Of a DNA stretch of 64,000 bases, positions 1 to 64,000 are shown one piece after another. The stretch comes from Spirochaetia bacterium. GTDB lineage: Bacteria; Spirochaetota; Spirochaetia; CADAEX01. A program made the translations under genes and the position numbers. The notes beneath the pieces are model-generated. The model searched no databases, was not told the origin of the DNA, and saw only the letters and a list, made by a program, of their open reading frames with translations. The stretch spans positions 96,001-160,000 of the forward strand of contig CAXXHA010000035.1 in the NCBI GenBank assembly GCA_963662265.2, in the 5' to 3' direction. Each line of letters begins with the position of its first letter. Position 1 is the stretch's first letter.

Positions 1-8
1 GAAACGGA

Positions 9-347
9 ATGGGGCCTGATAATATGGGACCCGGAACAGGAAGAAGAATGGGATACTGTGCAGGTTATGACAGACCCGGATGTTATAATTATTTCGAAGG
101 AGGCTCTCGAGGCCGCAGGCAGAATGCCGGGTTCTCCCAGAGGGCTTACGGGGGAAGAAGAGGTCCCGGGTATGGAGGCAGGTTTAACTTCCCCGGATTT
201 GAAAGTTTCAGGAGGGGTTTTGATGAACGTGACAATGCAGGGGAACTTGATTTTCTAAAAAATCAGGCCGAAGACCTTGAAACAGAACTTGCTGCAGTGC
301 AGGAAAGAATTCGTATTTTGGAGGAGGATACTTCCATACAGGATTGA
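9..347 (+). CDS. DUF5320-family Gly/Arg-rich protein (true start probably upstream of the window)
   Basis: GPxxMGPGTGRRMGYCAGY motif, Gly/Arg-rich middle, C-terminal coiled coil ELDFLKNQAEDLETEL; the frame is open to the window edge. Confidence 0.8.
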   Translation: MGPDNMGPGTGRRMGYCAGYDRPGCYNYFEGGSRGRRQNAGFSQRAYGGRRGPGYGGRFNFPGFESFRRGFDERDNAGELDFLKNQAEDLETELAAVQERIRILEEDTSIQD

Positions 348-366
348 ATGTTTTCTTATTTGAATT

Positions 367-396
367 AAACCGGATAATACAATATCCGGTTTTTTT
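367..396 (+). terminator. Intrinsic terminator
   Basis: AAACCGGATA/TATCCGGTTT stem followed by a T-run, 20 nt after the stop codon. Confidence 0.8.
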
Positions 397-751
397 ATGT
401 TTTCAGAGTTAAACTGGTTTTAAATTCTAAAGGCAGGTTTCATGCAGAACATGCTTATCATCTACAGCTGCACCTGTTTTTGCTGGCTGGTTATCTTCTG
501 TCATCCTGTAAGCGGCTGCCTGCAGTATTCCTCCGTGGTATATCCCTGCCGGCAGAAGCGGGATTGTCGGTTTACTGGTTCATTAATTTCGGTAAATTAA
601 GAACATGTATCAAAGCAAAAATTTTAAAAATCAGTTTTAGATGGGAAATCAGGGATATTTTCTGAAAAAAACCTTTAGCAGCTCCTGAGATACCCGGAAT
701 TTGGAAAAAATATTTCAGAAATAGTATAATTAATGTAAGAGGGTTCTGAAA

Positions 752-1225
752 ATGTCTGATAGTCCTCTTACAGGTATCCAGTCAGTTTCTCACATTTATT
801 ACAGTTATGAGGGGCCCCGTTATTATCTTGAGGAAGAATCAAAGCGAGTCGAAGAGATTATTGAAGAGGAAAAACTTCGTGAATTAAAGGCTGCTGAAGA
901 GGGAAAAAGGATTGAAGAAGAGAAACTCCTCGAAGAAGCCTTATATTCGGAAAAACTCAGGGAAGAGGAAATCCTTCAGCAGCAGAAAAAAACTGAAGAA
1001 GAATCATTTAAGCAGATCAGAGAAGCTTCTCTGAAAGAAATAGAAAGGTGGATTGATTTCGAAATGATCAGGCAGCTGGAACAGCGCCAGGGGGAAAAAG
1101 AGGCCCGGATTCTTGAAGATCTGGAAAGAGAGCGGATAGCATCGGAAAGTACTGCATCTGGACTCTCTGAGTATCTGCCTCATGAAGAGGTCTATTCCGG
1201 AATAAATATAAATCTACTTGCGTAA
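752..1225 (+). CDS. Hypothetical Glu-rich coiled-coil protein
   Basis: 157-aa ORF, GAGG ribosome site, E/K/R-rich helical composition. Confidence 0.6.
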   Translation: MSDSPLTGIQSVSHIYYSYEGPRYYLEEESKRVEEIIEEEKLRELKAAEEGKRIEEEKLLEEALYSEKLREEEILQQQKKTEEESFKQIREASLKEIERWIDFEMIRQLEQRQGEKEARILEDLERERIASESTASGLSEYLPHEEVYSGININLLA

Positions 1226-1448
1226 CTGTCTCAGAAATCCCTCAGTGCCGTGTATCTTCCTGTCAGGGATGTTTCTCTTTTAATATTTTTCACTAATTCC
1301 GCATATTTTAAATAATTACCCTGTTGTAAAGACTTCCGGGACTATGTATAACAAAAAAGTATAACTCATATAAAAAACTTGACAGATTTGAATTTATGTA
1401 TATATCATATAGTTATAAAGCTTATAAGTTTAAAGATTTGTTAGGAGG

Positions 1449-2426
1449 ATGCAGGTCGTGGAAATGAAGACCGGAAAATCTGTCAAACCGGCAGATTCAT
1501 CATCAGTACCCAGGTTTGCTGGTATTAAAACATTTATGAGACTTCCCTATGAAAGGGATGTTGAGGGGCTTGATTTTGCCGTAATGGGGCTGCCGTTTGA
1601 TACAGGTTCAACCTACAGGATAGGGGCGAGATTCGGGCCGGAGGCTGTCAGGAGCATAAGTGCTGTTATTAAACCGTACAATGCTTATCACAAAATAAAT
1701 ATATTTGATTACATTTCAGGTGTTGATTACGGGGATCTTAATGTTCTTCCAGGATATATAATGGATACGTATGAGGCTGTTTCTGAGGAAATGAAGTTGT
1801 TTGTTGAAAATAATGTAATTCCTGTAGTTATAGGGGGGGACCACTCGGTTACTGTGCCTCAGCTGAGGGCTCTCTGTGAAAAACACGGACCTGTTGCACT
1901 TGTTCATTTCGATGCACATCTTGATACAGCAGATTCATACTTCGGTAAGAAATATACTCACGGCACTCCCTTTTCAAGGGCATATGATGAAGGGCTTCTT
2001 ATACCTGAAAAAGTGATTCAGGTAGGGATGAGGGGAACTTATTACGGAGAACACTCTCTCAAAGAGTCTACTGACAGGGGATTTACTGTAGTTTCTGCTG
2101 AAGAAGCTTTTGATATGGGACTTGATAATCTTCTCAGGATGATTCATGAGAAAGTCGGGGATGCGAAGGTCTTTGTAACTTTCGATGTAGATGCATGCGA
2201 TCCTGCATATGCACCGGGAACCGGAACACTTATTCCAGGCGGTTTTACATCCCGTGAAGCCATGAAACTTATCAGGGGCCTTTCAGGACTCAACTTTGTG
2301 GGGTTTGATGTTGTTGAGGTCCTTCCGGATCTCGATCCGAGCAACATAACATCGTGCCTCGCATCAAATATTGTATTTGAATATCTGACGCTTATTGCGC
2401 TTCAGAAAAAAAATCAGAACTGCTGA
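1449..2426 (+). CDS. speB: Agmatinase / ureohydrolase family (start may be GTG 1458)
   Basis: GARFGP, GGDHS, DAHLD, HGTPF and TFDVDACDPAYAPGTGT Mn-binding motifs; AGGAGG at 1443-1448. Confidence 0.9.
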   Translation: MQVVEMKTGKSVKPADSSSVPRFAGIKTFMRLPYERDVEGLDFAVMGLPFDTGSTYRIGARFGPEAVRSISAVIKPYNAYHKINIFDYISGVDYGDLNVLPGYIMDTYEAVSEEMKLFVENNVIPVVIGGDHSVTVPQLRALCEKHGPVALVHFDAHLDTADSYFGKKYTHGTPFSRAYDEGLLIPEKVIQVGMRGTYYGEHSLKESTDRGFTVVSAEEAFDMGLDNLLRMIHEKVGDAKVFVTFDVDACDPAYAPGTGTLIPGGFTSREAMKLIRGLSGLNFVGFDVVEVLPDLDPSNITSCLASNIVFEYLTLIALQKKNQNC

Positions 2427-2590
2427 AAACCCTGTTTTCAGCATAGCGACAGAGACTTTCTCGAAGAGAAAGTGCTCGAAAGCGAATTAGAACTGCTGAA
2501 AACCCTGTTATCAGCACAGTATAGAGATTTTTCTGAAAGAAAAGTGCTCGAGAAGGCATGCACTTCCTGGAAGGAAGTGCCTGAAAGTGA
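2416..2590. repeat. 73-nt tandem duplication plus three REP-like hairpins
   Basis: AGAACTGCTGAAAACCCTGTTWTCAGCA at 2416 and 2489; hairpins GAG-ACTTTCTC-GAA-GAGAAAGT-G-CTC and variants. Confidence 0.85.
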
Positions 2591-2607
2591 ATCAGGAGTT
2601 ATAATTA

Positions 2608-3357
2608 TCAAATAATTCTTTCCGGAAAGAGATCAAGCAGTTCTGTCAGTGATTCAATAATCATATCAGGCTTGTGTTCCTTTTTTTCCATCTGTTTATC
2701 TGTCAGTTTCTTTGTCCTGAGAATAATAGAAAGTGCATATCCTGCATCTCTTGGCCCCTGGATATCCCTGTTAGGCTGATCACCTATATAAACAGCATTT
2801 TCCGGTTTTATATCAAAGCCTTTTAACCCAAGCTCAAATAATTTTTTACCTGGTTTTCTGATTCCCTCTTCCGATGAAAGAACTACAGTATCGAACAGCC
2901 CTTCAAGCCCCCCCTCAAGTATTTCCTGATGCACCAGTGGCCTGCTCCATGTATTGCTGATCAGGCCGACTATATATCCTCTTTTTTTCAGGGTGGTTAA
3001 GATTTCTTTTATATTTTTATCAGTTTTTCTTCTTCCTTTGGCTTCAAAGTAGAGAAGTGTGAGCTCTTCTGCTATTGGCTTAAGTACTTCCTCAGGTACT
3101 TCGGGAAGTATCCATCCCGGCCAGACCTTGTCTGCTGTATATTCTATCAGGGATTCCATTCCCCACTTCTTGTATTCATCCTCTCCTGCCAGAAGCCTCT
3201 TCATAAATTTACTGCAGTCCTCATTAAGGCCTGTCATTTTCATTATTTTAGTGAGGTTTGCCTCCCCGTCATCAGGCAGCGGTATTCTTTCTTTCATTAC
3301 AACCCCGCCCTGGTCAAAGTAAATTGCTTTGATATCCTTTTTTTCTGTTATTTTCAT
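2608..3357 (-). CDS. HAD-superfamily hydrolase (subfamily IA)
   Basis: FDQGGV (motif I, second Asp replaced by Gly), LISN, RKP, YIGDQPNRDI. Confidence 0.85.
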   Translation of the reverse strand: MKITEKKDIKAIYFDQGGVVMKERIPLPDDGEANLTKIMKMTGLNEDCSKFMKRLLAGEDEYKKWGMESLIEYTADKVWPGWILPEVPEEVLKPIAEELTLLYFEAKGRRKTDKNIKEILTTLKKRGYIVGLISNTWSRPLVHQEILEGGLEGLFDTVVLSSEEGIRKPGKKLFELGLKGFDIKPENAVYIGDQPNRDIQGPRDAGYALSIILRTKKLTDKQMEKKEHKPDMIIESLTELLDLFPERII

Positions 3358-3630
3358 TGTTCAGTTCCAGATTTAGTATGATTTAGTGGTTTATTATACA
3401 ACATAAAACCCATAAATGAAAAAAAATTTTAAAAAAAATAATAAAATGAAATAAATATTGCAGAAAATTCCTGTTTTCTGTGAAACAATGCATTGTTATT
3501 CAGAAAAATGTTGAAACGCTTTACTGTATCCAGTCCGGATACTTCAAATCAGCAGGGAATTATTCCGGTAAGCCTGAATGTTATATATTCCCAAGTTGAT
3601 AAAAAAAATTATAAGCCTTATAATCCCATT

Positions 3631-4533
3631 ATGAATTTGCATCATCTGAAAACTTTTTATCTTACAGCAAAACATTCCAGCGTTTCCCAGGCTGCCAGGG
3701 AGATGAATATTGCCCAGCCTGCAGCAACAAGGCATCTCAAGGAACTTCAGAATAAAATTGATATTGTTCTTTTCAACAACAGGGGAAAAAAGCTGTATCT
3801 TACAAATGAAGGGAAAATTCTCTATGAAAAAACCAGGCGTCTCTTTAAAGAGGAAGCAGATATAGAGGTTGCAATTAATGAAATAAAACGGTTCAGGAAA
3901 GGGCTTATATCTCTTTCATCACAGGCTACTTTTGCAGATTATTATTTTCATGAAGTGCTTCTCGATTTTTATGAAAAATGCCCCGATATTGCTCTTACTG
4001 TTTCGACATTTTTAAGCGATGCAGATGTACTGAACAGTATCGAAAAAATGGATTATGACCTGGGGATTGTCTCTTCAAGGCCAGAATCAAAAGTACTTAA
4101 AAGCAGGAAAATATATACAGCAAGGCAGTACCTGATAGTTCCTCCCAGCCACAGGCTTGCAGATAAAGAACTTATCAGTCCTGAAATGATTCATGATGAA
4201 GTTTTCATACTCCCTGAAAAATCGACAAAGAGCCGCAGCCTTATTGATGATTATTTCAGTCATAATGGGATAAATGCCAATGTCCTCTATGAGCTTGGCC
4301 ACACAAATCCTATAGTCAATATAGTTAAAAACAATATCGGAATATCAATTACATACCGTAAAACAGTGCTTAACGCTGTGGCAAGCGGCGATGTCTGTAT
4401 GATTCCTCTCGAAGATCCGGAAAAGCTGCTTTCGCGTGATTTCTACCTTATATATAACAAGGAAAAATATATTTCAGAAATTATTCAGAATTTAATCGAT
4501 ACAATTGATACCTGGGCCGGGAAGGTGAAATAA
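3631..4533 (+). CDS. LysR-family transcriptional regulator
   Basis: MNLHHLKTFY...SVSQAAREMNIAQPAATRHLKELQ helix-turn-helix; start moved from 3493 to ATG 3631. Confidence 0.9.
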   Translation: MNLHHLKTFYLTAKHSSVSQAAREMNIAQPAATRHLKELQNKIDIVLFNNRGKKLYLTNEGKILYEKTRRLFKEEADIEVAINEIKRFRKGLISLSSQATFADYYFHEVLLDFYEKCPDIALTVSTFLSDADVLNSIEKMDYDLGIVSSRPESKVLKSRKIYTARQYLIVPPSHRLADKELISPEMIHDEVFILPEKSTKSRSLIDDYFSHNGINANVLYELGHTNPIVNIVKNNIGISITYRKTVLNAVASGDVCMIPLEDPEKLLSRDFYLIYNKEKYISEIIQNLIDTIDTWAGKVK

Positions 4534-4651
4534 TCATAAAACCGGAGAATATTGATTGTTTTTAACTGATTAATCAGGCTGGAAATAATTAACAATTTAA
4601 TATTTGTGAGAGCTTTTTATTCAATAGGCAGGAATAATCAGAGGATTTATT

Positions 4652-5866
4652 ATGGATAATGTTGTAGTTGTCGGCGGAGGTGCTGCAGGGCTTATCTGCT
4701 CTGTTCTGCTGGTAAGGAATAATATAAGGGTCGAGGTTTTTGACCGCATGGATTCGCCGGGAAGGAAACTGATTCTTGCGGGAATGAGCGGGCTGAATTT
4801 TACAAATATCCTTGATCCTGACATGTTTGCTTCCCGTTACAGGTTGAATGAGGCTTTTTTCAGTGAACTTCTGAAAAAGCATTCTCCTGAAAATTTCATC
4901 AGCTTTTTTAATGACCTGGGCATTGAAACATTTACAGGATCAAGCGGGAAGGTCTTTCCCGTATCTATGAAAGCGGATGAGGTCCTTGAAAAAATAATTT
5001 CCTATCTTGAAACTTCCTCTTTATTCAGTTTTTACGGGAATCACCGTCTTGTTGAAATTGATTCGGAAAGTAATCTTGTGTTTGAAACTGATGCTGGGAA
5101 CAGGAAAGTAAATTCTGAAACAGTTGTTTTTGCCCTTGGAGGAGGAAGCCGGTCAAACACAGGTTCAGACGGTAAATGGACAGATTTTTTTGATAAAAAG
5201 GGAATTCATACAGTTCCTCTTGAACCTTCAAACTGCGGATTTGAAGTGCAGTGGACAGAAACTTTCAAAAAGTCTCTTGAATCATGTGTACCGCTTAAAA
5301 ACATATCTTTGCATCTTGGAAAAGAATTATCCAGGAATGAGGTCCTGCTGACTGGATACGGAATAGAAGGGAGCGGTATATACTGTCTTGGCGGCATGAT
5401 CAGGGAAAAAATTAAATCGGAAGGCGAATGTACTGTATTTATTGATATAATACCTGATCTGTCAGCAGAAAAGATCAGGGAAAAGCTGAAAAAACCCCGG
5501 GGTAAAAATTCCCTGTCAAATTACCTGAGAAAATCATTGTCTGTAAATCCTGTCAAGTTTCGTCTCATCAGGGAACTTCTCTCCATGGAACAGTTTACTC
5601 ATCTTGTTGATAATCCTGGTATTTTGAAGAATATGCCTTTAACAATCAGCGGGATAAGGCCGCTTGAAGAGGCGATATCCAGCTCCGGAGGGGTTGATAT
5701 GGCAGAAATCAATGAAAATATGATGCTTAAGAAAATCCCCGGATTCTATGTCATCGGAGAAATGGCTGACTGGGATGCCCCTACCGGGGGGTATCTTCTG
5801 CAGGGGTGTTTCTCTACAGCATCGGCTGCTGTAGAGAATATTATTGATTATTTTAAAAATATTTGA
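4652..5866 (+). CDS. HI0933/BaiN-family flavoprotein
   Basis: GGGAAG, GRKLILAG..GLNFTN, GSSGKVFP, AISSSGGV, GEMADWDAPTGGYLLQ. Confidence 0.9.
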   Translation: MDNVVVVGGGAAGLICSVLLVRNNIRVEVFDRMDSPGRKLILAGMSGLNFTNILDPDMFASRYRLNEAFFSELLKKHSPENFISFFNDLGIETFTGSSGKVFPVSMKADEVLEKIISYLETSSLFSFYGNHRLVEIDSESNLVFETDAGNRKVNSETVVFALGGGSRSNTGSDGKWTDFFDKKGIHTVPLEPSNCGFEVQWTETFKKSLESCVPLKNISLHLGKELSRNEVLLTGYGIEGSGIYCLGGMIREKIKSEGECTVFIDIIPDLSAEKIREKLKKPRGKNSLSNYLRKSLSVNPVKFRLIRELLSMEQFTHLVDNPGILKNMPLTISGIRPLEEAISSSGGVDMAEINENMMLKKIPGFYVIGEMADWDAPTGGYLLQGCFSTASAAVENIIDYFKNI

Positions 5867-5880
5867 TTCTGAAGTATTTA

Positions 5881-6570
5881 TCAGGCTGTAAGCAGTGATT
5901 CTCCAATCATTTCCTTTGATTCATTATTGAGAAGAAACTGTGCAAAATCTTTCGATGATTCAAAAATCCTGTCAGTTATAATTCCTCCCCGGGCAAGGTC
6001 CTGGTACTGATGAAAATCTGAGCCGGAAAGCATTCTAAGCTTGTTTTTCCGGGCATGATTGAAAGCTTTCATGTTTTTTGAATCATGCCTGGGATTTCCG
6101 TTTATAACTTCTATACCGTCAAGATATTCATTTTTCTCCACTTCCATTTCAGGTCTGAACGGATGTGCCTGGAAAAATGCTATCCCTTTTCCCTGTTTCA
6201 GTTCAGCAAATTTTTCAGGCGTCATTTTATAGAGTTCGGGGTTGTCATAGAGAAAATCCTCATCAATTCCGTAAACAAGAAAATCGTTCGGATGGTTGCT
6301 GAATCTCAGTTCGATCCCGAGAAGAACATTAAGGCCTGCTTTCTGCCCTGCTTTTCTTGCAGCTCTGTAGCCGGTTAGGTATGAATCGATTTTTTCCTTC
6401 CAGCTGTCTGATTCCAGGGACTCGAAATAGCTTGAAAAATAGTGATCTGTAATTACAATAGCGTCATAATCCCTGTCTTTGTAAAGTCTGACAATTTCTT
6501 CTGCATTAACTCTGCCGCAAGGGCTTACTTCTGCAGTGTGGACATGTGTATCTGTTTTGTATTTGATAAT
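5881..6570 (-). CDS. PHP-domain metallo-phosphoesterase with a probable non-canonical ATT/ATC start
   Basis: The frame of track ORF 5881..6225 stays open to 6627 and encodes KYKTDTHVHT, ITDH, GIELRF, AHPFR, GSDFH; GGAG lies 5 nt before ATT 6570. Confidence 0.85.
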   Translation of the reverse strand: MIKYKTDTHVHTAEVSPCGRVNAEEIVRLYKDRDYDAIVITDHYFSSYFESLESDSWKEKIDSYLTGYRAARKAGQKAGLNVLLGIELRFSNHPNDFLVYGIDEDFLYDNPELYKMTPEKFAELKQGKGIAFFQAHPFRPEMEVEKNEYLDGIEVINGNPRHDSKNMKAFNHARKNKLRMLSGSDFHQYQDLARGGIITDRIFESSKDFAQFLLNNESKEMIGESLLTA

Positions 6571-6771
6571 TCGGTCTCCGGTAATAAAATTATATGGAAA
6601 AACATATATACAGCAGGCTATTATTAATTAAGAGCAGAGTCAAGAAATATGCTGCCTGTAAAGAATGAAGCTGTTTGATGCTGTTTTCTGAAATGTTTAT
6701 CTGCGAATTACCAGATATTGTTATATTAATTGTAACCGCCAGATATATTCTCAGCAGATTCTGAAAAGGTT

Positions 6772-8007
6772 TTAGAAAGAAAGATATTTTGAAAAGTAAT
6801 TTTCTATTGCAAAAGAGCCGCTTCCCCTCATAACAGATTCCTGTCCTGAATTAGACTCGGAATATATGATATTGATATTTTTATCAAGCCTCAGAAGGGA
6901 TACGCTGTTGACCTTGCTGTTGAGGTTGTCTCTGAAATAAGTTCCTGCCTTTGCATAGTCGCCGCCGAGAAATATTGCATCTGGATCGTAAATCATACAG
7001 ATATTTGAAATAGCAGTTGCAAACCAGTTTGTAACTTCATCTATTAATTTGCATGCAAGGGGGTCCTTTCTGTTTGATGCCCTGAATATATCATAAATAT
7101 CGGGGTTTTCTTCTGATGTGAAAACAGCGGAATCCGGATACTCTTCTCTCAGTTTCTTTGCTTTCTTTATGATTCTGTTGAAATCAATCATCATTTCGAG
7201 ACATCCCTTGCCTCCGCAGAAGCATGTCTCTGTGTCGAAGGGATTCACTATGATATGCCCGATTTCTCCGGATAAATGGTTTTTCCCCCTGTATAATGTG
7301 CCGTCTGTGACAAGCCCTGAAACTATGCCGTGCCACCCCGCATCAATAACAATATAGTTATGTATGGAATTGTCTTTTATATTCAGTTTTTCTCCGAAAG
7401 CCTTGAATCTTATCCAGCTTTCTATTTCAACCGGAATATTCCTGTCAATTTTATCTGAAATAAGTTTTGTGAAATTTATATGGTTTCCCCAGGAAGGGTA
7501 GTGTGACGATGTAAGTACAATGCCGTTGTCTGAATCGACTATGGCATGTATTGCAACAGAAACACCTCTTATTTTTCTCTTTTCACTGAACATCTGTTCT
7601 TTGTTATTGATTGATTCTGTTATTATAGCTATCACATTGTGAATGTTCTCATCTTCATGAACGGAAAATACCCTTTCCAGCTGCATTTCCAGAGCCATAT
7701 TGTATATCTTGAGGACTATTGAACTGTATTTTATGTAGTAGCAGAAAATAACACCGGAATTCTTATTGAAAGCATAAAGTTCCGGTCTTTTCCCCCCCTC
7801 ATCGGTTGAAGTTCCCTTTCCTACAGATCCGATCAGGTTTTTCTGGATCAGTTTTTCATTCAGCTTCATCACAGTTGTTCTGCTGAGTTTTACTTTTTTA
7901 GTCAGCTCGGCAACAGTCATTTCCTGGTTGTTTCTGTAAATATCGAGAATGATTTTCAGATTATTTTTTCTTATTGTTTTCGGCTTGTTGCCTGCTGCCC
8001 GGGTCAT
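6772..8007 (-). CDS. ROK-family transcriptional regulator
   Basis: N-terminal HTH, GGKRP, GEIGH...CFCGGKGCLE. Confidence 0.9.
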   Translation of the reverse strand: MTRAAGNKPKTIRKNNLKIILDIYRNNQEMTVAELTKKVKLSRTTVMKLNEKLIQKNLIGSVGKGTSTDEGGKRPELYAFNKNSGVIFCYYIKYSSIVLKIYNMALEMQLERVFSVHEDENIHNVIAIITESINNKEQMFSEKRKIRGVSVAIHAIVDSDNGIVLTSSHYPSWGNHINFTKLISDKIDRNIPVEIESWIRFKAFGEKLNIKDNSIHNYIVIDAGWHGIVSGLVTDGTLYRGKNHLSGEIGHIIVNPFDTETCFCGGKGCLEMMIDFNRIIKKAKKLREEYPDSAVFTSEENPDIYDIFRASNRKDPLACKLIDEVTNWFATAISNICMIYDPDAIFLGGDYAKAGTYFRDNLNSKVNSVSLLRLDKNINIIYSESNSGQESVMRGSGSFAIENYFSKYLSF

Positions 8008-8088
8008 GAACGTGATTATAGCACCTCTTTTTGGAAAAAACAAGCAAAGATATGCAATAAAGTTGCGTAACTGTGTTGTATAAAACTG

Positions 8089-8123
8089 TTGACAAATAAA
8101 AATTGTATGTTACAATTTTTATT
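8089..8123 (+). promoter_or_regulatory. Sigma70 promoter overlapped by a perfect 13-bp inverted repeat (candidate operator)
   Basis: TTGACA-16-TACAAT with extended TG; AATAAAAATTGTA-TGT-TACAATTTTTATT. Confidence 0.6.
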
Positions 8124-8528
8124 GTCTGAAAAACTGAACATTGTTATAGAAATACTGAATATCGAGTCATAAAAGCTTATTGATGTGTTTTTCTGTACTG
8201 CTTCAGATTTGCAAGGCTTGAAAACAGAAATTCAGGAAGGCTGAGATTTGAGACCTGAGGATGAAGTCTTTAAAAGTGCCTGCTGATATAAACTGTTTTC
8301 TAACACAATTCATATACTGAAAAAAATTTGAAATTCTCGAAGCAATTGAGAATACTATTAATTATGTAACTAAGTAATGAAACTATAAAAGTGATTGTCC
8401 GGTCAGTTACTTTATAGCTGCGCCTGATAAACAACTTCGAATGAAAACAGTATTAGCAGGTGCGGAATAATTACTTTTTTTATTTAAAAAGCTCCATGGG
8501 AGCACGAAAATCTAAGGAGGATTTTTTA

Positions 8529-9461
8529 ATGAAAAAGAAGATTCTGGTTATGTTTCTACTTGTTGCTCTTCTGGCACCTGTTTTTGCAGGGGGACAGAAA
8601 GAAAAGAAGGTAAAAGTTGGTATTTCAATGGCATTGTTTGCCGACAATTTCCTTACATATTTAAGAGAAGCAATGGAAGACTATGCGGATGGTGTTGAAG
8701 ATCTCGAGGTTTTTTCAGAAGATGCAAAAGGTGATGTAGGAAGACAGCTCGGACAGGTCGAAAACTTTATTGCTCAGGGATATGATGCAATTATCGTTAA
8801 CCCTGCTGATACAGAAGCAACATCTCAGATTACAAAAAAATGCCAGGAAGCTGGTATACCTGTTGTTTATGTAAACAGGGCACCTGAAGACGGCCTTCCT
8901 GAAGGAACTTACTATGTAGGTTCTGATGAAGTTGTTGCCGGCAGAGAACAGGCTAAGGTTCTTGCTGATAAAATGGGCGGCAAAGGTAATGTTGTAATAA
9001 TGCTTGGCGAACTTGCACACAGCGGTACAAAAGGGAGAACCAAGGGAGTTAAAGAAATCCTTTCTGGATATCCTGATATCAAGATCATTGCTGAACAGAC
9101 AGCTCTTTTCCAGAGAGACAAAGGGCTTGACCTTATGAGTAACTGGCTGCTTGCAGGTCTTGAAATAGATGCAGTAGCTTCAAACAATGATGAAATGGCT
9201 ATTGGTGCAATCATGGCCCTCAAAAATTCAGGAAAAGTTCCTAACAAGGATGTATTTGTAGGCGGTGTTGATGCAACACCTGATGCTCTTGACTTTATTG
9301 AAAAAGGCGAACTCACTGTTTCTGTATTCCAGAATGCAAAGGGACAGGGTAGAGGAGCTATCGATGTAGCATATAAAGTAGTAAAAGGCGAAGCAGTAGA
9401 AAAAGAAACATGGATTCCTTTTGAACCTGTAACAGCAGAAAACTACAAAGACTATAAATAA
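8529..9461 (+). CDS. Sugar ABC transporter substrate-binding protein (inositol/rhizopine-like)
   Basis: Signal peptide VFAGGQKE; DNFLTYLR, VYVNR, YVGSDE, NNDEMAIGA periplasmic binding protein motifs. Confidence 0.9.
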   Translation: MKKKILVMFLLVALLAPVFAGGQKEKKVKVGISMALFADNFLTYLREAMEDYADGVEDLEVFSEDAKGDVGRQLGQVENFIAQGYDAIIVNPADTEATSQITKKCQEAGIPVVYVNRAPEDGLPEGTYYVGSDEVVAGREQAKVLADKMGGKGNVVIMLGELAHSGTKGRTKGVKEILSGYPDIKIIAEQTALFQRDKGLDLMSNWLLAGLEIDAVASNNDEMAIGAIMALKNSGKVPNKDVFVGGVDATPDALDFIEKGELTVSVFQNAKGQGRGAIDVAYKVVKGEAVEKETWIPFEPVTAENYKDYK

Positions 9462-9521
9462 TTATAACTAATTTTATAAAGAGCTTTTCATTTTTATGAA
9501 AGGCTCTTTCTTTATGAATTA

Positions 9522-11024
9522 ATGGGACAATATATGGAATATATTCTAGAAATGACTGATATCCGAAAGGAATTTCCCGGCGTACTTGCCCTTGACGATA
9601 TCCAGTTTAAGGTAAAGCCCGGTACTGTTCATGCTCTTATGGGTGAGAACGGAGCAGGTAAGTCAACACTCATGAAAATAATCATGGGTATATATAAAGC
9701 AGATAAAGGTACGGTTCTTGTAAAAGGTAAAGAGGCTCATATCACAAATACAAAGACTGCTTTTGCTCACGGTATTTCAATGATTCATCAGGAGCTGAGT
9801 CCTGTCCCTTACATGACTGTTTCTGAAAATATCTGGCTTGGCAGGGAATTTAAAAAGGGCCCTTTTGTTAATCATCAGATGATGCATGACAAAACTGTAG
9901 AGCTTCTTGAGCGCCTGGAGCTTGATATTAATCCTGAAGAGAAAATGGTGAAACTGAGTGTTGCTCAGACACAGATGGTGGAAATTGCAAAGGCAATTTC
10001 ATATGATTCAGAGCTTATTATCATGGATGAGCCTACTTCTGCTATCACAGAAAAAGAGGTTAATCATCTATTCAAGATTATCAATGAATTAAGATCAAAA
10101 AATATAGCAATTATCTATATCACTCATAAAATGGATGAGGTATTTGAAATCTCTGACGAAGTTTCTGTTTTCAGAGATGGTAAATATATCGGGACAGAAG
10201 CAGCCGAAAAAATGACAAAAGACAAGCTTGTCAACTGGATGGTCGGCCGGGAACTCAGCCAGGTTTTTCATAAAGAAGAGACAGAAATCGGCGAGGTAAT
10301 GCTTGAAGTTAAAAACCTGTCATCCGGTGACAGATTCAGAAATGTAAGCTTTCAGCTGAAGGCAGGGGAAATCCTTGGATTGGCAGGTCTTATGGGGGCT
10401 GGAAGGTCTGAAGTTGTTGAGACAATTTTCGGTGTCCGGGAAAAGACAACCGGTGAAATATTTGTAAAAGGGGAGAAGGTTGATATCAGAGCTCCCCATG
10501 ACGCAATAAAACAGAAAATTGCACTCCTGACAGAAGACAGAAAGCAGAGTGGACTTTTTCTTCCTCTTACTGTCAAGGAAAACATGGAAATTGTCAGTAT
10601 TGATAAATATATAAAAGGCGTGTTTATAAATCATTCACAGATTGCAACAGACTGCGAAGACCAGGTTAATAAACTTGCTATTAAAACACCATCTCTTTAT
10701 CAGATTACTGATAATCTGAGTGGCGGTAATCAGCAGAAAGTTCTGATTTCAAAGTGGCTTCTGAACGCTCCCGATATACTTATTCTTGATGAACCTACAC
10801 GCGGTATCGATGTCGGGGCAAAAGCGGAAATACATAAACTTATGACCAAGCTGGTGCAGGCTGGAAAAGCTGTAATTATGATCTCTTCCGAGATGCCGGA
10901 GGTCCTTGGTATGAGTGACAGAGTCCTTGTTATGCATGAAGGTGACCTTGTCGGTGAACTTCCGCGAGAAGAGGCAGATCAGGAAAAAATATTGATGCTT
11001 GCATCAGGTGAAAAACTTAATTGA
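9522..11024 (+). CDS. Sugar ABC transporter ATP-binding protein (RbsA/MglA type)
   Basis: GENGAGKST, two ABC domains, LSGGNQQK, DEPTRGIDVGAK. Confidence 0.95.
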   Translation: MGQYMEYILEMTDIRKEFPGVLALDDIQFKVKPGTVHALMGENGAGKSTLMKIIMGIYKADKGTVLVKGKEAHITNTKTAFAHGISMIHQELSPVPYMTVSENIWLGREFKKGPFVNHQMMHDKTVELLERLELDINPEEKMVKLSVAQTQMVEIAKAISYDSELIIMDEPTSAITEKEVNHLFKIINELRSKNIAIIYITHKMDEVFEISDEVSVFRDGKYIGTEAAEKMTKDKLVNWMVGRELSQVFHKEETEIGEVMLEVKNLSSGDRFRNVSFQLKAGEILGLAGLMGAGRSEVVETIFGVREKTTGEIFVKGEKVDIRAPHDAIKQKIALLTEDRKQSGLFLPLTVKENMEIVSIDKYIKGVFINHSQIATDCEDQVNKLAIKTPSLYQITDNLSGGNQQKVLISKWLLNAPDILILDEPTRGIDVGAKAEIHKLMTKLVQAGKAVIMISSEMPEVLGMSDRVLVMHEGDLVGELPREEADQEKILMLASGEKLN

Positions 11025-11036
11025 TAGGATAACTAA

Positions 11037-12035
11037 ATGAGTGAAAAAAAATTAACAGGTAAAGGCCTGCCCAAAGAGGTAAGTATCCTTCTTATCCTTG
11101 CCGGGATATGTTTATTATTTGAGATTTTAGGATGGATTGTTAAAGGGGACACTTTTCTCTTTAACTTTGGCAGAATTAAACTTATGATTCTTCAGATGGC
11201 TGTAATTGGTATTATTGCAATCGGGGTTACGCAGATTATTATTACAGGCGGTATTGACCTTTCGTCAGGTTCTGTTGTTGCTTTTGTTGCTGTTGTTGCA
11301 GCAAGTTTTGCACAATCTTCTGATGCGACAAGACCCTATTTTGAAAACATGAATGGTACTTTTCCGGTATTTTTACCGGTTCTGATAGGTATTGGCCTTG
11401 GTGGAGTCTGCGGATTTGTAAATGGTTTTTTTATCGCAAAAACCCATATACCCCCTTTTATAGCTACTCTCGGTATGATGGTATCAGCGAGGGGTTTTGC
11501 ACAGCTTTATACAGAAGGAAAGCCTGTCAGTATGCTTAACGACTCATACCTTGTCATCGGATCAGGAATTATGCCGGTACTTATTTATCTTCTCATGGCA
11601 TTGATAGCCCATGTTCTTCTTACACAGACAAAATACGGGAAGTATGTTTATGCTATAGGCGGTAACCAGCATGCAGCTGTTGTTTCCGGTATTAATGTGA
11701 CTAAATATAAGATTATGATTTATACATATGCAGGTCTTCTCTCTGGTCTTGCAGGTGTTGTTCTTTCCGCAAGGGTAAATTCCGGCCAGGCCAGTATGGG
11801 GGTCATGTTTGAGCTTGATGCTATTGCTTCTGCAGTTATCGGCGGTACTTCTCTCGATATCGGAGGTATCGGTACAATTGGAGGAACAATTATCGGCTCT
11901 CTCGTACTCGGTGTAGTAAAGAGTGGTTTTATCTTCCTCGGTGTTAATGCCTATATCCAGGAAATTATCAAGGGAGCGATTATTATCGGAGCTGTTGTTC
12001 TCGACGTAATGAGAAACAAGGGTAAATCAAAATAA
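11037..12035 (+). CDS. Sugar ABC transporter permease
   Basis: [40 protein letters not shown]. Confidence 0.95.
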
Positions 12036-12062
12036 TCCTTAAGCGTTAATAATTACATAAAC

Positions 12063-12090
12063 AAAAGGCTGTCATAATTGACAGCCTTTT
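12063..12090. terminator. Bidirectional terminator
   Basis: AAAAGGCTGTCA-TAAT-TGACAGCCTTTT between convergent genes. Confidence 0.85.
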
Positions 12091-12186
12091 ATGTTTATTA
12101 AGAATATTGAGATATTTTATATCCCTGTTTCCCCTCTCATAACCTGAAAAATACTTGTTCAGAGATGGAAATCAGAAAAAAAATAT

Positions 12187-13278
12187 TTACAGGAGTGATT
12201 TGTCAGGAGTAACTATAATCTTGACATGTTCTTTTTTCTCCGGTCCTGTAAGTGTTCCGAATCCTTCTTCAACAATGTTATCCAGATATATTTTCTTTGT
12301 AATAAATCCTTCTGTATTTATTCTTCTGTCAGCAATAAGCTTTATGGTTTCCGGAAATTCATTATAATATGCAATTGTTCCTACAAGTTTCTTCTCTGTA
12401 AAAACAATTGAGTTGAAATCAAATTCAACAGGTTTTTCCCAGATGCTGGTTATAACGATTGTTCCTGCAAATTTACAAGCAGCAACAGCTGTGTCTATTC
12501 CAAACTTTGCACCGGTTGTATCTATCGCAACATCAACCCCAACGTTATTTGTTAATTCCTTTACTTTTTCAACAACATCGTTATCTTCAGGATCAAGAAC
12601 ATAATCTGCTCCATGAAACTTCGCATATTCCTGTCTAACTGATTTACGCTGCATTACAATTATAGTTTTCGCACCGGCAGCTTTGAGCATCTCAATTGTA
12701 CAGAGACCTATTGGTCCTGCTCCCATTACAAGTGCTGTCTGCCCGATTTTAAAATCTGCCTGTCGTAGAGACTGAAGCGCTACTGCCATCGGCTCCACAA
12801 GGGCTGCATCTTCATAAGACATGTTGTCCGGAATTTTATGAATAAAATCTTCATAGAAAGTTGTATATTCTGCGAACCCGCCGCCGCCTCCGTGAAGTCC
12901 GTGAAATCCCAGTCTGCTGCAAAGGTTGTAATGTCCTTCTTTACAGGCAGGGCACATGTCTTCTTTATGTGTCGGATTGCAAACCCTCATTGGTTCTACA
13001 ATGACACGGTCACCCACTTTTACACTTGTAACTCCTTCACCAGTTACCACAACTTCACCGGAAAATTCATGTCCAAGTATAATTGGTGCTTTTTCTCCTG
13101 TCAGGGGATGGGGTTGTTTTGTTGGAATAAAAATAGGACCTCCGAGATATTCATGAAGGTCGGATCCGCATATACCGCACCATTTTACTTTTACTTTGAC
13201 CATACCAGGTAATGTTTTTGGTTCGTCAGTTTTTACAACTCGGACATCTTCACGTCCGTACCACATGGCTGCTTTCAT
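12187..13278 (-). CDS. bdhA: Zn-dependent 2,3-butanediol dehydrogenase-like
   Basis: WCGICGSDLHEYLGGPIFIP, GHEFSG, GAGPIG. Confidence 0.8.
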   Translation of the reverse strand: MKAAMWYGREDVRVVKTDEPKTLPGMVKVKVKWCGICGSDLHEYLGGPIFIPTKQPHPLTGEKAPIILGHEFSGEVVVTGEGVTSVKVGDRVIVEPMRVCNPTHKEDMCPACKEGHYNLCSRLGFHGLHGGGGGFAEYTTFYEDFIHKIPDNMSYEDAALVEPMAVALQSLRQADFKIGQTALVMGAGPIGLCTIEMLKAAGAKTIIVMQRKSVRQEYAKFHGADYVLDPEDNDVVEKVKELTNNVGVDVAIDTTGAKFGIDTAVAACKFAGTIVITSIWEKPVEFDFNSIVFTEKKLVGTIAYYNEFPETIKLIADRRINTEGFITKKIYLDNIVEEGFGTLTGPEKKEHVKIIVTPDKSLL

Positions 13279-13743
13279 AATTTAATCTCCTTAAGGATAA
13301 ATTTATATCGATAAAAATATATCGTAAAAAGAGTAACAAACCTGTGCATCTTTGTAAAGTGATATTGGAAATATTATTTTAATGTTTATATTTTGAAGGA
13401 TTATCTGTTGTTGTTTTTACATGAAAAACATGAAAATACTTATTACTGGTAGTTTTATTATGTTTGTTATATTCAGCATCGGAATACAGCCAGCAATATC
13501 TTATTATAAATGCTGAGTAAAATTGTCAGTTTTGTAAAAAGATCTTCTCCATTTCTTATTTCTGAGTATGTTAAGAAAGAGGTTCACAGCTTAAAGATAA
13601 TGATTTACAATTGTATCAGTTTAAAGACAGCTTCCTGTACAGTAAGCTTCAGGATTTTTTCAACGGGGCAGTTTCGGTCTGAAGAGTATTTGCTGCTCCG
13701 TTTCCGGTACAGGAATACTGTTGAAACAGAGCAGGTAAAGTAG

Positions 13744-14709
13744 ATGGGAAAGGAAAAGCAGCGTCTAAGGAAAGAAGATCTTGTTGATAATATTTTTCTT
13801 CTGCTGTCAAAAGAATTTGACAGGCAGGATGAAATTGATGATATAAGAAATATCAGGATCCCTGTAGAAGATGTCAGCAGCTTTTTAAATGAAAATTTCA
13901 GTTTAAAATACAGCAGCAATAACTATATTTATACCCAGCTCAGGAGTTTTGAAGAGGAAAACAGTCTCAAGCTGTTTCAAAAAATTCCCGATCCATCAGG
14001 AACCACGGAATTCTATATTTCTGTCAACAGGGGTATTAATAGTTTTAACCAGAAAAAGTATCTGTACACAGCGTCAAAGCTTAAAATAACAAACGGCTTG
14101 TATGAGAGAATTGAGCATTATATAACTGAGAAAAGGAAAAAGTCCCTGAACATTCTCCTGGGGGCTGGAGTTGTAATTCATCACCTTGCATCCCTGATTG
14201 CAGAAAAAGGGCGGTTTCTCAATATTAAGTTCAATATTTACACACACAGCACCGCTGTTATAGACCTTTTTATGCAGCCTGAATCGGAATATGACAATTT
14301 CAATATTTATACGAGAACCGGAAAAGTTGATATTAAAAATTTCACTATCAATGATAAATTCATAGATTATTACAGTGAAGTTGATTTTGACTTTATTTTT
14401 CAGGGCACAAGCTGTATTTATAATAAACGCCTTTATGTGAGTTCGGAAGAAGAGAGTGTAATCAAGCAGGATATACTCCGCAAGGGAAAGGGGGAGAAAG
14501 TTCTTGTTCTTCTGAAGAAGGAATTCACTGACAAGGAACCTGTATCAATGCACAGTTACGGGTATATTTCTGATTACAATTATCTTATTGTTCCTGAAAA
14601 GGGGAGTATTTCCGGAAAGAAAAACTGTGATCTCATATTTGATGAATATAAGAAAAACCTTTCTCCCGAGATAATTCATTATAACTATTCAATATACAAA
14701 AACAGCTGA
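13744..14709 (+). CDS. Hypothetical protein with a DeoR-like C-terminal sensor domain
   Basis: ILLGAGVVIHHLA...IYTHS...DFDFIFQGTSCI...EESVIKQDIL echoes DeoR effector-domain motifs. Confidence 0.55.
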   Translation: MGKEKQRLRKEDLVDNIFLLLSKEFDRQDEIDDIRNIRIPVEDVSSFLNENFSLKYSSNNYIYTQLRSFEEENSLKLFQKIPDPSGTTEFYISVNRGINSFNQKKYLYTASKLKITNGLYERIEHYITEKRKKSLNILLGAGVVIHHLASLIAEKGRFLNIKFNIYTHSTAVIDLFMQPESEYDNFNIYTRTGKVDIKNFTINDKFIDYYSEVDFDFIFQGTSCIYNKRLYVSSEEESVIKQDILRKGKGEKVLVLLKKEFTDKEPVSMHSYGYISDYNYLIVPEKGSISGKKNCDLIFDEYKKNLSPEIIHYNYSIYKNS

Positions 14710-14916
14710 AATTACCTGTCTCCGGGGGAATCAGTTTCAGCTTATTGCCCTTGACCGGGGAAATGATCTTCCACGGATATTTAAAATTAAAATATCCCTG
14801 TATAAATATCTGCCCTGTTCTGATTCTTGTCAGGAAATATTTATACTGGGATTTATGCCTTTGACTTTATTAAATACTGTTTATTGTTAACCCTGTTGTA
14901 GAGAATCCTGTTTTAA

Positions 14917-15795
14917 TTAAAAAGTTTTTATTCTTTCAAAAACATCTGCTTCAGTACCGGAAAATCTTCCGGGATTTTCCATTTTAATACTTGTAAGGGC
15001 AGCTGCAAATTTAACAGCCTCTTCCGGTCCTTCTTTAAGTCTTCTTGCAAGGTATGATGCAAAACATGTGTCTCCCCTTCCTGTTCTTCCTGCAAGGTTT
15101 GAAGGGTTGAATGGAGCCCGGTAGAACTCGCCGTCCTTGAGAATAAGAACTTCAGTATTGTGAGTTACCATAATCTCTTTTGCTCCCCATTCAGCAAGCA
15201 TTTTTGCCCCTTTTTCCCTGTCCTTTGTTCCTGTAAGTATTTCCACTTCTGCCGCATCTGTTTTCAGAAAGCTTATTTTTGAAAGAAGCTCTTTTTTTCT
15301 TTCCCAGTCTTTGAACAGTAGTTTTCCTTCTTCATTGCATCTCAGGAGTCCCTGTGCGTCAATTGCCACCTTTCCTTTTTCTGCCAGGAACGGTATCAGT
15401 TCATCCGGAATTTCTCCTCTGAAAAGGCCTGCAAGGTGATATATGTCTGCCTCATTTTCAGGTACATCATCGGTTGTAAAATATTCTGCCTGTGAAATGA
15501 GTGTTACTTTTCTTGTTTCCCTGTCTTCTGTCAGGTATATGTTTTCGATTGAAGTTGTTTCCGGTGATTCAATGATTGTTACATCAGTTTTTTCATCTTC
15601 GATATACTGGATATCTTTCCAGTCTTCTTTTGCCGCCTTTGTTACAACAAGAACATCTGCACCCGCTCTTGCTGCTGAAGCTGATGAATATATTACAGGT
15701 CCGCCGGTAAATCTCTCTTCTTTTTCATCGCCTCCTTTGTAGATCATGATATCCTTGGACACATGTCCTATCATAATAATGTTGTATTTTTTCAT
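14917..15795 (-). CDS. PfkB-family carbohydrate kinase
   Basis: GHVSKD, GGPV, DAQG, GRTGRGDT anion-hole variant. Confidence 0.85.
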   Translation of the reverse strand: MKKYNIIMIGHVSKDIMIYKGGDEKEERFTGGPVIYSSASAARAGADVLVVTKAAKEDWKDIQYIEDEKTDVTIIESPETTSIENIYLTEDRETRKVTLISQAEYFTTDDVPENEADIYHLAGLFRGEIPDELIPFLAEKGKVAIDAQGLLRCNEEGKLLFKDWERKKELLSKISFLKTDAAEVEILTGTKDREKGAKMLAEWGAKEIMVTHNTEVLILKDGEFYRAPFNPSNLAGRTGRGDTCFASYLARRLKEGPEEAVKFAAALTSIKMENPGRFSGTEADVFERIKTF

Positions 15796-15918
15796 TTCTT
15801 CTTCTCCTGATTTAATTATAATGATATTGTTGTATTTAAAAAGAAAAAATTAATATGTGAAATTCGAATATTATTCATTTTTTATTTAGGTTTCACGCAA
15901 AATGTCATGGAGTTGTAA

Positions 15919-16650
15919 ATGGTGAAAAAAACAGTCCTGTTTCTGATATTTATTTCTGCAATTCTCTATGCATCCGGCGGATCCGAGATAACCCCTCATA
16001 AAAAAATCAAAGTAGATGTGATTGAGCCTTCAGGTCTTGCTTTTTCTGATAGAGAAGACTGTTTTCTTACTGTTAGTGATGAAGATTCCTGTGTATATAA
16101 GCTGAACAGGAAGGGTAAGGTTATCGGGAAGATTAAAATTGACGGTTATGATCTTGAGGGGATAGCAGCTGATGCTGACGGAAATATTTATGTGGTTGAT
16201 GAAGCTTACAGTGAAGTAATATCGGTTGATGCTGAAGGCAATGAATTTTCAAGGTTTCCTATTAATATCGGGAATTCCAGGAATAAAGGCCCTGAGGGAA
16301 TCTGCATCGATAAGGATGAGAAGCTTATATATGTCGTGAATGAAAAGAATCCCGGACTGATCCTTGTCTATGATTTTTACGGAAATAAAAAAAATGAATA
16401 TATTCCAGGTCTTGCATCAGACTATTCCAGTATATTCTACCACTCTGAATCAGGGATGTTCTATATTTTAAGTGATGAGGAGAGTTCTGTTTATATCTGG
16501 CATCCTTTATCCGGGCTGTCTGAAAAATACAAAATTAAAGTCAATAATCCTGAGGGGATTGTTGTTGGAAATAATATGGAAGTATATATAATCTCTGATA
16601 AAGAGCAGAAACTCTATGTTTTCAAGCCTTTGACAAAGGTAGTGAAATAA
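15919..16650 (+). CDS. Secreted SdiA-regulated/YjiK-like beta-propeller protein
   Basis: Signal peptide; EPSGLA, DLEGI, GPEGI, PEGI repeats. Confidence 0.75.
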   Translation: MVKKTVLFLIFISAILYASGGSEITPHKKIKVDVIEPSGLAFSDREDCFLTVSDEDSCVYKLNRKGKVIGKIKIDGYDLEGIAADADGNIYVVDEAYSEVISVDAEGNEFSRFPINIGNSRNKGPEGICIDKDEKLIYVVNEKNPGLILVYDFYGNKKNEYIPGLASDYSSIFYHSESGMFYILSDEESSVYIWHPLSGLSEKYKIKVNNPEGIVVGNNMEVYIISDKEQKLYVFKPLTKVVK

Positions 16651-16700
16651 AAATGTCATTACCCCTTTTTTTTGGAATATAATTAAATTATTATTATTAT

Positions 16701-17723
16701 ATGCAAATAATCGAAGAACATTTCGGATATATTGAAGAAAAAGAAATAAAAAAAATTACTCTGAAGAATGATTCTGGTGTTTCTGTTTCTGTAATCAACT
16801 ATGGGGCAATTGTCCAGTCGATAATTCTACCCGACAGGTTCGGCAAATACTCGGAAATTACTCTTAATTACGATACTCTTGATGGTTATATAAATGATAT
16901 AAGCTATTTCGGAGCCACAGTAGGCCGTTTTGCAAACAGGATCAGGAACGGTGTATTCCTGATTGATGGTAAAAAATACTCTGTTGCGTGCAATGAAAAT
17001 GAAAAGAATCATCTCCATGGAGGATTCAGCGGTTTTAATAAAAAAGTCTGGTCCTGTGAATCCTGGTCAAATGAGAGAATATCATCGGCCAGGATGAAAT
17101 ACAGGAGTCCTGACGGTGAAGAGGGATATCCCGGCAACCTGGATGTTGAAGTAACCTATACCCTTGATAAGAAGAATTCCTTTATTATAAACTATAAGGC
17201 TGTCTCAGATAAAAAAACTCCGGTAAACCTGACAAATCACTCCTACCTGAATCTCTCCGGAGTTGACGGCAATAAGACTATCCTCGGACACCTGCTCCAG
17301 GTTAACAGCGGTTTTTATCTTGAGACTGATGATGAGCTGATCCCAACAGGTAAAATTATTGATGTAAAAAATGGTCCAATGAATTTCCAGAATTTCAGGC
17401 GGATCGGCGAAAGAATAAAGGAAACCGGAAAGGGATATGATCACTGTTTTCTTTTCCCTTCAGATCATGGCAAAATGTACCATGCGCTTACTATGTATGA
17501 CCCCCTGAGCGGCCGCAGGCTTGAACTTTTCACAGATAAACCGGGTGTGCAGATTTATACTGCAAATCATCTTACCCCTCCTCACCGGGCTGTCTGCTGC
17601 GAGACCCAGAATTTCCCCGATTCAGTCAATCATCCCGAATTTCCCGATCCTTTTATTTCCCCCGGCGAGATATATGACAGAACTGTATTCTGTCGATTTA
17701 CAATTTCAGACGATTGTGTTTAG
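16701..17723 (+). CDS. galM: Aldose 1-epimerase
   Basis: GRFANRI, HLHGG, GYPG, NLTNHSY, GYDH, ETQ. Confidence 0.95.
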   Translation: MQIIEEHFGYIEEKEIKKITLKNDSGVSVSVINYGAIVQSIILPDRFGKYSEITLNYDTLDGYINDISYFGATVGRFANRIRNGVFLIDGKKYSVACNENEKNHLHGGFSGFNKKVWSCESWSNERISSARMKYRSPDGEEGYPGNLDVEVTYTLDKKNSFIINYKAVSDKKTPVNLTNHSYLNLSGVDGNKTILGHLLQVNSGFYLETDDELIPTGKIIDVKNGPMNFQNFRRIGERIKETGKGYDHCFLFPSDHGKMYHALTMYDPLSGRRLELFTDKPGVQIYTANHLTPPHRAVCCETQNFPDSVNHPEFPDPFISPGEIYDRTVFCRFTISDDCV

Positions 17724-17767
17724 ATTATCAAAGATAAAATAATAAAATTTTAAAATTGGAGACAGGT

Positions 17768-18796
17768 ATGGCAGACAGCAGAGGTATTGTTGATTTCAGA
17801 AGTGATACAGTAACAACCCCATCAGAAGATATGAGAAAAGCCATGTATTCAGCTGAAGTCGGAGATGATGTATATGGAGATGACATTACAGTAAACAGAC
17901 TTGAGAGAATGATTGCTGAAATGACAGGCTATGAAGAAGCTCTTTTTGTAAGCAGCGGGACTCAGTCAAATCTTCTTGCAGTTATGAGTCACTGTGAACG
18001 GGGGGATGAATTCATAGCCGGACAGACGGCGCACTGCTATGTACATGAAGGGGGCGGAGCTGCTGTTCTAGGCAGTATACAGCCACAGCCTGTGGATTTT
18101 GAAAGTGACGGAACTATTTCGTTAAAGACAGTTAAATCAAAAATAAAACCTGATGATTTTCATTATGCGAAGACTAAGCTTTTCTGCCTTGAAAATACCC
18201 AGGACGGAAAGGTCCTTCCGCTTGATTATCTTGAAGAAGTTGCTGATTTTGCGACAGAAAACAGACTCCCTGTCCATCTTGACGGGGCAAGAGTTTTCAA
18301 TGCTTCAGTAAGCCTGGGTGTTGATGTCAGGGAGATATGCAATCCTTTTGACACAGTATCTGTATGTCTTTCAAAAGGACTGGGCGCTCCTGTCGGTTCC
18401 CTGTTATGCGGACCTTCTGATTTGATTAAAAAAGCAAGGAGATGGCGGAAAGTACTTGGCGGAGGAATGAGACAGGCCGGAATTATTGCTGCCGGCGGAA
18501 CATATGCTCTTGAAAACAATATACAGAGGCTAGATGTTGACCACCGGAATGCAGAACTGATGAAGGATAAGTTATCTGAACTAGATGAGATTGAAATTAC
18601 ATCTGCTGAAACAAACATGGTTTTCTGCAGGTTTAAAAATAATGATTCAGATGAGCTTTCTGAATATCTCAGGAAAGAGGGTATTATCATGAAGGGCGGA
18701 GATGTTGTCAGGTTTGTAACTCATCTGGATATTTCTGAAGAAGATATAATAAGGTTTACTGAACTTGTAAAAAAATTCTATACAAGACAGCGTTGA
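17768..18796 (+). CDS. ltaE: Low-specificity L-threonine aldolase
   Basis: DFRSDTVT, VGDDVYG, HLDGAR, CLSKGLGAPVGS. Confidence 0.95.
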   Translation: MADSRGIVDFRSDTVTTPSEDMRKAMYSAEVGDDVYGDDITVNRLERMIAEMTGYEEALFVSSGTQSNLLAVMSHCERGDEFIAGQTAHCYVHEGGGAAVLGSIQPQPVDFESDGTISLKTVKSKIKPDDFHYAKTKLFCLENTQDGKVLPLDYLEEVADFATENRLPVHLDGARVFNASVSLGVDVREICNPFDTVSVCLSKGLGAPVGSLLCGPSDLIKKARRWRKVLGGGMRQAGIIAAGGTYALENNIQRLDVDHRNAELMKDKLSELDEIEITSAETNMVFCRFKNNDSDELSEYLRKEGIIMKGGDVVRFVTHLDISEEDIIRFTELVKKFYTRQR

Positions 18797-18826
18797 TAAA
18801 TATTTTCAATATTTGAAAAACTGAAA

Positions 18827-18861
18827 AGCTTCCCTGTTGCCTCAGGGAGGCTCTTTTTTTT
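18827..18861 (+). terminator. Intrinsic terminator
   Basis: AGCTTCCCTG/CAGGGAGGCT stem plus T-run. Confidence 0.75.
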
Positions 18862-19003
18862 AAATTTTTGTATGATTATTTAACGTAGAAGTTAAATAAT
18901 TTTTCCATTTTAAATCATTTGAAGTTGAAACAGGATTCATTTTTTCCCGGCAGTATTTTCCTGTCTGATGCATTGGGAATCAGGGAAAAGAATATCCCGT
19001 TTT

Positions 19004-20116
19004 TCAGCTTTTTTCATTCAGGTATTTATAGAGAAGGGGGAGAAAATGCCTGTTATCTGCAGTTATATATTTCATTTCACCTCCCATCCTTGAAAATGTC
19101 TTGCAGTACCTGAGGTAGTAGGCGGGATCATTCTGATCAGGTTCAGCTTTTGAGTTCCAGTCCCAGGATGATTCAGCCAGGTCAACGACAAATATTGAAA
19201 AATCTGTAATTGACCTGTTTTCTCCCGCTGCTGAATTCCTTGACATTGAAAGTGATTTTTCAAATATCATAGGTGACATTACGGCTGATCCAAGTGAAAT
19301 ATATACGCCTCGTTCAAGGCTGTTTATGTTTTCGGCATATGCAAGGAAGTCTCTCTCTGCGCATCTGCCGACTGCTGCTCCTGAATTCATGGGATGGGTA
19401 TAAATGATATCATGCCCTATCATGGGATGACCTGTAAACGGAATGTTGTTCCTGTATGCTTCAGCCTGGACACTGCAGTCAGAGTGATTGTGATTTACAC
19501 TGTAGAACCCTTTTTCAAGGGAAAATCTGTCGATTTTATCGAGGAAGTCCCAACCTGCAGCAGATTGACCTGGAAGCAGTTCCCCCCTCTTGAGTTCCTT
19601 GTAAAGGATTTCCCGGTCAGGAATATGAATTCCCCCCTCATGAATCATTCTCCCTACAGATTCACCATACCCGTATCCTTCCCATGCTCCTGAAACAATT
19701 GCGAGGTTGATGAAAAAGCCTGTTTCCTCCCATATTCCGAAACTTCCTGTCTTTACATTTTCCCTGACATCCTCACTTGTTTCGCCGAGAAAAGAGAGTT
19801 CCCAGTCATGAATAATTCCTGCACCGTTGGTGGAAAGATGATCAAGATATTTTTCCTGGATCATTTTTATCAGAACCGGGTAAAGCTTGTTTTTTATTGT
19901 ATGAGCCCCGAAAGCTGTTATGATTTTTCCATTGTTCTTTTTTGCAGAGAGTATTTTGTCAGCTGCCTGTTCAATACTTTCTTTTACCTGGACAGGAGCT
20001 TCCTGTTCGGCAGAATCTATCAGTTTCTCTACCGTATCAGAATTATCCAGTTTAACCTTGTTTTTTCTTTCTGTTACTGATTTGAATTTTATCTTTTCTC
20101 TGTCAAAAAGTTTCAT
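19004..20116 (-). CDS. Conserved hypothetical protein, deoxyhypusine-synthase-like fold
   Basis: GAHTIK, STNGAGIIHDWE, IGHDIIY, GSAVMSP. Confidence 0.6.
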   Translation of the reverse strand: MKLFDREKIKFKSVTERKNKVKLDNSDTVEKLIDSAEQEAPVQVKESIEQAADKILSAKKNNGKIITAFGAHTIKNKLYPVLIKMIQEKYLDHLSTNGAGIIHDWELSFLGETSEDVRENVKTGSFGIWEETGFFINLAIVSGAWEGYGYGESVGRMIHEGGIHIPDREILYKELKRGELLPGQSAAGWDFLDKIDRFSLEKGFYSVNHNHSDCSVQAEAYRNNIPFTGHPMIGHDIIYTHPMNSGAAVGRCAERDFLAYAENINSLERGVYISLGSAVMSPMIFEKSLSMSRNSAAGENRSITDFSIFVVDLAESSWDWNSKAEPDQNDPAYYLRYCKTFSRMGGEMKYITADNRHFLPLLYKYLNEKS

Positions 20117-20284
20117 TATTTTCCCTCTTGTTAAAAGAATAATCTGTATCAGTAAAATTATAAAGCAGGCAAAGGTTCTAAATAATAAAAAACTGCAACA
20201 TGGAATATTTCCATGGAAGCTTCTTTTTCAGCATCTTATTAACGGGAGAAAATATCGGTAAACTTGCGCTGGATGCGAAAGGGA

Positions 20285-21253
20285 TCAGAATGCTGTAATC
20301 AGTGTGCCTGCCTTGCCCCTGAGCGCTTTTTTAAGATTGTCAACATCTGTAATTATTGCCCTGTTTTCTGAATCTGCCTGTATGAATTCAATTGCGGCCT
20401 GAATCTTTGGGCCCATTGAGCCTTCTGGGAATTCCCCCTGTTTCATATAATATCTTGCTTCAGCAAGAGTCATCCTGCTCATGATTTTCTCATTTTCTGT
20501 ACCGAAACCAAGTGAAACAGAAGGAACTCCTGTTATAATGACAAGTGTCTTAATCCCTACTGTGAGTGCGATTTTCATGCTTGCAAGATCCTTGTCAATT
20601 ACGCAGTCTACTCCCTCAAGAGTTCCGTCTTCCTCATAGTAAATTGGAATTCCTCCCCCCCCTCCGGTAACAATAATATATCCCTGCTCATGAAGCAGTT
20701 TTATTGCATCCTTCTCAACAACTTCCAGGGGATAGGGCGATGCCACATACCTTCTCCAGCCCCTTCCTGCATCGTTTTTTACAACCCAGTTGTTTTTTTC
20801 AGCCATGACTGCGGCTTCCTCTTCCGTGTAAAACCTTCCTATCGGTTTTGTCGGGTGTGAAAGTGCCGGATCTTTTCTGTCAACCACCATCTGGACAGGA
20901 ACAGCAACAACATTTTTTCTTATTCCCTTTCTTATCATCAGGTTCTGAATATTCTGCTCAAGCATGTACCCCATAGAGCCTTCTGTCATTGCATCTGCAA
21001 CACCCAGCGGTGTTTCAGGAATTATGTCCTTTGCCTGATCAACCATCATCATAAGTGCGCCCACCTGGGGCCCGTTTCCATGTGTAATAACAAAATTAAA
21101 TCCGTCTTCAATAAGGTCAACAACAGGTTTCAGACTCCTGTATGTGTTGCTCCACTGGGAATGGAAATCACCTGAATCCCCTTTTTTAATTATTGTATTT
21201 CCTCCCAGGGCAATTACTATTTTTTTATCCTGAATAATATATGAATCTGACAT
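20285..21253 (-). CDS. arcC: Carbamate kinase
   Basis: ALGGN, THGNGPQVG, PTKPIG, GGGGIP, IDKD, GSMGPK. Confidence 0.95.
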   Translation of the reverse strand: MSDSYIIQDKKIVIALGGNTIIKKGDSGDFHSQWSNTYRSLKPVVDLIEDGFNFVITHGNGPQVGALMMMVDQAKDIIPETPLGVADAMTEGSMGYMLEQNIQNLMIRKGIRKNVVAVPVQMVVDRKDPALSHPTKPIGRFYTEEEAAVMAEKNNWVVKNDAGRGWRRYVASPYPLEVVEKDAIKLLHEQGYIIVTGGGGGIPIYYEEDGTLEGVDCVIDKDLASMKIALTVGIKTLVIITGVPSVSLGFGTENEKIMSRMTLAEARYYMKQGEFPEGSMGPKIQAAIEFIQADSENRAIITDVDNLKKALRGKAGTLITAF

Positions 21254-21467
21254 TGTTTCGCCTCCTGCTGCCTGTGATATTCTGCAGCTGTTGTGTTTTT
21301 TTAATTTAAAATAAAAAGTGTAATGATATATGTTAATTTGAGTTTCTGTAATTTGTCAAAATATTTTCTGTTCTATTCTGAAAGTCCGGCTTGTTAATTA
21401 ATCTTCAGTTTTTTCATTTATGTAATTCACTGGTTTTTTACATAATAAAGAGTGTATAATTATGATT

Positions 21468-22955
21468 ATGACAGATATTGAGGAATACTCGGAAACTACA
21501 TCAGCTTATGAACTCTTTTTCTTTCTCTACAACAAGATCATAAAGAAAGAGATAACAACTTTTGAACAGCTTGTAAAAGCGGTTCAGACAGTTCCCGAAG
21601 GGGAAGCCAAGACAAGAGTTCTTAAAAACGGGTTTATGCTTATAATAAAGCTTAACTGGGGATTTTTCAGCCAGCTTTCTCCCGATACATATCCCAAGCT
21701 GTGGAAGAAGCTTACAGTTTCCGACCGTGATTATCATTTCGGCGCCGATCTGAAGCGTAATATGACAATAACAAATATTTATATGAGTTTTATTGATATT
21801 CACGGGTATACTGCATTCTGCCTCAATTCAGGGCTTAATACATCCAGGCTCCAGAAGCTTGATGAATTCATAGACAAGCATGTAAATGAGATTGCAAGAA
21901 AGAATCATGTTCTCTGCAGAAGGATGAGGGGAGATGAGATAATTCTTGCAGGAACATCAGCAATTGATATTGTAGAGACTACAGTTCAGATTGCAGATTA
22001 CTTTTCCGGTAAAAAGCTTATTAACAGTACCCGGTTCATAGAATCCAGAAGTTCAAGACCTCCTCTGCTTCCGGATATGACTATATCTGCAGGTATCGCG
22101 GGAGGGAAGAAATTTACTCCTCTTGTTGTTACATCGGACGGGGATCTTTCAGGTACTGTTGTAAATACAGCTGCCCGTCTGCAGGGGCAGGCTAATAAAA
22201 TTTCCAAAAATAAAAACAGGATACTGTCATCCAATCATGTTGTCGGAAACTATATAAGGGAAGCATCCGGAAGAAAGGGGACGCTGCTTGAAGAGAATCA
22301 TCTTGATTTTTTCAATGGCGGTTATGTGAGTTTTAAAGGGGTCGGCGTTACCATAAATGAAGTTATTATTAATAAGAAGGAATGCTGCAGGATGTCTTAT
22401 CAGAAGGAGCTTCTTGATCTTGTGGATTCACTTAAAAAGAACCTGTGGAATGATAAAATATTTACAAATCTTATGAATCTCATAATTGCCGCAGCTGAAA
22501 AATCACCTCCCTTTCTTGTCTCTCTTGATGAGGAATATCCTATAAACAATGCTGATCTGTCAGTTATTGCAAAAAAAACACTGTCCCTGTTTCAGGAGAA
22601 ATCATATATAGAAGCTGTTGACCAGCTGGATATAATTTACAGGCATGTTAAGGATAACGAAGCGCTTGATTATTTTACAGTTGTATATACAGAGAATATT
22701 CTGAATGCTTACAGGAAGATTGTTGCAGGGTACCGCAGAAATTTCGAGAAACTGATAGAGGGAGAGGCAAAGAGGCATATGTCGCCGGAAGACATGGACA
22801 GGTACAATACGCTTAAAACCCAGTCTGCCGTGTATGAGAAACTCAGAAACAGGCTTCATAATAAAATATCACATCAGAAACGGAAAATAATCTGGACATC
22901 AACTGTAAACCTTGAAAAGACAGATCTTGTGTTCCAGATATATTTCGGTAAATAG
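21468..22955 (+). CDS. Class III nucleotide cyclase-domain protein
   Basis: FIDIHGYT, RMRGDE, DLSGTVVNTAARLQ; start ATG 21468 or 21462. Confidence 0.7.
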   Translation: MTDIEEYSETTSAYELFFFLYNKIIKKEITTFEQLVKAVQTVPEGEAKTRVLKNGFMLIIKLNWGFFSQLSPDTYPKLWKKLTVSDRDYHFGADLKRNMTITNIYMSFIDIHGYTAFCLNSGLNTSRLQKLDEFIDKHVNEIARKNHVLCRRMRGDEIILAGTSAIDIVETTVQIADYFSGKKLINSTRFIESRSSRPPLLPDMTISAGIAGGKKFTPLVVTSDGDLSGTVVNTAARLQGQANKISKNKNRILSSNHVVGNYIREASGRKGTLLEENHLDFFNGGYVSFKGVGVTINEVIINKKECCRMSYQKELLDLVDSLKKNLWNDKIFTNLMNLIIAAAEKSPPFLVSLDEEYPINNADLSVIAKKTLSLFQEKSYIEAVDQLDIIYRHVKDNEALDYFTVVYTENILNAYRKIVAGYRRNFEKLIEGEAKRHMSPEDMDRYNTLKTQSAVYEKLRNRLHNKISHQKRKIIWTSTVNLEKTDLVFQIYFGK

Positions 22956-23097
22956 CTGAGGTAAATATTTAATTGATTTTCTGTTTATCCTGTCAGCCGG
23001 ATTTAGCCTGGAATCCGGTGCAGGGGAACTGAATAATTATTTTCGAAGAGATTAAGTTGGTTTTGACAGCTGAGTCCTCCTGTCATAAAATAATTAC

Positions 23098-23469
23098 ATG
23101 AAAATAATAGAAAATGAAAATATGCCTTCTGCAAACGGTCACTATTCACAGTGTATTGAGCACAATGGAATCCTGTATCTTTCGGGTCAGCTTCCAGTTG
23201 TACCTGTTACCCGGGAAATTCCTGAAGGGATAAAAGAGCAGACCCATCAGGCCCTGGTGAATGTTGAGAGTATCCTGAACGCTGCGGGTAGCAGCAGGGA
23301 AAAAATACTGAGTGTGAGAATTTATGTTTCTGATATCTCGCTCTGGGATGATGTTAACGAGGTTTATGCTTCTTTTTTCGGCAGCCACAAGCCTGTAAGG
23401 TGCGTTGTCCCTGTAAAGGACCTTCATTTCGGATGTCTTGTGGAAATAGAAACAACAGCTGTTGTTTAG
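23098..23469 (+). CDS. RidA/YjgF-family protein
   Basis: GHYSQ, LSGQLP, NEVYASFF, PVRC, VEIE. Confidence 0.9.
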   Translation: MKIIENENMPSANGHYSQCIEHNGILYLSGQLPVVPVTREIPEGIKEQTHQALVNVESILNAAGSSREKILSVRIYVSDISLWDDVNEVYASFFGSHKPVRCVVPVKDLHFGCLVEIETTAVV

Positions 23470-23510
23470 GTTATCAGAAAGATAAAGTCCTGTTTTATTC
23501 TCAGGTCGGG

Positions 23511-23545
23511 TCACAAACCCTTTGCTTGCGGCGGTGTTATTGACT
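23511..23545. repeat. Short dispersed repeat, copy 1 of 3
   Basis: GCTTGCGGCGGTGTTATTGACT; related copies at 39835 and 54271. Confidence 0.55.
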
Positions 23546-23580
23546 GGTCGGGCATCACCCAGATGTTTTAAACTGTTCTG

Positions 23581-24408
23581 TCAGGACAGTTTTCTCAGCC
23601 ATCTTTCAGTGTGATAGCTGAATTCCTCTTCCTTTTCTATTTGAAGCATGTGGCCTGCCCCGTCAAGGACGATGAAATCCCCCCTTGGAAAATTATCTGC
23701 CAGTTTGAAGGAATCCCTGTACCCGACAGACTGGTCCTGCATCCCGAGAAAAATCAGAACAGGTTTTTCATACGGCCTGTCAAGAGAATCAATATTATCG
23801 CTGAATGTGTATCCTTCCCTCTTTATTTTTTTCAGGAGGGTAATATTGCTTTTTCTTACACCCGACCTGACCTCTTCAAGATATCTTTTCCATACTTTTT
23901 CTGTCTGCCTGGTGAGAACTGTGTCGCATGTTCTCCTGTCATTATCAGAAAGAGATTTGTAGAGATCCTTATCCCTCTCAACTATTTTCGGGCGCGGAAT
24001 ATCTCTCTTCTCAAACTCTGCAACTGCAACAGGGCATATCATCATAAGCCCGCCAACCCTTTTAAAGTCTTTTTTGAGAAGAGCCCTGGCAAGATATGAT
24101 CCGTATGATTCTGATGCTATATAGTATGTATCCTCTTTAATCAGTTCCCTGACAGCTTCTTCAAGTATGCTGAAAAGTTCATCAGTGGTTGATATCTCCT
24201 CTTTCAGAAGAGTGTTCCCCATTCCGGGCAGGTCTATATAGATCCGTTTGAAATTCTTTAATTCTTCATCATCGGTGTTTTCAAAAATTCTTTCCATACA
24301 CCCTTTCATCAGGTTATGGTCGCACCAGTTGCCGTGTATCATTAAAAGAGGCTTTCCCTCTCCGTGAATTTCATAATAGATATGAGCTTTTTCAAGATTC
24401 AGAAGCAT
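23581..24408 (-). CDS. Alpha/beta hydrolase
   Basis: IHG, IDLPGMG, SESYG nucleophile elbow, GMQD, AGH. Confidence 0.9.
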   Translation of the reverse strand: MLLNLEKAHIYYEIHGEGKPLLMIHGNWCDHNLMKGCMERIFENTDDEELKNFKRIYIDLPGMGNTLLKEEISTTDELFSILEEAVRELIKEDTYYIASESYGSYLARALLKKDFKRVGGLMMICPVAVAEFEKRDIPRPKIVERDKDLYKSLSDNDRRTCDTVLTRQTEKVWKRYLEEVRSGVRKSNITLLKKIKREGYTFSDNIDSLDRPYEKPVLIFLGMQDQSVGYRDSFKLADNFPRGDFIVLDGAGHMLQIEKEEEFSYHTERWLRKLS

Positions 24409-24615
24409 TTTGTTTCCTGTTCAGAATATTTTCATGCATAAAAACAACCGGATAGGGCTGAATATAAGTACATACGGCTAGCATATTAAAAACAGCAGTG
24501 ATATGTGTCAATCAGAATATTCAGCCGGAATAGATATTTTTGTTATGAACTGAAATTCTTGTGCTGAATTATTATCTATTTCCGGCAGGTCTTCTGACTG
24601 CAGGGGCACCTGGTT

Positions 24616-24963
24616 TTATTTATCGCCTTCTTCCGGCACTATGCATATAAAGGAAAAATCATTATCTCCGGCATTTTTAAACTGATGATCCTCTCCTCCT
24701 TTTATATAGGCAGTATCTCCAGCTTTAACTGTTTTTTCCTCTCCGTCAATCAGCAGGGTACCCTGGCCCTTGATTATATAATTGATATGAGGCCATGAAT
24801 GTGTATGTCTTGGTGTGTATCCCTCTTTTGATAGAGTGAATATTCGCATTACCCAGCCGTCCCATCCTTCTTTACCTGATATGGGCGTCTGTTTCACAAT
24901 ATTCCTGGCTGTTTCCATATTTATTGCAATTTTTTCTACATCTTCGCTTTTTACTAAAGGCAT
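24616..24963 (-). CDS. Cupin-domain protein
   Basis: TPRHTHSWPH...HQFKN. Confidence 0.9.
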   Translation of the reverse strand: MPLVKSEDVEKIAINMETARNIVKQTPISGKEGWDGWVMRIFTLSKEGYTPRHTHSWPHINYIIKGQGTLLIDGEEKTVKAGDTAYIKGGEDHQFKNAGDNDFSFICIVPEEGDK

Positions 24964-25280
24964 GGCTTTTCTCCTGGTTTGATAATATTTAGTCTGTATC
25001 TGAATTTTAATATATTGCCGGATTATCTGATAGTCAAATGTATATTTAAAATAATGCCTGAGATTATTAAATTGTATTAAATAAAAATGAAATTATTGTT
25101 AAAAAATATATTGCAGAATTATATTGATAATTAGAACATAGCGTCTTAGAATATATAATCTGATACCTGCAGAATTTCTTTAAATATCTAATCTTATGGA
25201 TAGTAATTATCTCCTAAACAGATGCAGGTTACAGTCAGGAAAATAATTATTCGTCTGTTAAGACTTTTCAGGAGATTTAT

Positions 25281-25745
25281 ATGAGCGATAATTTGAAACC
25301 CTGCACCAAGTGTATTGAATTTTATCAGACTGGTGCTGACAGTGAATTCAACTGTTCAGAAGCAACATTATTTGGTCTGGCTGATTATTTGAATATCAGT
25401 TCAGAACTTATCCCTTCGCTTGCAACACCTTTCGGAAGGGGAGTTGCCCGAAACGGTTATATGTGCGGCAGTCTTGTGGGCGGCTTGATTGCTATAGGTC
25501 TTAAATACGGAAGAAAGCGTATGGATGGGGATAAAAACCCTTCATACAGCAGGGCTGACAGGCTGATATCCAAATTCGTATCTAAATTCGGAACTGTCAA
25601 CTGTTCGGAAATAACAGGCATGAAAATGAAGGATCTTGTGAATGATGAAGAGGAAATGCTCCGTATTCATCATAATATCTGCAAACCGCTTGTTCGTCAG
25701 GTCTGCAAATGGACGATTGAAGAACTGGATAGTGAAGATTTATAA
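25281..25745 (+). CDS. C_GCAxxG_C_C family putative redox-active protein
   Basis: FNCSE, MCGSLVGG, FGTVNCSEI, terminal Cys. Confidence 0.85.
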   Translation: MSDNLKPCTKCIEFYQTGADSEFNCSEATLFGLADYLNISSELIPSLATPFGRGVARNGYMCGSLVGGLIAIGLKYGRKRMDGDKNPSYSRADRLISKFVSKFGTVNCSEITGMKMKDLVNDEEEMLRIHHNICKPLVRQVCKWTIEELDSEDL

Positions 25746-26091
25746 AGCCGGTATACTCTTTCCAGATATATGCATTTCAAAATATCAAATCTACTCAAAA
25801 AGATAAAAAAATAACGATTAATATTTGACATGTTGAACTTTTAATGTTAGCCTCTTAATGGATATATATGTATCGATATAAATGTATTCTATAGGCAGGT
25901 GAAGATATGAAACATGGCAGCTGTTTATTGCTGCTTTAAATCAACTCTGTTGCCTTTTGAAAATATATTTTCCCCTGTAAAGGAAAGGCTGGTTAATGAG
26001 CAATAATACCTGATGCTTTTCTATTGTTGACTCGGGGAATTAATTATATTCTTTTTTTACGTTTTTCTTGATTTTAAAAAATGAGGTAGAA

Positions 26092-26553
26092 ATGATGGAT
26101 AAAAAAGAATGTATAGACCTTGGATTGAAATATTACAACAATCCTGATGGCGGCAAGCTTAACTGCTGTGAATCAACTCTTCTTGCTTTATGCAGTTATA
26201 TGGAACTTGCTGATGAGAATATCCCTGCAATTGCAACTCCCTTCGGAGGGGGAATAGGAGGATGCGGAAAGACCTGCGGCTGTTTAACAGGCGCTGCCAT
26301 GGCTATCGGGCTCAGGTACGGAAGGAAAAACGGAGATGAATGCAAAGATCCTGCAACTGATGCAGTCCGTGAATTGATGGACCTTTTCATGGAAAAATAC
26401 GGGACAACCGACTGCGGAGAACTGACTGGTATAATTATGAGGGAAACTGAACTGACAGATGAGGAAAAGAAGAAGCTTCATGACGATGTCTGCGATAGAG
26501 TTCTCTCAGATACGATTCTGTGGGCTTCCGGAATTCTGGATAAAAAAAATTAA
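26092..26553 (+). CDS. C_GCAxxG_C_C family putative redox-active protein (paralogue)
   Basis: LNCCES, FGGGIG, TCGCLTG, YGTTDCGEL. Confidence 0.85.
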   Translation: MMDKKECIDLGLKYYNNPDGGKLNCCESTLLALCSYMELADENIPAIATPFGGGIGGCGKTCGCLTGAAMAIGLRYGRKNGDECKDPATDAVRELMDLFMEKYGTTDCGELTGIIMRETELTDEEKKKLHDDVCDRVLSDTILWASGILDKKN

Positions 26554-26724
26554 GTCACGGGAGTTACCAGTGATATTTGGCATGATTCATGTGGTGCAGA
26601 TTATATGCAACTCTGTATTGTGTAATTATCAATTTTCAGCGAATTGAATATGTAATATATTTTGATTGAAAAACTGGTAAAATTCTATTTATATACCGGT
26701 TTTTTGTTCAAAAAACTTTATTTA

Positions 26725-26753
26725 TTGCAATGCGATAAATGTGACTATATAAT
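26725..26753 (+). promoter_or_regulatory. Sigma70 promoter of the oxidoreductase operon
   Basis: TTGCAA-17-TATAAT. Confidence 0.6.
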
Positions 26754-26919
26754 AGAAAAAAATCAGTAATAAAATAATAAATTAATTATTTGAGACTTGA
26801 GGTGTGGAAAAGGTATGCACCCGGCAGCATTAAATGCCGGAACTCACAGCATGGAGGGGACGGCCTTTATACTGTGTGTAAAATAATTAACTTTGTCAGG
26901 TTCAAATATAGGAGTGGAA

Positions 26920-27426
26920 ATGGGACAATGTTGTTGTGACGGTCTTAAGACTGAAGCTGAAGAAATTATCAAAGTAACCGGTGTTGGTCTGGAAAAGACA
27001 ATACCTATTCTACAGGAGATTCAGAAGAGGAAAGGATATATTCCTGAAGACCTTCTGAATAAAGTTGCAGAAATTGCAGGTATCCCTGAGAGTAAATTTT
27101 ACGGGGTTGCAACCTTTTATTCACAGTTCAGGTTTACACCTCTCGGAAAGTATCTCATCAAGGTTTGTAACGGTACTGCCTGCTTTGTTTCCGGGGCTGA
27201 TATTATTATTGATACACTTTCTGAGCTCCTTGGAGTTTCAGACGGTGAAACTACAGAAGACGGTCTTTTTACACTTGAAACAGTAGCATGTCTCGGGTGC
27301 TGTTCGCTTGCACCTGTAGTCATGATTAATGACAGAGTATACGGAAAGCAGAGTGTTGACAGTATCAGGAAGCTTATTGCAAAGATAAGGGAAGAGGAAA
27401 AGTCAGCTGTCGGAGAGGGTGTTTAA
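26920..27426 (+). CDS. NuoE/HydC-like 2Fe-2S subunit
   Basis: VATFYSQF, CNGTAC...CLGCC. Confidence 0.9.
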   Translation: MGQCCCDGLKTEAEEIIKVTGVGLEKTIPILQEIQKRKGYIPEDLLNKVAEIAGIPESKFYGVATFYSQFRFTPLGKYLIKVCNGTACFVSGADIIIDTLSELLGVSDGETTEDGLFTLETVACLGCCSLAPVVMINDRVYGKQSVDSIRKLIAKIREEEKSAVGEGV

Positions 27427-29178
27427 ATGTCAGATACTATAGTAAAAGTCGGGCTTGGTTCCTGCGGTATTGCAGCAGGTGCTCTTGATGTTTTCAATCA
27501 TCTTGAACAGGACAGCGAAAAGGATTTTCAGCTCCATCAGACATCCTGTATAGGTCTCTGTTTTGCCGAACCCATTGTAGAGGTTCATAAAGATAATGAA
27601 AGAACTGTATACGGCAATGTTGATATCAAATTTGCTGATAAAATAATCGAAGGTCTTGCCCGCGGAGAGCTCCCTTCTGAAAACAGGGTGCTTGAAGATG
27701 AGAATGCGTCAAAGTATATTAAGCGGCAGGTCAAGTTTGCTCTTAAAAACTGCGGTGTTATTGATCCTGAAAACATAGATGAATATATAGAAAGGGACGG
27801 GTATAAGGCCCTTGAAAAAGCAGCGTCTTCAATGACCCCTGAAAAAATAATTGAAGTAATGAAAGACTCAGGCCTGAAAGGCCGTGGCGGCGGTGGTTTT
27901 CTCACCGGGCAGAAGTGGGAATTTCTTAAAAACGCAAAGAAAGATAAGAAATATCTTGTCTGTAATGCTGATGAGGGAGACCCCGGTGCATTTATGGACA
28001 GGGCAATACTTGAAGGTGATCCCCATACTGTTATTGAAGGGATGACAATAGCTGCATTTGCAACAGGAGCATCTGAAGGATATGTTTACTGCAGGGCGGA
28101 GTATCCTCTTGCAGTAAAGAGACTGCATAAGGCTATTGCTGATGCAGAGGAAAGAAATTATCTGGGCGATGATATTCTCGGAAAAGGATTTTCATTTCAC
28201 CTTCATGTAAAAGAGGGTGCAGGTGCATTTGTCTGCGGTGAAGAGACAGCTCTTATTGCATCTATTGAGGGGGGCAGGGGAATGCCTCACCTGAGACCTC
28301 CTTTTCCTGCAGAGTCTGGGATTCATCATCTTCCGACAAATATCAACAATGTTGAAACATATGCCAATGTTTCCAACATAATCTATAACGGGGCTGAGTC
28401 ATTCAATGTTTACCGGTCAAAAAACAGTTACGGAACCAAGGTTTTTGCTCTTGCAGGCAAGATCAAGAATGTGGGTCTTGTTGAAATTCCGATGGGACTC
28501 ACTATCCGGGAAGTTGTTGAAGAGATAGGCGGCGGATCCTCTACAGGCAAAAAGCTTAAAGCTGTCCAGATGGGCGGTCCTGCAGGCGGCTGTATTCCGG
28601 AGTCTCTTTTTGATACACCTATTACATATGAAGATATAAATGAAACCGGTGCTATCATGGGTTCAGGTGGACTCATTGTAATGGATGAAACCTCCTGTAT
28701 GGTTGATGTGGCAAGGTATTTCCTTCAGTTTACACAGCAGGAATCATGCGGAAAATGTACTTTCTGCAGAATCGGGACAAAACGAATGCTTGAAATCCTT
28801 ACCCGCATAACAGAAGGGGAAGGCAGTCTTGAAGATATTGATCTTCTCGCATCGCTTTCCGACCATGTAGGCAAGACTTCTCTCTGCGGTCTGGGCCAGC
28901 TTGCACCGAACCCTGTAAAGACAACTCTCAAGTATTTCAGGGATGAGTATGTTGCTCATGTTAAAGATAAGAAATGTCCTGCCGGAGTATGCAGGTCTCT
29001 TATCGAGATAAAGATTGATGCTGAAAAATGTACCGGATGTACAGCATGTGTAAGAGTTTGTCCTGTTAATGCAATAAGTGGCGAAAGAAAACAGCCGCAT
29101 GTTATTGATCAGGAAAAATGTACAAGATGCGGTATGTGTATTGAAAAATGCAGATTTGATGCAATAGACAGGATTTAG
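27427..29178 (+). CDS. NuoF/HydB-like FMN/NADH-binding subunit
   Basis: GRGGGGF, NADEGDPGAFMDR, GEETAL, ESCGKCTFCRIG, C-terminal 2x[4Fe-4S]. Confidence 0.92.
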   Translation: MSDTIVKVGLGSCGIAAGALDVFNHLEQDSEKDFQLHQTSCIGLCFAEPIVEVHKDNERTVYGNVDIKFADKIIEGLARGELPSENRVLEDENASKYIKRQVKFALKNCGVIDPENIDEYIERDGYKALEKAASSMTPEKIIEVMKDSGLKGRGGGGFLTGQKWEFLKNAKKDKKYLVCNADEGDPGAFMDRAILEGDPHTVIEGMTIAAFATGASEGYVYCRAEYPLAVKRLHKAIADAEERNYLGDDILGKGFSFHLHVKEGAGAFVCGEETALIASIEGGRGMPHLRPPFPAESGIHHLPTNINNVETYANVSNIIYNGAESFNVYRSKNSYGTKVFALAGKIKNVGLVEIPMGLTIREVVEEIGGGSSTGKKLKAVQMGGPAGGCIPESLFDTPITYEDINETGAIMGSGGLIVMDETSCMVDVARYFLQFTQQESCGKCTFCRIGTKRMLEILTRITEGEGSLEDIDLLASLSDHVGKTSLCGLGQLAPNPVKTTLKYFRDEYVAHVKDKKCPAGVCRSLIEIKIDAEKCTGCTACVRVCPVNAISGERKQPHVIDQEKCTRCGMCIEKCRFDAIDRI

Positions 29179-29188
29179 AGGAATATTT

Positions 29189-31246
29189 ATGAGTGATGTA
29201 CTGGTTAAGATAAATGATATAGATGTTAAAGTACCTGCCGGTTCCACAATACTTGATGCAGCCAGAAAAGCAGGTTTCAGCATTCCGACTCTCTGTAATG
29301 CTGAGGGCCTTGAGCCTTTCACAAGCTGCTTTGTATGTGCGGTTAAGCTTGAGGGGGGAAGAGGAAATCTTGTCCCCTCCTGCGCTACAAAGGTGAGGGA
29401 CGGGATGAGTGTTACTGTAGAGTCTGATGAGATAAATGCAACAAGAAAGATGTGTATAAATCTTCTTGTTTCAGACCATTGCGGAGACTGTCTGCCTCCA
29501 TGTGAGACAACATGTCCTGCATCCATCGATATAAAGGGCTTTTTAAAACTTATTGCAGAAAGGAAACCTGAGGAGGCAGCTGTTCTTATAAGAGAAAAAG
29601 CTCCTTTTCCGGGATCTCTGGGGAGAATCTGTCCAAGACCCTGTGAAGCTGAATGCAGAAGAACAAGGGTAGAGGATCCGGTTTCAATCTGCTTCATGAA
29701 GAGGTTTGCTTCAGACAGCGAACTTTCAAAATATGGCGAACCCCAGTTCCCTGAAAAACTTTCCTCCACAGGAAAAAAAGTGGCAGTAATAGGTGCAGGC
29801 CCTTCCGGCATGAGCGCCGCATACTTTCTGAATCAGCAGGGGCATGATGTGACTGTCTTTGAAAAGAATTCAAAGTCAGGCGGAATGCTGAGATATGGTA
29901 TCCCGTTCTACAGGCTTCCGGATTCAGCTCTGGCTTCCGAAATGGATGCTATTGAAAAAGCCGGGGTAACAGTAAAATACAACACCGAGATAGGCAAGGA
30001 TGTAAAAGTTACAGAGCTTGAGAAAGACTATGATGCTCTGATGATTGCAATCGGGGCCCAGGGTGCTTCAAGCATGAGGGTCGAAGGTGAGGACCTTGAA
30101 GGTGTTTACTCCGGAATTGACTACCTGGGACAGGTTGCAAACGGCGTTTATCCTGAACTTGGAAACAGGGTTGTTATTGTCGGCGGCGGTAATACTGCGA
30201 TTGACGCTTCCCGAACTGCACTCCGATCAGGTGCCGATGTTACTATTCTCTACAGAAGAACCCGTGCTGAAATGCCTGCAAATGATTTTGAAATTGAAGA
30301 TGCGCTTGAAGAGGGTGTAAAGATTGATTTTCTCAATGCCCCTGTAGGTGTGAGACGTGAAAACGGAAAGCTCTTTGTCAACTGTATCAAAATGGAACTT
30401 GGAGAGCCTGATGCATCAGGACGGAGAAGGCCTGTCCCTGTGGAAGGTTCTGAATATGAACTTGAAGTAACTTCAGTAATAAGCGCTATCGGGCAGAAAG
30501 TGCTTCCTGAAGCAGTTGCAGATCTCGGAATTGAAATAACCAAATGGGGCACAGTAGTAGTTGATGAAAAGACATTCATGACAACAAGAGAAGGTGTTTT
30601 TTCTGCAGGAGACTGCCAGACCGGCGCCGACATTGCAGTACGTGCTGTCGGTAACGGAAGAAAGGCTGCTGTTTCAATAGACCAGTACCTGAAAGGTGAA
30701 GAGGTGACTGGAGAGGAAGTTCTTTTCAATTCACAGATGGGCGCTCTTGATGAAGTTCCTGAATCACTGTTTGAAGGTGTTGAGTCTGCTGACAGGATCA
30801 AAATGCCTGTAATCGATCACCATGTAAGGATATCAGGTTTCGATGAAATAGAAAAAGGTTTTGATTATGAAGCGGCTGTAAAAGAGGCTGAAAGATGTCT
30901 CAAGTGCGGCTGCGACAAGATTGAAGACTGCAAACTCCGTGAGTATGCGACAGAGTATAATGCTGACCAGTCACTGTTCGGCGGTGAGAGAAGAGGTTAT
31001 ACACAGGATACTTCACGGGAAGATATAAAAATGGAAACAGGAAAATGTATTTCCTGCGGTTCCTGTGTAAGGGCATGTGCTGAAATAAAAGGTCTCAATG
31101 TTCTTTCTTTTGTCAACAGGGGATTCAAGACAAGGATGAATGTTCCTTTCGGAAGATCGCTTGTTGAAAGCAGCTGCGACGGATGCGGCGAATGTGTAAA
31201 AGTTTGTCCTACAGCTGCTATCATGGGAGGAAAAAAAGAGTTATAA
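29189..31246 (+). CDS. Fe-S/FAD oxidoreductase: NuoG/HydA-type N-terminal clusters with an inserted GltD/NfnB domain (StnC-like)
   Basis: IPTLC..CFVC..PSC 2Fe-2S; CPRPCEAEC; GAGPSG; GGGNTAID..YRRT; RCLKCGC..C; two CxxCxxCxxxC motifs; no H-cluster or Mo domain. Confidence 0.85.
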   Translation: MSDVLVKINDIDVKVPAGSTILDAARKAGFSIPTLCNAEGLEPFTSCFVCAVKLEGGRGNLVPSCATKVRDGMSVTVESDEINATRKMCINLLVSDHCGDCLPPCETTCPASIDIKGFLKLIAERKPEEAAVLIREKAPFPGSLGRICPRPCEAECRRTRVEDPVSICFMKRFASDSELSKYGEPQFPEKLSSTGKKVAVIGAGPSGMSAAYFLNQQGHDVTVFEKNSKSGGMLRYGIPFYRLPDSALASEMDAIEKAGVTVKYNTEIGKDVKVTELEKDYDALMIAIGAQGASSMRVEGEDLEGVYSGIDYLGQVANGVYPELGNRVVIVGGGNTAIDASRTALRSGADVTILYRRTRAEMPANDFEIEDALEEGVKIDFLNAPVGVRRENGKLFVNCIKMELGEPDASGRRRPVPVEGSEYELEVTSVISAIGQKVLPEAVADLGIEITKWGTVVVDEKTFMTTREGVFSAGDCQTGADIAVRAVGNGRKAAVSIDQYLKGEEVTGEEVLFNSQMGALDEVPESLFEGVESADRIKMPVIDHHVRISGFDEIEKGFDYEAAVKEAERCLKCGCDKIEDCKLREYATEYNADQSLFGGERRGYTQDTSREDIKMETGKCISCGSCVRACAEIKGLNVLSFVNRGFKTRMNVPFGRSLVESSCDGCGECVKVCPTAAIMGGKKEL

Positions 31247-31256
31247 TAATTACCGG

Positions 31257-32579
31257 ATGGATAACATAAACAATCTCGGTAAAAAATATAATTTATTTCC
31301 GCTAGTTTCGCAGGGGGATTACTGTCCCCCTGCTATTGTTAAAGCGGAAGGTATTTATCTGTATGATGACAAGGGAAATGATTATATAGACCTTTCATCT
31401 CAGTATGTTAATGTAAACCTTGGCCATGGAAACAGGGCAATTATTGATGCGGCAGAGAAACAGCTTGAAACACTACCCTATATCGGGTCGAAATATGCTG
31501 TTTCCCCGGCAGTGGAGCTTGCCGGAAAAATATCGCGTATCTCTGCACCTGAAATGAACGGCAAGGTTTTTTTCACACTCGGCGGCGCAGATGCAAATGA
31601 GAATGCTGTCAAAGTTGCGAAAAACTACACCCGCCGGTATAAAATATTCAGTTCCTACAGGTCATATCACGGTTCAACCTACGGCGCCGGAAACCTTACT
31701 GGTGAATCAAGACGTTTTGCCACTGAACCGGGCATTCCGGGCTTTATAAAATTTTTCTTTCCCGATTATTCACAAGACAGTGACTATTTTAAAAACGTGG
31801 AAATATACACAAAATTCTGTCTTGCTAAGCTTGAAGAGCAGATAACAAATGAGAACCCTGATGATATTGCCGCACTTTTTCTTGAAACAGTTATTGGAAG
31901 CAACGGTGTGCTTATTCCCCCTCCCGGCTACCTTGAAGGGGTAAGAGCAATATGTACAAAATACGGGATACTGCTGGTTCTTGACGAGGTTATGACAGGT
32001 TTTTTCCGTACAGGAAGCTGGTTCTGTTACCAGCAGTTTAATATTGTCCCTGATATTGTTACCTTTGCCAAAGGGGTGACCTGCGGATACCTTCCCCTGG
32101 GAGGTCTCATTGTTTCCGGGGAAATTGCAAAGTATTATGATAACCACCCGTTTCCATGCACACTCACCAACGGAGCCCATCCGACTTCATGTGCGGCAGG
32201 CCTTGCCTCTGTAGATGAATATGTGAGGCTTGATATTGAAAAACAGGTTAAAGTGACAACTCCTATCATGGCTGAAAAGCTTAAGAATCTCAAAGAGAAG
32301 TATATATCGGCAGGAGAGGTTAGAAGCATTGGTCTTCTGGGTATTCTTATTCTCTCCCGAGACAGTGATAATACAGCTCTGACAGAAGGAAGCACAGGCC
32401 CCGGGAAAATCATGTCCGAGGTAATGGGGCTTTTTTATAAACACGGCCTTTCAACGTACCACACTCAGAACATGGTTTCTGTTTCTCCCCCTCTGACAAT
32501 AACTCCGGATGAGCTTGATGAGACATTTGCAAGGCTTGAGAAGGTGCTTGAAGAGATAGATAAGAAGTACTGCGTGTAA
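31257..32579 (+). CDS. Class III PLP aminotransferase
   Basis: SYHG, DEVMTGFFRTG, PDIVTFAKG. Confidence 0.92.
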   Translation: MDNINNLGKKYNLFPLVSQGDYCPPAIVKAEGIYLYDDKGNDYIDLSSQYVNVNLGHGNRAIIDAAEKQLETLPYIGSKYAVSPAVELAGKISRISAPEMNGKVFFTLGGADANENAVKVAKNYTRRYKIFSSYRSYHGSTYGAGNLTGESRRFATEPGIPGFIKFFFPDYSQDSDYFKNVEIYTKFCLAKLEEQITNENPDDIAALFLETVIGSNGVLIPPPGYLEGVRAICTKYGILLVLDEVMTGFFRTGSWFCYQQFNIVPDIVTFAKGVTCGYLPLGGLIVSGEIAKYYDNHPFPCTLTNGAHPTSCAAGLASVDEYVRLDIEKQVKVTTPIMAEKLKNLKEKYISAGEVRSIGLLGILILSRDSDNTALTEGSTGPGKIMSEVMGLFYKHGLSTYHTQNMVSVSPPLTITPDELDETFARLEKVLEEIDKKYCV

Positions 32580-32642
32580 CCGCAGTTAAAGGCAACCTGG
32601 AAAGCGTCTGATTGTAAGCAAATAGAAGAATCAAGAGACTGT

Positions 32643-32912
32643 ATGAACATTGACAGGAATGAAATAATTAAAAATATTTGTTACACAGAACTCGTGTATG
32701 GTAGAATAAACAGGAAGCTTGGAACCAGCTATTCCAGGAATGAAATTGAGAAGCTGATTCTTAATTTATTGAAAAATACTTCCTCAACTGGTTATTCGAG
32801 AATCGGCAAGAATTATTATATAACAAATACTGATGAAAAAATCAGGGTAACAGTTAATTCAAATACTTACAGGGTAATAACTGCTGACCGGTTAAAGAAA
32901 GAGTCTCTGTAA
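32643..32912 (+). CDS. DUF3781-like small protein
   Basis: YTELVYGRINRKL, GKNYY, TVNSNTYRVITA. Confidence 0.7.
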   Translation: MNIDRNEIIKNICYTELVYGRINRKLGTSYSRNEIEKLILNLLKNTSSTGYSRIGKNYYITNTDEKIRVTVNSNTYRVITADRLKKESL

Positions 32913-32991
32913 TTGAAAATCTCAATCTGAATCATTTTAATCAGGTCTGAGAATGAATCGTCCCGGTATCGGACAGCTGTAAGGAGAAATA

Positions 32992-33630
32992 ATGGTTGAT
33001 ACTACAAATCAGAGAAAATACTATCTGTATGTTCTTGATACACTGGCTGACTGGGAAATCGGGTTCATTACTGCAGAGTTAAGCAGCGGAAGATTTCTTC
33101 CTGGAAACACAGGAGTTGATCTTGTAAGGATCGGATATACTCCGGACCCTGTTACAACAATGGGAGGAATGGTTATTACACCGGATAAGGCAATAGAAGA
33201 TATTGAATTCAGTGAAGATGATCTGCTTATCCTTCCCGGAGCTGCTAATTGGGCTGATAAGAAGAATAACAGAATAATAGATATTGTATCAGATGTGATT
33301 GATAAAGAGGTGATAATTGCCGCAATATGCGATGCTACAGTAGCACTCGCCAGGAAGGGGCTGTTGAATAACCGTAAGCATACCAGTCATGATAAGGAAT
33401 ACCTTAAAATGATCTGTCCTGAATATAAGGGTGATCAGTATTTTATAAACAGTCCAGCTGTAGCTGATGGTAATTTAATAACAGCAACAGGTATTGCGCC
33501 GCTGGAATTTTCATACGAGGTTTTTAAAAAGATCAATGTAATGAAAGAGGAAACACTTGAGGCGTGGTATAAGTTATATAAGACTCAGGAATCAAAATAT
33601 TTTTTCAGCCTGATGGAATCGCTTAAGTAA
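32992..33630 (+). CDS. DJ-1/PfpI-family protein
   Basis: ADWE, LILPG, AAICDA, LITATG. Confidence 0.9.
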   Translation: MVDTTNQRKYYLYVLDTLADWEIGFITAELSSGRFLPGNTGVDLVRIGYTPDPVTTMGGMVITPDKAIEDIEFSEDDLLILPGAANWADKKNNRIIDIVSDVIDKEVIIAAICDATVALARKGLLNNRKHTSHDKEYLKMICPEYKGDQYFINSPAVADGNLITATGIAPLEFSYEVFKKINVMKEETLEAWYKLYKTQESKYFFSLMESLK

Positions 33631-33812
33631 AATATCTGAAGATAATATAAGCGGCAGCTTATGCCTCTGTAAAAAATCCGGCTATATGAAAATACTGATA
33701 TAGGTATTATTCAATAATTGTTTGCCGGGTAATCTGGTCTATTCCTTTGAAAGATGACTTAAATTCAGCAGAGCGGGATCCTGTCAGGTCTGCTTATATA
33801 ATAATTATCACT

Positions 33813-34379
33813 TCAGCAGCATCTCCACTTGTTGAAACTTGAAATCTCATCAATCGGTTTTCTGATCCGATCCGAGGTTTCCATTTCCTTCTGTTTTTCT
33901 GTAAGGTCTGAAGTATCTCCCGGATATCCAAGTGCGATAACAGTAATAATAATATAATTTTCAGGGACATGAAAAATTCCTCTCAGCATTTCAGAATCAA
34001 ATCCTGCCATAGGGTGCGCGAGAATGCCCTCTTTCTGTGCCTGAAGCATCAGGTTCATTACTGAAAGTCCTGTATCGAAAAGCGCATAGTTCCTGTTGTC
34101 GGGAAGGGAGCAGTCAAGATCAATTCCTGCAAGAGCTATAATTATGGCTGGCGCTTTTTTTGCCCAGCTGTTTGCCCCTGACAGGGCTTTGTGAATTTCA
34201 CCAAGAATATCTGATTGATCTGCGATTATATATTTCCACGGCTGTTTATTGAAGCAGGAGGGGGCAAGGCTTGCTGCTTTTAGTATGTTGTTGAGTTTTT
34301 CTCTCGGTATTTCTTCTGAGCGTAATCCTCTGTATGCTCTTCTTTCCCTTATCTCTCTCAGTATTTCTGCTTCATGCAT
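33813..34379 (-). CDS. Nitroreductase family
   Basis: RRAYR, APSCFNKQPW, HPMAGF, ALGY. Confidence 0.9.
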   Translation of the reverse strand: MHEAEILREIRERRAYRGLRSEEIPREKLNNILKAASLAPSCFNKQPWKYIIADQSDILGEIHKALSGANSWAKKAPAIIIALAGIDLDCSLPDNRNYALFDTGLSVMNLMLQAQKEGILAHPMAGFDSEMLRGIFHVPENYIIITVIALGYPGDTSDLTEKQKEMETSDRIRKPIDEISSFNKWRCC

Positions 34380-34547
34380 TGTATGCCTCCTGAAAATCTG
34401 CCAGGGTTATTTTAAATAATAACTGTGCATATATTAATAATAAATGTTAATTGCGTAATGCGCAAATATAATCGGCAAGAACATGTTATGTGTGTGAATT
34501 AAGTTATTTTTAATAAGCTGTTGATTTATTACTGATAGACCTTAAAT

Positions 34548-34579
34548 AAAAAAACCTCTGTTCATTCAAGAACAGAGGT
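34548..34579 (-). terminator. fabF terminator
   Basis: ACCTCTGTTC/GAACAGAGGT stem with a T-run on the minus strand. Confidence 0.75.
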
Positions 34580-34605
34580 ATGACTTTTTCAAATCAGGGG
34601 GAATC

Positions 34606-35847
34606 TTATATTTTTGAAAGAATAATTGTTGAGTTATGTCCTCCGAATCCGAATGAATTGGAGATAACTGTTTTTACATCTTTCTCAACAATCTCTGTAT
34701 TCAGTGATTTAAGCGGTATTTCCGGGTCCTGATTAAAAATATTTATATTTGCTGGAATTACTCCCTTAACAATTGTCATTGCGCTTATAATTCCTTCCAG
34801 TGCTGCTGCAGCGCCAAGGAGGTGCCCGTGTATTGACTTTGTGCTTCCTACGCAGATGTTGTCATCTTTTCCATTGAGAAGTTTGTATATTGCCTTTGTT
34901 TCTGCCAAATCTCCAACAGGGGTTGAAGTTCCGTGTGTGTTTATGTAATCAATATCTTCAACATTGATTCCGCCCATTTCGACTGCCATTTTCATGGATG
35001 CATGAGCACCCTGTCCTGATGGATCCGGGGCAACAAAGTCATATGCATCTCCTGACATGCCTACAGATATGAGTTCGCAGATTATGTTTGCTCCCCGTTT
35101 CACTGCATGTTCATAATCTTCAAGGATAAATACACCTGCACCTTCACCCATTACAAAACCGTTTCTGTCTGCATCGAAAGGACGTGATGCTGTTTTGGGG
35201 TCATCATTTCGTGTTGAAACTGCTCTCATGTTAGAAAAACCGCCAACAGCAAGGGGATGTATTGTACTTTCAGTGCCTCCCACAACCATTGCATCTGCCA
35301 TTCCTGCCTTGATTGCAAGGGCAGACAGTGCAAAAGCATGGTTTGCTGTAGCGCATGCTGTCTGTGTACTGAAGTTTGGACCCTTGAATCCGTGAAGCAT
35401 ACTTACAAAACCTGCTGCCATGTTGCCGATTGAGAGGGGAATATAGAAAGGACTTATTCTTCTCGGTCCTTTGGTTTCAAGCGCTACTGAGTTGTCGTGC
35501 TGAACCTTGAGTCCCCCGATACCGCTTCCTATACTCACCCCCACTCTGAAGGGGTCATCTGTTTTCAAACCTGAAGATTCAATTGCCTCTTTTGCAGCAA
35601 CTGCAGCATAGTGGCAGTAAAGATCCATTCTTTTGGCTGTTTTAAGCTGTTCATCTGTATAATAAAGTTTATGGTCAAAATCTCTGATTTCCGCTGCTAT
35701 CTGGCAGGGGATATCGGACGGATCATATTTTGTTATTCTGTCTACTGCAGATTTTCCTGAAAGTACCCCTTTCCAAGTCTCTTCCACATTCTTGCCGAGA
35801 GGATTTATAGTTCCCATCCCGGTTATTACTACTCTTTTATTATTCAT
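34606..35847 (-). CDS. fabF: 3-oxoacyl-ACP synthase II
   Basis: TACAT, HGTST, KSIHGHLLG, NSFGFGG. Confidence 0.95.
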   Translation of the reverse strand: MNNKRVVITGMGTINPLGKNVEETWKGVLSGKSAVDRITKYDPSDIPCQIAAEIRDFDHKLYYTDEQLKTAKRMDLYCHYAAVAAKEAIESSGLKTDDPFRVGVSIGSGIGGLKVQHDNSVALETKGPRRISPFYIPLSIGNMAAGFVSMLHGFKGPNFSTQTACATANHAFALSALAIKAGMADAMVVGGTESTIHPLAVGGFSNMRAVSTRNDDPKTASRPFDADRNGFVMGEGAGVFILEDYEHAVKRGANIICELISVGMSGDAYDFVAPDPSGQGAHASMKMAVEMGGINVEDIDYINTHGTSTPVGDLAETKAIYKLLNGKDDNICVGSTKSIHGHLLGAAAALEGIISAMTIVKGVIPANINIFNQDPEIPLKSLNTEIVEKDVKTVISNSFGFGGHNSTIILSKI

Positions 35848-35969
35848 ATAATACCTTCCTGGATTAAATCTGCATAAAAGTTAACATAAGTTGTTGGCAA
35901 TATCTTATAATATTATCTTTACTTTTTGTGCTATTGTCTGATTTGTATAATTATGAGAAAGTAATATAT

Positions 35970-36797
35970 ATGAAACTGCTGTTTTTTATCAGGACAATAG
36001 AAGTAAATAGCCGGAGCCGGATAAATATTTCCAGGCATACTCATGATTTTCATGAGATTTTATACTGTTTTGAAAGTGATTCTGACAAAATAAAACCTGG
36101 TGACCTCTATTTTTATCCGGCCGGGCAGCCTCATAAAGATAATTTACCAGCCTCTTCATCGGTGAAACTATATCAGGTCTATTTTTCAGAGGAACTTTTT
36201 TCTGCCTCTGTTAATATTGAAAAGGAAGCCCTGTTTATTCTGGGACAGATTAAAATATATGTTAAGAAGCAGAATCTTGTGGGATTGTCCAGAATAGGGA
36301 CAGAAAGGCTTACAAAACTGTTTGAAAATATGTTATGGGAATTTAACAGCAGGTACAGGGGCTATTCCTGGACTATTAGGCTGAAGCTTATAGAACTGCT
36401 CATCACAGTAGTGCGGGACAAGAAATTTACTATACCTATCCGGAGTGAAATGGGGCAGCCTCTTTCAAACAGCCATATTCAGGATGTTCTTTTGTATCTT
36501 GAGGCTGACTATATGAACAGGATCACTATTGAAGATATTCTGAAGTTCTGCCCGTTGAGCAGAAGCCATTTCCATTCGCTGTTCAAGAAGGAAACAGGTA
36601 AGACTTTTATTCAGTATCTGAATGAACTGAGGTGTGACAAAGCAGGTAAGATGCTGATTTCAACTGATGATACAATTCTGGATATTTCTCTTGAAGCCGG
36701 GTTCAATAATCTGAGCCATTTCTGTCACACGTTCAAGGATGTGAAAGGTGTATCTCCAGCAAAATACCGGGAACAGTATGGAAAGATACTGGAATAA
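35970..36797 (+). CDS. AraC-family transcriptional regulator
   Basis: HTHDFHE cupin part; C-terminal double HTH GFNNLSHFCHTFK..GVSP. Confidence 0.9.
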   Translation: MKLLFFIRTIEVNSRSRINISRHTHDFHEILYCFESDSDKIKPGDLYFYPAGQPHKDNLPASSSVKLYQVYFSEELFSASVNIEKEALFILGQIKIYVKKQNLVGLSRIGTERLTKLFENMLWEFNSRYRGYSWTIRLKLIELLITVVRDKKFTIPIRSEMGQPLSNSHIQDVLLYLEADYMNRITIEDILKFCPLSRSHFHSLFKKETGKTFIQYLNELRCDKAGKMLISTDDTILDISLEAGFNNLSHFCHTFKDVKGVSPAKYREQYGKILE

Positions 36798-36846
36798 TAT
36801 TTCCCGGTTCAGGATATTCTCTTTGCATAAATAAAAATATTTTTAT

Positions 36847-37746
36847 CTATATTTCTTTGTCAGATTTATTGTCTCTGTTTTGATTACTATCAGTATCAGA
36901 AAATTCAGAATTATATTTTGCAGTACATTCAGGACACAGTCCGTGTGTGAATTTTATATCGGAATTTTTCTGCATATAATGATCAATCTTTTCCCAGTAT
37001 CCTTTGTCATCCCTGATTTTATGGCAGTGAGAACATATTGGAAGAAGTCCTTGGAGAACTTTGACATCATTCTGGGATTTTCTGAGTTCTGTTTCTGCTC
37101 TGTAGCTGTTAAGTACTATAAACGATATATATAGAAGGAATACCATACCAAAGTTGAGAATTACAGATATGCTGTTTATAATTTGTGCATTCATGAAATC
37201 AGATTCATAAATATTGCCGAAAAGATAATAGCCCATTCTGAACAAATGTGCTGTCATTAAAATAAAAGTAGATGTTGGAAGCGGCAGATAAACAGTGTTG
37301 AATGTTGTTTTCAGTTCTTTTACTGAAAAAAAAGTGATTTGCAGGTTTATATAGGCCGTAAGCAGTGAAAAAAGAATAATTCTGAGACTTACATCATTTT
37401 TGTAATAAGTAAAATAAATAAAAAATATGATAAACAGTATCAGCAGGGAAATATCTGTTTTTTTTGAATGTTTCTTTTCGCAGAAATGAAAAACAGACCA
37501 GAGTATCATATATTTACTGAGAACAATAAAAGTATTGGCTGTTACAACAGAAGGAAAGACAGGTATATAATGTCTGAGTCCCAATAAAATCAACCCTAAG
37601 CTGTTGACGACTGCGCCTGCTGTAAATGTGCCGAATCCCGGGTATGTTTTGTGTATTTTTAGTACATAAATCAGCAGTGCTGCTAAAATGATTCTGGAAA
37701 AAGAATTCATGACTATGATTGTTCTCAGGTCAAAAAAAGTTTCCAT
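36847..37746 (-). CDS. Multi-pass membrane protein with a C-terminal Cys4 Zn-ribbon domain
   Basis: About 7 hydrophobic segments followed by GLLPICSHCHKIRDDKGYW...FTHGLCPEC. Confidence 0.75.
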   Translation of the reverse strand: METFFDLRTIIVMNSFSRIILAALLIYVLKIHKTYPGFGTFTAGAVVNSLGLILLGLRHYIPVFPSVVTANTFIVLSKYMILWSVFHFCEKKHSKKTDISLLILFIIFFIYFTYYKNDVSLRIILFSLLTAYINLQITFFSVKELKTTFNTVYLPLPTSTFILMTAHLFRMGYYLFGNIYESDFMNAQIINSISVILNFGMVFLLYISFIVLNSYRAETELRKSQNDVKVLQGLLPICSHCHKIRDDKGYWEKIDHYMQKNSDIKFTHGLCPECTAKYNSEFSDTDSNQNRDNKSDKEI

Positions 37747-37983
37747 AAATTGTCCTTAAATAAAGGATATGACTTAAAGTGTTAATTTTCCAGAAAACAG
37801 ATATACAATGTTGAAAGAATATAATTTCAACTTTGTTTATACTTTCAGTTTTAAATACTGTTTTTATATAATATTATTATTTATAAAAACTACTGTTTAC
37901 AGTTTCGGAGAACTTGAAAAGATAAGCTGTTAGTTTATTTCTGTTTATTCAGAATATTATATTTCCCGGAGGCATTTGAAATC

Positions 37984-39282
37984 ATGAAATATACAAAGGA
38001 TTTTGCGCTTGTTTTATCCGGAGGTGGTGCAAAAGGGGCATACCAGATTGGGGCCTGGAAAGCTCTCAATAATGAAGGATTCAGTTTTAATGCTGTTTCA
38101 GGAGCTTCTGTCGGATCTCTTAATGCTGCCCTTGTTGCCCAGGGCGATTTTGAGAAAGCTGACCGTTTATGGGAAAAGATCGAGATAAAAAATGTTGTAG
38201 ATGTCCCTTCTGATCTTGTTAAGGACGGAAAGATAAATCTTACAGCAAAATCATTAAAATCTCTTACTCATAACTGGCAGAAGGGGCTGCTTATTGACTC
38301 AACTCCTTTAAAGAAGCTTCTTGACAAGGAACTTGATGAGGAGCTGATAAGGAAGAGAAAGGTTGATCTTGGAATTGTTACTATTAACAGGTCTACATTC
38401 AAGACAGTGGAAATATTTCTTGACCAGGTGGAAAAAGGCTTTCTTGCAGATTACCTGTATGCAAGTGCATCTTTTCCTGCATTTAAGAATGCGGAAATCA
38501 GGGGGGATAAATATATTGACGGCGGTATTTATGACAACATACCGTTCGGAATGATAAAGCGTAGAGGCTACAGGAAAATAATCATTATTGATATATCCGG
38601 TCCGGGACATAACAGGAAACCTGATATCATAAATACAGATACTATCTATATAAAGAATTCGATAGAACTTGGCGGTGTACTTGATTTCAACAGGGATACT
38701 TTGAAAAAATCTTCACTTCTGGGATACCTTGATACAGCTAAGGTTTTCGGCAGCAACGAAGGTATCAGGTATTTCTTCAAGCCGGATTTCCATATAGTGA
38801 AAAAGCTTGAATATATTCTGCAGAAACCGGCGCTCCAGGAATTTATAAGTATTATGTCGGACAGGAAAATAAATCCGCTTTCCCGTATTCTGCCTGAAGA
38901 GTACAGGGAATGGAGATTTCCTGTTTTTTCACTCCTGGAGTGTGCTGCTCAGGCAGTCGGAATTGAAAGAGTTGTTTTATATGAATTTAATGATCTGATT
39001 GAACTTATCTGGAAAAAATTCATGGAAATAGATCATAACCTTTTTATAAATGATATAAGTATGCCCTATTTTGATGAAATGGGCAGGGTAATCAAGGAAA
39101 TAACATCTGGTAAGTCTATTACTGATTATCCCCCATATGCCTACTATAAAGGGGCCGCTGTTATTACCGGAACGGAAAAACTGACAATAGAAAAAAATGC
39201 ATTGTTTGTTTTCTTTCCCTATCTGAAAGGTGCTGTTGTTTTCAGGAAAATTCTTGCTGAATATTTTAATGCTGAGGAGTAG
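37984..39282 (+). CDS. Patatin-like phospholipase
   Basis: GGGAKG, GASVG, DGG. Confidence 0.9.
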   Translation: MKYTKDFALVLSGGGAKGAYQIGAWKALNNEGFSFNAVSGASVGSLNAALVAQGDFEKADRLWEKIEIKNVVDVPSDLVKDGKINLTAKSLKSLTHNWQKGLLIDSTPLKKLLDKELDEELIRKRKVDLGIVTINRSTFKTVEIFLDQVEKGFLADYLYASASFPAFKNAEIRGDKYIDGGIYDNIPFGMIKRRGYRKIIIIDISGPGHNRKPDIINTDTIYIKNSIELGGVLDFNRDTLKKSSLLGYLDTAKVFGSNEGIRYFFKPDFHIVKKLEYILQKPALQEFISIMSDRKINPLSRILPEEYREWRFPVFSLLECAAQAVGIERVVLYEFNDLIELIWKKFMEIDHNLFINDISMPYFDEMGRVIKEITSGKSITDYPPYAYYKGAAVITGTEKLTIEKNALFVFFPYLKGAVVFRKILAEYFNAEE

Positions 39283-39287
39283 AAATA

Positions 39288-39773
39288 ATGGAGAAAGTTT
39301 TTATCACTTTAATTACAGCCGGAGCTGGAGGCCTTATTGGTCTCAAGCTGAAAATCCCTGCAGGCGCGCTTATCGGTGCCATGGTTGCAGTCTCTGTATT
39401 TAATATCTTTTCCGGTAATGCCCGGATTCCCTCAGAGCTTAAATTTATTGCCCAGGTAATTCTCGGGGGAATTATCGGGATGAGCATAAACATGGAAGCT
39501 GTAAAGGGGCTTAAGACTGTTATTGTTCCTGGACTTATTCTTGTTGCAGTTCTTTTTGTTTTTTCTGTAATAGCAGGCCTGATTATTGCAAAAACGACAG
39601 GAATTGACCTTTATACAGCCCTGTTCAGCTGCAGCCCGGGAGGGTTGTCTGAAATGACAATTATTGCCGACTCATACGGGGCTGACCTTTCAAAGGTGGT
39701 GCTTATTCATATAATCAGAATAATGAGCGTTATACTGTTCTTTCCTGTTATCACAGCCTTTCTGGCCAAGTGA
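39288..39773 (+). CDS. AbrB-family membrane protein (single-repeat form)
   Basis: IPAGALIGAM, AQVILG, PGGLSEM, HIIR. Confidence 0.8.
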   Translation: MEKVFITLITAGAGGLIGLKLKIPAGALIGAMVAVSVFNIFSGNARIPSELKFIAQVILGGIIGMSINMEAVKGLKTVIVPGLILVAVLFVFSVIAGLIIAKTTGIDLYTALFSCSPGGLSEMTIIADSYGADLSKVVLIHIIRIMSVILFFPVITAFLAK

Positions 39774-39834
39774 CAGGGAAATTATTTAATGTATTTTTCT
39801 GAATAAAAAGATTTAAAGTTTAATTTGCAGACCG

Positions 39835-39868
39835 CCATACACATCAGCCTGCGGCGGAATTGTTGATT
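39835..39868. repeat. Short dispersed repeat, copy 2 of 3
   Basis: CCATA-N6-AGCCTGCGGCGGAATTGTTGATT. Confidence 0.55.
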
Positions 39869-39948
39869 ATATGGTTTTGCTGATTTCTGCAGGAAGTTTA
39901 AAAAGCTCAGGAGCAGATTCCGTGAATTGCGGAATCTGCTTTTTTAAG

Positions 39949-40833
39949 TTAACTTTCAGACTCTGTAAGTCTTATTCCATCTTCCTCAATACTTATTTTT
40001 TTCTTTTTGTAGAGTGTTCCTGTTACCCTTTTAAAGCTTTTCTTACTCATGTGAAGTGTTTCCCTTATTTCATCTGGAGAGCTTTTATCATGAAGAGGGA
40101 GAAATCCGTTGTTGAGTTCAAGCGTCCTTATTAGTTTCTGCTCAGCTTCGGCGTTTGCTTCTGTAAAGCCCTGTTTGACAAGCGATGCGTCAATCCTTCC
40201 GTCATCTCTCAGCTTCTTTATATATCCTGTAAATCTGTCCCCTTTTTTAAGGGGTGAATAGATTTCATTCTGATATATTATCCCCCTGTATCTGTTGTTG
40301 ATGATTACATTGGCGCCCAGGTTTGTAAATTTATAAACAAGCATGTCTGCTTCATTGTTAGGTTCAAGCCCTTCAGCTTCTTCCTGTATATATTTTCCTA
40401 TTTCTGTTGTTGCGATAACGCTGTCTGATGATGGATCCTCTATTACATAGACAAGAAGCCTGTCCCCTTTTTTCGGAAGGTTTTCCGATTTTCCTTTTCC
40501 TCTCCATGTTGACGGGGAGGCGCTCTGAAAATACCTTTTTGGAAGAAAAAGGTCCTTGTCTATTCCCCAGTCGAGAAAAGCTCCGAATTCCGATACAGAG
40601 ACTACTTCCAGGTATCCGAATTCATTGATCTGTGCAAAAGGCTTTTTTGTTGTTGCGCATAATCCGTCATTGTTTTTATAGACAAATGCTTCGACAGTAC
40701 TTCCCGCAAGACTTCCTTCCGGAAGCTCTTTTGACCGTATAAAGATATTTCCGTATTTTTCCCCGTCGAGAAAACATTTTTTCCCTTTTATCTGCACAAT
40801 TTTTAATTCATTTATTTTTCCGATTTGTATCAT
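39949..40833 (-). CDS. CvfB-like S1 RNA-binding protein
   Basis: GAFLDWGIDKDLFLP, DKSSPDEI...MSKKSFKR winged helix. Confidence 0.9.
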   Translation of the reverse strand: MIQIGKINELKIVQIKGKKCFLDGEKYGNIFIRSKELPEGSLAGSTVEAFVYKNNDGLCATTKKPFAQINEFGYLEVVSVSEFGAFLDWGIDKDLFLPKRYFQSASPSTWRGKGKSENLPKKGDRLLVYVIEDPSSDSVIATTEIGKYIQEEAEGLEPNNEADMLVYKFTNLGANVIINNRYRGIIYQNEIYSPLKKGDRFTGYIKKLRDDGRIDASLVKQGFTEANAEAEQKLIRTLELNNGFLPLHDKSSPDEIRETLHMSKKSFKRVTGTLYKKKKISIEEDGIRLTESES

Positions 40834-41025
40834 ATTTCCTGCCTGCGGATATTATTATCTGCTGTTATTTTTAAAATTGTTTATAAATATTATCTGCCAT
40901 TAAAATTATCAAGGTCAAGTGTTACTTGTCATGTTTAACGTTTATGACTGGTTTAAATCAATTTATATTTCATTGTTTTGCTGAATACTGCTGACTGAGT
41001 TGTCAGTGAAGCTGTTTTTCTGAAA

Positions 41026-41634
41026 TCAGATAATCCCCTTGATAAATGACAGAAGAACATCAAGAGCCCTTTCGTTGTTTCCCCCTTCCGGGATAATAAT
41101 ATCTGCCTTTGTTTTAAGAGGCTCAATAAACTCCTGATGCCCCGGCCTGACATATTCCATATACTGTTCAATGACAGAATCGAGAGTTCTTCCCCTTTCC
41201 TCAATATCTCTTTTAAGTCTTCTTATGAAGCGTATATCATCGGGAGTGTCTATAAATATTTTGAGGTCTATGAGATCAAGTATTTTCTTTTCGGAAAATA
41301 TCATTATTCCTTCAAATATTACCAGTTTTCTCGGTTCTATCCTCACTGTTTCCTCTGTTCTTCTGTGGTGGACAAAATCATACTGCGGCATATCAATGCC
41401 TTTGAAATTTTTTAATGCTTTTAAATGCTTTCTTATGAGATCAGAATCAAACGCATCCGGATGGTCGAAGTTGAAAGCTGTAATATTGCTGTTATTCATA
41501 TATTCTGCCGACTTGTAGTAATTATCCTGGGGGATGAATACAAAGTCTTCAACTATTTCTCTGATTTTATTTACTATTGTTGTTTTTCCGGAACCTGAGC
41601 CTCCGGTTATTCCTATTACAAGTGCTTTATCCAT
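41026..41634 (-). CDS. udk: Uridine kinase
   Basis: [31 protein letters not shown]. Confidence 0.95.
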
Positions 41635-41749
41635 AAAGTTATATTATGACATGAGCAGGGCAGTGTAAAGATTTTACAACCTGATCCATCAATAATATTG
41701 TTGCTGATGAACCAGGCCTGGTTTTGAATTGCGGGTCCTGTCAAAATGA

Positions 41750-43039
41750 TCAGTCTACACAGATCTGTATTTCATTACTGGAGAGTTTTTTTCCGAAAGC
41801 ATCTCCCGGAATTGTGAGTTTTACCATTTCTCCCGGCAGGAGGTTTTTTTTCTTTACTGTGTAAATATCCCTGTCACCTGATTTAACCGAAAGAACACTG
41901 TCTCTGAATACTGTATTTACTCTCATGAAGACATCAAAACCTTTGCCGCTTTCAGGAGTTTTAATTTTCTGCGGTACTGTATATGAAATTCCATTTCCGT
42001 TTATTATGTTAATAACGGGGGTTGCGAATACTTTGTCATTCCCCTGTGTCTCTGTTTCTTCCTTTCTCTTTTTGTCCAGTGCTTTAATCCCTGCATGAAA
42101 GCCTGCCTTTCTGCTTTCCTCTGTGACAAAATCTACAAGGTCATGAACATGGACAACATTTCCGCATGCGAATATTCCGCTTACAGATGTCTCCATTTGT
42201 TCATTGACAACAAGACCTCCAGTCCTCTGGTCAATTTCTATGCCTGCTTCTCTTGAAAGTTCATTTTCCGGTATGAGGCCGACAGAAAGAAGAAGAGTGT
42301 CGCAGTCAAACTCGATTTCTGTCCCTTGAACCGGTTTTCTGTTTTTATCAACTCTTGATACTGTTATTTTCTCGATTTTCTCTTTCCCGTGAATGTTTGT
42401 AACTGTGTGTCCCAGGAAAAGCGGAATTCCGTAATGATCCAGGCACTGTACAATATTTCTTGAAAGACCATTGGAATAAGGCATTACTTCAACAACCCCT
42501 TTTACATCCGCTCCTTCAAGGGCAAGCCGCCTGGCCATGATAAGACCGATATCGCCTGAACCGAGTATGAAAACTTTTTTACCCACCATATACCCTTCAA
42601 TGTTTATAAACCGCTGGGCTGTTCCTGCTGTAAATATCCCTGCAGGTCTTGCGCCGGGTATGGCAATGGCTCCCCGTGTTCTCTCCCTGCAGCCCATTGC
42701 GAGAATTATCGATTTTCCGTGAACAGTCTGCATCCCGGTACTGCTTCCCAGGACTAAAACACTCTTTGATTCAGTTATTTTAAGCACCATTGTATCAAGC
42801 ATGAATTCAATGCCGGCTTCCTCTGCCATGTTTATGAACCTCTGGGCATATTCAGGTCCTGTAAGTTCCTCTTTAAATACATGAAGACCGAACCCGTTAT
42901 GAATACACTGCTGAAGAATTCCTCCCGGTTCAACATCTCTTTCTATAATCAATATTTTTGTACAGCCTGTTTTTTTTGCTTCTATCGCTGCAGCAAGTCC
43001 TGCAGGTCCCCCTCCGATTACAATCACCTCATAAGTCAT
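41750..43039 (-). CDS. NAD(P)/FAD-dependent oxidoreductase, G3PDH partner subunit (paralogue 2)
   Basis: GGGPAG, GGILQQCIHNGFG, AMGCRER, GSGDIG, CGNVVHVHDLVD. Confidence 0.9.
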   Translation of the reverse strand: MTYEVIVIGGGPAGLAAAIEAKKTGCTKILIIERDVEPGGILQQCIHNGFGLHVFKEELTGPEYAQRFINMAEEAGIEFMLDTMVLKITESKSVLVLGSSTGMQTVHGKSIILAMGCRERTRGAIAIPGARPAGIFTAGTAQRFINIEGYMVGKKVFILGSGDIGLIMARRLALEGADVKGVVEVMPYSNGLSRNIVQCLDHYGIPLFLGHTVTNIHGKEKIEKITVSRVDKNRKPVQGTEIEFDCDTLLLSVGLIPENELSREAGIEIDQRTGGLVVNEQMETSVSGIFACGNVVHVHDLVDFVTEESRKAGFHAGIKALDKKRKEETETQGNDKVFATPVINIINGNGISYTVPQKIKTPESGKGFDVFMRVNTVFRDSVLSVKSGDRDIYTVKKKNLLPGEMVKLTIPGDAFGKKLSSNEIQICVD

Positions 43040-43056
43040 TTTTTCCCCCTGTTAAT

Positions 43057-43119
43057 AAAAAAAGCCGGAGGGTCCTCTTCTGTTCTGAAGAAAACACCTC
43101 CGGCTCTCGTCTCTCCGCC
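43057..43119 (-). promoter_or_regulatory. GlpP-type antiterminator element plus terminator, copy 1
   Basis: GGCGGAGAGACGAGAGCC then AGCCGGAG/CTCCGGCT stem and T7. Confidence 0.8.
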
Positions 43120-43245
43120 GGATATATCAATATTTATTTTGTTGTTTCATCCGGTATTCTTTTTTATACCGGTACTGTTTTGCTTATATTTAACAGTAGT
43201 TTTCTGTTGCAGATCTCTGATTCTGCATACCCAGCTGTATATATT

Positions 43246-43596
43246 TCACATGTTTCTTGTTACAACTACATTCACCCCTGTATCAAATACATTTTCAAGA
43301 ACCACATCTCCCATGGTGACAGGCGAAGTCACTTCAACCTTGTTGATCAGCTTCATGATTTCAAACTTATACTTTTCAGGTATAGCTTTGTCTGTTTTTA
43401 CCGGTACTACCTTATGGATGCCTCCCCTTATTTTTACAGTTGAGCAGATCATTCTTGTAGGATTTGTAAGTTCCTCTTTTGCGTATAGAATCCCTCTTTT
43501 GCACTTATTGCCGGTTATTACAGGTTCTTCGGGAGTTCCCTCGATTTTAAGCCTGCATCCCATGGGGCATACAATACAGATAAGCTCATTTTTCAT
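43246..43596 (-). CDS. DUF1667 small CxxC subunit
   Basis: CIVCPMGC...GNKCKRG...PVKT. Confidence 0.9.
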   Translation of the reverse strand: MKNELICIVCPMGCRLKIEGTPEEPVITGNKCKRGILYAKEELTNPTRMICSTVKIRGGIHKVVPVKTDKAIPEKYKFEIMKLINKVEVTSPVTMGDVVLENVFDTGVNVVVTRNM

Positions 43597-43597
43597 T

Positions 43598-44866
43598 TCA
43601 GCCTTCCTCCTCAGACACAAGATTTATACTAATAACCCCTGTTGTATTTTCAAATGTCTCTTTTTTTACTGTTATTTTAATCATTTCTCCGGGGGTAAGA
43701 TGTCTCTCCTTGAATCTGGCAAGTTCCCGTCTGTTGTTTTCAAGAATAATCAATCTGTCGTTATAGACACGGTCGACTCTCATGAATATATCAAGCTTAT
43801 CAGGCAGGTTTGAATATCTGAATCTGTGCGGAACTGCATATGTGAGTCCTCCCGATGCTTTGAAGTATATATAATCCCCATCCCTTTTAAATTTTCCTTT
43901 AACATAGCTTGAAGCGTTTTTTCCGGCCCTTCTGCTTTCTGCAGTTACGAAATCCACAAGATCATGGACATGGACAACATTGCCGCATGCAAAAATACCT
44001 TCAACAGATGTTTCCATGCTCTCGTTCACAACAGGTCCACCTGTTTTCCTGTCTAGTTCTATACCTGCCTGTTTTGAGAGTTCATTTTCAGGTATCAGCC
44101 CTACAGAAAGAAGAACTGTATCGCATTCATATTCTTTCTCAGTTCCCGGGATAACCTGTTTGCTCATGTCAGTCTCTGCAATTATTACGCTTTCAACCCT
44201 TTCCTTTCCTTTTATCTCAACAATGTTGTGGCTCAAGAGGAGGGGGATGTCGTAGTGGTCAAGGCACTGAACAACATTTCTCGTTAGTCCCTTTGGAAAT
44301 GAGCTTCGCGCAACAACAGCTTTTACCTCACCTCCTTCGAGAACAATCCGTCTCGCCATGATCATCCCGATATCTCCTGATCCCAGTATTACCACCTTTT
44401 TCCCGACCATATAGCCTTCAATATTTATATACCGCTGTGCAGTCCCTGCTGTAAAAACACCTGCCGGTCTTTCCCCCGGGATTGATATAGCCCCTCTTGT
44501 CCTCTCCCTGCATCCCATGGCAAGAACAATTGATTCAGCGCTTATTTCTTTTTTACCGTGAGTATTCATTACCACAATCTCTTTACTGCTGTTTATTGAA
44601 GTAACTATTGTGTCGAGGAGTATTTCGATTTCATCATTAGTCGCCATGTTGATGAATTTCTGTGCATATTCAGGCCCTGTAAGTTCCTCCCTGAATTCGA
44701 ATAATCCGAAACCGTTATGGATACACTGCTGGAGAATTCCCCCCGGCTCTATATCCCTTTCAATGATGAGCACTCTGTCAATGCCGCTTCCTTTTGCTTC
44801 TATTGCAGCAGCAAGTCCTGCCGGACCTCCGCCGATTACAACAATATCGTATTTTTCTTTTTTCAT
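43598..44866 (-). CDS. NAD(P)/FAD-dependent oxidoreductase, G3PDH partner subunit (paralogue 1)
   Basis: Same motifs as 41750..43039; closely spaced within the operon. Confidence 0.9.
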   Translation of the reverse strand: MKKEKYDIVVIGGGPAGLAAAIEAKGSGIDRVLIIERDIEPGGILQQCIHNGFGLFEFREELTGPEYAQKFINMATNDEIEILLDTIVTSINSSKEIVVMNTHGKKEISAESIVLAMGCRERTRGAISIPGERPAGVFTAGTAQRYINIEGYMVGKKVVILGSGDIGMIMARRIVLEGGEVKAVVARSSFPKGLTRNVVQCLDHYDIPLLLSHNIVEIKGKERVESVIIAETDMSKQVIPGTEKEYECDTVLLSVGLIPENELSKQAGIELDRKTGGPVVNESMETSVEGIFACGNVVHVHDLVDFVTAESRRAGKNASSYVKGKFKRDGDYIYFKASGGLTYAVPHRFRYSNLPDKLDIFMRVDRVYNDRLIILENNRRELARFKERHLTPGEMIKITVKKETFENTTGVISINLVSEEEG

Positions 44867-44882
44867 GGCAAACGCCTCTCTG

Positions 44883-46310
44883 CTATTTTGTCTTTCCGGT
44901 CAGTATATAGGAATTCTTCTTCTCGAGAACAATTTCCTCCCGCGGTGTGTTAAGCTCTCTTGCGAGTATTTCCTGAACTTTCGGGCCGCAGAATCCACCC
45001 TGGCATCTTCCCATGCCTGGACGGCACCTCCGTTTTACTCCATCAAGTGTTTTTGCTCCAACCGGCCTGTGTATTGCATCAAGTATATCCCCTTCTGTGA
45101 TATTTTCACATCTGCAAATTATCCTGCCGTATAAGGGATTCTCTTTAAGAAGTTTTTTCTGTTCAGATTCGCTCCTCTCAAGAAAGAGTTTTCTTTCAAT
45201 ATTCGGATTGAAATCCTTCTTCTTTTTCATTGCCAGTCCCGCTTCTTCGAGAAGTTCAAGCACATAACGGGCTATTGCAGGGGCTGCTGTCAGGCCGGGA
45301 GACTTGATTCCCGCTACATCGAAGAAATTCTCAGTACCGGGAGCTTTTTTTATGATAAAATCTCCTGTATCCGGTTCTGCCCTCATTCCGGCAAAAGTCC
45401 TTATGCTGTTTCTTGTTGTTATTTCCGGGATCAGTTTCTTTGCCCCGCTGCTTGCCTTATCGAGCAGTTCTGAAGTTGTTGAAACATCTTCTGGATCTTC
45501 GAGATCGTCTGAAGAAGGGCCGAGTATCAGGTTCCCGTGAACAGTCGGTGTCACAAGTGTTCCTTTTCCCATTTTATCAGGGCACGGGAAAATAACTGAA
45601 TTAACCATACACCCTTCACATTTATCAAGCAGGAAGTACTGTCCCCTTCTGGGCTTTATTTTGAAATCCTCTTCTGCCGCCATATTGTGTATTTTGTCTG
45701 CAAATACGCCGGCAGCATTTACAACATATTCAGCTTCAACAGAATCTGAATAGCTTTTTATTATGTAATGAGTATCTTTTTTTTCGATTGACGATACACT
45801 GAAGTTGAGCTTGAGTTCACATCCGTTCATTACAGCGTTTTCAATCAGGGAAATTGTCAGGAGCATCGGATCAATTATTCCTGCTGTTTCAGCGAGCAGG
45901 GCCCCTTTTGCTTCCGGGTTTATATGGGGTTCCCTTTTTTTCAGTTCCCCGGCAGAGAGAATTTTCATTCCCTTTATTTTATTGTTTAGACCTCTCTGAT
46001 AGAGTTTTTTAATATGATCAATCTGTTCATCGTCATATGCAACTACGAGAGAACCTATTCTTTTAAACGGTACATCAAGTTCACTGCAGAGCCTGTCAAA
46101 CATGGGATTCCCCTCGGAATTGAATCTGGCCATCAGGGTGTTTTCTTCCGGATCATACCCGGCATGAATTATTGCGGAATTAGCTTTTGATGTTCCACAT
46201 GAAACATCATTTTCCTTGTCTATAACTATTACCTTGAGATTGAACCGGGAAAGATCTCTTGCAATTGCTGCTCCTGTGACTCCTGCTCCTATGATTGCAA
46301 CATCATACAT
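44883..46310 (-). CDS. FAD-dependent glycerol-3-phosphate dehydrogenase-like subunit with a C-terminal BFD-type 2Fe-2S domain
   Basis: GAGVTG, TSKANSAIIHAG, SPGLTAAP, CRCE...GRCQGGFC. Confidence 0.85.
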   Translation of the reverse strand: MYDVAIIGAGVTGAAIARDLSRFNLKVIVIDKENDVSCGTSKANSAIIHAGYDPEENTLMARFNSEGNPMFDRLCSELDVPFKRIGSLVVAYDDEQIDHIKKLYQRGLNNKIKGMKILSAGELKKREPHINPEAKGALLAETAGIIDPMLLTISLIENAVMNGCELKLNFSVSSIEKKDTHYIIKSYSDSVEAEYVVNAAGVFADKIHNMAAEEDFKIKPRRGQYFLLDKCEGCMVNSVIFPCPDKMGKGTLVTPTVHGNLILGPSSDDLEDPEDVSTTSELLDKASSGAKKLIPEITTRNSIRTFAGMRAEPDTGDFIIKKAPGTENFFDVAGIKSPGLTAAPAIARYVLELLEEAGLAMKKKKDFNPNIERKLFLERSESEQKKLLKENPLYGRIICRCENITEGDILDAIHRPVGAKTLDGVKRRCRPGMGRCQGGFCGPKVQEILARELNTPREEIVLEKKNSYILTGKTK

Positions 46311-46387
46311 ATAATATCCTCCAGAAAGGTATGCCGGATTACGGCACTATAAAATAACTTTAAACCAATTGATAAATCAAAAAAAGC

Positions 46388-46453
46388 AAAAAAAAGCCAG
46401 ATAAAAAGACACCTGTCCCGGTATCGTTTTATCTGGCTCTCTTTTCTCCAGCC
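46388..46453 (-). promoter_or_regulatory. GlpP-type antiterminator element plus terminator, copy 2
   Basis: GGCTGGAGAAAAGAGAGCC then a 12-bp AGCCAGATAAAA/TTTTATCTGGCT stem and T8. Confidence 0.85.
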
Positions 46454-46570
46454 ATGAAAACTATCATGATTTGATTTATTATATTATACCTGTTTATTCT
46501 TGTCAAATATATGTTACTATTAGCTTTAAACTACTAATTTTGATTTGATCCGGGGATATTTGTTCTGACT

Positions 46571-47713
46571 ATGATAATAAACATACTGAAATGGACAGGT
46601 TTTATTTATGCTTTGCTGCTGCTTGCAAGCCATGTTGCTGTACTTGCAGGTCTTGCTGTTGTGTTTCGAAAAGAGAATAAAGTAAAGCGATTAAAAAAAG
46701 ACACAGTCAAACACAGTGTTTCTGTAGTAATACCTGCACGTGATGAAGAGGCTAATCTGCCCAGGCTGTTCGCATCTCTCGAAAAACAGACATACAGCGA
46801 TTTTGAAATTGTGCTTGTAGATGACAGGTCGGAAGATGATACATATAAGGTAATGAAAAAATTCCAGTCGATACATCCTGACAGGGTGAAAATTATCAGG
46901 AATGAAAAGACTTTCTACAAAAAAAATCCAAAACAGATGGTTCTTGATATCGGAGCAAAAAATGCTTCAGGTGATATTCTCCTTTTTACAGATGCAGACT
47001 GCCGTGTTCCGGAAACATGGGTCGAGAGTATGTCGCATCCTTATAATGACGAGAAGACAGGGCTTGTATTCGGATCTGTGACAACAGGAGGAGGAAAAGG
47101 TCTTCTTGCTAATTTTCAGCGTTTTGATCACCTTCTGAGGTACCATTATACAGCAGCCTGTGCCGGTCTTAAAAATCCGACCGGGGGCTTCGGGAATAAT
47201 CTTTCGATCAGGGCAAAGGCTTTGTCTGATATCGGGGGATTTTCTGATATTGAATTCAGCGTTACTGAAGATGCCCAGCTTATTGCACGTGTCCGTGATA
47301 CAGGTAAATGGGTTATTGAAGCCAGATCTTCCTGGGATTCTACAGTGTTTACAACACCTGTAACTTCGTGGAAAGAGCTCTCTGTCCAGGAGCTCCGCTG
47401 GAGTACAGGTGCAGTGCATGCTCCTGACTGGAAAGCTTTTGCCGGATATGGTTTTGTAATGTACCAGCTTGCAACTGGTGTTTTTGCATTTATTCCCGCA
47501 CTTCTCAATCCCTTTTATTTCCACTTTCTTCTTTCAGGAATTTTAAGCATGCTTGTTGTTTCAACAGCAGTAGGGATACACCTGGGTATGGACAGGAAAT
47601 TCTGGTTTTATCTTGTGCCATCCCTTATAGTTGCAGAATTCCTGTTTCCAACTATTGTTCTCCTTGCAACATTCAAGCCTGTGATAATCTGGAAAGGGGA
47701 GAAGGTCTGCTAG
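46571..47713 (+). CDS. GT2 membrane glycosyltransferase
   Basis: VIPARDEE, DDRSED, FTDAD, TED, QELRW; N- and C-terminal TM helices. Confidence 0.88.
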   Translation: MIINILKWTGFIYALLLLASHVAVLAGLAVVFRKENKVKRLKKDTVKHSVSVVIPARDEEANLPRLFASLEKQTYSDFEIVLVDDRSEDDTYKVMKKFQSIHPDRVKIIRNEKTFYKKNPKQMVLDIGAKNASGDILLFTDADCRVPETWVESMSHPYNDEKTGLVFGSVTTGGGKGLLANFQRFDHLLRYHYTAACAGLKNPTGGFGNNLSIRAKALSDIGGFSDIEFSVTEDAQLIARVRDTGKWVIEARSSWDSTVFTTPVTSWKELSVQELRWSTGAVHAPDWKAFAGYGFVMYQLATGVFAFIPALLNPFYFHFLLSGILSMLVVSTAVGIHLGMDRKFWFYLVPSLIVAEFLFPTIVLLATFKPVIIWKGEKVC

Positions 47714-47831
47714 TTTGAGAACCGGAAGGCCTTTTTTCTTATAAAAGAAAAATCCGGATAGAATCTGTTCTCTTGATTCCTGTGTGAATGTGCTTGTAAA
47801 AATGCTATAATTAAGTTGTTGGAGATTCTTT

Positions 47832-48464
47832 ATGAAAATTATTGATTTGACTCATCCGTTATCTTCAGATATGCCTGTCTATCCAGGCACAGACCAGCCT
47901 CAGTTTAATTCCGGATGTACTTTTGAAAAAGACGGTTTCAGGGAAAAAGAGATAACAATGTTTTCTCATACCGGGACCCATATAGATGCTCCTGCCCACA
48001 TGCTTGAAAAGGGAAAGACCCTGGATAAATTCGGTACTGATAAATTTATTGGAAAAGGTTTTCTGCTTGACTGCCGGGGCAAGCCTGAAATTGATATTAA
48101 TCTGATTAAGGAACATGAAAAAAACATAAGGAAGGCAGATTTTCTTATCATAAATACAGGATGGAGCAGTTACTGGGGAATGGATAAATATTTTTCTGGA
48201 TTTCCTGTCCTGACACAAAAAGCTGCAAAGCTTGTTGCTGACTGCAGTCTTAAGGGATTTGGCTTTGATGCTATTTCTGCTGACCCGGTATCAACAGAAA
48301 GCTATGAAATACATAAAATACTGATGGCTCGGGAGATGATTCTGATAGAGAACCTTTGCAATCTTGACAGTATTAAGCATGAAAAATTTGTTTTTTCCTG
48401 TTTCCCCCTCAATATACAGGATGCTGACGGATCTCCTGTAAGGGCGGTTGCTCTTGCGGAATAA
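47832..48464 (+). CDS. Cyclase/kynurenine formamidase-like metallohydrolase
   Basis: HTGTHIDAPAH, IENL, DGSPVRA. Confidence 0.9.
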   Translation: MKIIDLTHPLSSDMPVYPGTDQPQFNSGCTFEKDGFREKEITMFSHTGTHIDAPAHMLEKGKTLDKFGTDKFIGKGFLLDCRGKPEIDINLIKEHEKNIRKADFLIINTGWSSYWGMDKYFSGFPVLTQKAAKLVADCSLKGFGFDAISADPVSTESYEIHKILMAREMILIENLCNLDSIKHEKFVFSCFPLNIQDADGSPVRAVALAE

Positions 48465-48582
48465 GCAAAACAGGATATTGATTGTTTCATGATTATATAT
48501 GGAACTCCTTTTTAAACTGCTTTTTTTTAATGAAAAAGTATAAAAAACCGCTTGTAATATAAAAAGTAAATGGTTCAGTTTA

Positions 48583-49149
48583 TTACATATACCATGTGTC
48601 GTATCGTGTTGTTGAAACGCTGCAGGCGCCGGCGTTGAGTGCTGCCATTATATCTTCCCTGTCTGTTATAAGCCCTCCCGCTATTACAGGAGTTGAAGTT
48701 GAATCTGAAAACTGCTTTATAACTTTAGGCATCAGTCCCGGAAGTATTTCAATCGCATCCGGTTTGTAATCTTTAATAGCCTTGAAGCCGGATTCTATGG
48801 AAAGTGAATCAAGAATGAAAAATCTCTGAACTACAAAAATATTCCTTTCCCTTGCTGCTTTTACCAGTGTTGTCTTTGTTGTTATAATGCCGTCAGTGTT
48901 AGTTGCATCTGCAAGATAATCAAGTGCGTGTACAGATCTTGCAAGTCCATCAACAAGGTCAAAATGGACAAAAGCAAGCTTCCCGGAATCTTTAATTTTT
49001 TTTACCATATCCGGAATTGTTGTTATTGTGGAAGTCAGTATAAATATTATTTCATTATCTGTATTGACCGCCTCTTTGATATCTTCTTCTGTTTTTACAG
49101 CAGGTATAATAGGATTGTTTCTGAATATTTCTATAAATTTTCTGTTCAT
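48583..49149 (-). CDS. glpP: Glycerol-3-phosphate-responsive antiterminator
   Basis: FVHFDLVDGL, GIITTK, QRFFILDS, EILPG, PVIAGGLI, SVSTT. Confidence 0.93.
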   Translation of the reverse strand: MNRKFIEIFRNNPIIPAVKTEEDIKEAVNTDNEIIFILTSTITTIPDMVKKIKDSGKLAFVHFDLVDGLARSVHALDYLADATNTDGIITTKTTLVKAARERNIFVVQRFFILDSLSIESGFKAIKDYKPDAIEILPGLMPKVIKQFSDSTSTPVIAGGLITDREDIMAALNAGACSVSTTRYDTWYM

Positions 49150-49272
49150 ATTTTAATATTATTTATTATGAAAATGATGTCAAACCTTTAGTTGCTGAAA
49201 TAACGATAAAAAATAATCAAAAAACATTTGACAGATCAGAAAGGCGCATGTTTAAATATTATAGCAATACGA

Positions 49273-49340
49273 GGCAGAGAGTAAGAGAGCCGTAGAGTAT
49301 GTCAGATAGGGATATCTGTATATTCTACGGCTCTTTTTTT
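49273..49340 (+). promoter_or_regulatory. GlpP-type antiterminator element plus terminator, copy 3
   Basis: GGCAGAGAGTAAGAGAGCC then GAGCCGTAGAGTAT/ATATTCTACGGCTC stem and T7; TTGACA at 49228. Confidence 0.85.
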
Positions 49341-49461
49341 GATAAATATTTGTTGAGTTTTTAGAGTTTTAATGAAAAATTAAAAAATTCTTACGATAAC
49401 TTAATTTGGGTATATAATGTATTTATGTAAAAATACATTTACAAATCAAAAGGGGGATTTA

Positions 49462-50550
49462 ATGAAACGGTTATTTTTAATTGTTATGTGTCTCTTCATT
49501 CTTGCTTCCGGTGTCTTTGCCGGCGGAAAAAAGGAAGCAGCTGAAGAAGAAAACAAAGTTCTCAGAGTTCTCTCATGGTCAGGTTATATTCTTCCTGAAC
49601 AGGCTGAGCAGTTTAAAGAGGAAACAGGAATCACACTTGAAATTACTCATTCAAGTAATGAGGAAATGATTTCTAAACTCAGAGCTACAAGAGGCGGCGG
49701 ATATGATCTTGCACAGCCTTCACAGGACAGAATCTCATCAATGGTTCAGCAGTACAAGCTGTATCAGCCTATTGATTATTCACAGATCAATGAAGATCAG
49801 ATTGAGCCAAGTATGCTTAAAGCTGTTAAGGCAAATACACTTGTAGACGGAAAGTCATATGCTGTTCCTCATGTATTCGGAACTTCAGGCCTTATTGTTA
49901 ACAGCGAAAAAGCTCCTGATGTTAAAGACTACAAAGATCTTCTTGATCCCAAATACAAGGGAAGAGTTGCATACAGAATGAAAAGACCTACAATTCTTGC
50001 CATGGGTTTTTCACTCGGTTATGATCCTTTTGCTCTTTTTAGTGACAAAGAAGCTTACCAGAAATACCTTGATGATGTAGAAGCAAAACTCATAGAAGGT
50101 AAAGAAGTAGTTAAAAACTACTGGGAAAACGGAGATGCTCTTCTTGAATCAATGAGATCAGGTGAAGTATGGGCAGCAATGGGCTGGGAACAGCAGGCAT
50201 GGAAACTCTATAAGGAAAATCCTGCAATTGACTATGTAGCTCCAGCAAGCGGTTCAATGCAGTGGATTGATACTTTTGCTCTTCCTGCAAAATCAGAAAA
50301 TGTTGCAGGTGCTTATAAACTTATAAACTTCCTTCTTGATCCTGAGCAGGCTGCTGCTTTTACAAATGCTGAAAACTATGGTACAGCATCAAAAGATGCA
50401 GCCAAGTACCTTTCTCCTGAAGCTGCAGCTAACTTTGACAGGTGTTTTACTCCGGAAGTTATGGCTAACATGAATAGTTATCCTCCTGTTCCTCCAGGAC
50501 TTGAAGAAATGGAAGGTAAAGCTATGGATAGAATCAGGGCTGCTAAATAA
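49462..50550 (+). CDS. PotD/PotF-like ABC substrate-binding protein
   Basis: Signal peptide; SWSGY, SNEEMISKL, YDLAQPS, WIDTFALP. Confidence 0.88.
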   Translation: MKRLFLIVMCLFILASGVFAGGKKEAAEEENKVLRVLSWSGYILPEQAEQFKEETGITLEITHSSNEEMISKLRATRGGGYDLAQPSQDRISSMVQQYKLYQPIDYSQINEDQIEPSMLKAVKANTLVDGKSYAVPHVFGTSGLIVNSEKAPDVKDYKDLLDPKYKGRVAYRMKRPTILAMGFSLGYDPFALFSDKEAYQKYLDDVEAKLIEGKEVVKNYWENGDALLESMRSGEVWAAMGWEQQAWKLYKENPAIDYVAPASGSMQWIDTFALPAKSENVAGAYKLINFLLDPEQAAAFTNAENYGTASKDAAKYLSPEAAANFDRCFTPEVMANMNSYPPVPPGLEEMEGKAMDRIRAAK

Positions 50551-50604
50551 GTAAAAAACTTTTCTGACATAGTGCAGGGCATCTGCACCATATCAACTTA
50601 ATAA

Positions 50605-50676
50605 GGCAGAGAATATGAGAGCCGGATATTGAGGATGCTGAGTTTGTTTCAGGCACCCCTGTGTCCGGTTTTTTTT
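50605..50676 (+). promoter_or_regulatory. GlpP-type antiterminator element plus terminator, copy 4
   Basis: GGCAGAGAATATGAGAGCC then AGCCGGATAT/GTGTCCGGTT stem and T-run. Confidence 0.8.
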
Positions 50677-51254
50677 CTGTGTGCAGGGAATACTACATTG
50701 TGATTTTATTCGCTGTAAATTACAGATGTCTGTACCTGTTTTGCTGTTTTCAGGCAGTTTAATCTGTTAAAGATATCTGTTAAAGAAGCATTTAAATAAT
50801 GCTGTTTAAGATGAAGATTAAAAGTTATAATATTTAAGTAATAAAGCATTATTTTTATATATAATTTTAATCAGCAACACTGCTTCCGGCAGTAGACTGG
50901 TACAGCTGATCATAAGGTTTCTGTGCAGTATTATTGCATAAGCTTTATGAAAAAAGTACAGGGTTGCTGGTCTGTAGGGTGTGGATTTTCATGGCAGGTT
51001 TAATTCCATCTAACCTCTACAGGATAATAAGTTTCCAAAAGGTGCATAGTTCATATTTTGTGCATAGCGCCTTCTGGGCCGTAAACCTGCCGCGCGAATA
51101 AAAACGAAGGAATGGACAGCAGGGAAGTTTGTGATATTTCATTTCCTTATACGGCTTTTTAATGAGGGAAATATCCGGTTGATATTCTTACAGGGTAAAA
51201 ACTGCCAGCAGATCTTTACCTGTACTGTTCAATTTTGAATGAAGGTGGTAACAA

Positions 51255-52361
51255 ATGCAGATTGATTTGTCTGTGAAAGAGGTGCAGAAACGATTCGGAC
51301 AGTTTACAGCAGTGGATAACGTCTCTTTCGATGTGGAGGATGGTAAATTCTTTTCAATTCTGGGTCCTTCAGGATGCGGAAAAACAACTCTTCTTAGAAT
51401 GATTGCCGGTTTTTACGAACCGTCAGCAGGAAAAATAGAAATTCGCGGCCAGGATATGGCCAATGTTGAACCGAATAAAAGGCCTGTAAATCTTGTATTT
51501 CAACATCTTGCACTTTTTCCGATGATGGATGTCAAGGAAAATATAGCATTCGGTCTGAAACGACGGGGGGAAAAAGGCCCCGGAGTTTATAAAAAAGTAA
51601 ATAATCTGCTGGAAAGAGTAGGGCTTCCTGACCAGGGCAACAAGAGGATAAATCAGCTTTCAGGAGGTCAGAAACAGAGAGTTGCTATTGCAAGGTGTCT
51701 TATTCTTGAACCTGCAGTACTTCTACTGGATGAGCCTCTCGGAGCACTGGACCTTAAACTTAGAGAACATATGAAAGTTGAACTTAAAAAACTCCAGGTT
51801 GAGGTTGGTACAACTTTCGTTTATATCACCCATGACCAGTCGGAAGCTCTTGTTATGAGTGACAAGGTTGCAGTAATGAACCAGGGGAAATTCGAACAGG
51901 TAGATACCCCTCAGAATCTCTACGGTAAACCTGCTTCTTCGTTTGTTGCCCAGTTTGTAGGCGATAATAACCAGTTTATCGGAAAGCTTTCGAAGAATGA
52001 GAAAGGGCAGTTCTTTGTTGTTACAGATGACAATAATAAATATTTCATAGACTCTTCATGTGATGTAAATGAAAATGACAGGGTTGAAATGTATATAAGA
52101 CCTGAAGCTATGATAATCAATCCATCTTCAGATAAGGAGCTTAACAAGATTAAAGCTGATGTAAAAGCAATTCTCTTTGACGGCGGAAACAGCCGTCTTC
52201 TTGTAAATCCTCTTGGAGGCTCAAAGGATATGATTGTTTCACTTCCTCAGAACAGGCAGTTTGATCATATAAAATCAGGCGACAGTGTTGAAATCGGATG
52301 GGATTCCGCTTCTGCAGCATGTTTTAAGGAGTCAGGAGTAAAAACCTATGATGAACTCTAA
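51255..52361 (+). CDS. PotA-like ABC ATP-binding protein
   Basis: GPSGCGKT, LSGGQKQR, LLLDEPLGALD, C-terminal TOBE region. Confidence 0.93.
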   Translation: MQIDLSVKEVQKRFGQFTAVDNVSFDVEDGKFFSILGPSGCGKTTLLRMIAGFYEPSAGKIEIRGQDMANVEPNKRPVNLVFQHLALFPMMDVKENIAFGLKRRGEKGPGVYKKVNNLLERVGLPDQGNKRINQLSGGQKQRVAIARCLILEPAVLLLDEPLGALDLKLREHMKVELKKLQVEVGTTFVYITHDQSEALVMSDKVAVMNQGKFEQVDTPQNLYGKPASSFVAQFVGDNNQFIGKLSKNEKGQFFVVTDDNNKYFIDSSCDVNENDRVEMYIRPEAMIINPSSDKELNKIKADVKAILFDGGNSRLLVNPLGGSKDMIVSLPQNRQFDHIKSGDSVEIGWDSASAACFKESGVKTYDEL

Positions 52362-53217
52362 GAAAACAAAAATCAGATGGGGATTTATAATGTTTTTTAC
52401 TCCGGTGGCGCTCTGGCTTGGATTATTAATCATTGTTCCCCATCTTGATCTTTTAAGGATGTCTTTTGTAGGTTCTGATTATCTTGGTGAATCAGGATTT
52501 ACATTGAATCATTACAAGAGCTTTTTTACAGAGCCGATATACTGGCTTACATTTGTCAGGACAGCCATGTATTCTATCATTGTAACTGCAATTGTGCTTA
52601 TTATATCGCTGCCTGTCTCTTTTTATGTAACAAAGATTGCCAATTTCAAGGTTCAGGGTTTTCTGATGGTCCTCCTGCTCCTCCCTTTCTGGGTAAGTGA
52701 GCTTATAAGGGTTTACGGTTGGATGATCCTCCTCAGGGAAAGCGGCGTTATTAATAAATTCATGCTTGCCCTCGGGCTTTGGGATAAGCCTATTGAAATG
52801 CTTTATAACGATACAGTTATGATTATGGGGCTTGTATACACAACAATACTTTTCATGGCAGTCCCTGTAATCGGTGTAATGGAAGGTCTTGATGACTCAT
52901 ATATTGAGGCTGCATATGATCTTGGAGCAAAGAAAATAACAATCTGGAGAAAGATTATAATACCTCACTGCATGCCTGGAATTATGTCGGGAAGTATCAT
53001 GGTATTCATGCTTGTGCTTGGAAGTTATCTGACTCCGAACCTCATGGGAGGTAAGAACTCTCTCTGGTTTACACAGCAGATTTACAACCAGTTTATCCTT
53101 TATTTTAACTGGAACCAGGGATCAGCATTCGGATTTATGCTCCTTTTTATGTCTTCAATAATTATCTGGGCAGCTCTCAAATTAAGTGGTCAGCAGCTGA
53201 GTAAGGTGGTGAAATAG
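52348..53217 (+). CDS. PotB-like ABC permease
   Basis: LPFWVSELIRVYGW, IEAAYDLGA. Confidence 0.92.
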   Translation: MMNSKKTKIRWGFIMFFTPVALWLGLLIIVPHLDLLRMSFVGSDYLGESGFTLNHYKSFFTEPIYWLTFVRTAMYSIIVTAIVLIISLPVSFYVTKIANFKVQGFLMVLLLLPFWVSELIRVYGWMILLRESGVINKFMLALGLWDKPIEMLYNDTVMIMGLVYTTILFMAVPVIGVMEGLDDSYIEAAYDLGAKKITIWRKIIIPHCMPGIMSGSIMVFMLVLGSYLTPNLMGGKNSLWFTQQIYNQFILYFNWNQGSAFGFMLLFMSSIIIWAALKLSGQQLSKVVK

Positions 53218-53218
53218 T

Positions 53219-54076
53219 ATGATTAGAACATTACCAAGCAGCAGACTGTATAAAAACAGTTTTCATATTTTTATAATTATTTATTTTGTGGTCCTGTTTG
53301 CACCGCTTCTTGTTACATGTGTGCTTGCATTCAACGATTCAATGTTTCCGTCACTTCCATGGAACGGTTTTACTCTTGACTGGTTTTTCAGTGACGGTCC
53401 GGAAAAGATAGGTATTTTTCATGATAATACAAACCTGAGAAGTATATTTGTATCATTCAAGGTTGCAATTGCAGTTTCTATTCTTTCAACAATAGTAGGA
53501 ACATGCGCGGCATTTCTGTTTGAGCAGGAAGATTTCAGATTCAAGAATGCTCTTTATTTTCTTATGATAGCACCGCTTGTAATTCCCGGTGTTATTCTTG
53601 GTATATCAATTCTTGTATTTACAAACAACTTCGGCCTTTTTCTTGAAGAAACTTTCGGTCTTGATGTTGAGTTTCTTATGCCGGGATACTGGCTGGTTGT
53701 TTTAGGACAGTTTTCATTTATCACAACAATGGTAGCTCTTGTGGTTTCCGCAAGGCTCAAGAAATTTGACAGGACTCTTGAAGAGGCAGCATATAATCTT
53801 GGAGCCAACAGGCTTGAAGTTATATGGTTTATAACTCTTAAATACCTGAGGCCTTCAATCATTGGCGGGGCTGCTCTCGCATTCCTGATGTCGTTTGAAA
53901 ATTTCAATACGACACTGTTTCTTACTGGATCAGAATCCACTCTTCCCATTACCCTGTATCTTCAGGTAAGGGACGGTTCGACTCCTGTAATAAACGCGAT
54001 TTCATTCCTGCTTATTGTTACAACATCGATATTTGCTGTAATAAACCTTTATGCTTCTTCAAAGAACAAGGAGTAG
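53219..54076 (+). CDS. PotC-like ABC permease
   Basis: GFTLDW, LEEAAYNLGA, TLPI, PVINAIS. Confidence 0.92.
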   Translation: MIRTLPSSRLYKNSFHIFIIIYFVVLFAPLLVTCVLAFNDSMFPSLPWNGFTLDWFFSDGPEKIGIFHDNTNLRSIFVSFKVAIAVSILSTIVGTCAAFLFEQEDFRFKNALYFLMIAPLVIPGVILGISILVFTNNFGLFLEETFGLDVEFLMPGYWLVVLGQFSFITTMVALVVSARLKKFDRTLEEAAYNLGANRLEVIWFITLKYLRPSIIGGAALAFLMSFENFNTTLFLTGSESTLPITLYLQVRDGSTPVINAISFLLIVTTSIFAVINLYASSKNKE

Positions 54077-54270
54077 ACCGGAATTTTTTAAACGCTTCTG
54101 TTCCTGCCTGGGTAGAGCCCGGAAATCAGCAGTAATGGAAGCAGAAGGATTAAGATTATTCGCAGGGCGGGTATGATCCCTTATCAGGGGGATTCCTGAA
54201 CTGCTCTGTAAAGATTTTGTCAGGTATTGTTAAGGGTGATAGGCCTGCAACACAAAAAATCCTTACAGAA

Positions 54271-54305
54271 CCATAACCGCGAAGCTTGCGGCGGGGTTGT
54301 TGATT
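54271..54305. repeat. Short dispersed repeat, copy 3 of 3
   Basis: CCATAACCGCGAAGCTTGCGGCGGGGTTGTTGATT. Confidence 0.6.
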
Positions 54306-54341
54306 CCTGTATGTTTTGATAAACTTACAGGAAATTATTAA

Positions 54342-54405
54342 GGCTGAGATTAAGAGAGCCGGGCACAGAATGGTACTTAGGGATACCTGTGTCCGGCTTT
54401 TTTTT
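54342..54405 (+). promoter_or_regulatory. GlpP-type antiterminator element plus terminator, copy 5
   Basis: GGCTGAGATTAAGAGAGCC then AGCCGGGCACAG/CTGTGTCCGGCT stem and T8. Confidence 0.85.
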
Positions 54406-54418
54406 AGGGATGGTGAAA

Positions 54419-55645
54419 ATGGATAACAAAATTGGTGAATTTTTTGAAACTTTGCGAAGCGGAATTTCTGCTCTTAAGAATCATGAATCTAAAGAGCTTT
54501 TTCTTCTTCATCATAATGACTCTGACGGACTGACTTCCGGGGCTATTCTTTTGAAAGCTTTCGAGAGGGAAGGGTATGATGTTAAAAGGTTTTCCCTGGA
54601 AAAACCGTATCCGGATGTTCTGAAAAAGCTTTTTGATGAAAACAGCGGAAAAATAATTGTCTTTGCAGATTTTGCAGGAAAAATAGCTCCCATGCTTTCA
54701 GAATTCAACAGGGGAAAAAATCTTGTTCTTGTTCTGGACCATCACAGGGCAGAACCTGTTTTGAATGATAATACAGTACTTAACCTTGATCCTGATCTTT
54801 TCGGACTCAAGGGAGACAGGGATATTTCCGCTTCTGTGGTATGTTATCTGTTTGCCAGAGAACTGAACAGCATGAATGAAGATCTTGTTCATATTGCCGC
54901 ATTCGGCGGAATCGCAGATTTTTATTATCGTGATGAGGATGTTCATTCTTTCAACAGGGAATGTGTTGAAGATGCATGTGCAATCGGATTAATGAGGATT
55001 GAGTACAGAGACGGCAAAGAGCGGTTTATTATACGCCTGGGGGACAGGGAAGTTGATGTTGTGGAATTCTACCCTCTTCTCGATACACTCGGCGGAGTCG
55101 GATTTTATGACAGGGGGCCTGAGAAGGGGATTGATCTGCTTCTAAACGGTCTTGAGGATAGACATGTGGAAGAAATCAATAAACTGATGTCTGTCAAGGA
55201 AAAGATATTTGAAAAAGAAATAAGCAGGATGATGAAAAAAGACTACCATGAAACTGATGACATAATCTGGTTTGATGTTGAAGACAGGTTTGCTCCCATG
55301 GGAGTTAAAATGATCGGGGTTTTCTGCGAGGAAATTGTTGAAGCAGAGTACATAGATCAGAATAAATATCTTGCAGGTTTTCAGAGAATCCCTGACACAG
55401 TTCCCGGATTCGGCGAACTTGAAATGGGACAGACAAAAGTTTCAATGAGAACTTCTGCAGTTCTTTCAAAGAGGATCCTGGAAAAGGAAATTCCCGGGCT
55501 TAATGATTTTCTTCCGGAAGCAACTGTCAACCTCGGCGGTTTTGCAGATGCATGCCACAGTATTGCTGCTGCAACTACAATAGATATCGGCATGGAAGAA
55601 AAGCTGATGGATGAAACACAGAGAACATTAAACACGAAGAAATAA
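54419..55645 (+). CDS. DHH-family phosphoesterase
   Basis: HHNDSDG, FADF, LDHH, GGIAD, C-terminal ACHSIAAA (DHHA1 GGHxxAA variant); start ATG 54419 or 54410. Confidence 0.8.
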   Translation: MDNKIGEFFETLRSGISALKNHESKELFLLHHNDSDGLTSGAILLKAFEREGYDVKRFSLEKPYPDVLKKLFDENSGKIIVFADFAGKIAPMLSEFNRGKNLVLVLDHHRAEPVLNDNTVLNLDPDLFGLKGDRDISASVVCYLFARELNSMNEDLVHIAAFGGIADFYYRDEDVHSFNRECVEDACAIGLMRIEYRDGKERFIIRLGDREVDVVEFYPLLDTLGGVGFYDRGPEKGIDLLLNGLEDRHVEEINKLMSVKEKIFEKEISRMMKKDYHETDDIIWFDVEDRFAPMGVKMIGVFCEEIVEAEYIDQNKYLAGFQRIPDTVPGFGELEMGQTKVSMRTSAVLSKRILEKEIPGLNDFLPEATVNLGGFADACHSIAAATTIDIGMEEKLMDETQRTLNTKK

Positions 55646-55680
55646 TTCCAAAACTTTATTTTGGGCATTCTTTCTTCGTG

Positions 55681-55868
55681 TAGCGACAGAGACTTTTCGC
55701 AAGAAAAGTGCTCGATAGCGTTTAATGTACGAATAATTCAGAGACTTCTCCGCAGGAGAAGTGCTCGAACGAAAGAGACTTTTCCTATGGAGAAGTGTTC
55801 GAAAAATGTCAAAAAAGGTTTTGACATAAGCGGCAGGGGCTTCCTGAAAGGAAGTACTCAAAAGCGAA
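55681..55868. repeat. Cluster of four REP-like hairpins (same family as 2444-2590)
   Basis: TAGCGACAGAGACTTTTCGCAAGAAAAGTGCTCGATAGCG and three variants. Confidence 0.85.
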
Positions 55869-55954
55869 CTGATAGCGATATTAAATTGAAATTGATTCGG
55901 GAACTTTGTTATTAGAAGTACCGTAATTATTACTGTTAACGACAGGAGGATAAA

Positions 55955-56926
55955 ATGGGTAAAGGAAGCGCATTTGGAAAAAACATTCTGATAGGGGATC
56001 AGTTTGTACTTAACGGAGTACCGGCAATTGTATCAGCATTGCCGTATAAAACAGAAACAATTGTTGAAAGAGATGAATCTGTAGACGGATTTGTTGTTGA
56101 GGACAACAGGGTAGAAGTTCCCGGATATAAGAAGAAAAAAGAAGCTTCTTGCAGAAAATCATACGAAATGATGATCGAAGCTATGAGTATTGATCTCAAG
56201 AAGAATCCTATGAGAATAAAAGTTGGCGGTGATCTTCTTGCAGGAAGCGGAGTAGGAGCAAGCGGTGCTATAAGCGTTTCTTTCGGTAAGGCATGCAACG
56301 ATGAATTCAATCTTGGCTATGATGTCCTTGAAGAAAACAGAATCGGCTGGGTTGGAGAGCATGCATATCACGGTATTCCAAGCGGTGTAGATAATACTGC
56401 TTCTACTTTCGGCGGACTCATGATGTATATGATCAGGGACGGTAAGAAAATGTATGAAAGAATTGTTCCTGCCAAACCTCTTTATGTTGTACTTGCAAAC
56501 AGCGGAATAACCTACAACACAGCTCTTCTTGATGATCATATTGACGGTCTTATTGAAAATAATCCGGGCAAATTCTATACAAGTCTTAATAAAGTTACTT
56601 CACAGGTTTATGAAATGAAGAAAGCAATTGAAACAGGTGATCTTCAGGCAGTGGGCGATATTATGGTTGAAAACCATAATATCCTTATTGATATGGACCT
56701 CAGTGCTGACAGGCTTATTGAACTCTGTGACAGGGCAATAAAGATGGGTGCATACGGTGCAAAACTCACAGGCGGCGGAAGAGGGGGGTACATGGTGTCT
56801 CTCGTTGAAAGCCCTGAAATGCAGGATAAGATTGCATCAGATTTTGAAAAGGATGATATTCCTGTGATCAAGGCGCAGCTGGGTCTTGGCGCTATAGATG
56901 ATGCTGATTTCAGGCTTCTTGTATAG
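55955..56926 (+). CDS. GHMP kinase, mevalonate-kinase-like
   Basis: GKNILIGDQFV, GSGVGASGA, HGIPSGVDN, GAKLTGGGRGG. Confidence 0.8.
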   Translation: MGKGSAFGKNILIGDQFVLNGVPAIVSALPYKTETIVERDESVDGFVVEDNRVEVPGYKKKKEASCRKSYEMMIEAMSIDLKKNPMRIKVGGDLLAGSGVGASGAISVSFGKACNDEFNLGYDVLEENRIGWVGEHAYHGIPSGVDNTASTFGGLMMYMIRDGKKMYERIVPAKPLYVVLANSGITYNTALLDDHIDGLIENNPGKFYTSLNKVTSQVYEMKKAIETGDLQAVGDIMVENHNILIDMDLSADRLIELCDRAIKMGAYGAKLTGGGRGGYMVSLVESPEMQDKIASDFEKDDIPVIKAQLGLGAIDDADFRLLV

Positions 56927-57374
56927 GAGGTAATGTCAGGGATTTTGTTTCCGGTTATTTATTCCGGAGCAAATTAAATAATGATATATGCATATACAGC
57001 TTGCTGCATATGCTGCCGTAAAGATTCTCCCTGTGAAGGGGAGAATCTTCCGGTAAAAATAATTCTGTAAATATGCGGCTCATGTTTGCAGATGAAACAG
57101 TGGTGGAAAAAATATTTTCTGATTTCAGGGTATTGTGGTGGTGCCCTGGATTCAGGAAATGCTGAATACTTTTGTATTCGGCAGAGTATTTTTTATAAGA
57201 AGTAAAACTGTCTGGAGGCTTGTAATTAACAGCAGTTTTACTTCTGAAAATAAAAGTGATGAACCGGTGTTTATTAGAACACGGGCAAAACGTTAGTCGC
57301 TAAGAAAAAGGCGAGTTTATAGTGCTGTTGAAACCGGTTTATATGGATTAAAAATGGAAAAGAGAGGAGAAAAT

Positions 57375-58499
57375 ATGGCATATCAGGATCAGTATAAAGA
57401 TTGTGAATGGGTCGAATTCGAAGTACTTGAAAGCTTCATGAAAGATGCTCTTGTGGGAATAGGTGTACCGGAAGAGGATGCAAAAATAATAGGTGATGTT
57501 CTTATTGAATCAGACAAGAGAGGAATAGACTCTCACGGTATAGGCCGTCTCAAACCGATTTACATTGAACGAATTGATGCGGGTATACTCAACCCGGAAA
57601 CAAAAATTGATATTGTTACAGACGAGAAAGCTGTAGCTGTTCTTGACGGGAACAACGGTATGGGGCATGTTGTGTCACATAAGGCAATGAGCATGGCAAT
57701 TGATAAGGCCAGGGAATATGGTATCGGTATGACTGTTGTCAGGAATTCAAACCATTACGGTATTGCAGGGTATTATCCGCTCATGGCTATTAAAGAGGAT
57801 ATGCTGGGTATAACAGGAACCAATGCAAGGCCCTCTATTGCACCGACTTTCGGAGTTGAAAACATGCTTGGGACAAATCCCCTGACAATCGGTGTTCCGA
57901 CAGATGAAGAATTCCCGTTTGTAATTGATGCAGCAACAAGTGTTACACAGAGGGGAAAAATCGAGGTTTATGACAGGGCAGGAAAGGAACTCCCCCCCGG
58001 ATGGGTTATAGGGAATGACGGTACAAGCCGTGAAGATACCAAACAGGTACTTGTTGACCTGACAAAGGGAAAGGCTGCTCTTACCCCGATGGGCGGACTT
58101 GGAGAGGCCGGAGCAGGGTATAAAGGATACGGATGGGCAACTGCTGTTGAAATACTTTCAGCTGCTCTTCAGGGCGGATCATACCTTAAGGCTCTAAACG
58201 GATATGATGAGGATGGAAACAGAATCCCCTATCCTCTGGGACATTTCTTCATAGCAATTAATCCTGAAATGTTTTTGGGAAAGGACCTTTTCAAGACAAT
58301 TGCAGGTTCAATCTGCCGGGAACTCAGGAATTCCAGAGTTGCTCCTGGCCAGGACAAGATATATACAGCAGGGGAAAAGGAATGGCTTGCATGGCAGTAC
58401 AGAAAAGACCATGGCTGTCCTGTTCCTAAAGTGCTTCAGAATGAAATGATTGAATTAAGAGACCGATTTAATCTTGATTATAAGTTTGATTTTGAATAG
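57375..58499 (+). CDS. Ldh_2-family (malate/lactate/sulfolactate) dehydrogenase
   Basis: RGIDSHG, NSNHYG, GTNP, GYKGYG. Confidence 0.9.
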   Translation: MAYQDQYKDCEWVEFEVLESFMKDALVGIGVPEEDAKIIGDVLIESDKRGIDSHGIGRLKPIYIERIDAGILNPETKIDIVTDEKAVAVLDGNNGMGHVVSHKAMSMAIDKAREYGIGMTVVRNSNHYGIAGYYPLMAIKEDMLGITGTNARPSIAPTFGVENMLGTNPLTIGVPTDEEFPFVIDAATSVTQRGKIEVYDRAGKELPPGWVIGNDGTSREDTKQVLVDLTKGKAALTPMGGLGEAGAGYKGYGWATAVEILSAALQGGSYLKALNGYDEDGNRIPYPLGHFFIAINPEMFLGKDLFKTIAGSICRELRNSRVAPGQDKIYTAGEKEWLAWQYRKDHGCPVPKVLQNEMIELRDRFNLDYKFDFE

Positions 58500-58757
58500 A
58501 AATTAAGTGCAGACACTGTCTGCATATTATCCGGTTTGTTTTCTGGTAAAGCTGAAATACTTATTTTCATGGATCAGAATATGTTGTTATGCTTTAAGCC
58601 GGATGCATGTTGTTTATGAACTGTCTGTTTCATCATTCAGATCATGAATAATTCACCGCAATTTATCCTGATTTTACATTCCGCTTTAAATCTGCAGAGT
58701 GTAAAAAATCAACCGTAATACAGGATTGTTGCCTGAAGAATATTTTGGAGAAGAATA

Positions 58758-60041
58758 ATGGATGAACTTAAAAAGAAAGCTCTCTTATATCACTCGGAAG
58801 GGAAACCCGGTAAGATCGAAGTAATCTCAACAAAGCCCTGCCATACAGCAGAAGAGCTTTCTCTTGCATATACTCCCGGAGTTGCAAAACCGGTGCTTGA
58901 AATAGCTGAGGATCCTAGCTCAGCATATAAATATACAGCAAGGGGAAATCTTGTCGCAGTTATCTCCAATGGTACTGCAATACTCGGTCTTGGAGACAGG
59001 GGGGCCCTTGCTTCAAAACCTGTAATGGAAGGAAAGGGTGTTCTTTTCAAGAGGTTTGCAGATATAGATGTATTTGATCTTGAAGTTGATACAAAGGATC
59101 CTGAAAAACTCATAGAAGTTGTGAAGCTTCTTGAACCTACATTTGGCGGGATCAACCTTGAAGATATTAAGGCACCTGAATGCTTTGAGATTGAAAAGAG
59201 GCTGATCGAGGAGTGCGATATCCCAGTTTTTCACGATGACCAACATGGTACTGCAATAATCAGCACTGCAGCCCTTATAAATGCTGTTGAAATCACTGGA
59301 AAGAAAATTGATGAGATGAAGGTTGTTTTCAACGGTGCGGGAGCTGCCGGTATTTCCTGTGCAAGAATGTTCAAGGCAGCAGGAATCAGGGGTGAAAATA
59401 TTCTGATGTGCGATTCCCGCGGCGTTCTCCATGAGGGAAGAAGATCTGAACTTAATGAAATGAAGCAGGAATTTGTCAATGAGACAGAGGCAAGAACTCT
59501 TTCCGATGCTCTGAAAGGAGCCGATGTTTTTATAGGCGTGTCTGTCCCTGACTGCGTGACTGCCGAGATGCTCAATACTATGGCTGAAAATCCTGTAGTT
59601 TTTGCAATGGCGAATCCAAATCCTGAAATTACATATGAACTAGCAACTTCAACAAGAAGCGACGTGATTATGGGTACGGGAAGAAGCGATTATCCTAACC
59701 AGGTAAACAATGTTCTCGGATTTCCTTTTATTTTCAGGGGTGCTCTTGATGTGAGAGCCTCAAAAATATCAGAAGGAATGAAGATGGCTGCGGCTGAAGC
59801 TCTTGCTATGCTTGCGAGGGAAGAAGTTCCTGAAATTGTCAAAAAAGCCTACGGTGGAAAAGATTTCACTTTCGGAGTTGATTATGTTATCCCCAAACCT
59901 TTTGATCCGAGAGTAATAGAATGGGAAGCACTTGCAGTTGCAAAGGCAGCGTGTGAAGAGGGGCTTGCAAAAGAACCTGTCACAGACTGGGATGCTTACA
60001 GGGCTGAGCTTAAAAAGCGGATGGAGCCTTTCTGGAAGTAG
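58758..60041 (+). CDS. Malic enzyme (MaeB N-terminal type, no PTA domain)
   Basis: [44 protein letters not shown]. Confidence 0.93.
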
Positions 60042-60763
60042 CAGGTTTTAATACGGGGTGCGGATATACTGGTAATCTGGTTATCGGTACCCATTTATAC
60101 GTAATATTCTGTTATTGAAGAGAAGAATCCGATATATTTAATCAGGCAGAGAAATTAAGCTTAGCTTTTTTGGATAAAGGTAATTAATTCAGTTTTATGA
60201 CCGTGATTCTGCCTTGCATTTTAAAAATGTAATTAAATCAGTAATCAGCAGCAGAATGCCAACTGCTGATTGAATATTTTCTTAAAACCACACCTTTTTT
60301 TGTAGAGAATTAACAATTCTCGGGGGGATGTATTATATATCTCCCCTTTTTTATTGTCATACCGGGAATGAACTATTAAAAATGTATATATCAAATATTC
60401 CGAGAATCAAGTTTCTGATTTCCAGATAATTATTTAATAATTTGACAGATTATCAGCGGCATTATTCAAAGTAATTGTGATTATTATAAACCGTACAAAT
60501 ACTCATCCCCCTCATGTACAGGATAATTGGTATTCCCAATGCAGCAATAGTTATTTGAATCCGGGAAAACAGCTGGCTTTTGTAATTAAAGTATGTGGAT
60601 ATTGTGATAAAACAGGACAGATAAAATCCCGGGAAAAAATATTTCCCGGAATATCATGTATTTGTGTATAGTTCAGATATTCGGAATAAGACTCAAAGCC
60701 TGATAAAAGTCTCTGGTTACCTGTAATCAGGCTGTTCTGCAGAGCCTGTATCGGAAATACAGC

Positions 60764-61579
60764 TTAGCCCCGTTTTGCAATAATGTGCTGAACCGCTTCA
60801 TAAAAACCTGCAGCATCATTGTTGTCTGTCACATAGGTGGGGTAGTGCTTCATTATAGGAAGGAATTTTCTTATATTGGCAACTGCAATTGTGTATTTGA
60901 GTTCTTTGAACATAGGCTCATCATTCTGGGAATCTCCAGAAAAGAGGATCCTGTCCTGTACTTCTTCAAGCTCTTTGCCGGTAAAATCCTTCAGAAACAT
61001 CCTGAAGCAGGTAAGCTTGTCATAATCTCCGAACCAGCAGTTTATATGTATGCTTGATATTTTATAGACAGCTTTTTCCTCATCAAGGATAGCGCAGATT
61101 CTGTTCATTTCCTCTTCTGAAAGAGGAGCCACATCTTCGCAGAAATCAATTGCAAGGTCTGCGATTCTGAAGTCCTGGTCTGATGCAATACCTGCGTTGG
61201 GGACTTCCTTAATAACTCTGTCCCTTATCCTGTCGAGTTTTTCCCTTCCCTGTCTTCTTTCTTCATCGCTCTGAAGATATTTTCTTACAACTTTTTTCTG
61301 CTGCGGATCATAGGAAAAATAGAAAGCGCCGTTTTCACCGACTACACCTGCAACAGGCCACATCCTTGCTATATGGTCGCACCAGCCTGCAGGTCTTCCT
61401 GTGACAGGTATTATTTTAATTCCCATATCATGCAGTTTCCATATTGCTTCAAAAGTTGATGCAGGGAGAAGACCGTCAGTTGTTATTGTGTCATCGATAT
61501 CTGTAAAAACATATTCCAGGTTCTTGCAGAGGCTTTCCGGGATATCTTTAATTGGAAGATTTTTCATAATATTTACCAT
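60764..61579 (-). CDS. HAD-IIB family hydrolase
   Basis: TDIDDT, VTGR, ENGA, GDSQND. Confidence 0.9.
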   Translation of the reverse strand: MVNIMKNLPIKDIPESLCKNLEYVFTDIDDTITTDGLLPASTFEAIWKLHDMGIKIIPVTGRPAGWCDHIARMWPVAGVVGENGAFYFSYDPQQKKVVRKYLQSDEERRQGREKLDRIRDRVIKEVPNAGIASDQDFRIADLAIDFCEDVAPLSEEEMNRICAILDEEKAVYKISSIHINCWFGDYDKLTCFRMFLKDFTGKELEEVQDRILFSGDSQNDEPMFKELKYTIAVANIRKFLPIMKHYPTYVTDNNDAAGFYEAVQHIIAKRG

Positions 61580-61738
61580 CCTGTTGTCTTTTTCTGTTCA
61601 ATATTTCAGGGTGGTGGTTCTGAAAATAATTCTTTTCAGCAGAAATATTTATATGAATAATACCCTTAAACCTGTATTTGAATCAACACATAAAATGTTG
61701 CATTTGACAATAAAAATAAAAGGTGTTTTAATTTTGAT

Positions 61739-62530
61739 ATGAATGAAACACCTTCTGATAAAATGATTCCTGCGGAAAGGCATAAGAAAATAATAGAACT
61801 TCTGAAACTCAAATCTGCAGTCAAGGCTGCAGATTTGAGTGAACTGTTTGATGTGGCGCCCCTTACAATAAGACGGGACCTCGACCTGCTTGAAAGAAAA
61901 GGTGTTCTTGAAAGGAGCCACGGAGGTGCTGTCCTCCGGCAGAGCATGCGGGATGAGCCTTCCTTTTATCAGAAAGACAACTCTCTCACAGATGAAAAAA
62001 TAGAACTTGCAAAGGCTGTTGTTGAACTGATTGAAGACGGAGATACGATTTTTATAAACTCCGGTTCAACAAACAGGCAGGTGCTTGAACAGCTTGCATC
62101 CGGGGAAAAAAAGGTCAGGATAATTACGAACAACACATGGGCTGTTGAAATATTCAGAAACAGCGATATCGAACTTCTTATTCTCGGCGGAGTCTACAGA
62201 AGCAGCGCCCGCTCTCTTGCCGGAAGTTTCACTTCCGATGCACTTAGAAAGGTTTTTGCAAACAAGGCTGTAATCGGCGTGGACGGTGTGAGTCTTAAAC
62301 ACGGCCTTACTACACCGGCAGAGCCTGAGGCAGAAGTTGCGCGGCTTATGATTGAGCAGACATCGGGAGATGTCATTATTGCTGCAGACCATTCAAAAAT
62401 CGGGGTTGTATCAAATTTTCTCATATCTACAATTGATAAGGTAAGCTGTATTGTTACAGACAGAAAGGCAGAGACGCTTATTGATGATGAGGAGTTTGAG
62501 AAAAACGGGACACGGGTGGTGTTTTCCTGA
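61739..62530 (+). CDS. DeoR/GlpR-family transcriptional regulator
   Basis: TIRRDL...RSHGGA, FINSGST, ITNN, DHSKIG. Confidence 0.93.
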   Translation: MNETPSDKMIPAERHKKIIELLKLKSAVKAADLSELFDVAPLTIRRDLDLLERKGVLERSHGGAVLRQSMRDEPSFYQKDNSLTDEKIELAKAVVELIEDGDTIFINSGSTNRQVLEQLASGEKKVRIITNNTWAVEIFRNSDIELLILGGVYRSSARSLAGSFTSDALRKVFANKAVIGVDGVSLKHGLTTPAEPEAEVARLMIEQTSGDVIIAADHSKIGVVSNFLISTIDKVSCIVTDRKAETLIDDEEFEKNGTRVVFS

Positions 62531-62768
62531 TTTAGTATGAATAAGTTATGTATTTTGTAAAAATATCAATCACTTTATTTGTAAGCTTTAAAATAAAAGA
62601 ATAATTCGTTGTAAACTAATATCCGTACTCAAAAAATATGGTTTTATTCTGATTTCTGTGTAATAATCAAACTATAGTTATTAATATTAATGATTAAAAG
62701 TAAATACTGTTATTATGTTGATCTGTTTGTAAATAAGCAGTTGGCAGCAGAATAGAATTAAAAAGTTT

Positions 62769-64000
62769 ATGAAACATGAAATATACCAATTTCAAAAAAA
62801 TAGAATATTGAATAGAACTTCCTCTTCAATTAGGCCTGATGAATTTAACAAAATGCTTGAAGAATACAATAAGGTTAATTGTGAATATCTTATTCAACCT
62901 GTTTTGTATGAAGAGTCTGGAAATACAGGTATTCTTTCATATGAGAAAGATTTTATTGTTCCATATAAGAAGATAACAGAATATAAAAGACTGACTGATA
63001 AGGATTTTATTTCATTGTGTATATCTGCAGTTGAAGCAGTAGGCGCTCTTTATGAATGCCGCTTTGCTGCATGTACAATACATCCTTCATCCCTGTATTG
63101 TCTACCTGACTATACTGTTAGACTGCTTCTCCCCGGATTTATACCTGTAGAGGATGAACGGGAATATCTTTTCTACTCTGCTCCTGAAGTATCAACTCAG
63201 ACAGATTTTGATAACGTTGAATCAGTAAGCAGAATGATTTTCTACTCTCTGGGGCTTATCTTATATGAAGTGTTTACTGGAGAAAAATTATGCAGCTCAA
63301 ATGAAGTTCTTGAAACATTTCACAGGAAAATGACAGACCGGAAACTGATTTCTTCTGGAAAAAAAAGTGTGTTGAATATCTTTGATAAAATGACAGCACT
63401 TAATCCGCAGGAGCGGTACCATTGTGCTTCAGAAATAATACATGATTTAAAATACTGTCTTAAAAAATGTTCAAGTTCAGAATCAGAAGAGGCAGCGCTG
63501 GAATTCCATGAAGAGAGAGATTTTTCATTTTCAGTTTTCAGAATATCACGTGAGATTGAGGGACGTGAAAAAGAGACAGCTTTGCTGGAAAAATCATTCA
63601 GAGATACAGCAAATGGAAAAAGCCGTATTGTTTTTGTTAGCGGATATTCAGGCATCGGAAAAACATCTTTAGTAAGCAATTTTCTTGAAATTATTCACTC
63701 TGCTTCCGGTTTTATCTTAAAAGGAAAATTTGATCAGTATAATAACAGTCCATATACTGGATTTGTTCAGATATTCAGTACTCTTTTTGGAAAGCTTCTT
63801 CAGTTTGATGAAGATAAACTGTCGTTATACCGTGACAGAATAATAAAACTTCTCGGAAGAAACGGAAAACTTTTAACAGATATTGTTCCTGTGCTTGAAA
63901 AAATTACAGGCTGTTATTCAGAACCGGAAGTAACAGGTGCTGTTGAAGTTAATAATTATATTACATATATGTTTCATAAGCTGCTTTCTTTATTTGCATC
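62769..64000 (+). CDS. Partial multidomain protein: degenerate Ser/Thr kinase domain plus AAA ATPase (runs off the window; absent from the ORF track)
   Basis: Manual translation from ATG 62769: YSAPE, YSLGLILYEVFTG, GREKE, VSGYSGIGKTSLV, GKFDQY. Confidence 0.8.
   Translation, partial: MKHEIYQFQKNRILNRTSSSIRPDEFNKMLEEYNKVNCEYLIQPVLYEESGNTGILSYEKDFIVPYKKITEYKRLTDKDFISLCISAVEAVGALYECRFAACTIHPSSLYCLPDYTVRLLLPGFIPVEDEREYLFYSAPEVSTQTDFDNVESVSRMIFYSLGLILYEVFTGEKLCSSNEVLETFHRKMTDRKLISSGKKSVLNIFDKMTALNPQERYHCASEIIHDLKYCLKKCSSSESEEAALEFHEERDFSFSVFRISREIEGREKETALLEKSFRDTANGKSRIVFVSGYSGIGKTSLVSNFLEIIHSASGFILKGKFDQYNNSPYTGFVQIFSTLFGKLLQFDEDKLSLYRDRIIKLLGRNGKLLTDIVPVLEKITGCYSEPEVTGAVEVNNYITYMFHKLLSLFA

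Follow-up and report, generated by a model that had tools for sequence, protein, structure and literature searches.

A GlpP-linked locus with five terminator-type leaders in an uncultured member of the Spirochaetia: a candidate regulon for glycerophosphodiester import and G3P oxidation

What might the G3P-responsive antiterminator GlpP control in a stretch of DNA that holds no glpF, glpK, glpT or GDPD gene? The question is raised by a window of 64,000 nt (C35:96001-160000) in the 3.77-Mb, 90.6%-complete genome of an uncultured member of the Spirochaetia. Pfam and NCBIfam profile searches confirmed every gene listed in a preliminary description of this DNA - glpP, a three-gene dehydrogenase trio, a second flavoprotein, a PotD-like ABC importer, a DHH-family protein and a GHMP kinase (Table 1) - and also bore out the absences of glpF, glpK, glpT and glpQ that it reported: all GlpK and GDPD matches of the genome lie outside the window, and neither MIP/GlpF nor GlpT was matched in any part of the 90.6%-complete assembly. 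The reading that we favour, with a probability of roughly 0.6, is that the locus is a G3P-triggered feed-forward regulon for glycerophosphodiester import and G3P oxidation, in which G3P would be both the inducer and the fuel that is oxidised. One RNA-binding regulator and five stop-or-go leaders appear to switch the genes that import and oxidise remnants of lipid head groups; the proposed members are a binding protein (SBP), the ATPase and both permeases that complete its importer, an FngABC-like trio, an extra FngB paralogue, and the DHH protein with its GHMP kinase. Of the regulon as originally claimed, the GlpP-linked gene set defined by a common leader stands, but the casting of the DHH protein as a substitute for GlpQ does not.

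Table 1. Features of the locus, in order of their position in the window
Feature	Positions	Strand	Evidence
Second FngB-like FAD/NAD(P) oxidoreductase paralogue, 429 aa	41750-43039	-	PF07992 2e-37
Leader 5, box and terminator, before second FngB paralogue	43050-43125	-	regular expression; -34.2 kcal/mol, z -5.7
FngC-like DUF1667 subunit	43246-43620	-	PF07892 2.1e-32
FngB-like FAD/NAD(P) oxidoreductase subunit	43598-44866	-	PF07992 1.2e-38
FngA-like FAD G3P dehydrogenase with BFD [2Fe-2S] domain	44883-46310	-	PF01266 1.2e-73, PF04324 1.3e-14
Promoter and leader 4, before fngA	46385-46506	-	direct reading; fold -33.7 kcal/mol, z -7.7
GT2 gene	46571-47713		no leader ahead
Cyclase-like gene	47832-48464		no leader ahead
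glpP, G3P-responsive antiterminator family	48583-49149	-	PF04309 3.5e-64, 215.8 bits (cut-off 27)
Leader 1, before SBP gene	49263-49340	+	regular expression; fold -36.3 kcal/mol, z -8.1
PotD-like SBP, proposed glycerophosphodiester/G3P binder	49462-50550	+	SBP_bac_8 1.1e-33
Leader 2, between SBP and ATPase genes, putative intra-operon conditional terminator	50595-50680	+	regular expression; -27.8 kcal/mol, z -3.6
ABC ATPase with TOBE domain	51255-52361	+	PF00005 6.2e-38, TOBE_2
PotB-like permease	52348-53217	+	PF00528
PotC/PotI-like permease	53219-54076	+	PF00528
Leader 3, before DHH gene	54332-54405	+	regular expression; fold -27.3 kcal/mol, z -5.0
DHH-family phosphoesterase, uncharacterised ~403-aa family	54419-55645	+	PF01368 29.6 bits
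GHMP kinase, mevalonate-kinase-like	55955-56926	+	PF00288, PF08544

Direct reading of the window revealed five copies of one leader, a conserved GGC...GAGAGCC box that overlaps a strong terminator, placed ahead of the genes for the SBP, the ATPase, the DHH protein, the DAO/BFD protein and the second flavoprotein. From the whole 3.77-Mb genome, a strict regular expression returned exactly these five, an IUPAC pattern gave four matches versus none in a reversed control, and the predicted fold of each leader is that of a terminator (-27 to -36 kcal/mol, z -3.6 to -8.1); a promoter scan placed a 12-of-12 sigma-70-like promoter (46506-46478, minus strand) upstream of leader 4. The earlier statement that all the genes lie behind the same element is right for the five copies but does not extend to glpP, the GT2 gene or the cyclase-like gene; the glpK of the host genome likewise has no leader, and no GDPD gene stands behind one of the window type. 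In an alignment of 20 leader sequences there are compensatory changes at 7 of 14 stem pairs and G.GAGCC is invariant, and the 5' GGC-purine half differs among the copies. With a covariance model, leader 5 was matched at 3.2e-8, being itself a training sequence, and relatives L022-L026 gave 17 strong matches ahead of the same genes (14 training sequences and three new); weaker new matches were found in L024 and L031. The gap between the SBP and ATPase genes, where leader 2 lies, also holds a leader in L022, L023, L025 and L026. The model found no strong match at the other 75 SBP loci and none at all at 75 DHH loci (958 kb in total); its scan of the host genome scored 150 of 2674 candidates.

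Each of the five transcription units would start with, or be broken by, a leader RNA whose default fold is probably that of a strong intrinsic terminator. The 5' foot of this terminator would be the GAGAGCC box, which has GGC and a run of mostly purines on its 5' side, and we infer that G3P-loaded GlpP would hold a weak GGC...GCC hairpin, thereby withholding the foot so that RNA polymerase reads through. The regulator itself is readily assigned (PDB 3kts, 8.2e-31; 1vkf, 8.5e-20), and its gene lies within the locus in the window. Co-occurrence with glpP, which had been suggested as a check, is seen in four of the five relatives L022-L026; across the SBP family GlpP is near the importer in 4 of 80 loci. 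At another site the genome encodes a paralogue, GlpP2 (66% identity), as part of an SBP2-GDPD-HAD-GlpP2 operon; the leader of this operon has the same build but is a variant in which GTGT/GTGA replaces GAGA. In Bacillus subtilis, the glpD, glpT and glpFK leaders are described as a promoter, a GlpP site and a terminator (PMC9604022); the likeness lies in the PF04309 protein, in a 5' UTR with promoter, conserved site and intrinsic terminator, and in having both G3P dehydrogenase and uptake genes among the targets, the comparison of the leaders being one of their parts. The spirochaete differs from the Firmicute in that a single locus holds five leaders, two of which are intra-operon, in its putative targets (FngABC-like trio, PotD-type ABC importer and DHH-GHMP pair instead of glpD, glpFK and glpTQ), and in that one genome has two GlpP paralogues, each accompanied by its own form of the leader.

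The trio had been likened to the Thermococcus-type G3P dehydrogenase, and in domain content and gene order (DAO+BFD, FAD/NAD(P) oxidoreductase, DUF1667) it indeed matches FngABC of Pyrococcus furiosus, described in 2026 as an electron-bifurcating G3P oxidoreductase with DUF1667 as the defining feature of FngC (PMC13689815). The predicted activity would be oxidation of G3P to DHAP with NAD and ferredoxin. The FngA-like protein resembles L-alpha-glycerophosphate oxidase (PDB 4x9m, 6e-59) and scores 363 bits with the type 2 G3P oxidase model, under its cut-off of 460. The P. furiosus genes are reported to cluster with a GDPD gene and glpK (PMC13689815). The window set differs in being bacterial, in an additional FngB paralogue with a dedicated leader, a copy 74-75% identical in nucleotide sequence to the FngB-like gene of the trio and likewise present, leader included, in L026, and in the second Fng-like set on contig C16 of the same genome.

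What, then, does the importer carry? Its SBP, whose start codon was placed by alignment with SBP2, scores 130.6 bits with the PotD equivalog (cut-off 582), the ATPase is under every equivalog cut-off (PhnT2 352.9/457.7, PotA 332.8/482, UgpC 303.5/432) and so are both permeases. Close paralogues of the permeases are missing from the genome (26-28% identity for the next best), as is any further close PotB/PotC set, and SBP2 comes without a permease. In PotD, E36, E171 and D257 bind the amines of spermidine (PMC4096761); in a single pairwise alignment these become G41, T177 and D270, so that two of three acids are lost; G41, R172, R175 and D270 are shared without exception by the 30 family members compared. 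A glycerol-phosphate gene lies within 10 kb in 32 of 80 family loci: GDPD in 17, DHH or GHMP in 14, FngA in 8 and GlpK in 5, besides the four with GlpP; the remaining 48, many of them short contigs, have no such gene within reach. Choline/ethanolamine kinase adjoins the importer in L039, L051 and L053, and GS-like, peptidase C26 and Fe-ADH genes lie near it in L041, L045 and L049 (parts of the set in L037 and L044), matching the ethanolamine gamma-glutamylation operon of PMC10132767. The 16 full-length GDPDs that neighbour the importer and the host GDPD on C14 (a truncated 17th, from L071, was left out of the count) are 232-277 aa long with the HRG motif within the first ~25 residues, which leaves no signal peptide and makes them cytoplasmic.

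This family-wide gene context, together with the loss of the acidic PotD ligand residues, makes a glycerophosphodiester importer the best reading of the system. The spermidine/putrescine label of this compact and widespread family appears to be misleading, and the proposal that the "polyamine" transporter replaces GlpT/Ugp is strengthened to that extent, with binding a prediction from sequence. The importer would be a Ugp analogue on a PotD scaffold; its cargo would be phospholipid head groups stripped of their acyl chains, the likeliest being amino-alcohol diesters such as glycerophosphoethanolamine or glycerophosphocholine, and G3P itself may be carried too. UgpQ-like cytoplasmic GDPDs encoded elsewhere in the genome would release G3P. 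The suggestion that the nearby patatin phospholipase generates such substrates is speculative. The proposed job is that of Escherichia coli UgpBAEC-UgpQ, an ABC importer with a short cytoplasmic GDPD, but the SBP and permeases are of the PotD/PotBC lineage and not CUT1, the ATPase falls short of the UgpC model, and the proposed control is antitermination, not Pho. PotABCD shares the fold family and gene set, and differs in E36 and E171 and in gene context, which here is glycerol-phosphate metabolism. A precedent for glycerol-phosphate binding in an otherwise-annotated SBP family is GpxB, a PhnD-family G1P/G3P binder (PMC12718374); it belongs to a different family (TC 3.A.1.9), and no GpxB-family chain is among the PDB sequence matches of the SBP at E <= 0.001. 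In Phaeobacter a ugpB gpxB double mutant is reported not to grow on G3P or G1P (PMC12718374), and phosphate stress is reported to induce a "PotD" system adjoining glpR (PMC10132767); should this be an orthologous system, the ligand is not free G3P.

Other cargoes have to be considered. The importer might carry free glycerol or another polyol, from which GlpK would make the G3P that induces GlpP: in L027 and L029 true GlpK orthologues (552-573 bits) directly follow the permeases and a DeoR regulator gene lies upstream, L028 repeats this arrangement with a split GlpK frame (379 + 60 bits), the host genome has GlpK and no GlpF, and a pocket of aromatic and Asp/Arg residues may suit polyols too. 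We nevertheless consider this unlikely, as the commonest linked enzyme is a cytoplasmic GDPD, which requires an imported diester, as the choline/ethanolamine kinase and ethanolamine-type catabolic neighbours are left unexplained, and as the host glpK lacks a leader. Somewhat less probable again is the import of an amine - a polyamine, ethanolamine or 2-aminoethylphosphonate - with the GlpP regulon reflecting co-use of head-group nitrogen. Its appeal is that the nearest solved relatives of the SBP are all PotD or PotF (PDB 8y5h, 8.1e-36; 1pot, 9.9e-33), that the SBP, like amine binders, retains D270 and the aromatics W39, W242, W268 and Y306, that PhnT2 is the best ATPase model and that PhnJ occurs in L046. 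GS-like and C26 enzymes, moreover, serve putrescine catabolism too. Yet two invariant arginines have been gained near the two lost acids, the cut-off of every equivalog model for polyamines or phosphonates is missed by a wide margin, and links to GDPD, GlpK, FngABC, GlpP or DeoR are seen in 32 of 80 loci.

Two further alternatives concern the DHH protein and the leaders. It was tempting to see in the DHH protein the glycerophosphodiesterase of the system, replacing GlpQ and freeing G3P from GPC or GPE, since DHH proteins are phosphoesterases, its catalytic motifs are all intact, its gene follows a GlpP-type leader and the window has no GDPD gene. We now find this improbable: the genome has three GDPDs, of which one accompanies SBP2 and GlpP2, four relatives (L022-L025) carry a GDPD gene 1-3.5 kb downstream of their DHH-GHMP pair and 28 of 80 DHH loci contain one, and the role would not explain the GHMP kinase, whose gene comes after DHH in 72 of 77 testable loci from several phyla. 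About equally doubtful is the notion that the leader copies are plain terminators or attenuators, alike by common descent and not read by GlpP. That GlpP reads them is suggested by association, the GGC-purine half is variable, and L024 has leaders with no glpP gene within 10 kb, all of which this notion accommodates; against it, the 7-nt box is invariant beyond the needs of a hairpin, beside freely covarying stem positions, the elements sit upstream of genes and also within an operon, they are confined to loci of the glpP-bearing clade, and GlpP2 is accompanied by a matched variant box.

DHH-GHMP would be a separate, widely conserved two-enzyme module that works beside GDPD and does not substitute for it; if we had to guess, its reaction would be an ATP-dependent one acting on the non-G3P portion or on a diester that GDPD refuses. 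The GHMP kinase resembles Leishmania mevalonate kinase (PDB 2hfs, 193 bits) and keeps the catalytic Lys, Asp, Ser and Glu, but a mevalonate kinase assignment was rejected: the protein lacks the Glu24-His25 signature, has Asp at Val202 and scores 142.4 bits with TIGR00549, under the cut-off of 163, and the genome has no HMG-CoA reductase. Residues 8-195 of the DHH protein resemble archaeal RecJ/GAN (PDB 5x4h, 2.9e-28; also 5ghr), but it is under the RecJ model cut-offs. The C-terminal half gave no sequence match; the HHNDxDG, DHH and C-terminal GGFxDACH motifs show no variation among the 30 family members aligned.

Direct reading of the intergenic DNA, together with family scans, bears out what the preliminary description had observed at this locus: the genes are there, and so are the repeated leaders, of which a repeat search of the window picked up three plus-strand copies and direct reading five in total. 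They stand before the gene for the PotD-like binding protein, in the gap between that gene and the ATPase gene, before the DHH gene, before the DAO/BFD gene and before the gene for the second flavoprotein. In every one a GGC is followed by a purine-rich stretch and then by an invariant GAGAGCC, which runs into a GC-rich hairpin with a T-run, and a strict pattern for these parts matches the five window leaders and nothing else in the 3.77-Mb genome; a looser pattern adds one match on contig C14 of the same genome and four that look like chance. For each of the five the predicted fold is a strong terminator, with energies from -27.3 to -36.3 kcal/mol and z between -3.6 and -8.1. In a 20-sequence alignment that includes the relatives' copies, RNAalifold predicts 14 pairs, seven of which show compensatory changes on both sides, and the G.GAGCC at the foot of the stem never changes. 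The build is that of an antiterminator read by a protein: a box overlaps the hairpin's 5' foot and is conserved, though the hairpin does not depend on it. The GGC farther upstream is able to pair with the GCC of the box, withholding the terminator foot; the resulting hairpin would be too weak to form unaided, because the minimum-energy folds of the leaders are always the terminator. A promoter scan placed a 12-of-12 sigma-70-like promoter just upstream of the DAO/BFD leader. At gathering scores no Rfam family matched the window, and around the leaders a search at E <= 1 turned up nothing credible.

Features of the locus and of related sites (window positions unless a contig or locus is named)
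Feature	Position	Strand	Basis or remark
Patatin-like phospholipase	37984-39282		PF01734, 1.1e-35; 2.5 kb upstream of the locus
FngB-like paralogue (second flavoprotein)	41750-43039	minus	open frames and family scans
DUF1667 protein (FngC-like)	43246-43620	minus	PF07892
FAD/NAD(P) oxidoreductase (FngB-like)	43598-44866	minus	PF07992
DAO+BFD G3P-dehydrogenase-like protein (FngA-like)	44883-46310	minus	PF01266+PF04324
GT2/GT21-like glycosyltransferase, between fngA and glpP	46571-47713	plus	family scan
Cyclase-like protein	47832-48464	plus	family scan
glpP	48583-49149	minus	PF04309
PotD-like binding protein	frame from 49417, likely start 49462	plus	start by alignment with its paralogue SBP2
Non-coding insertion	50810-51235
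ABC ATPase	51255-52361	plus	family scan
Two ABC permeases	52348-54076	plus	family scan
DHH protein	likely start 54419	plus	PF01368; start lies 3' of the terminator T-run
DHH-GHMP spacer	55645-55955
GHMP kinase	55955-56926	plus	family scan
Ldh_2 dehydrogenase (sulfolactate/malate dehydrogenase-like), then malic enzyme	57354-60041		3' of the GHMP kinase
SBP2 operon with GlpP2	contig C14, locus L007 7434-11055
Second FngABC-like set	contig C16, 55485-58664
True glpK	contig C16, 47312-48787
718-aa open frame with DHH and GHMP domains	L160, 7977-10130		one Chloroflexia genome

A covariance model built from the 20 leader sequences gave 17 strong hits in 80 transporter-family loci (1.07 Mb), all of them in the five closest relatives (L022-L026), 14 being training sequences and three new; weaker new hits appeared in L024 and L031, together with three opposite-strand echoes. 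There were no hits in 75 DHH loci (958 kb), and in the window's own genome, where 150 of 2674 candidates were scored, only six training sequences stood high and all others had E of at least 0.1. The protein that might act on these elements is encoded among them: the window GlpP matches PF04309 along its full length (positions 1-173 of 173, 215.8 bits, cut-off 27) and PDB 3kts at 8.2e-31, and glpP lies inside the locus in four of the five closest relatives. A second GlpP, 66% identical to the first, is the last gene of an operon on C14 that consists of a variant leader, a second binding protein (SBP2, 56% identical to that of the window), a cytoplasmic glycerophosphodiesterase (GDPD), a HAD-IIA hydrolase and GlpP2 and that includes neither a permease nor an ATPase gene. 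The variant leader is built like those of the window, with GTGT and GTGA replacing their GAGA. PMC9604022 describes the B. subtilis glp promoters as promoter, GlpP site and terminator. In their layout of parts the window leaders are alike: the 5' UTR contains an intrinsic terminator, and a conserved site reaches over part of it. From its association with the leaders, GlpP would read them in response to G3P, and the gene context thus far agrees with the GlpP regulon proposed beforehand. No GlpP-type leader was seen upstream of the glpK on C16, and the GT2/GT21-like gene of the locus has none either; its arrangement is syntenic in L022-L024, L026, L031 and L042.

Three adjacent, overlapping genes carry PF01266+PF04324, PF07992 and PF07892, so that FngA-, FngB- and FngC-like proteins are encoded together. 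As defined in PMC13689815, FngA is an FAD G3P dehydrogenase, FngB has an FAD/NAD(P) domain and FngC is a DUF1667 protein; FngABC was purified from Pyrococcus furiosus as a ferredoxin-dependent NAD G3P oxidoreductase, and its genes are clustered there with a GDPD gene and glpK. The window trio agrees with that complex in domain content and gene order, and is read as an FngABC homologue with predicted ferredoxin- and NAD-dependent G3P oxidation. Among solved structures, the glycerophosphate oxidase 4x9m (6e-59) is the closest to its A subunit. L026 shares with the window the additional FngB paralogue and the leader in front of it. On C16 a second FngABC-like set (identities 37%, 50% and 31%) is found some 7 kb away from the true glpK.

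Among the best 120 of 4337 matches to the binding protein of the transporter (E <= 0.001), all at least 62% identical, names where given are spermidine/putrescine or extracellular solute-binding protein, and its nearest solved relatives are PotD and PotF. The 370 confirmed loci in the species collection come from Spirochaetota, Synergistota, Atribacterota, Cloacimonadota, Desulfobacterota and Pseudomonadota; its nearest relatives place the organism of the window in the Spirochaetia. None of the curated models for polyamine, phosphonate or Ugp systems comes near its cut-off: the PotD equivalog NF007048 reaches 130.6 bits against 582 and that of PotF 97.9 against 636, no UgpB model appears among the hits of the binding protein, and the ATPase gives 303.5 bits against the UgpC cut-off of 432, which leaves the system outside UgpBAEC (CUT1). 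In PotD, according to PMC4096761, Glu36, Glu171 and Asp257 bind the three amines of spermidine. Alignment to E. coli PotD (8y5h) places G41, T177 and D270 at these positions, with Arg172 and Arg175 adjoining the site of the lost Glu171 and aromatic residues kept; all 30 family members compared keep Gly41, Arg172, Arg175 and Asp270 unchanged. In a quick tree the various gene contexts are interleaved within a single close-knit family, and SBP2 forms a long branch.

In the best 80 loci of this family an ATPase gene comes next in 75, a GDPD gene lies within 10 kb in 17 and within 3 kb in eight, DHH or GHMP genes occur in 14, FngA in eight and a true GlpK in five. At least one glycerol-phosphate gene (GDPD, DHH/GHMP, FngA, GlpK or GlpP) accompanies 32 of the 80, GlpP itself four; the remaining 48, many of them on short contigs, show none of these genes. 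Sixteen full-length neighbouring GDPDs (a seventeenth, in L071, is cut off) and the copy on C14 are 232-277 aa long with the HRG motif in the first ~25 residues, and would thus lack a signal peptide and therefore meet the diester inside the cell, as UgpQ does. A Pfam scan of further neighbours covered 101 of 295 frames, in loci L022-L066. A choline/ethanolamine kinase gene lies directly upstream of the transporter in three Atribacterota or Cloacimonadota loci; L027-L029 have a DeoR regulator upstream and GlpK directly downstream; and L041, L045 and L049, with L037 and L044 in part, carry a glutamine-synthetase-like enzyme, a C26 amidohydrolase and an Fe-alcohol dehydrogenase, a set that agrees with the ethanolamine gamma-glutamylation operon as presented in PMC10132767. 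In the window's own 90.6%-complete genome neither GlpF nor GlpT was found. Residues, gene context and this absence together favour uptake of glycerophosphodiesters that carry an amino-alcohol head, through a Ugp-like importer. As ligands, free G3P and glycerol are less probable, and polyamines least of all. The earlier proposal that the 'polyamine' system imports a glycerol-phosphate-type substrate thus gains from both context and residues. SBP2 probably docks on the permease of the window, since no other close PotB/PotC set was found in the genome. GpxB is a precedent for glycerol-phosphate binding that arose outside the Ugp family (PMC12718374), and the literature searched held no description of a diester importer of the PotD family. 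The 'PotA/PotD' of Phaeobacter sp. MED193 (MED193_11419/11424), listed in Table 1 of PMC10132767 as phosphate-stress-induced and PhoB-dependent, is a possible further member of the family, and its locus tag puts it close to glpR (MED193_11439).

The same cannot be said for the suggestion that the DHH protein replaces GlpQ: its sole match is PF01368, with no GDPD domain (PF03009), GDPD genes lie elsewhere in the genome, and 28 of the best 80 DHH loci have a GDPD gene as well, so that the DHH-GHMP pair would appear to work beside GDPD and not in its place. The family (~403 aa; 2143 matches, the best 120 all at least 49% identical) has 382 confirmed loci in Spirochaetota, Chloroflexota, Desulfobacterota and Atribacterota. 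HHNDxDG, D84, D107-H108-H109 and a C-terminal GGFxDACH are unchanged in all 30 sequences compared; we take these to be DHH motifs I-IV and a DHHA1-type GGGH-like motif, and the Pfam DHHA1 model gives no match. A reading as RecJ or nanoRNase could draw on the likeness of the first 195 residues, and of those alone, to archaeal RecJ/GAN; the scores fall short of the RecJ/NrnA/GdpP equivalog level (RecJ_archaeal 135.5 bits against 360, GAN 100.1 against 850, recJ 20.6 against 396.9) and the gene context holds nothing connected with nucleic acids, which makes a nuclease less likely. A GHMP kinase gene follows directly in 68 of the best 80 loci by a strict rule and in three more by inspection; of the others, one has a single DHH+GHMP frame (L160), three end too early and five have no kinase. 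HAD-IIA occurs in 35 of the 80 and a PotC-like permease in 21. The kinase scores 193 bits against Leishmania mevalonate kinase, and its catalytic Lys, Asp, Ser and Glu are all in place. With TIGR00549 it reaches 142.4 bits against a cut-off of 163.05, and Glu24-His25, strictly conserved in mevalonate kinase according to PMC1851959, is replaced: among 68 DHH-linked kinases Glu24 is Asp in all 68, His25 Gln in 63, Val202 Asp in 65 and Thr283 Gly in 66. Because these residues are changed, and the 90.6%-complete genome has IspH and no detected HMG-CoA reductase, the pair is better read as a putatively active kinase and phosphoesterase with a polar, non-mevalonate substrate. One possible route is that the kinase phosphorylates the diester, or its alcohol, on a free hydroxyl, after which the DHH protein, as diesterase or phosphatase, might split the phosphorylated product.

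GlpP antitermination, Ugp-like uptake and FngABC are each already known, and the system is a variant of these kinds. It is tempting to go further and propose jointly that the PotD-like family is a third independent origin of glycerol-phosphate(-diester) binders after UgpB and GpxB, that DHH-GHMP is an undescribed ATP-dependent route for head groups, and that GlpP1/GAGA and GlpP2/GTGT are orthogonal protein-RNA switches within one cell; we give this combination a probability of about 0.3. If it were true, the family would be systematically mislabelled as a polyamine importer. Should the ligands of the binding protein be glycerophosphodiesters, thousands of genes in anaerobic spirochaetes, Synergistota, Atribacterota and other groups would be wrongly annotated as 'spermidine/putrescine transporter', and phospholipid head-group recycling in sediments, guts and digesters would become visible as a route. 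The five-leader layout offers a compact, testable case of one antiterminator separately dosing binding protein, permease, dehydrogenase and accessory enzymes, and the two GlpPs a natural specificity swap. As for the DHH-GHMP module, a widespread gene pair, the locus places it under putative G3P control and so leaves fewer candidate substrates.

Several smaller features accompany these genes. The ~425-nt insertion that separates the second leader from the ATPase gene is single-copy in the genome, is missing in the closest relative, L026, and has no Rfam match. An Ldh_2 gene also lies near the L026 and L030 loci, and Anaerolineales DHH loci hold in addition a small GT2 and an AAA-like protein. 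The 718-aa frame of L160 could reflect either a genuine gene fusion or a fault of the assembly; a search for other fused DHH-GHMP proteins of at least 715 aa, itself weak evidence, found none. Between the DHH and GHMP genes, where L021 has a 29-nt spacer, the window has 310 nt with four copies of a ~40-nt hairpin repeat, REP-like in look, which at least 13 of the genome's contigs carry.

Follow-up and report, generated by a model that had tools for sequence, protein, structure and literature searches.

A putative GlpP-responsive antiterminator element in five copies around glpP of a Spirochaetia bacterium

Five copies of a short RNA element are clustered around glpP in the genome of a Spirochaetia bacterium, and each of them is very probably a GlpP-dependent transcription switch and thus an RNA target of the protein encoded at 48583–49149. 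The element has the consensus GGC-N1-2-GAG(A)-N3-4-GAGAGCC and is fused to a strong intrinsic terminator. Copies A and S are best read as promoter-proximal leaders and copies E, B and C as intra-operon attenuators.

Occurrence of the element in the glpP region and in the genome

The DNA analysed here, referred to as the window, is the 64-kb stretch from 96,001 to 160,000 on the forward strand of contig CAXXHA010000035.1 (assembly GCA_963662265.2). Its source is a Spirochaetia bacterium with a genome of 3.77 Mb (GTDB lineage Bacteria; Spirochaetota; Spirochaetia; CADAEX01). Five related strings had been described in an earlier note on this DNA. All of them are present at the positions and on the strands given there, all are intergenic, and each has the same sense as the gene downstream. 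The features are listed below in the order of transcription, with folding energies and with bit scores against R1, a covariance model of the element that was used on the genome, on relatives and on GlpP neighbourhoods.

46478–46506, minus: promoter of the minus-strand run, TTGACA-17-TATAAT, 12/12 consensus, kept in 5/5 orthologous loci
46387–46461 (motif at 46453), minus: element A, leader antiterminator/terminator switch, GGCUGGAGAAAAGAGAGCC followed by hairpin and U-run; -34.4 kcal/mol; R1 72.4 bits
44883–46310, minus: GlpA-like FAD-dependent glycerol-3-phosphate (G3P) oxidoreductase, DAO plus BFD [2Fe-2S] (PF01266 1.2e-73, PF04324 1.3e-14); match to NF033460 (type 2 G3P oxidase) at 1.3e-108, under the model cut-off
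43598–44866, minus: Pyr_redox_2 NAD(P)/FAD oxidoreductase, partner of the GlpA-like enzyme (PF07992 1.2e-38)
43246–43620, minus: DUF1667 protein (PF07892 2.1e-32)
43055–43127 (motif at 43119), minus: element E, internal switch, GGCGGAGAGACGAGAGCC, without a conserved promoter upstream; -34.2 kcal/mol; R1 52.4 bits; closing helix extendable to CCGGC/GCCGG
41750–43039, minus: second Pyr_redox_2 oxidoreductase, a paralogue 57% identical to 43598–44866
48583–49149, minus: glpP, G3P-responsive antiterminator protein (PF04309 3.5e-64; related to PDB 3kts and 1vkf)
49228–49257, plus: TTGACA-18-TTAAAT, a promoter-like site for the plus-strand run, identified by visual inspection and not listed by the consensus scan; TTGACA and a -10 box kept in 5/5 orthologous SBP leaders
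49265–49342 (motif at 49273), plus: element S, leader switch, GGCAGAGAGUAAGAGAGCC with terminator; -36.3 kcal/mol; R1 64.3 bits
49417–50550, plus: PotD-like ABC substrate-binding protein (SBP; PF13416 1.1e-33), which probably begins only at the in-frame ATG at 49462
50597–50678 (motif at 50605), plus: element B, internal switch, GGCAGAGAAUAUGAGAGCC with terminator, beginning 47 nt past the SBP stop codon; -33.9 kcal/mol; R1 63 bits
51255–52361, plus: ABC transporter ATPase (PF00005 6.2e-38)
52348–53217 and 53219–54076, plus: two ABC permeases (PF00528 5.7e-07 and 1.8e-11)
54334–54407 (motif at 54342), plus: element C, internal switch, GGCUGAGAUUAAGAGAGCC with terminator; -28.5 kcal/mol; R1 69.2 bits
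54419–55645, plus: DHH-family protein with RecJ-like N-terminal domain (PF01368 9.3e-07; PDB 5x4h 2.9e-28 over residues 8–195)

The predicted regulated genes thus encode GlpA-like oxidoreductases on one strand and, on the other, a PotABCD-like importer followed by a DHH protein. The last of these had been called an esterase and is here assigned to the DHH family; orthologues of the DHH protein (81% and 65% identical) come after element C in the related genomes G002 and G006. The 426 nt past element B were considered as a repeat element and are single-copy in the genome.

The pattern GAGA-N2-6-GAGAGCC was found five times in the window, compared with 0.09 expected, and none of 100 shuffles reached five. 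Genome-wide, the loose pattern gave nine matches, the same number as in the reversed control; among these nine, a 5' GGC and a terminator occur only in the five cluster copies. Searching the 3.77 Mb with R1 returned only these five at E<1e-8. A sixth, divergent copy lies before a second glpP operon (E 3e-5), and the next sense match follows at E 0.23. The second glpP (GlpP2; contig C14; PF04309 1.1e-60) is located with an importer and with GDPD and HAD genes, and a search of 300 sampled Spirochaetia gave no GlpP2 orthologue with more than 70% identity. The glpK gene of this genome carries no element in the R1 search. A generic structure scan of the whole genome, which accepted any 3-bp closing helix with a GNG...GNGA loop overlapping a strong terminator, gave nine distinct sites, six of which are the known copies. 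The other three (C15:14799, C35:5121 and C8:47697) are GNG variants without GAGA.

Terminator, closing helix and association with GlpP

Each copy leads into a strong hairpin with a U-run; folding energies lie between -28.5 and -36.3 kcal/mol and z between -4.5 and -7.9, and none of 200 shuffles folded as well as the respective terminator. In 19 copies taken from five related genomes, pairing in the terminator stem reaches 92.5%, and both partners vary at 8 of the 14 pairs. This bears out the earlier observation that the interior of the terminator differs between copies and yet stays paired.

The antiterminating part of the element consists of one helix of 3–5 bp and a loop of 12–14 nt. The proposal that the 5' GGC pairs with GCC at the expense of the terminator base is supported. 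The same GCC serves both structures, which are therefore mutually exclusive, and the helix has undergone compensatory changes in other taxa; the overlap, however, is small, as the mini-helix takes only three G-C pairs plus A/G-U pairs from the terminator. In the minimum-energy folds GAGAG is paired with the U-run. The mini-hairpin alone amounts to -0.9 to -2.3 kcal/mol, and forcing it costs 10–15 kcal/mol relative to the terminator fold, so that a protein would be needed. With the mini-helix in place, a hairpin of -14.8 to -24.4 kcal/mol is still left 2–5 nt from the U-run (four copies, A left out). GlpP would have to cover more than the helix, unless the loss of the stem base suffices alone.

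Since GGC and GCC are invariant among the spirochaete copies, covariation of the closing helix comes from other taxa only. Alignment A4 shows the three core pairs intact in 42/43, 39/41 and 42/42 cells, with changes from C-G to U-A (three times) and from G-C to C-G (once), while two outer candidate pairs are mostly unpaired. Closing helices of other taxa include GGU/ACC, GUG/CAC and UGC/GCA, and longer ones such as UAGAA/UUCUA, GAAUC/GAUUU, GUUACU/AGUAAC, UUGCUG/CAGCAA and GCUCA/UGAGC. When GAG...GAGA sites with a terminator were chosen loosely, 65 of 130 had at least three Watson-Crick closing pairs, compared with a mean of 24.0 for shuffled flanks (maximum 35 in 500 shuffles) and with 21 for flanks further upstream. 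Among Bacilli, S. aureus, Cytobacillus and Bacillus sp. N5-665 were compared. Their glpF and glpD leaders contain GAGA-N3-5-GAGA, with the second GAGA located at the 5' foot of the terminator, and start with a conserved stretch, AAGUUAAUA, that is common to them.

The assignment of the elements to glpP is supported by their co-occurrence across genomes and by the genes that follow them. Within a set of 41 related genomes GlpP scored above cut-off in five, and the same five have five to seven R1 matches each; of the remaining 36, 34 are without an R1 match, G003 has one full match and G008 a terminator-only partial match. Most strong matches lie less than 10 kb from glpP. Those off-locus matches that were checked in relatives (five of seven fetched loci) are located ahead of ABC importer operons. 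As to the regulator itself, GlpP is present in 20 of 301 sampled Spirochaetia genomes.

A second comparison set consisted of 80 GlpP neighbourhoods from other phyla, 28 of which were positive with R1. The model is tilted to the GGC/GCC type, and 52 of the 80 loci gave no match at E<=0.1; matches at the Enterococcus and Paenibacillus GlpP loci were at chance level only. A model with the mini-helix as pairs (R2) recovered only some Bacilli leaders, and these weakly (E 0.02–0.2); R2 does not enter the counts. All 46 sense matches in the positive loci are ahead of glycerol/G3P genes or glpP, a tally that is partly built in because the loci were picked as GlpP neighbourhoods. The first ORF encodes a GlpA-like DAO+BFD protein in 25 cases, MIP/GlpF in eight, GlpP in four, an MFS protein, an SBP, an ABC ATPase or a DHH-like protein in two each, and FGGY/GlpK in one; the two DHH-like ORFs have no Pfam match at 1e-10.

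Proposed mechanism and competing explanations

Based on these data we propose that, by default, the nascent RNA would form the intrinsic terminator, whose 5' arm begins with GAGAGCC, and transcription would stop. GlpP loaded with G3P would bind the purine-rich loop, with a GlpP oligomer presumably reading the two GAG(A) half-sites 3–4 nt apart, and would clamp the weak 3–5 bp helix in which the 5' GGC pairs with GCC from GAGAGCC. The clamped helix would withhold the base of the terminator stem beside the U-run, allowing RNA polymerase to read on. Because E, B and C lie between genes that appear to be cotranscribed within their run, the distal genes, i.e. those for the second oxidoreductase, the ABC ATPase and permeases, and the DHH protein, would require two to three successive read-throughs. 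The effect of stacked terminators may then be multiplicative, and might yield the steep, ordered response suggested by the earlier note.

The copies do stand in series along the gene runs, an arrangement that two genera retain. The earlier description of three copies as internal to gene runs agrees with the distribution of promoters: a conserved promoter precedes A and S in 5/5 orthologous loci each, whereas no TTGACA/TATAAT pair before E, B or C is conserved in any orthologous locus. Of ten sequencing runs found to match, one is RNA, a metatranscriptome with a word fraction of 0.06. On 41500–56000 it gave several short, identical contigs, which lie within the genes for the SBP, a permease and the DHH protein and not at the terminators; such contigs cannot show RNA ends or levels.

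It is possible, though in our view rather unlikely, that each copy heads a transcription unit of its own, in which case the five switches would act in parallel without a multiplicative checkpoint. Such an arrangement is known from B. subtilis, where glpFK, glpD and glpTQ are each preceded by a separate promoter and leader. In Bacilli the glpD leader is located directly 3' of glpK, glpD has its own promoter, and AAGUUAAUA is common to the 5' ends of the glpF and glpD leaders compared here. In the window, a weak promoter-like site (9/12) at 54150–54177, 165 nt upstream of C, points in the same direction; the 258 nt of non-coding DNA before C (109 nt in G001) could hold weak promoters, and the ATPase gene might have one of its own in the 575 nt after B (195 nt in G001). 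The difference in promoter conservation between E, B and C and the leaders A and S argues against this explanation. So do the short gaps between upstream stop codon and element in G001 (about 35 nt after the DUF1667 gene for E, about 50 nt after the SBP gene for B), within which candidate hexamers would put the transcription start inside the element. Moreover, a promoter after B would uncouple the transporter from GlpP, yet B is kept in five genomes of two genera overall, being found in the same place in G001, G002, G006 and G009.

The remaining explanations concern the nature of the switch, and we regard all of them as very improbable. A riboswitch sensing G3P or another metabolite directly, without GlpP, would be in keeping with the position of the element, its overlap with the terminator and the single metabolite theme of the regulated genes. 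Its conserved part, however, is a loop of 12–14 nt on 3–5 bp, which to our knowledge is too small for metabolite pockets of a known type in riboswitch aptamers; strong matches are confined to glpP genomes, and Rfam riboswitch models found no match. An equally slim chance is given to ordinary terminators without regulatory role, in which the 5' purine tract would pair with the U-run as in a bidirectional terminator with an A-tract. The GAGAG–U-run pairing in the folds and a weak R1 match on the reverse strand of A (31.6 bits) are compatible with this idea, but an A-tract explains neither the invariant GGC, the first GAG(A) half-site and the fixed spacing, nor the covarying closing helix, the restriction to six sites in 3.77 Mb, or the location of terminators right after promoters and ahead of the first gene. 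Only marginally less improbable is binding by a different RNA-binding regulator such as PyrR or CsrA, with an incidental link to glpP. The PyrR binding loop also contains AGAGAG, CsrA recognises GGA motifs, and some copies, e.g. GGCUGGAGAAAAGAGAGCC, have purine-rich loops with GGA or AGAG. On the other hand, GGA is missing in three of the five copies, the genes downstream of the matches in other phyla relate to glycerol/G3P (46/46) and not to pyr, and the element co-occurs with glpP. Furthermore, Rfam models at gathering score gave no match in the 64-kb window, and around the six elements Rfam, including its protein-binding leaders, yielded at E<=1 only three chance-level matches to eukaryotic miRNA or snoRNA models (E 0.44–0.78).

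We retain the GlpP-dependent switch as the working model. It is compact and testable, consisting of two GAGA half-sites in a loop and a covarying 3–6 bp helix, one strand of which is taken from the terminator foot. Such a model would permit annotation of GlpP regulons across at least four phyla. Mutational and structural studies of RNA recognition by a TIM-barrel-like protein could be designed on its basis, and it would account for the 'portable' glycerol-inducible 5' UTRs whose use in B. subtilis engineering is described in passages of PMC9604022. The intra-operon copies represent a natural system in which to ask whether the stacking of attenuators makes a response steeper or imposes an order on it. 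Tentatively, and with considerable doubt, the model may be extended to a general GlpP element, a double-GAGA mini-hairpin whose half-sites a GlpP oligomer would read in Bacilli, Clostridia, Fusobacteria and Spirochaetes alike. On this view, the element would have multiplied within operons of the present spirochaete lineage, the intra-operon copies would confer hierarchical, increasingly switch-like induction of SBP, transporter and DHH protein in that order, and GlpP2 would read GUG/GUG half-sites, giving two insulated circuits.

Comparison with known antitermination systems

Antitermination by GlpP has been known since the 1990s, and the GlpP site was reportedly mapped by Glatz in 1996 and 1998; Rfam nevertheless contains no family for this RNA target. 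Passages of PMC9604022 and PMC10573289 describe that in B. subtilis GlpP with G3P overrides termination in the leaders of glpD, glpFK and glpTQ, all of which combine a 'GlpP binding site' with a terminator. The system proposed here shares with that of B. subtilis a PF04309 regulator, a default intrinsic terminator overridden by a protein, and the theme of the genes. It differs in its host, in the intra-operon location of three of five copies, which no conserved promoter precedes, and in its predicted targets: in place of glpFK, glpD and glpTQ these are a GlpA-type set and the PotABCD-like importer together with the DHH protein. The double-GAGA core over the 5' foot of the terminator is shared with the leaders compared from S. 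aureus, Cytobacillus and Bacillus sp. (glpF and glpD). By contrast with these leaders, the spirochaete elements have a GGC/GCC closing helix, as in Clostridia, and not GGU/ACC or GUG/CAC, and they are devoid of the AAGUUAAUA box at the 5' end. No consensus of the GlpP target was found in the open full-text literature (older paywalled papers being outside its scope), and Naville and Gautheret (2010) mention neither glp nor glycerol.

Other systems resemble the proposed one in architecture. The RAT/CAT systems (BglG, SacY, LicT) also rely on a weak hairpin that shares a few nucleotides with the terminator's 5' arm and persists only while a protein is bound, with several targets per regulator. 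Whereas RAT is a stem of about 29 nt with internal loops, the spirochaete hairpin has 3–5 bp and a 12–14 nt loop with two GAGA repeats; no CAT or PRD domain was detected in the 15 neighbouring proteins scanned, and the adjacent regulator belongs to PF04309 only. In the pyr operon of B. subtilis, three PyrR attenuators (leader, pyrR-pyrP, pyrP-pyrB) are arranged in series, so that one RNA-binding protein acts on several serial terminator switches, which is the architecture proposed here. PyrR, however, favours termination via an anti-antiterminator while GlpP prevents it, and the two proteins differ in fold and effector. ANTAR regulators (EutV, AmiR, NasR) act on dual hexaloop hairpins, according to PMC3369931, PMC8934654 and PMC12591593, and have in common with the present system a protein-stabilised antiterminator and several sites in one cluster (eut). 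Their protein family is a different one, and the spirochaete element is a single hairpin with two repeats in one loop. The words GlpP and glycerol are absent from the 2025 review of RNA-binding antiterminators among these sources (PMC12591593). Taken together, the switch is of a known kind, and what is new are its members in this spirochaete and the comparative definition of the GlpP RNA element.

Double-GAGA elements around glpP and elsewhere in the genome

The earlier note had claimed five copies of a double-GAGA antiterminator/terminator element around glpP, the gene for the glycerol-3-phosphate (G3P)-responsive antiterminator protein GlpP, and the sequence bears out all five strings with their positions and strands. 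In each, two GAG(A) half-sites occupy a loop that a helix of 5' GGC with the GCC of GAGAGCC can close. Copies A and E belong to a minus-strand run and S, B and C to a plus-strand run, whose supposed esterase gene encodes instead the DHH-family protein listed last.

Features around glpP, in order of transcription within each run
46506-46478, minus: perfect promoter, TTGACA-17-TATAAT, heading the run
minus: element A
minus: GlpA-like FAD/[2Fe-2S] glycerol-3-phosphate oxidoreductase
43598-44866, minus: Pyr_redox_2 oxidoreductase
minus: DUF1667 protein
minus: element E
41750-43039, minus: second Pyr_redox_2 oxidoreductase
48583-49149, minus: glpP (PF04309, 3.5e-64)
plus: promoter-like TTGACA-18-TTAAAT
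plus: element S
plus: PotD-like substrate-binding protein
plus: element B
plus: ABC ATPase and two permeases
plus: element C
plus: DHH-family protein with a RecJ-like N-terminal domain

For the core GAGA-N2-6-GAGAGCC the expected number of matches in the 64-kb window is 0.09; five are present, a count not attained in any of 100 shuffles. Every copy leads directly into a long hairpin followed by 7-8 U, with terminator folds of -28.5 to -36.3 kcal/mol (z -4.5 to -7.9) that none of 200 shuffles equalled. In an alignment of 19 copies drawn from five genomes, this one and four relatives, the terminator stem was paired in 92.5% of cells (79.5% if shuffled) and eight of 14 stem pairs differed on both sides, as expected from the conserved foot and variable yet paired stem interior described previously. 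The minus-strand run contains both Pyr_redox_2 paralogues (57% identity), and element E gives the second an attenuator of its own; the same-genus genome G001 has this layout too.

Genome-wide (3.77 Mb, of which the window is C35:96001-160000), a loose pattern gave nine matches, no excess over the reversed control, and the four outside the cluster had neither 5' GGC nor terminator. R1, a covariance model of the 19 aligned copies, scored the five copies at 52-72 bits and a sixth, on contig C14, at 37.9 bits; next came the antisense of copy A and four matches at E 0.23-0.42. A generic structure scan, which required no more than a GNG...GNGA loop, a closing helix of any 3 bp and an overlapping strong terminator, returned nine distinct sites, six of them the known copies. 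In these searches the motif is not scattered regardless of gene function, the outcome that the earlier note had named as refuting its reading.

The sixth copy, GGCAUGUGUAUAAGUGAGCC plus terminator, lies downstream of a TTGACA promoter and heads an operon outside the window (C14:19425-23051; L022 6560-10255) for a PotD-like substrate-binding protein, a glycerophosphodiester phosphodiesterase, a HAD hydrolase and, at its end, a second GlpP, which shares 66% identity with the first. GUG replaces GAG in both of its half-sites, and this may represent a paralogue-specific RNA code, with a possible GUG-reading paralogue pair. No close orthologue of the second GlpP was found among 300 sampled Spirochaetia. 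Neither the element nor any leader terminator precedes the glycerol kinase gene (C16:47312-48787, L124; TIGR01311, 728 bits), and this GlpP circuit does not seem to include glycerol phosphorylation.

Co-occurrence with GlpP and covariation of the closing helix

GlpP scored above the Pfam cut-off in five of 41 related genomes. Each of these has 5-7 R1 matches, while 34 of the remaining 36 have none. G003, a 95%-complete assembly in 270 contigs that yielded no GlpP, has one full match (C1:13943-14016, L130; 42.4 bits) ahead of the orthologous binding protein-ATPase importer operon; either glpP falls in an assembly gap or the site is an orphan. G008, another of the 36, has a partial match to the terminator part alone. 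Across the class Spirochaetia, 20 of 301 sampled genomes encode GlpP homologues.

Beyond this group, 80 GlpP neighbourhoods (1.31 Mb) from Clostridia, Fusobacteria and others yielded 47 R1 matches at E<=0.1 in 28 loci, or 46 after removal of one antisense duplicate. The first ORF behind them encodes a GlpA-like DAO+BFD protein (25), MIP/GlpF (8), GlpP (4), an MFS transporter (2), a binding protein (2), an ABC ATPase (2), FGGY/GlpK (1) or a DHH orthologue below the Pfam threshold used (2). Although the gene association is partly built in, the loci having been picked because they bear glpP, all 46 matches lie directly 5' of a glycerol gene. R1 found nothing in the other 52 loci because it is tuned to the GGC/GCC type. 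PF04309-like proteins were also seen in records of E. coli (about 41% identical), Klebsiella, Cupriavidus and Burkholderia (PLSDB H39-H41, H78-H82).

Leaders of glpF and glpD were compared in several PLSDB records of Bacilli chromosomes or large replicons with glpP-glpF-glpK-glpD (S. aureus, Cytobacillus and Bacillus sp.). All contain GAGA-N3-5-GAGA, with the second GAGA forming the 5' foot of the terminator, and in every one the nucleotides flanking the loop pair, with differing letters.

Closing helices in other taxa
GGU/ACC: glpD of Cytobacillus and Bacillus sp.; Paenibacillus
GUG/CAC: glpF of both bacilli (Cytobacillus, Bacillus sp.)
UAGAA/UUCUA and GAAUC/GAUUU: S. aureus
GUUACU/AGUAAC: Enterococcus, upstream of an MFS gene
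UUGCUG/CAGCAA and GCUCA/UGAGC: a more distant spirochaete GlpP locus

Since the flanks differ between taxa yet remain paired, the GGC:GCC helix postulated earlier is supported by covariation. Across other taxa aligned with R1, the three core closing pairs are formed in 42 of 43, 39 of 41 and 42 of 42 cells, with changes from C-G to U-A (three times) and from G-C to C-G (once); two outer candidate pairs are mostly unpaired. Among 130 loosely chosen GAG...GAGA-plus-terminator sites, many of them surely false, 65 have at least three Watson-Crick closing pairs, against a mean of 24.0 and a maximum of 35 with shuffled flanks (500 shuffles) and 21 with control flanks from further upstream. The strong pairing of the terminator stem starts with the 3' strand of this closing helix.

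All six of the Bacilli glpF/glpD leaders compared have the conserved stretch AAGUUAAUA a few nucleotides ahead of the first GAGA (approximately L117 8925-8935 and 11495-11505; L118 8607-8616 and 11091-11100; L119 8617-8626 and 11138-11147), and spirochaete and clostridial copies lack it. It could mark the start of the transcript or serve as an additional contact.

Serial arrangement within the two runs

Elements E, B and C might be internal to operons or have promoters of their own. When the 80 nt upstream of each orthologous copy were aligned across five genomes, TTGACA and a -10 box were conserved at all five loci of classes A and S, whereas no conserved promoter preceded E, B or C; in favour of separate promoters, a weak promoter-like site (9/12) lies upstream of C. 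What lies before E, B and C are the ends of the preceding genes. In G001, E begins about 35 nt past the DUF1667 stop codon, B about 50 nt past that of the binding-protein gene and C 109 nt past that of the permease gene, the ATPase gene following B after 195 nt; there are clostridial loci too, e.g. L090, with elements within 50-175 nt of an upstream gene. The S-B-C series is common to G000 (the genome studied here), G001, G002, G006 and G009, which represent two genera. The missing promoters, short gaps and retained series make intra-operon copies the likelier reading and separate promoters the less likely one. On these comparative grounds, the internal copies probably act in series on one transcript.

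Immediately 5' of element B there is also a stable hairpin without U-run (window 50564-50596; L021 11766-11795; also L019 and L020), found in both genera with differing sequences (GTGCAG..CTGCAC here), which may be a folding insulator or help to stabilise the binding-protein mRNA. Downstream of element B and ahead of the ATPase gene, positions 50685-51110 form a 426-nt non-coding stretch, single-copy in the genome and without any ORF of at least 60 amino acids; it is absent from G001, where the gap is 195 nt.

The observation of the earlier note is confirmed and its interpretation supported in part; the steep, ordered response predicted from stacking would follow arithmetically if read-through probabilities multiply. 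The pyr operon is a known case of one RNA-binding protein acting on serial attenuators. For eut, multiple ANTAR sites are described in a 2025 review of RNA-binding antiterminators (PMC12591593), in which the words GlpP and glycerol do not occur. No Rfam model matches the elements, and no paper giving a GlpP RNA consensus was found in the open full-text literature, although papers of the 1990s may describe the element in some form; PMC9604022 refers to 'a GlpP binding site' in the three B. subtilis leaders, with a supplementary figure. What the five copies add is a comparative definition of the GlpP element, its probable intra-operon multiplication in a spirochaete lineage and the possible pair of paralogues of which one reads GUG.

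Proposed switch mechanism and known antiterminators

On its own the mini-hairpin contributes -0.9 to -2.3 kcal/mol, and folds constrained to form it are 10-15 kcal/mol less stable than the terminator fold. Being weak and costly, it would leave termination as the default and need a protein to hold the alternative. If only the three G-C pairs are withdrawn, the rest of the stem still forms a hairpin of -14.8 to -24.4 kcal/mol, which lies 2-5 nt from the U-run in the four copies for which this gap has a meaningful value (all but A). Read-through would then occur either because loss of the stem base beside the U-run suffices or because bound GlpP covers more of the arm, and the presence of two GAGA repeats hints at a pair of equivalent contacts with the protein. 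We consider it highly probable that the five copies are GlpP-responsive switches. In B. subtilis, according to two reports, GlpP with G3P overrides leader terminators (PMC9604022, PMC10573289). RAT/CAT, ANTAR and the B. subtilis GlpP systems all follow the same logic, in which the terminator is the default and a protein holds the alternative.
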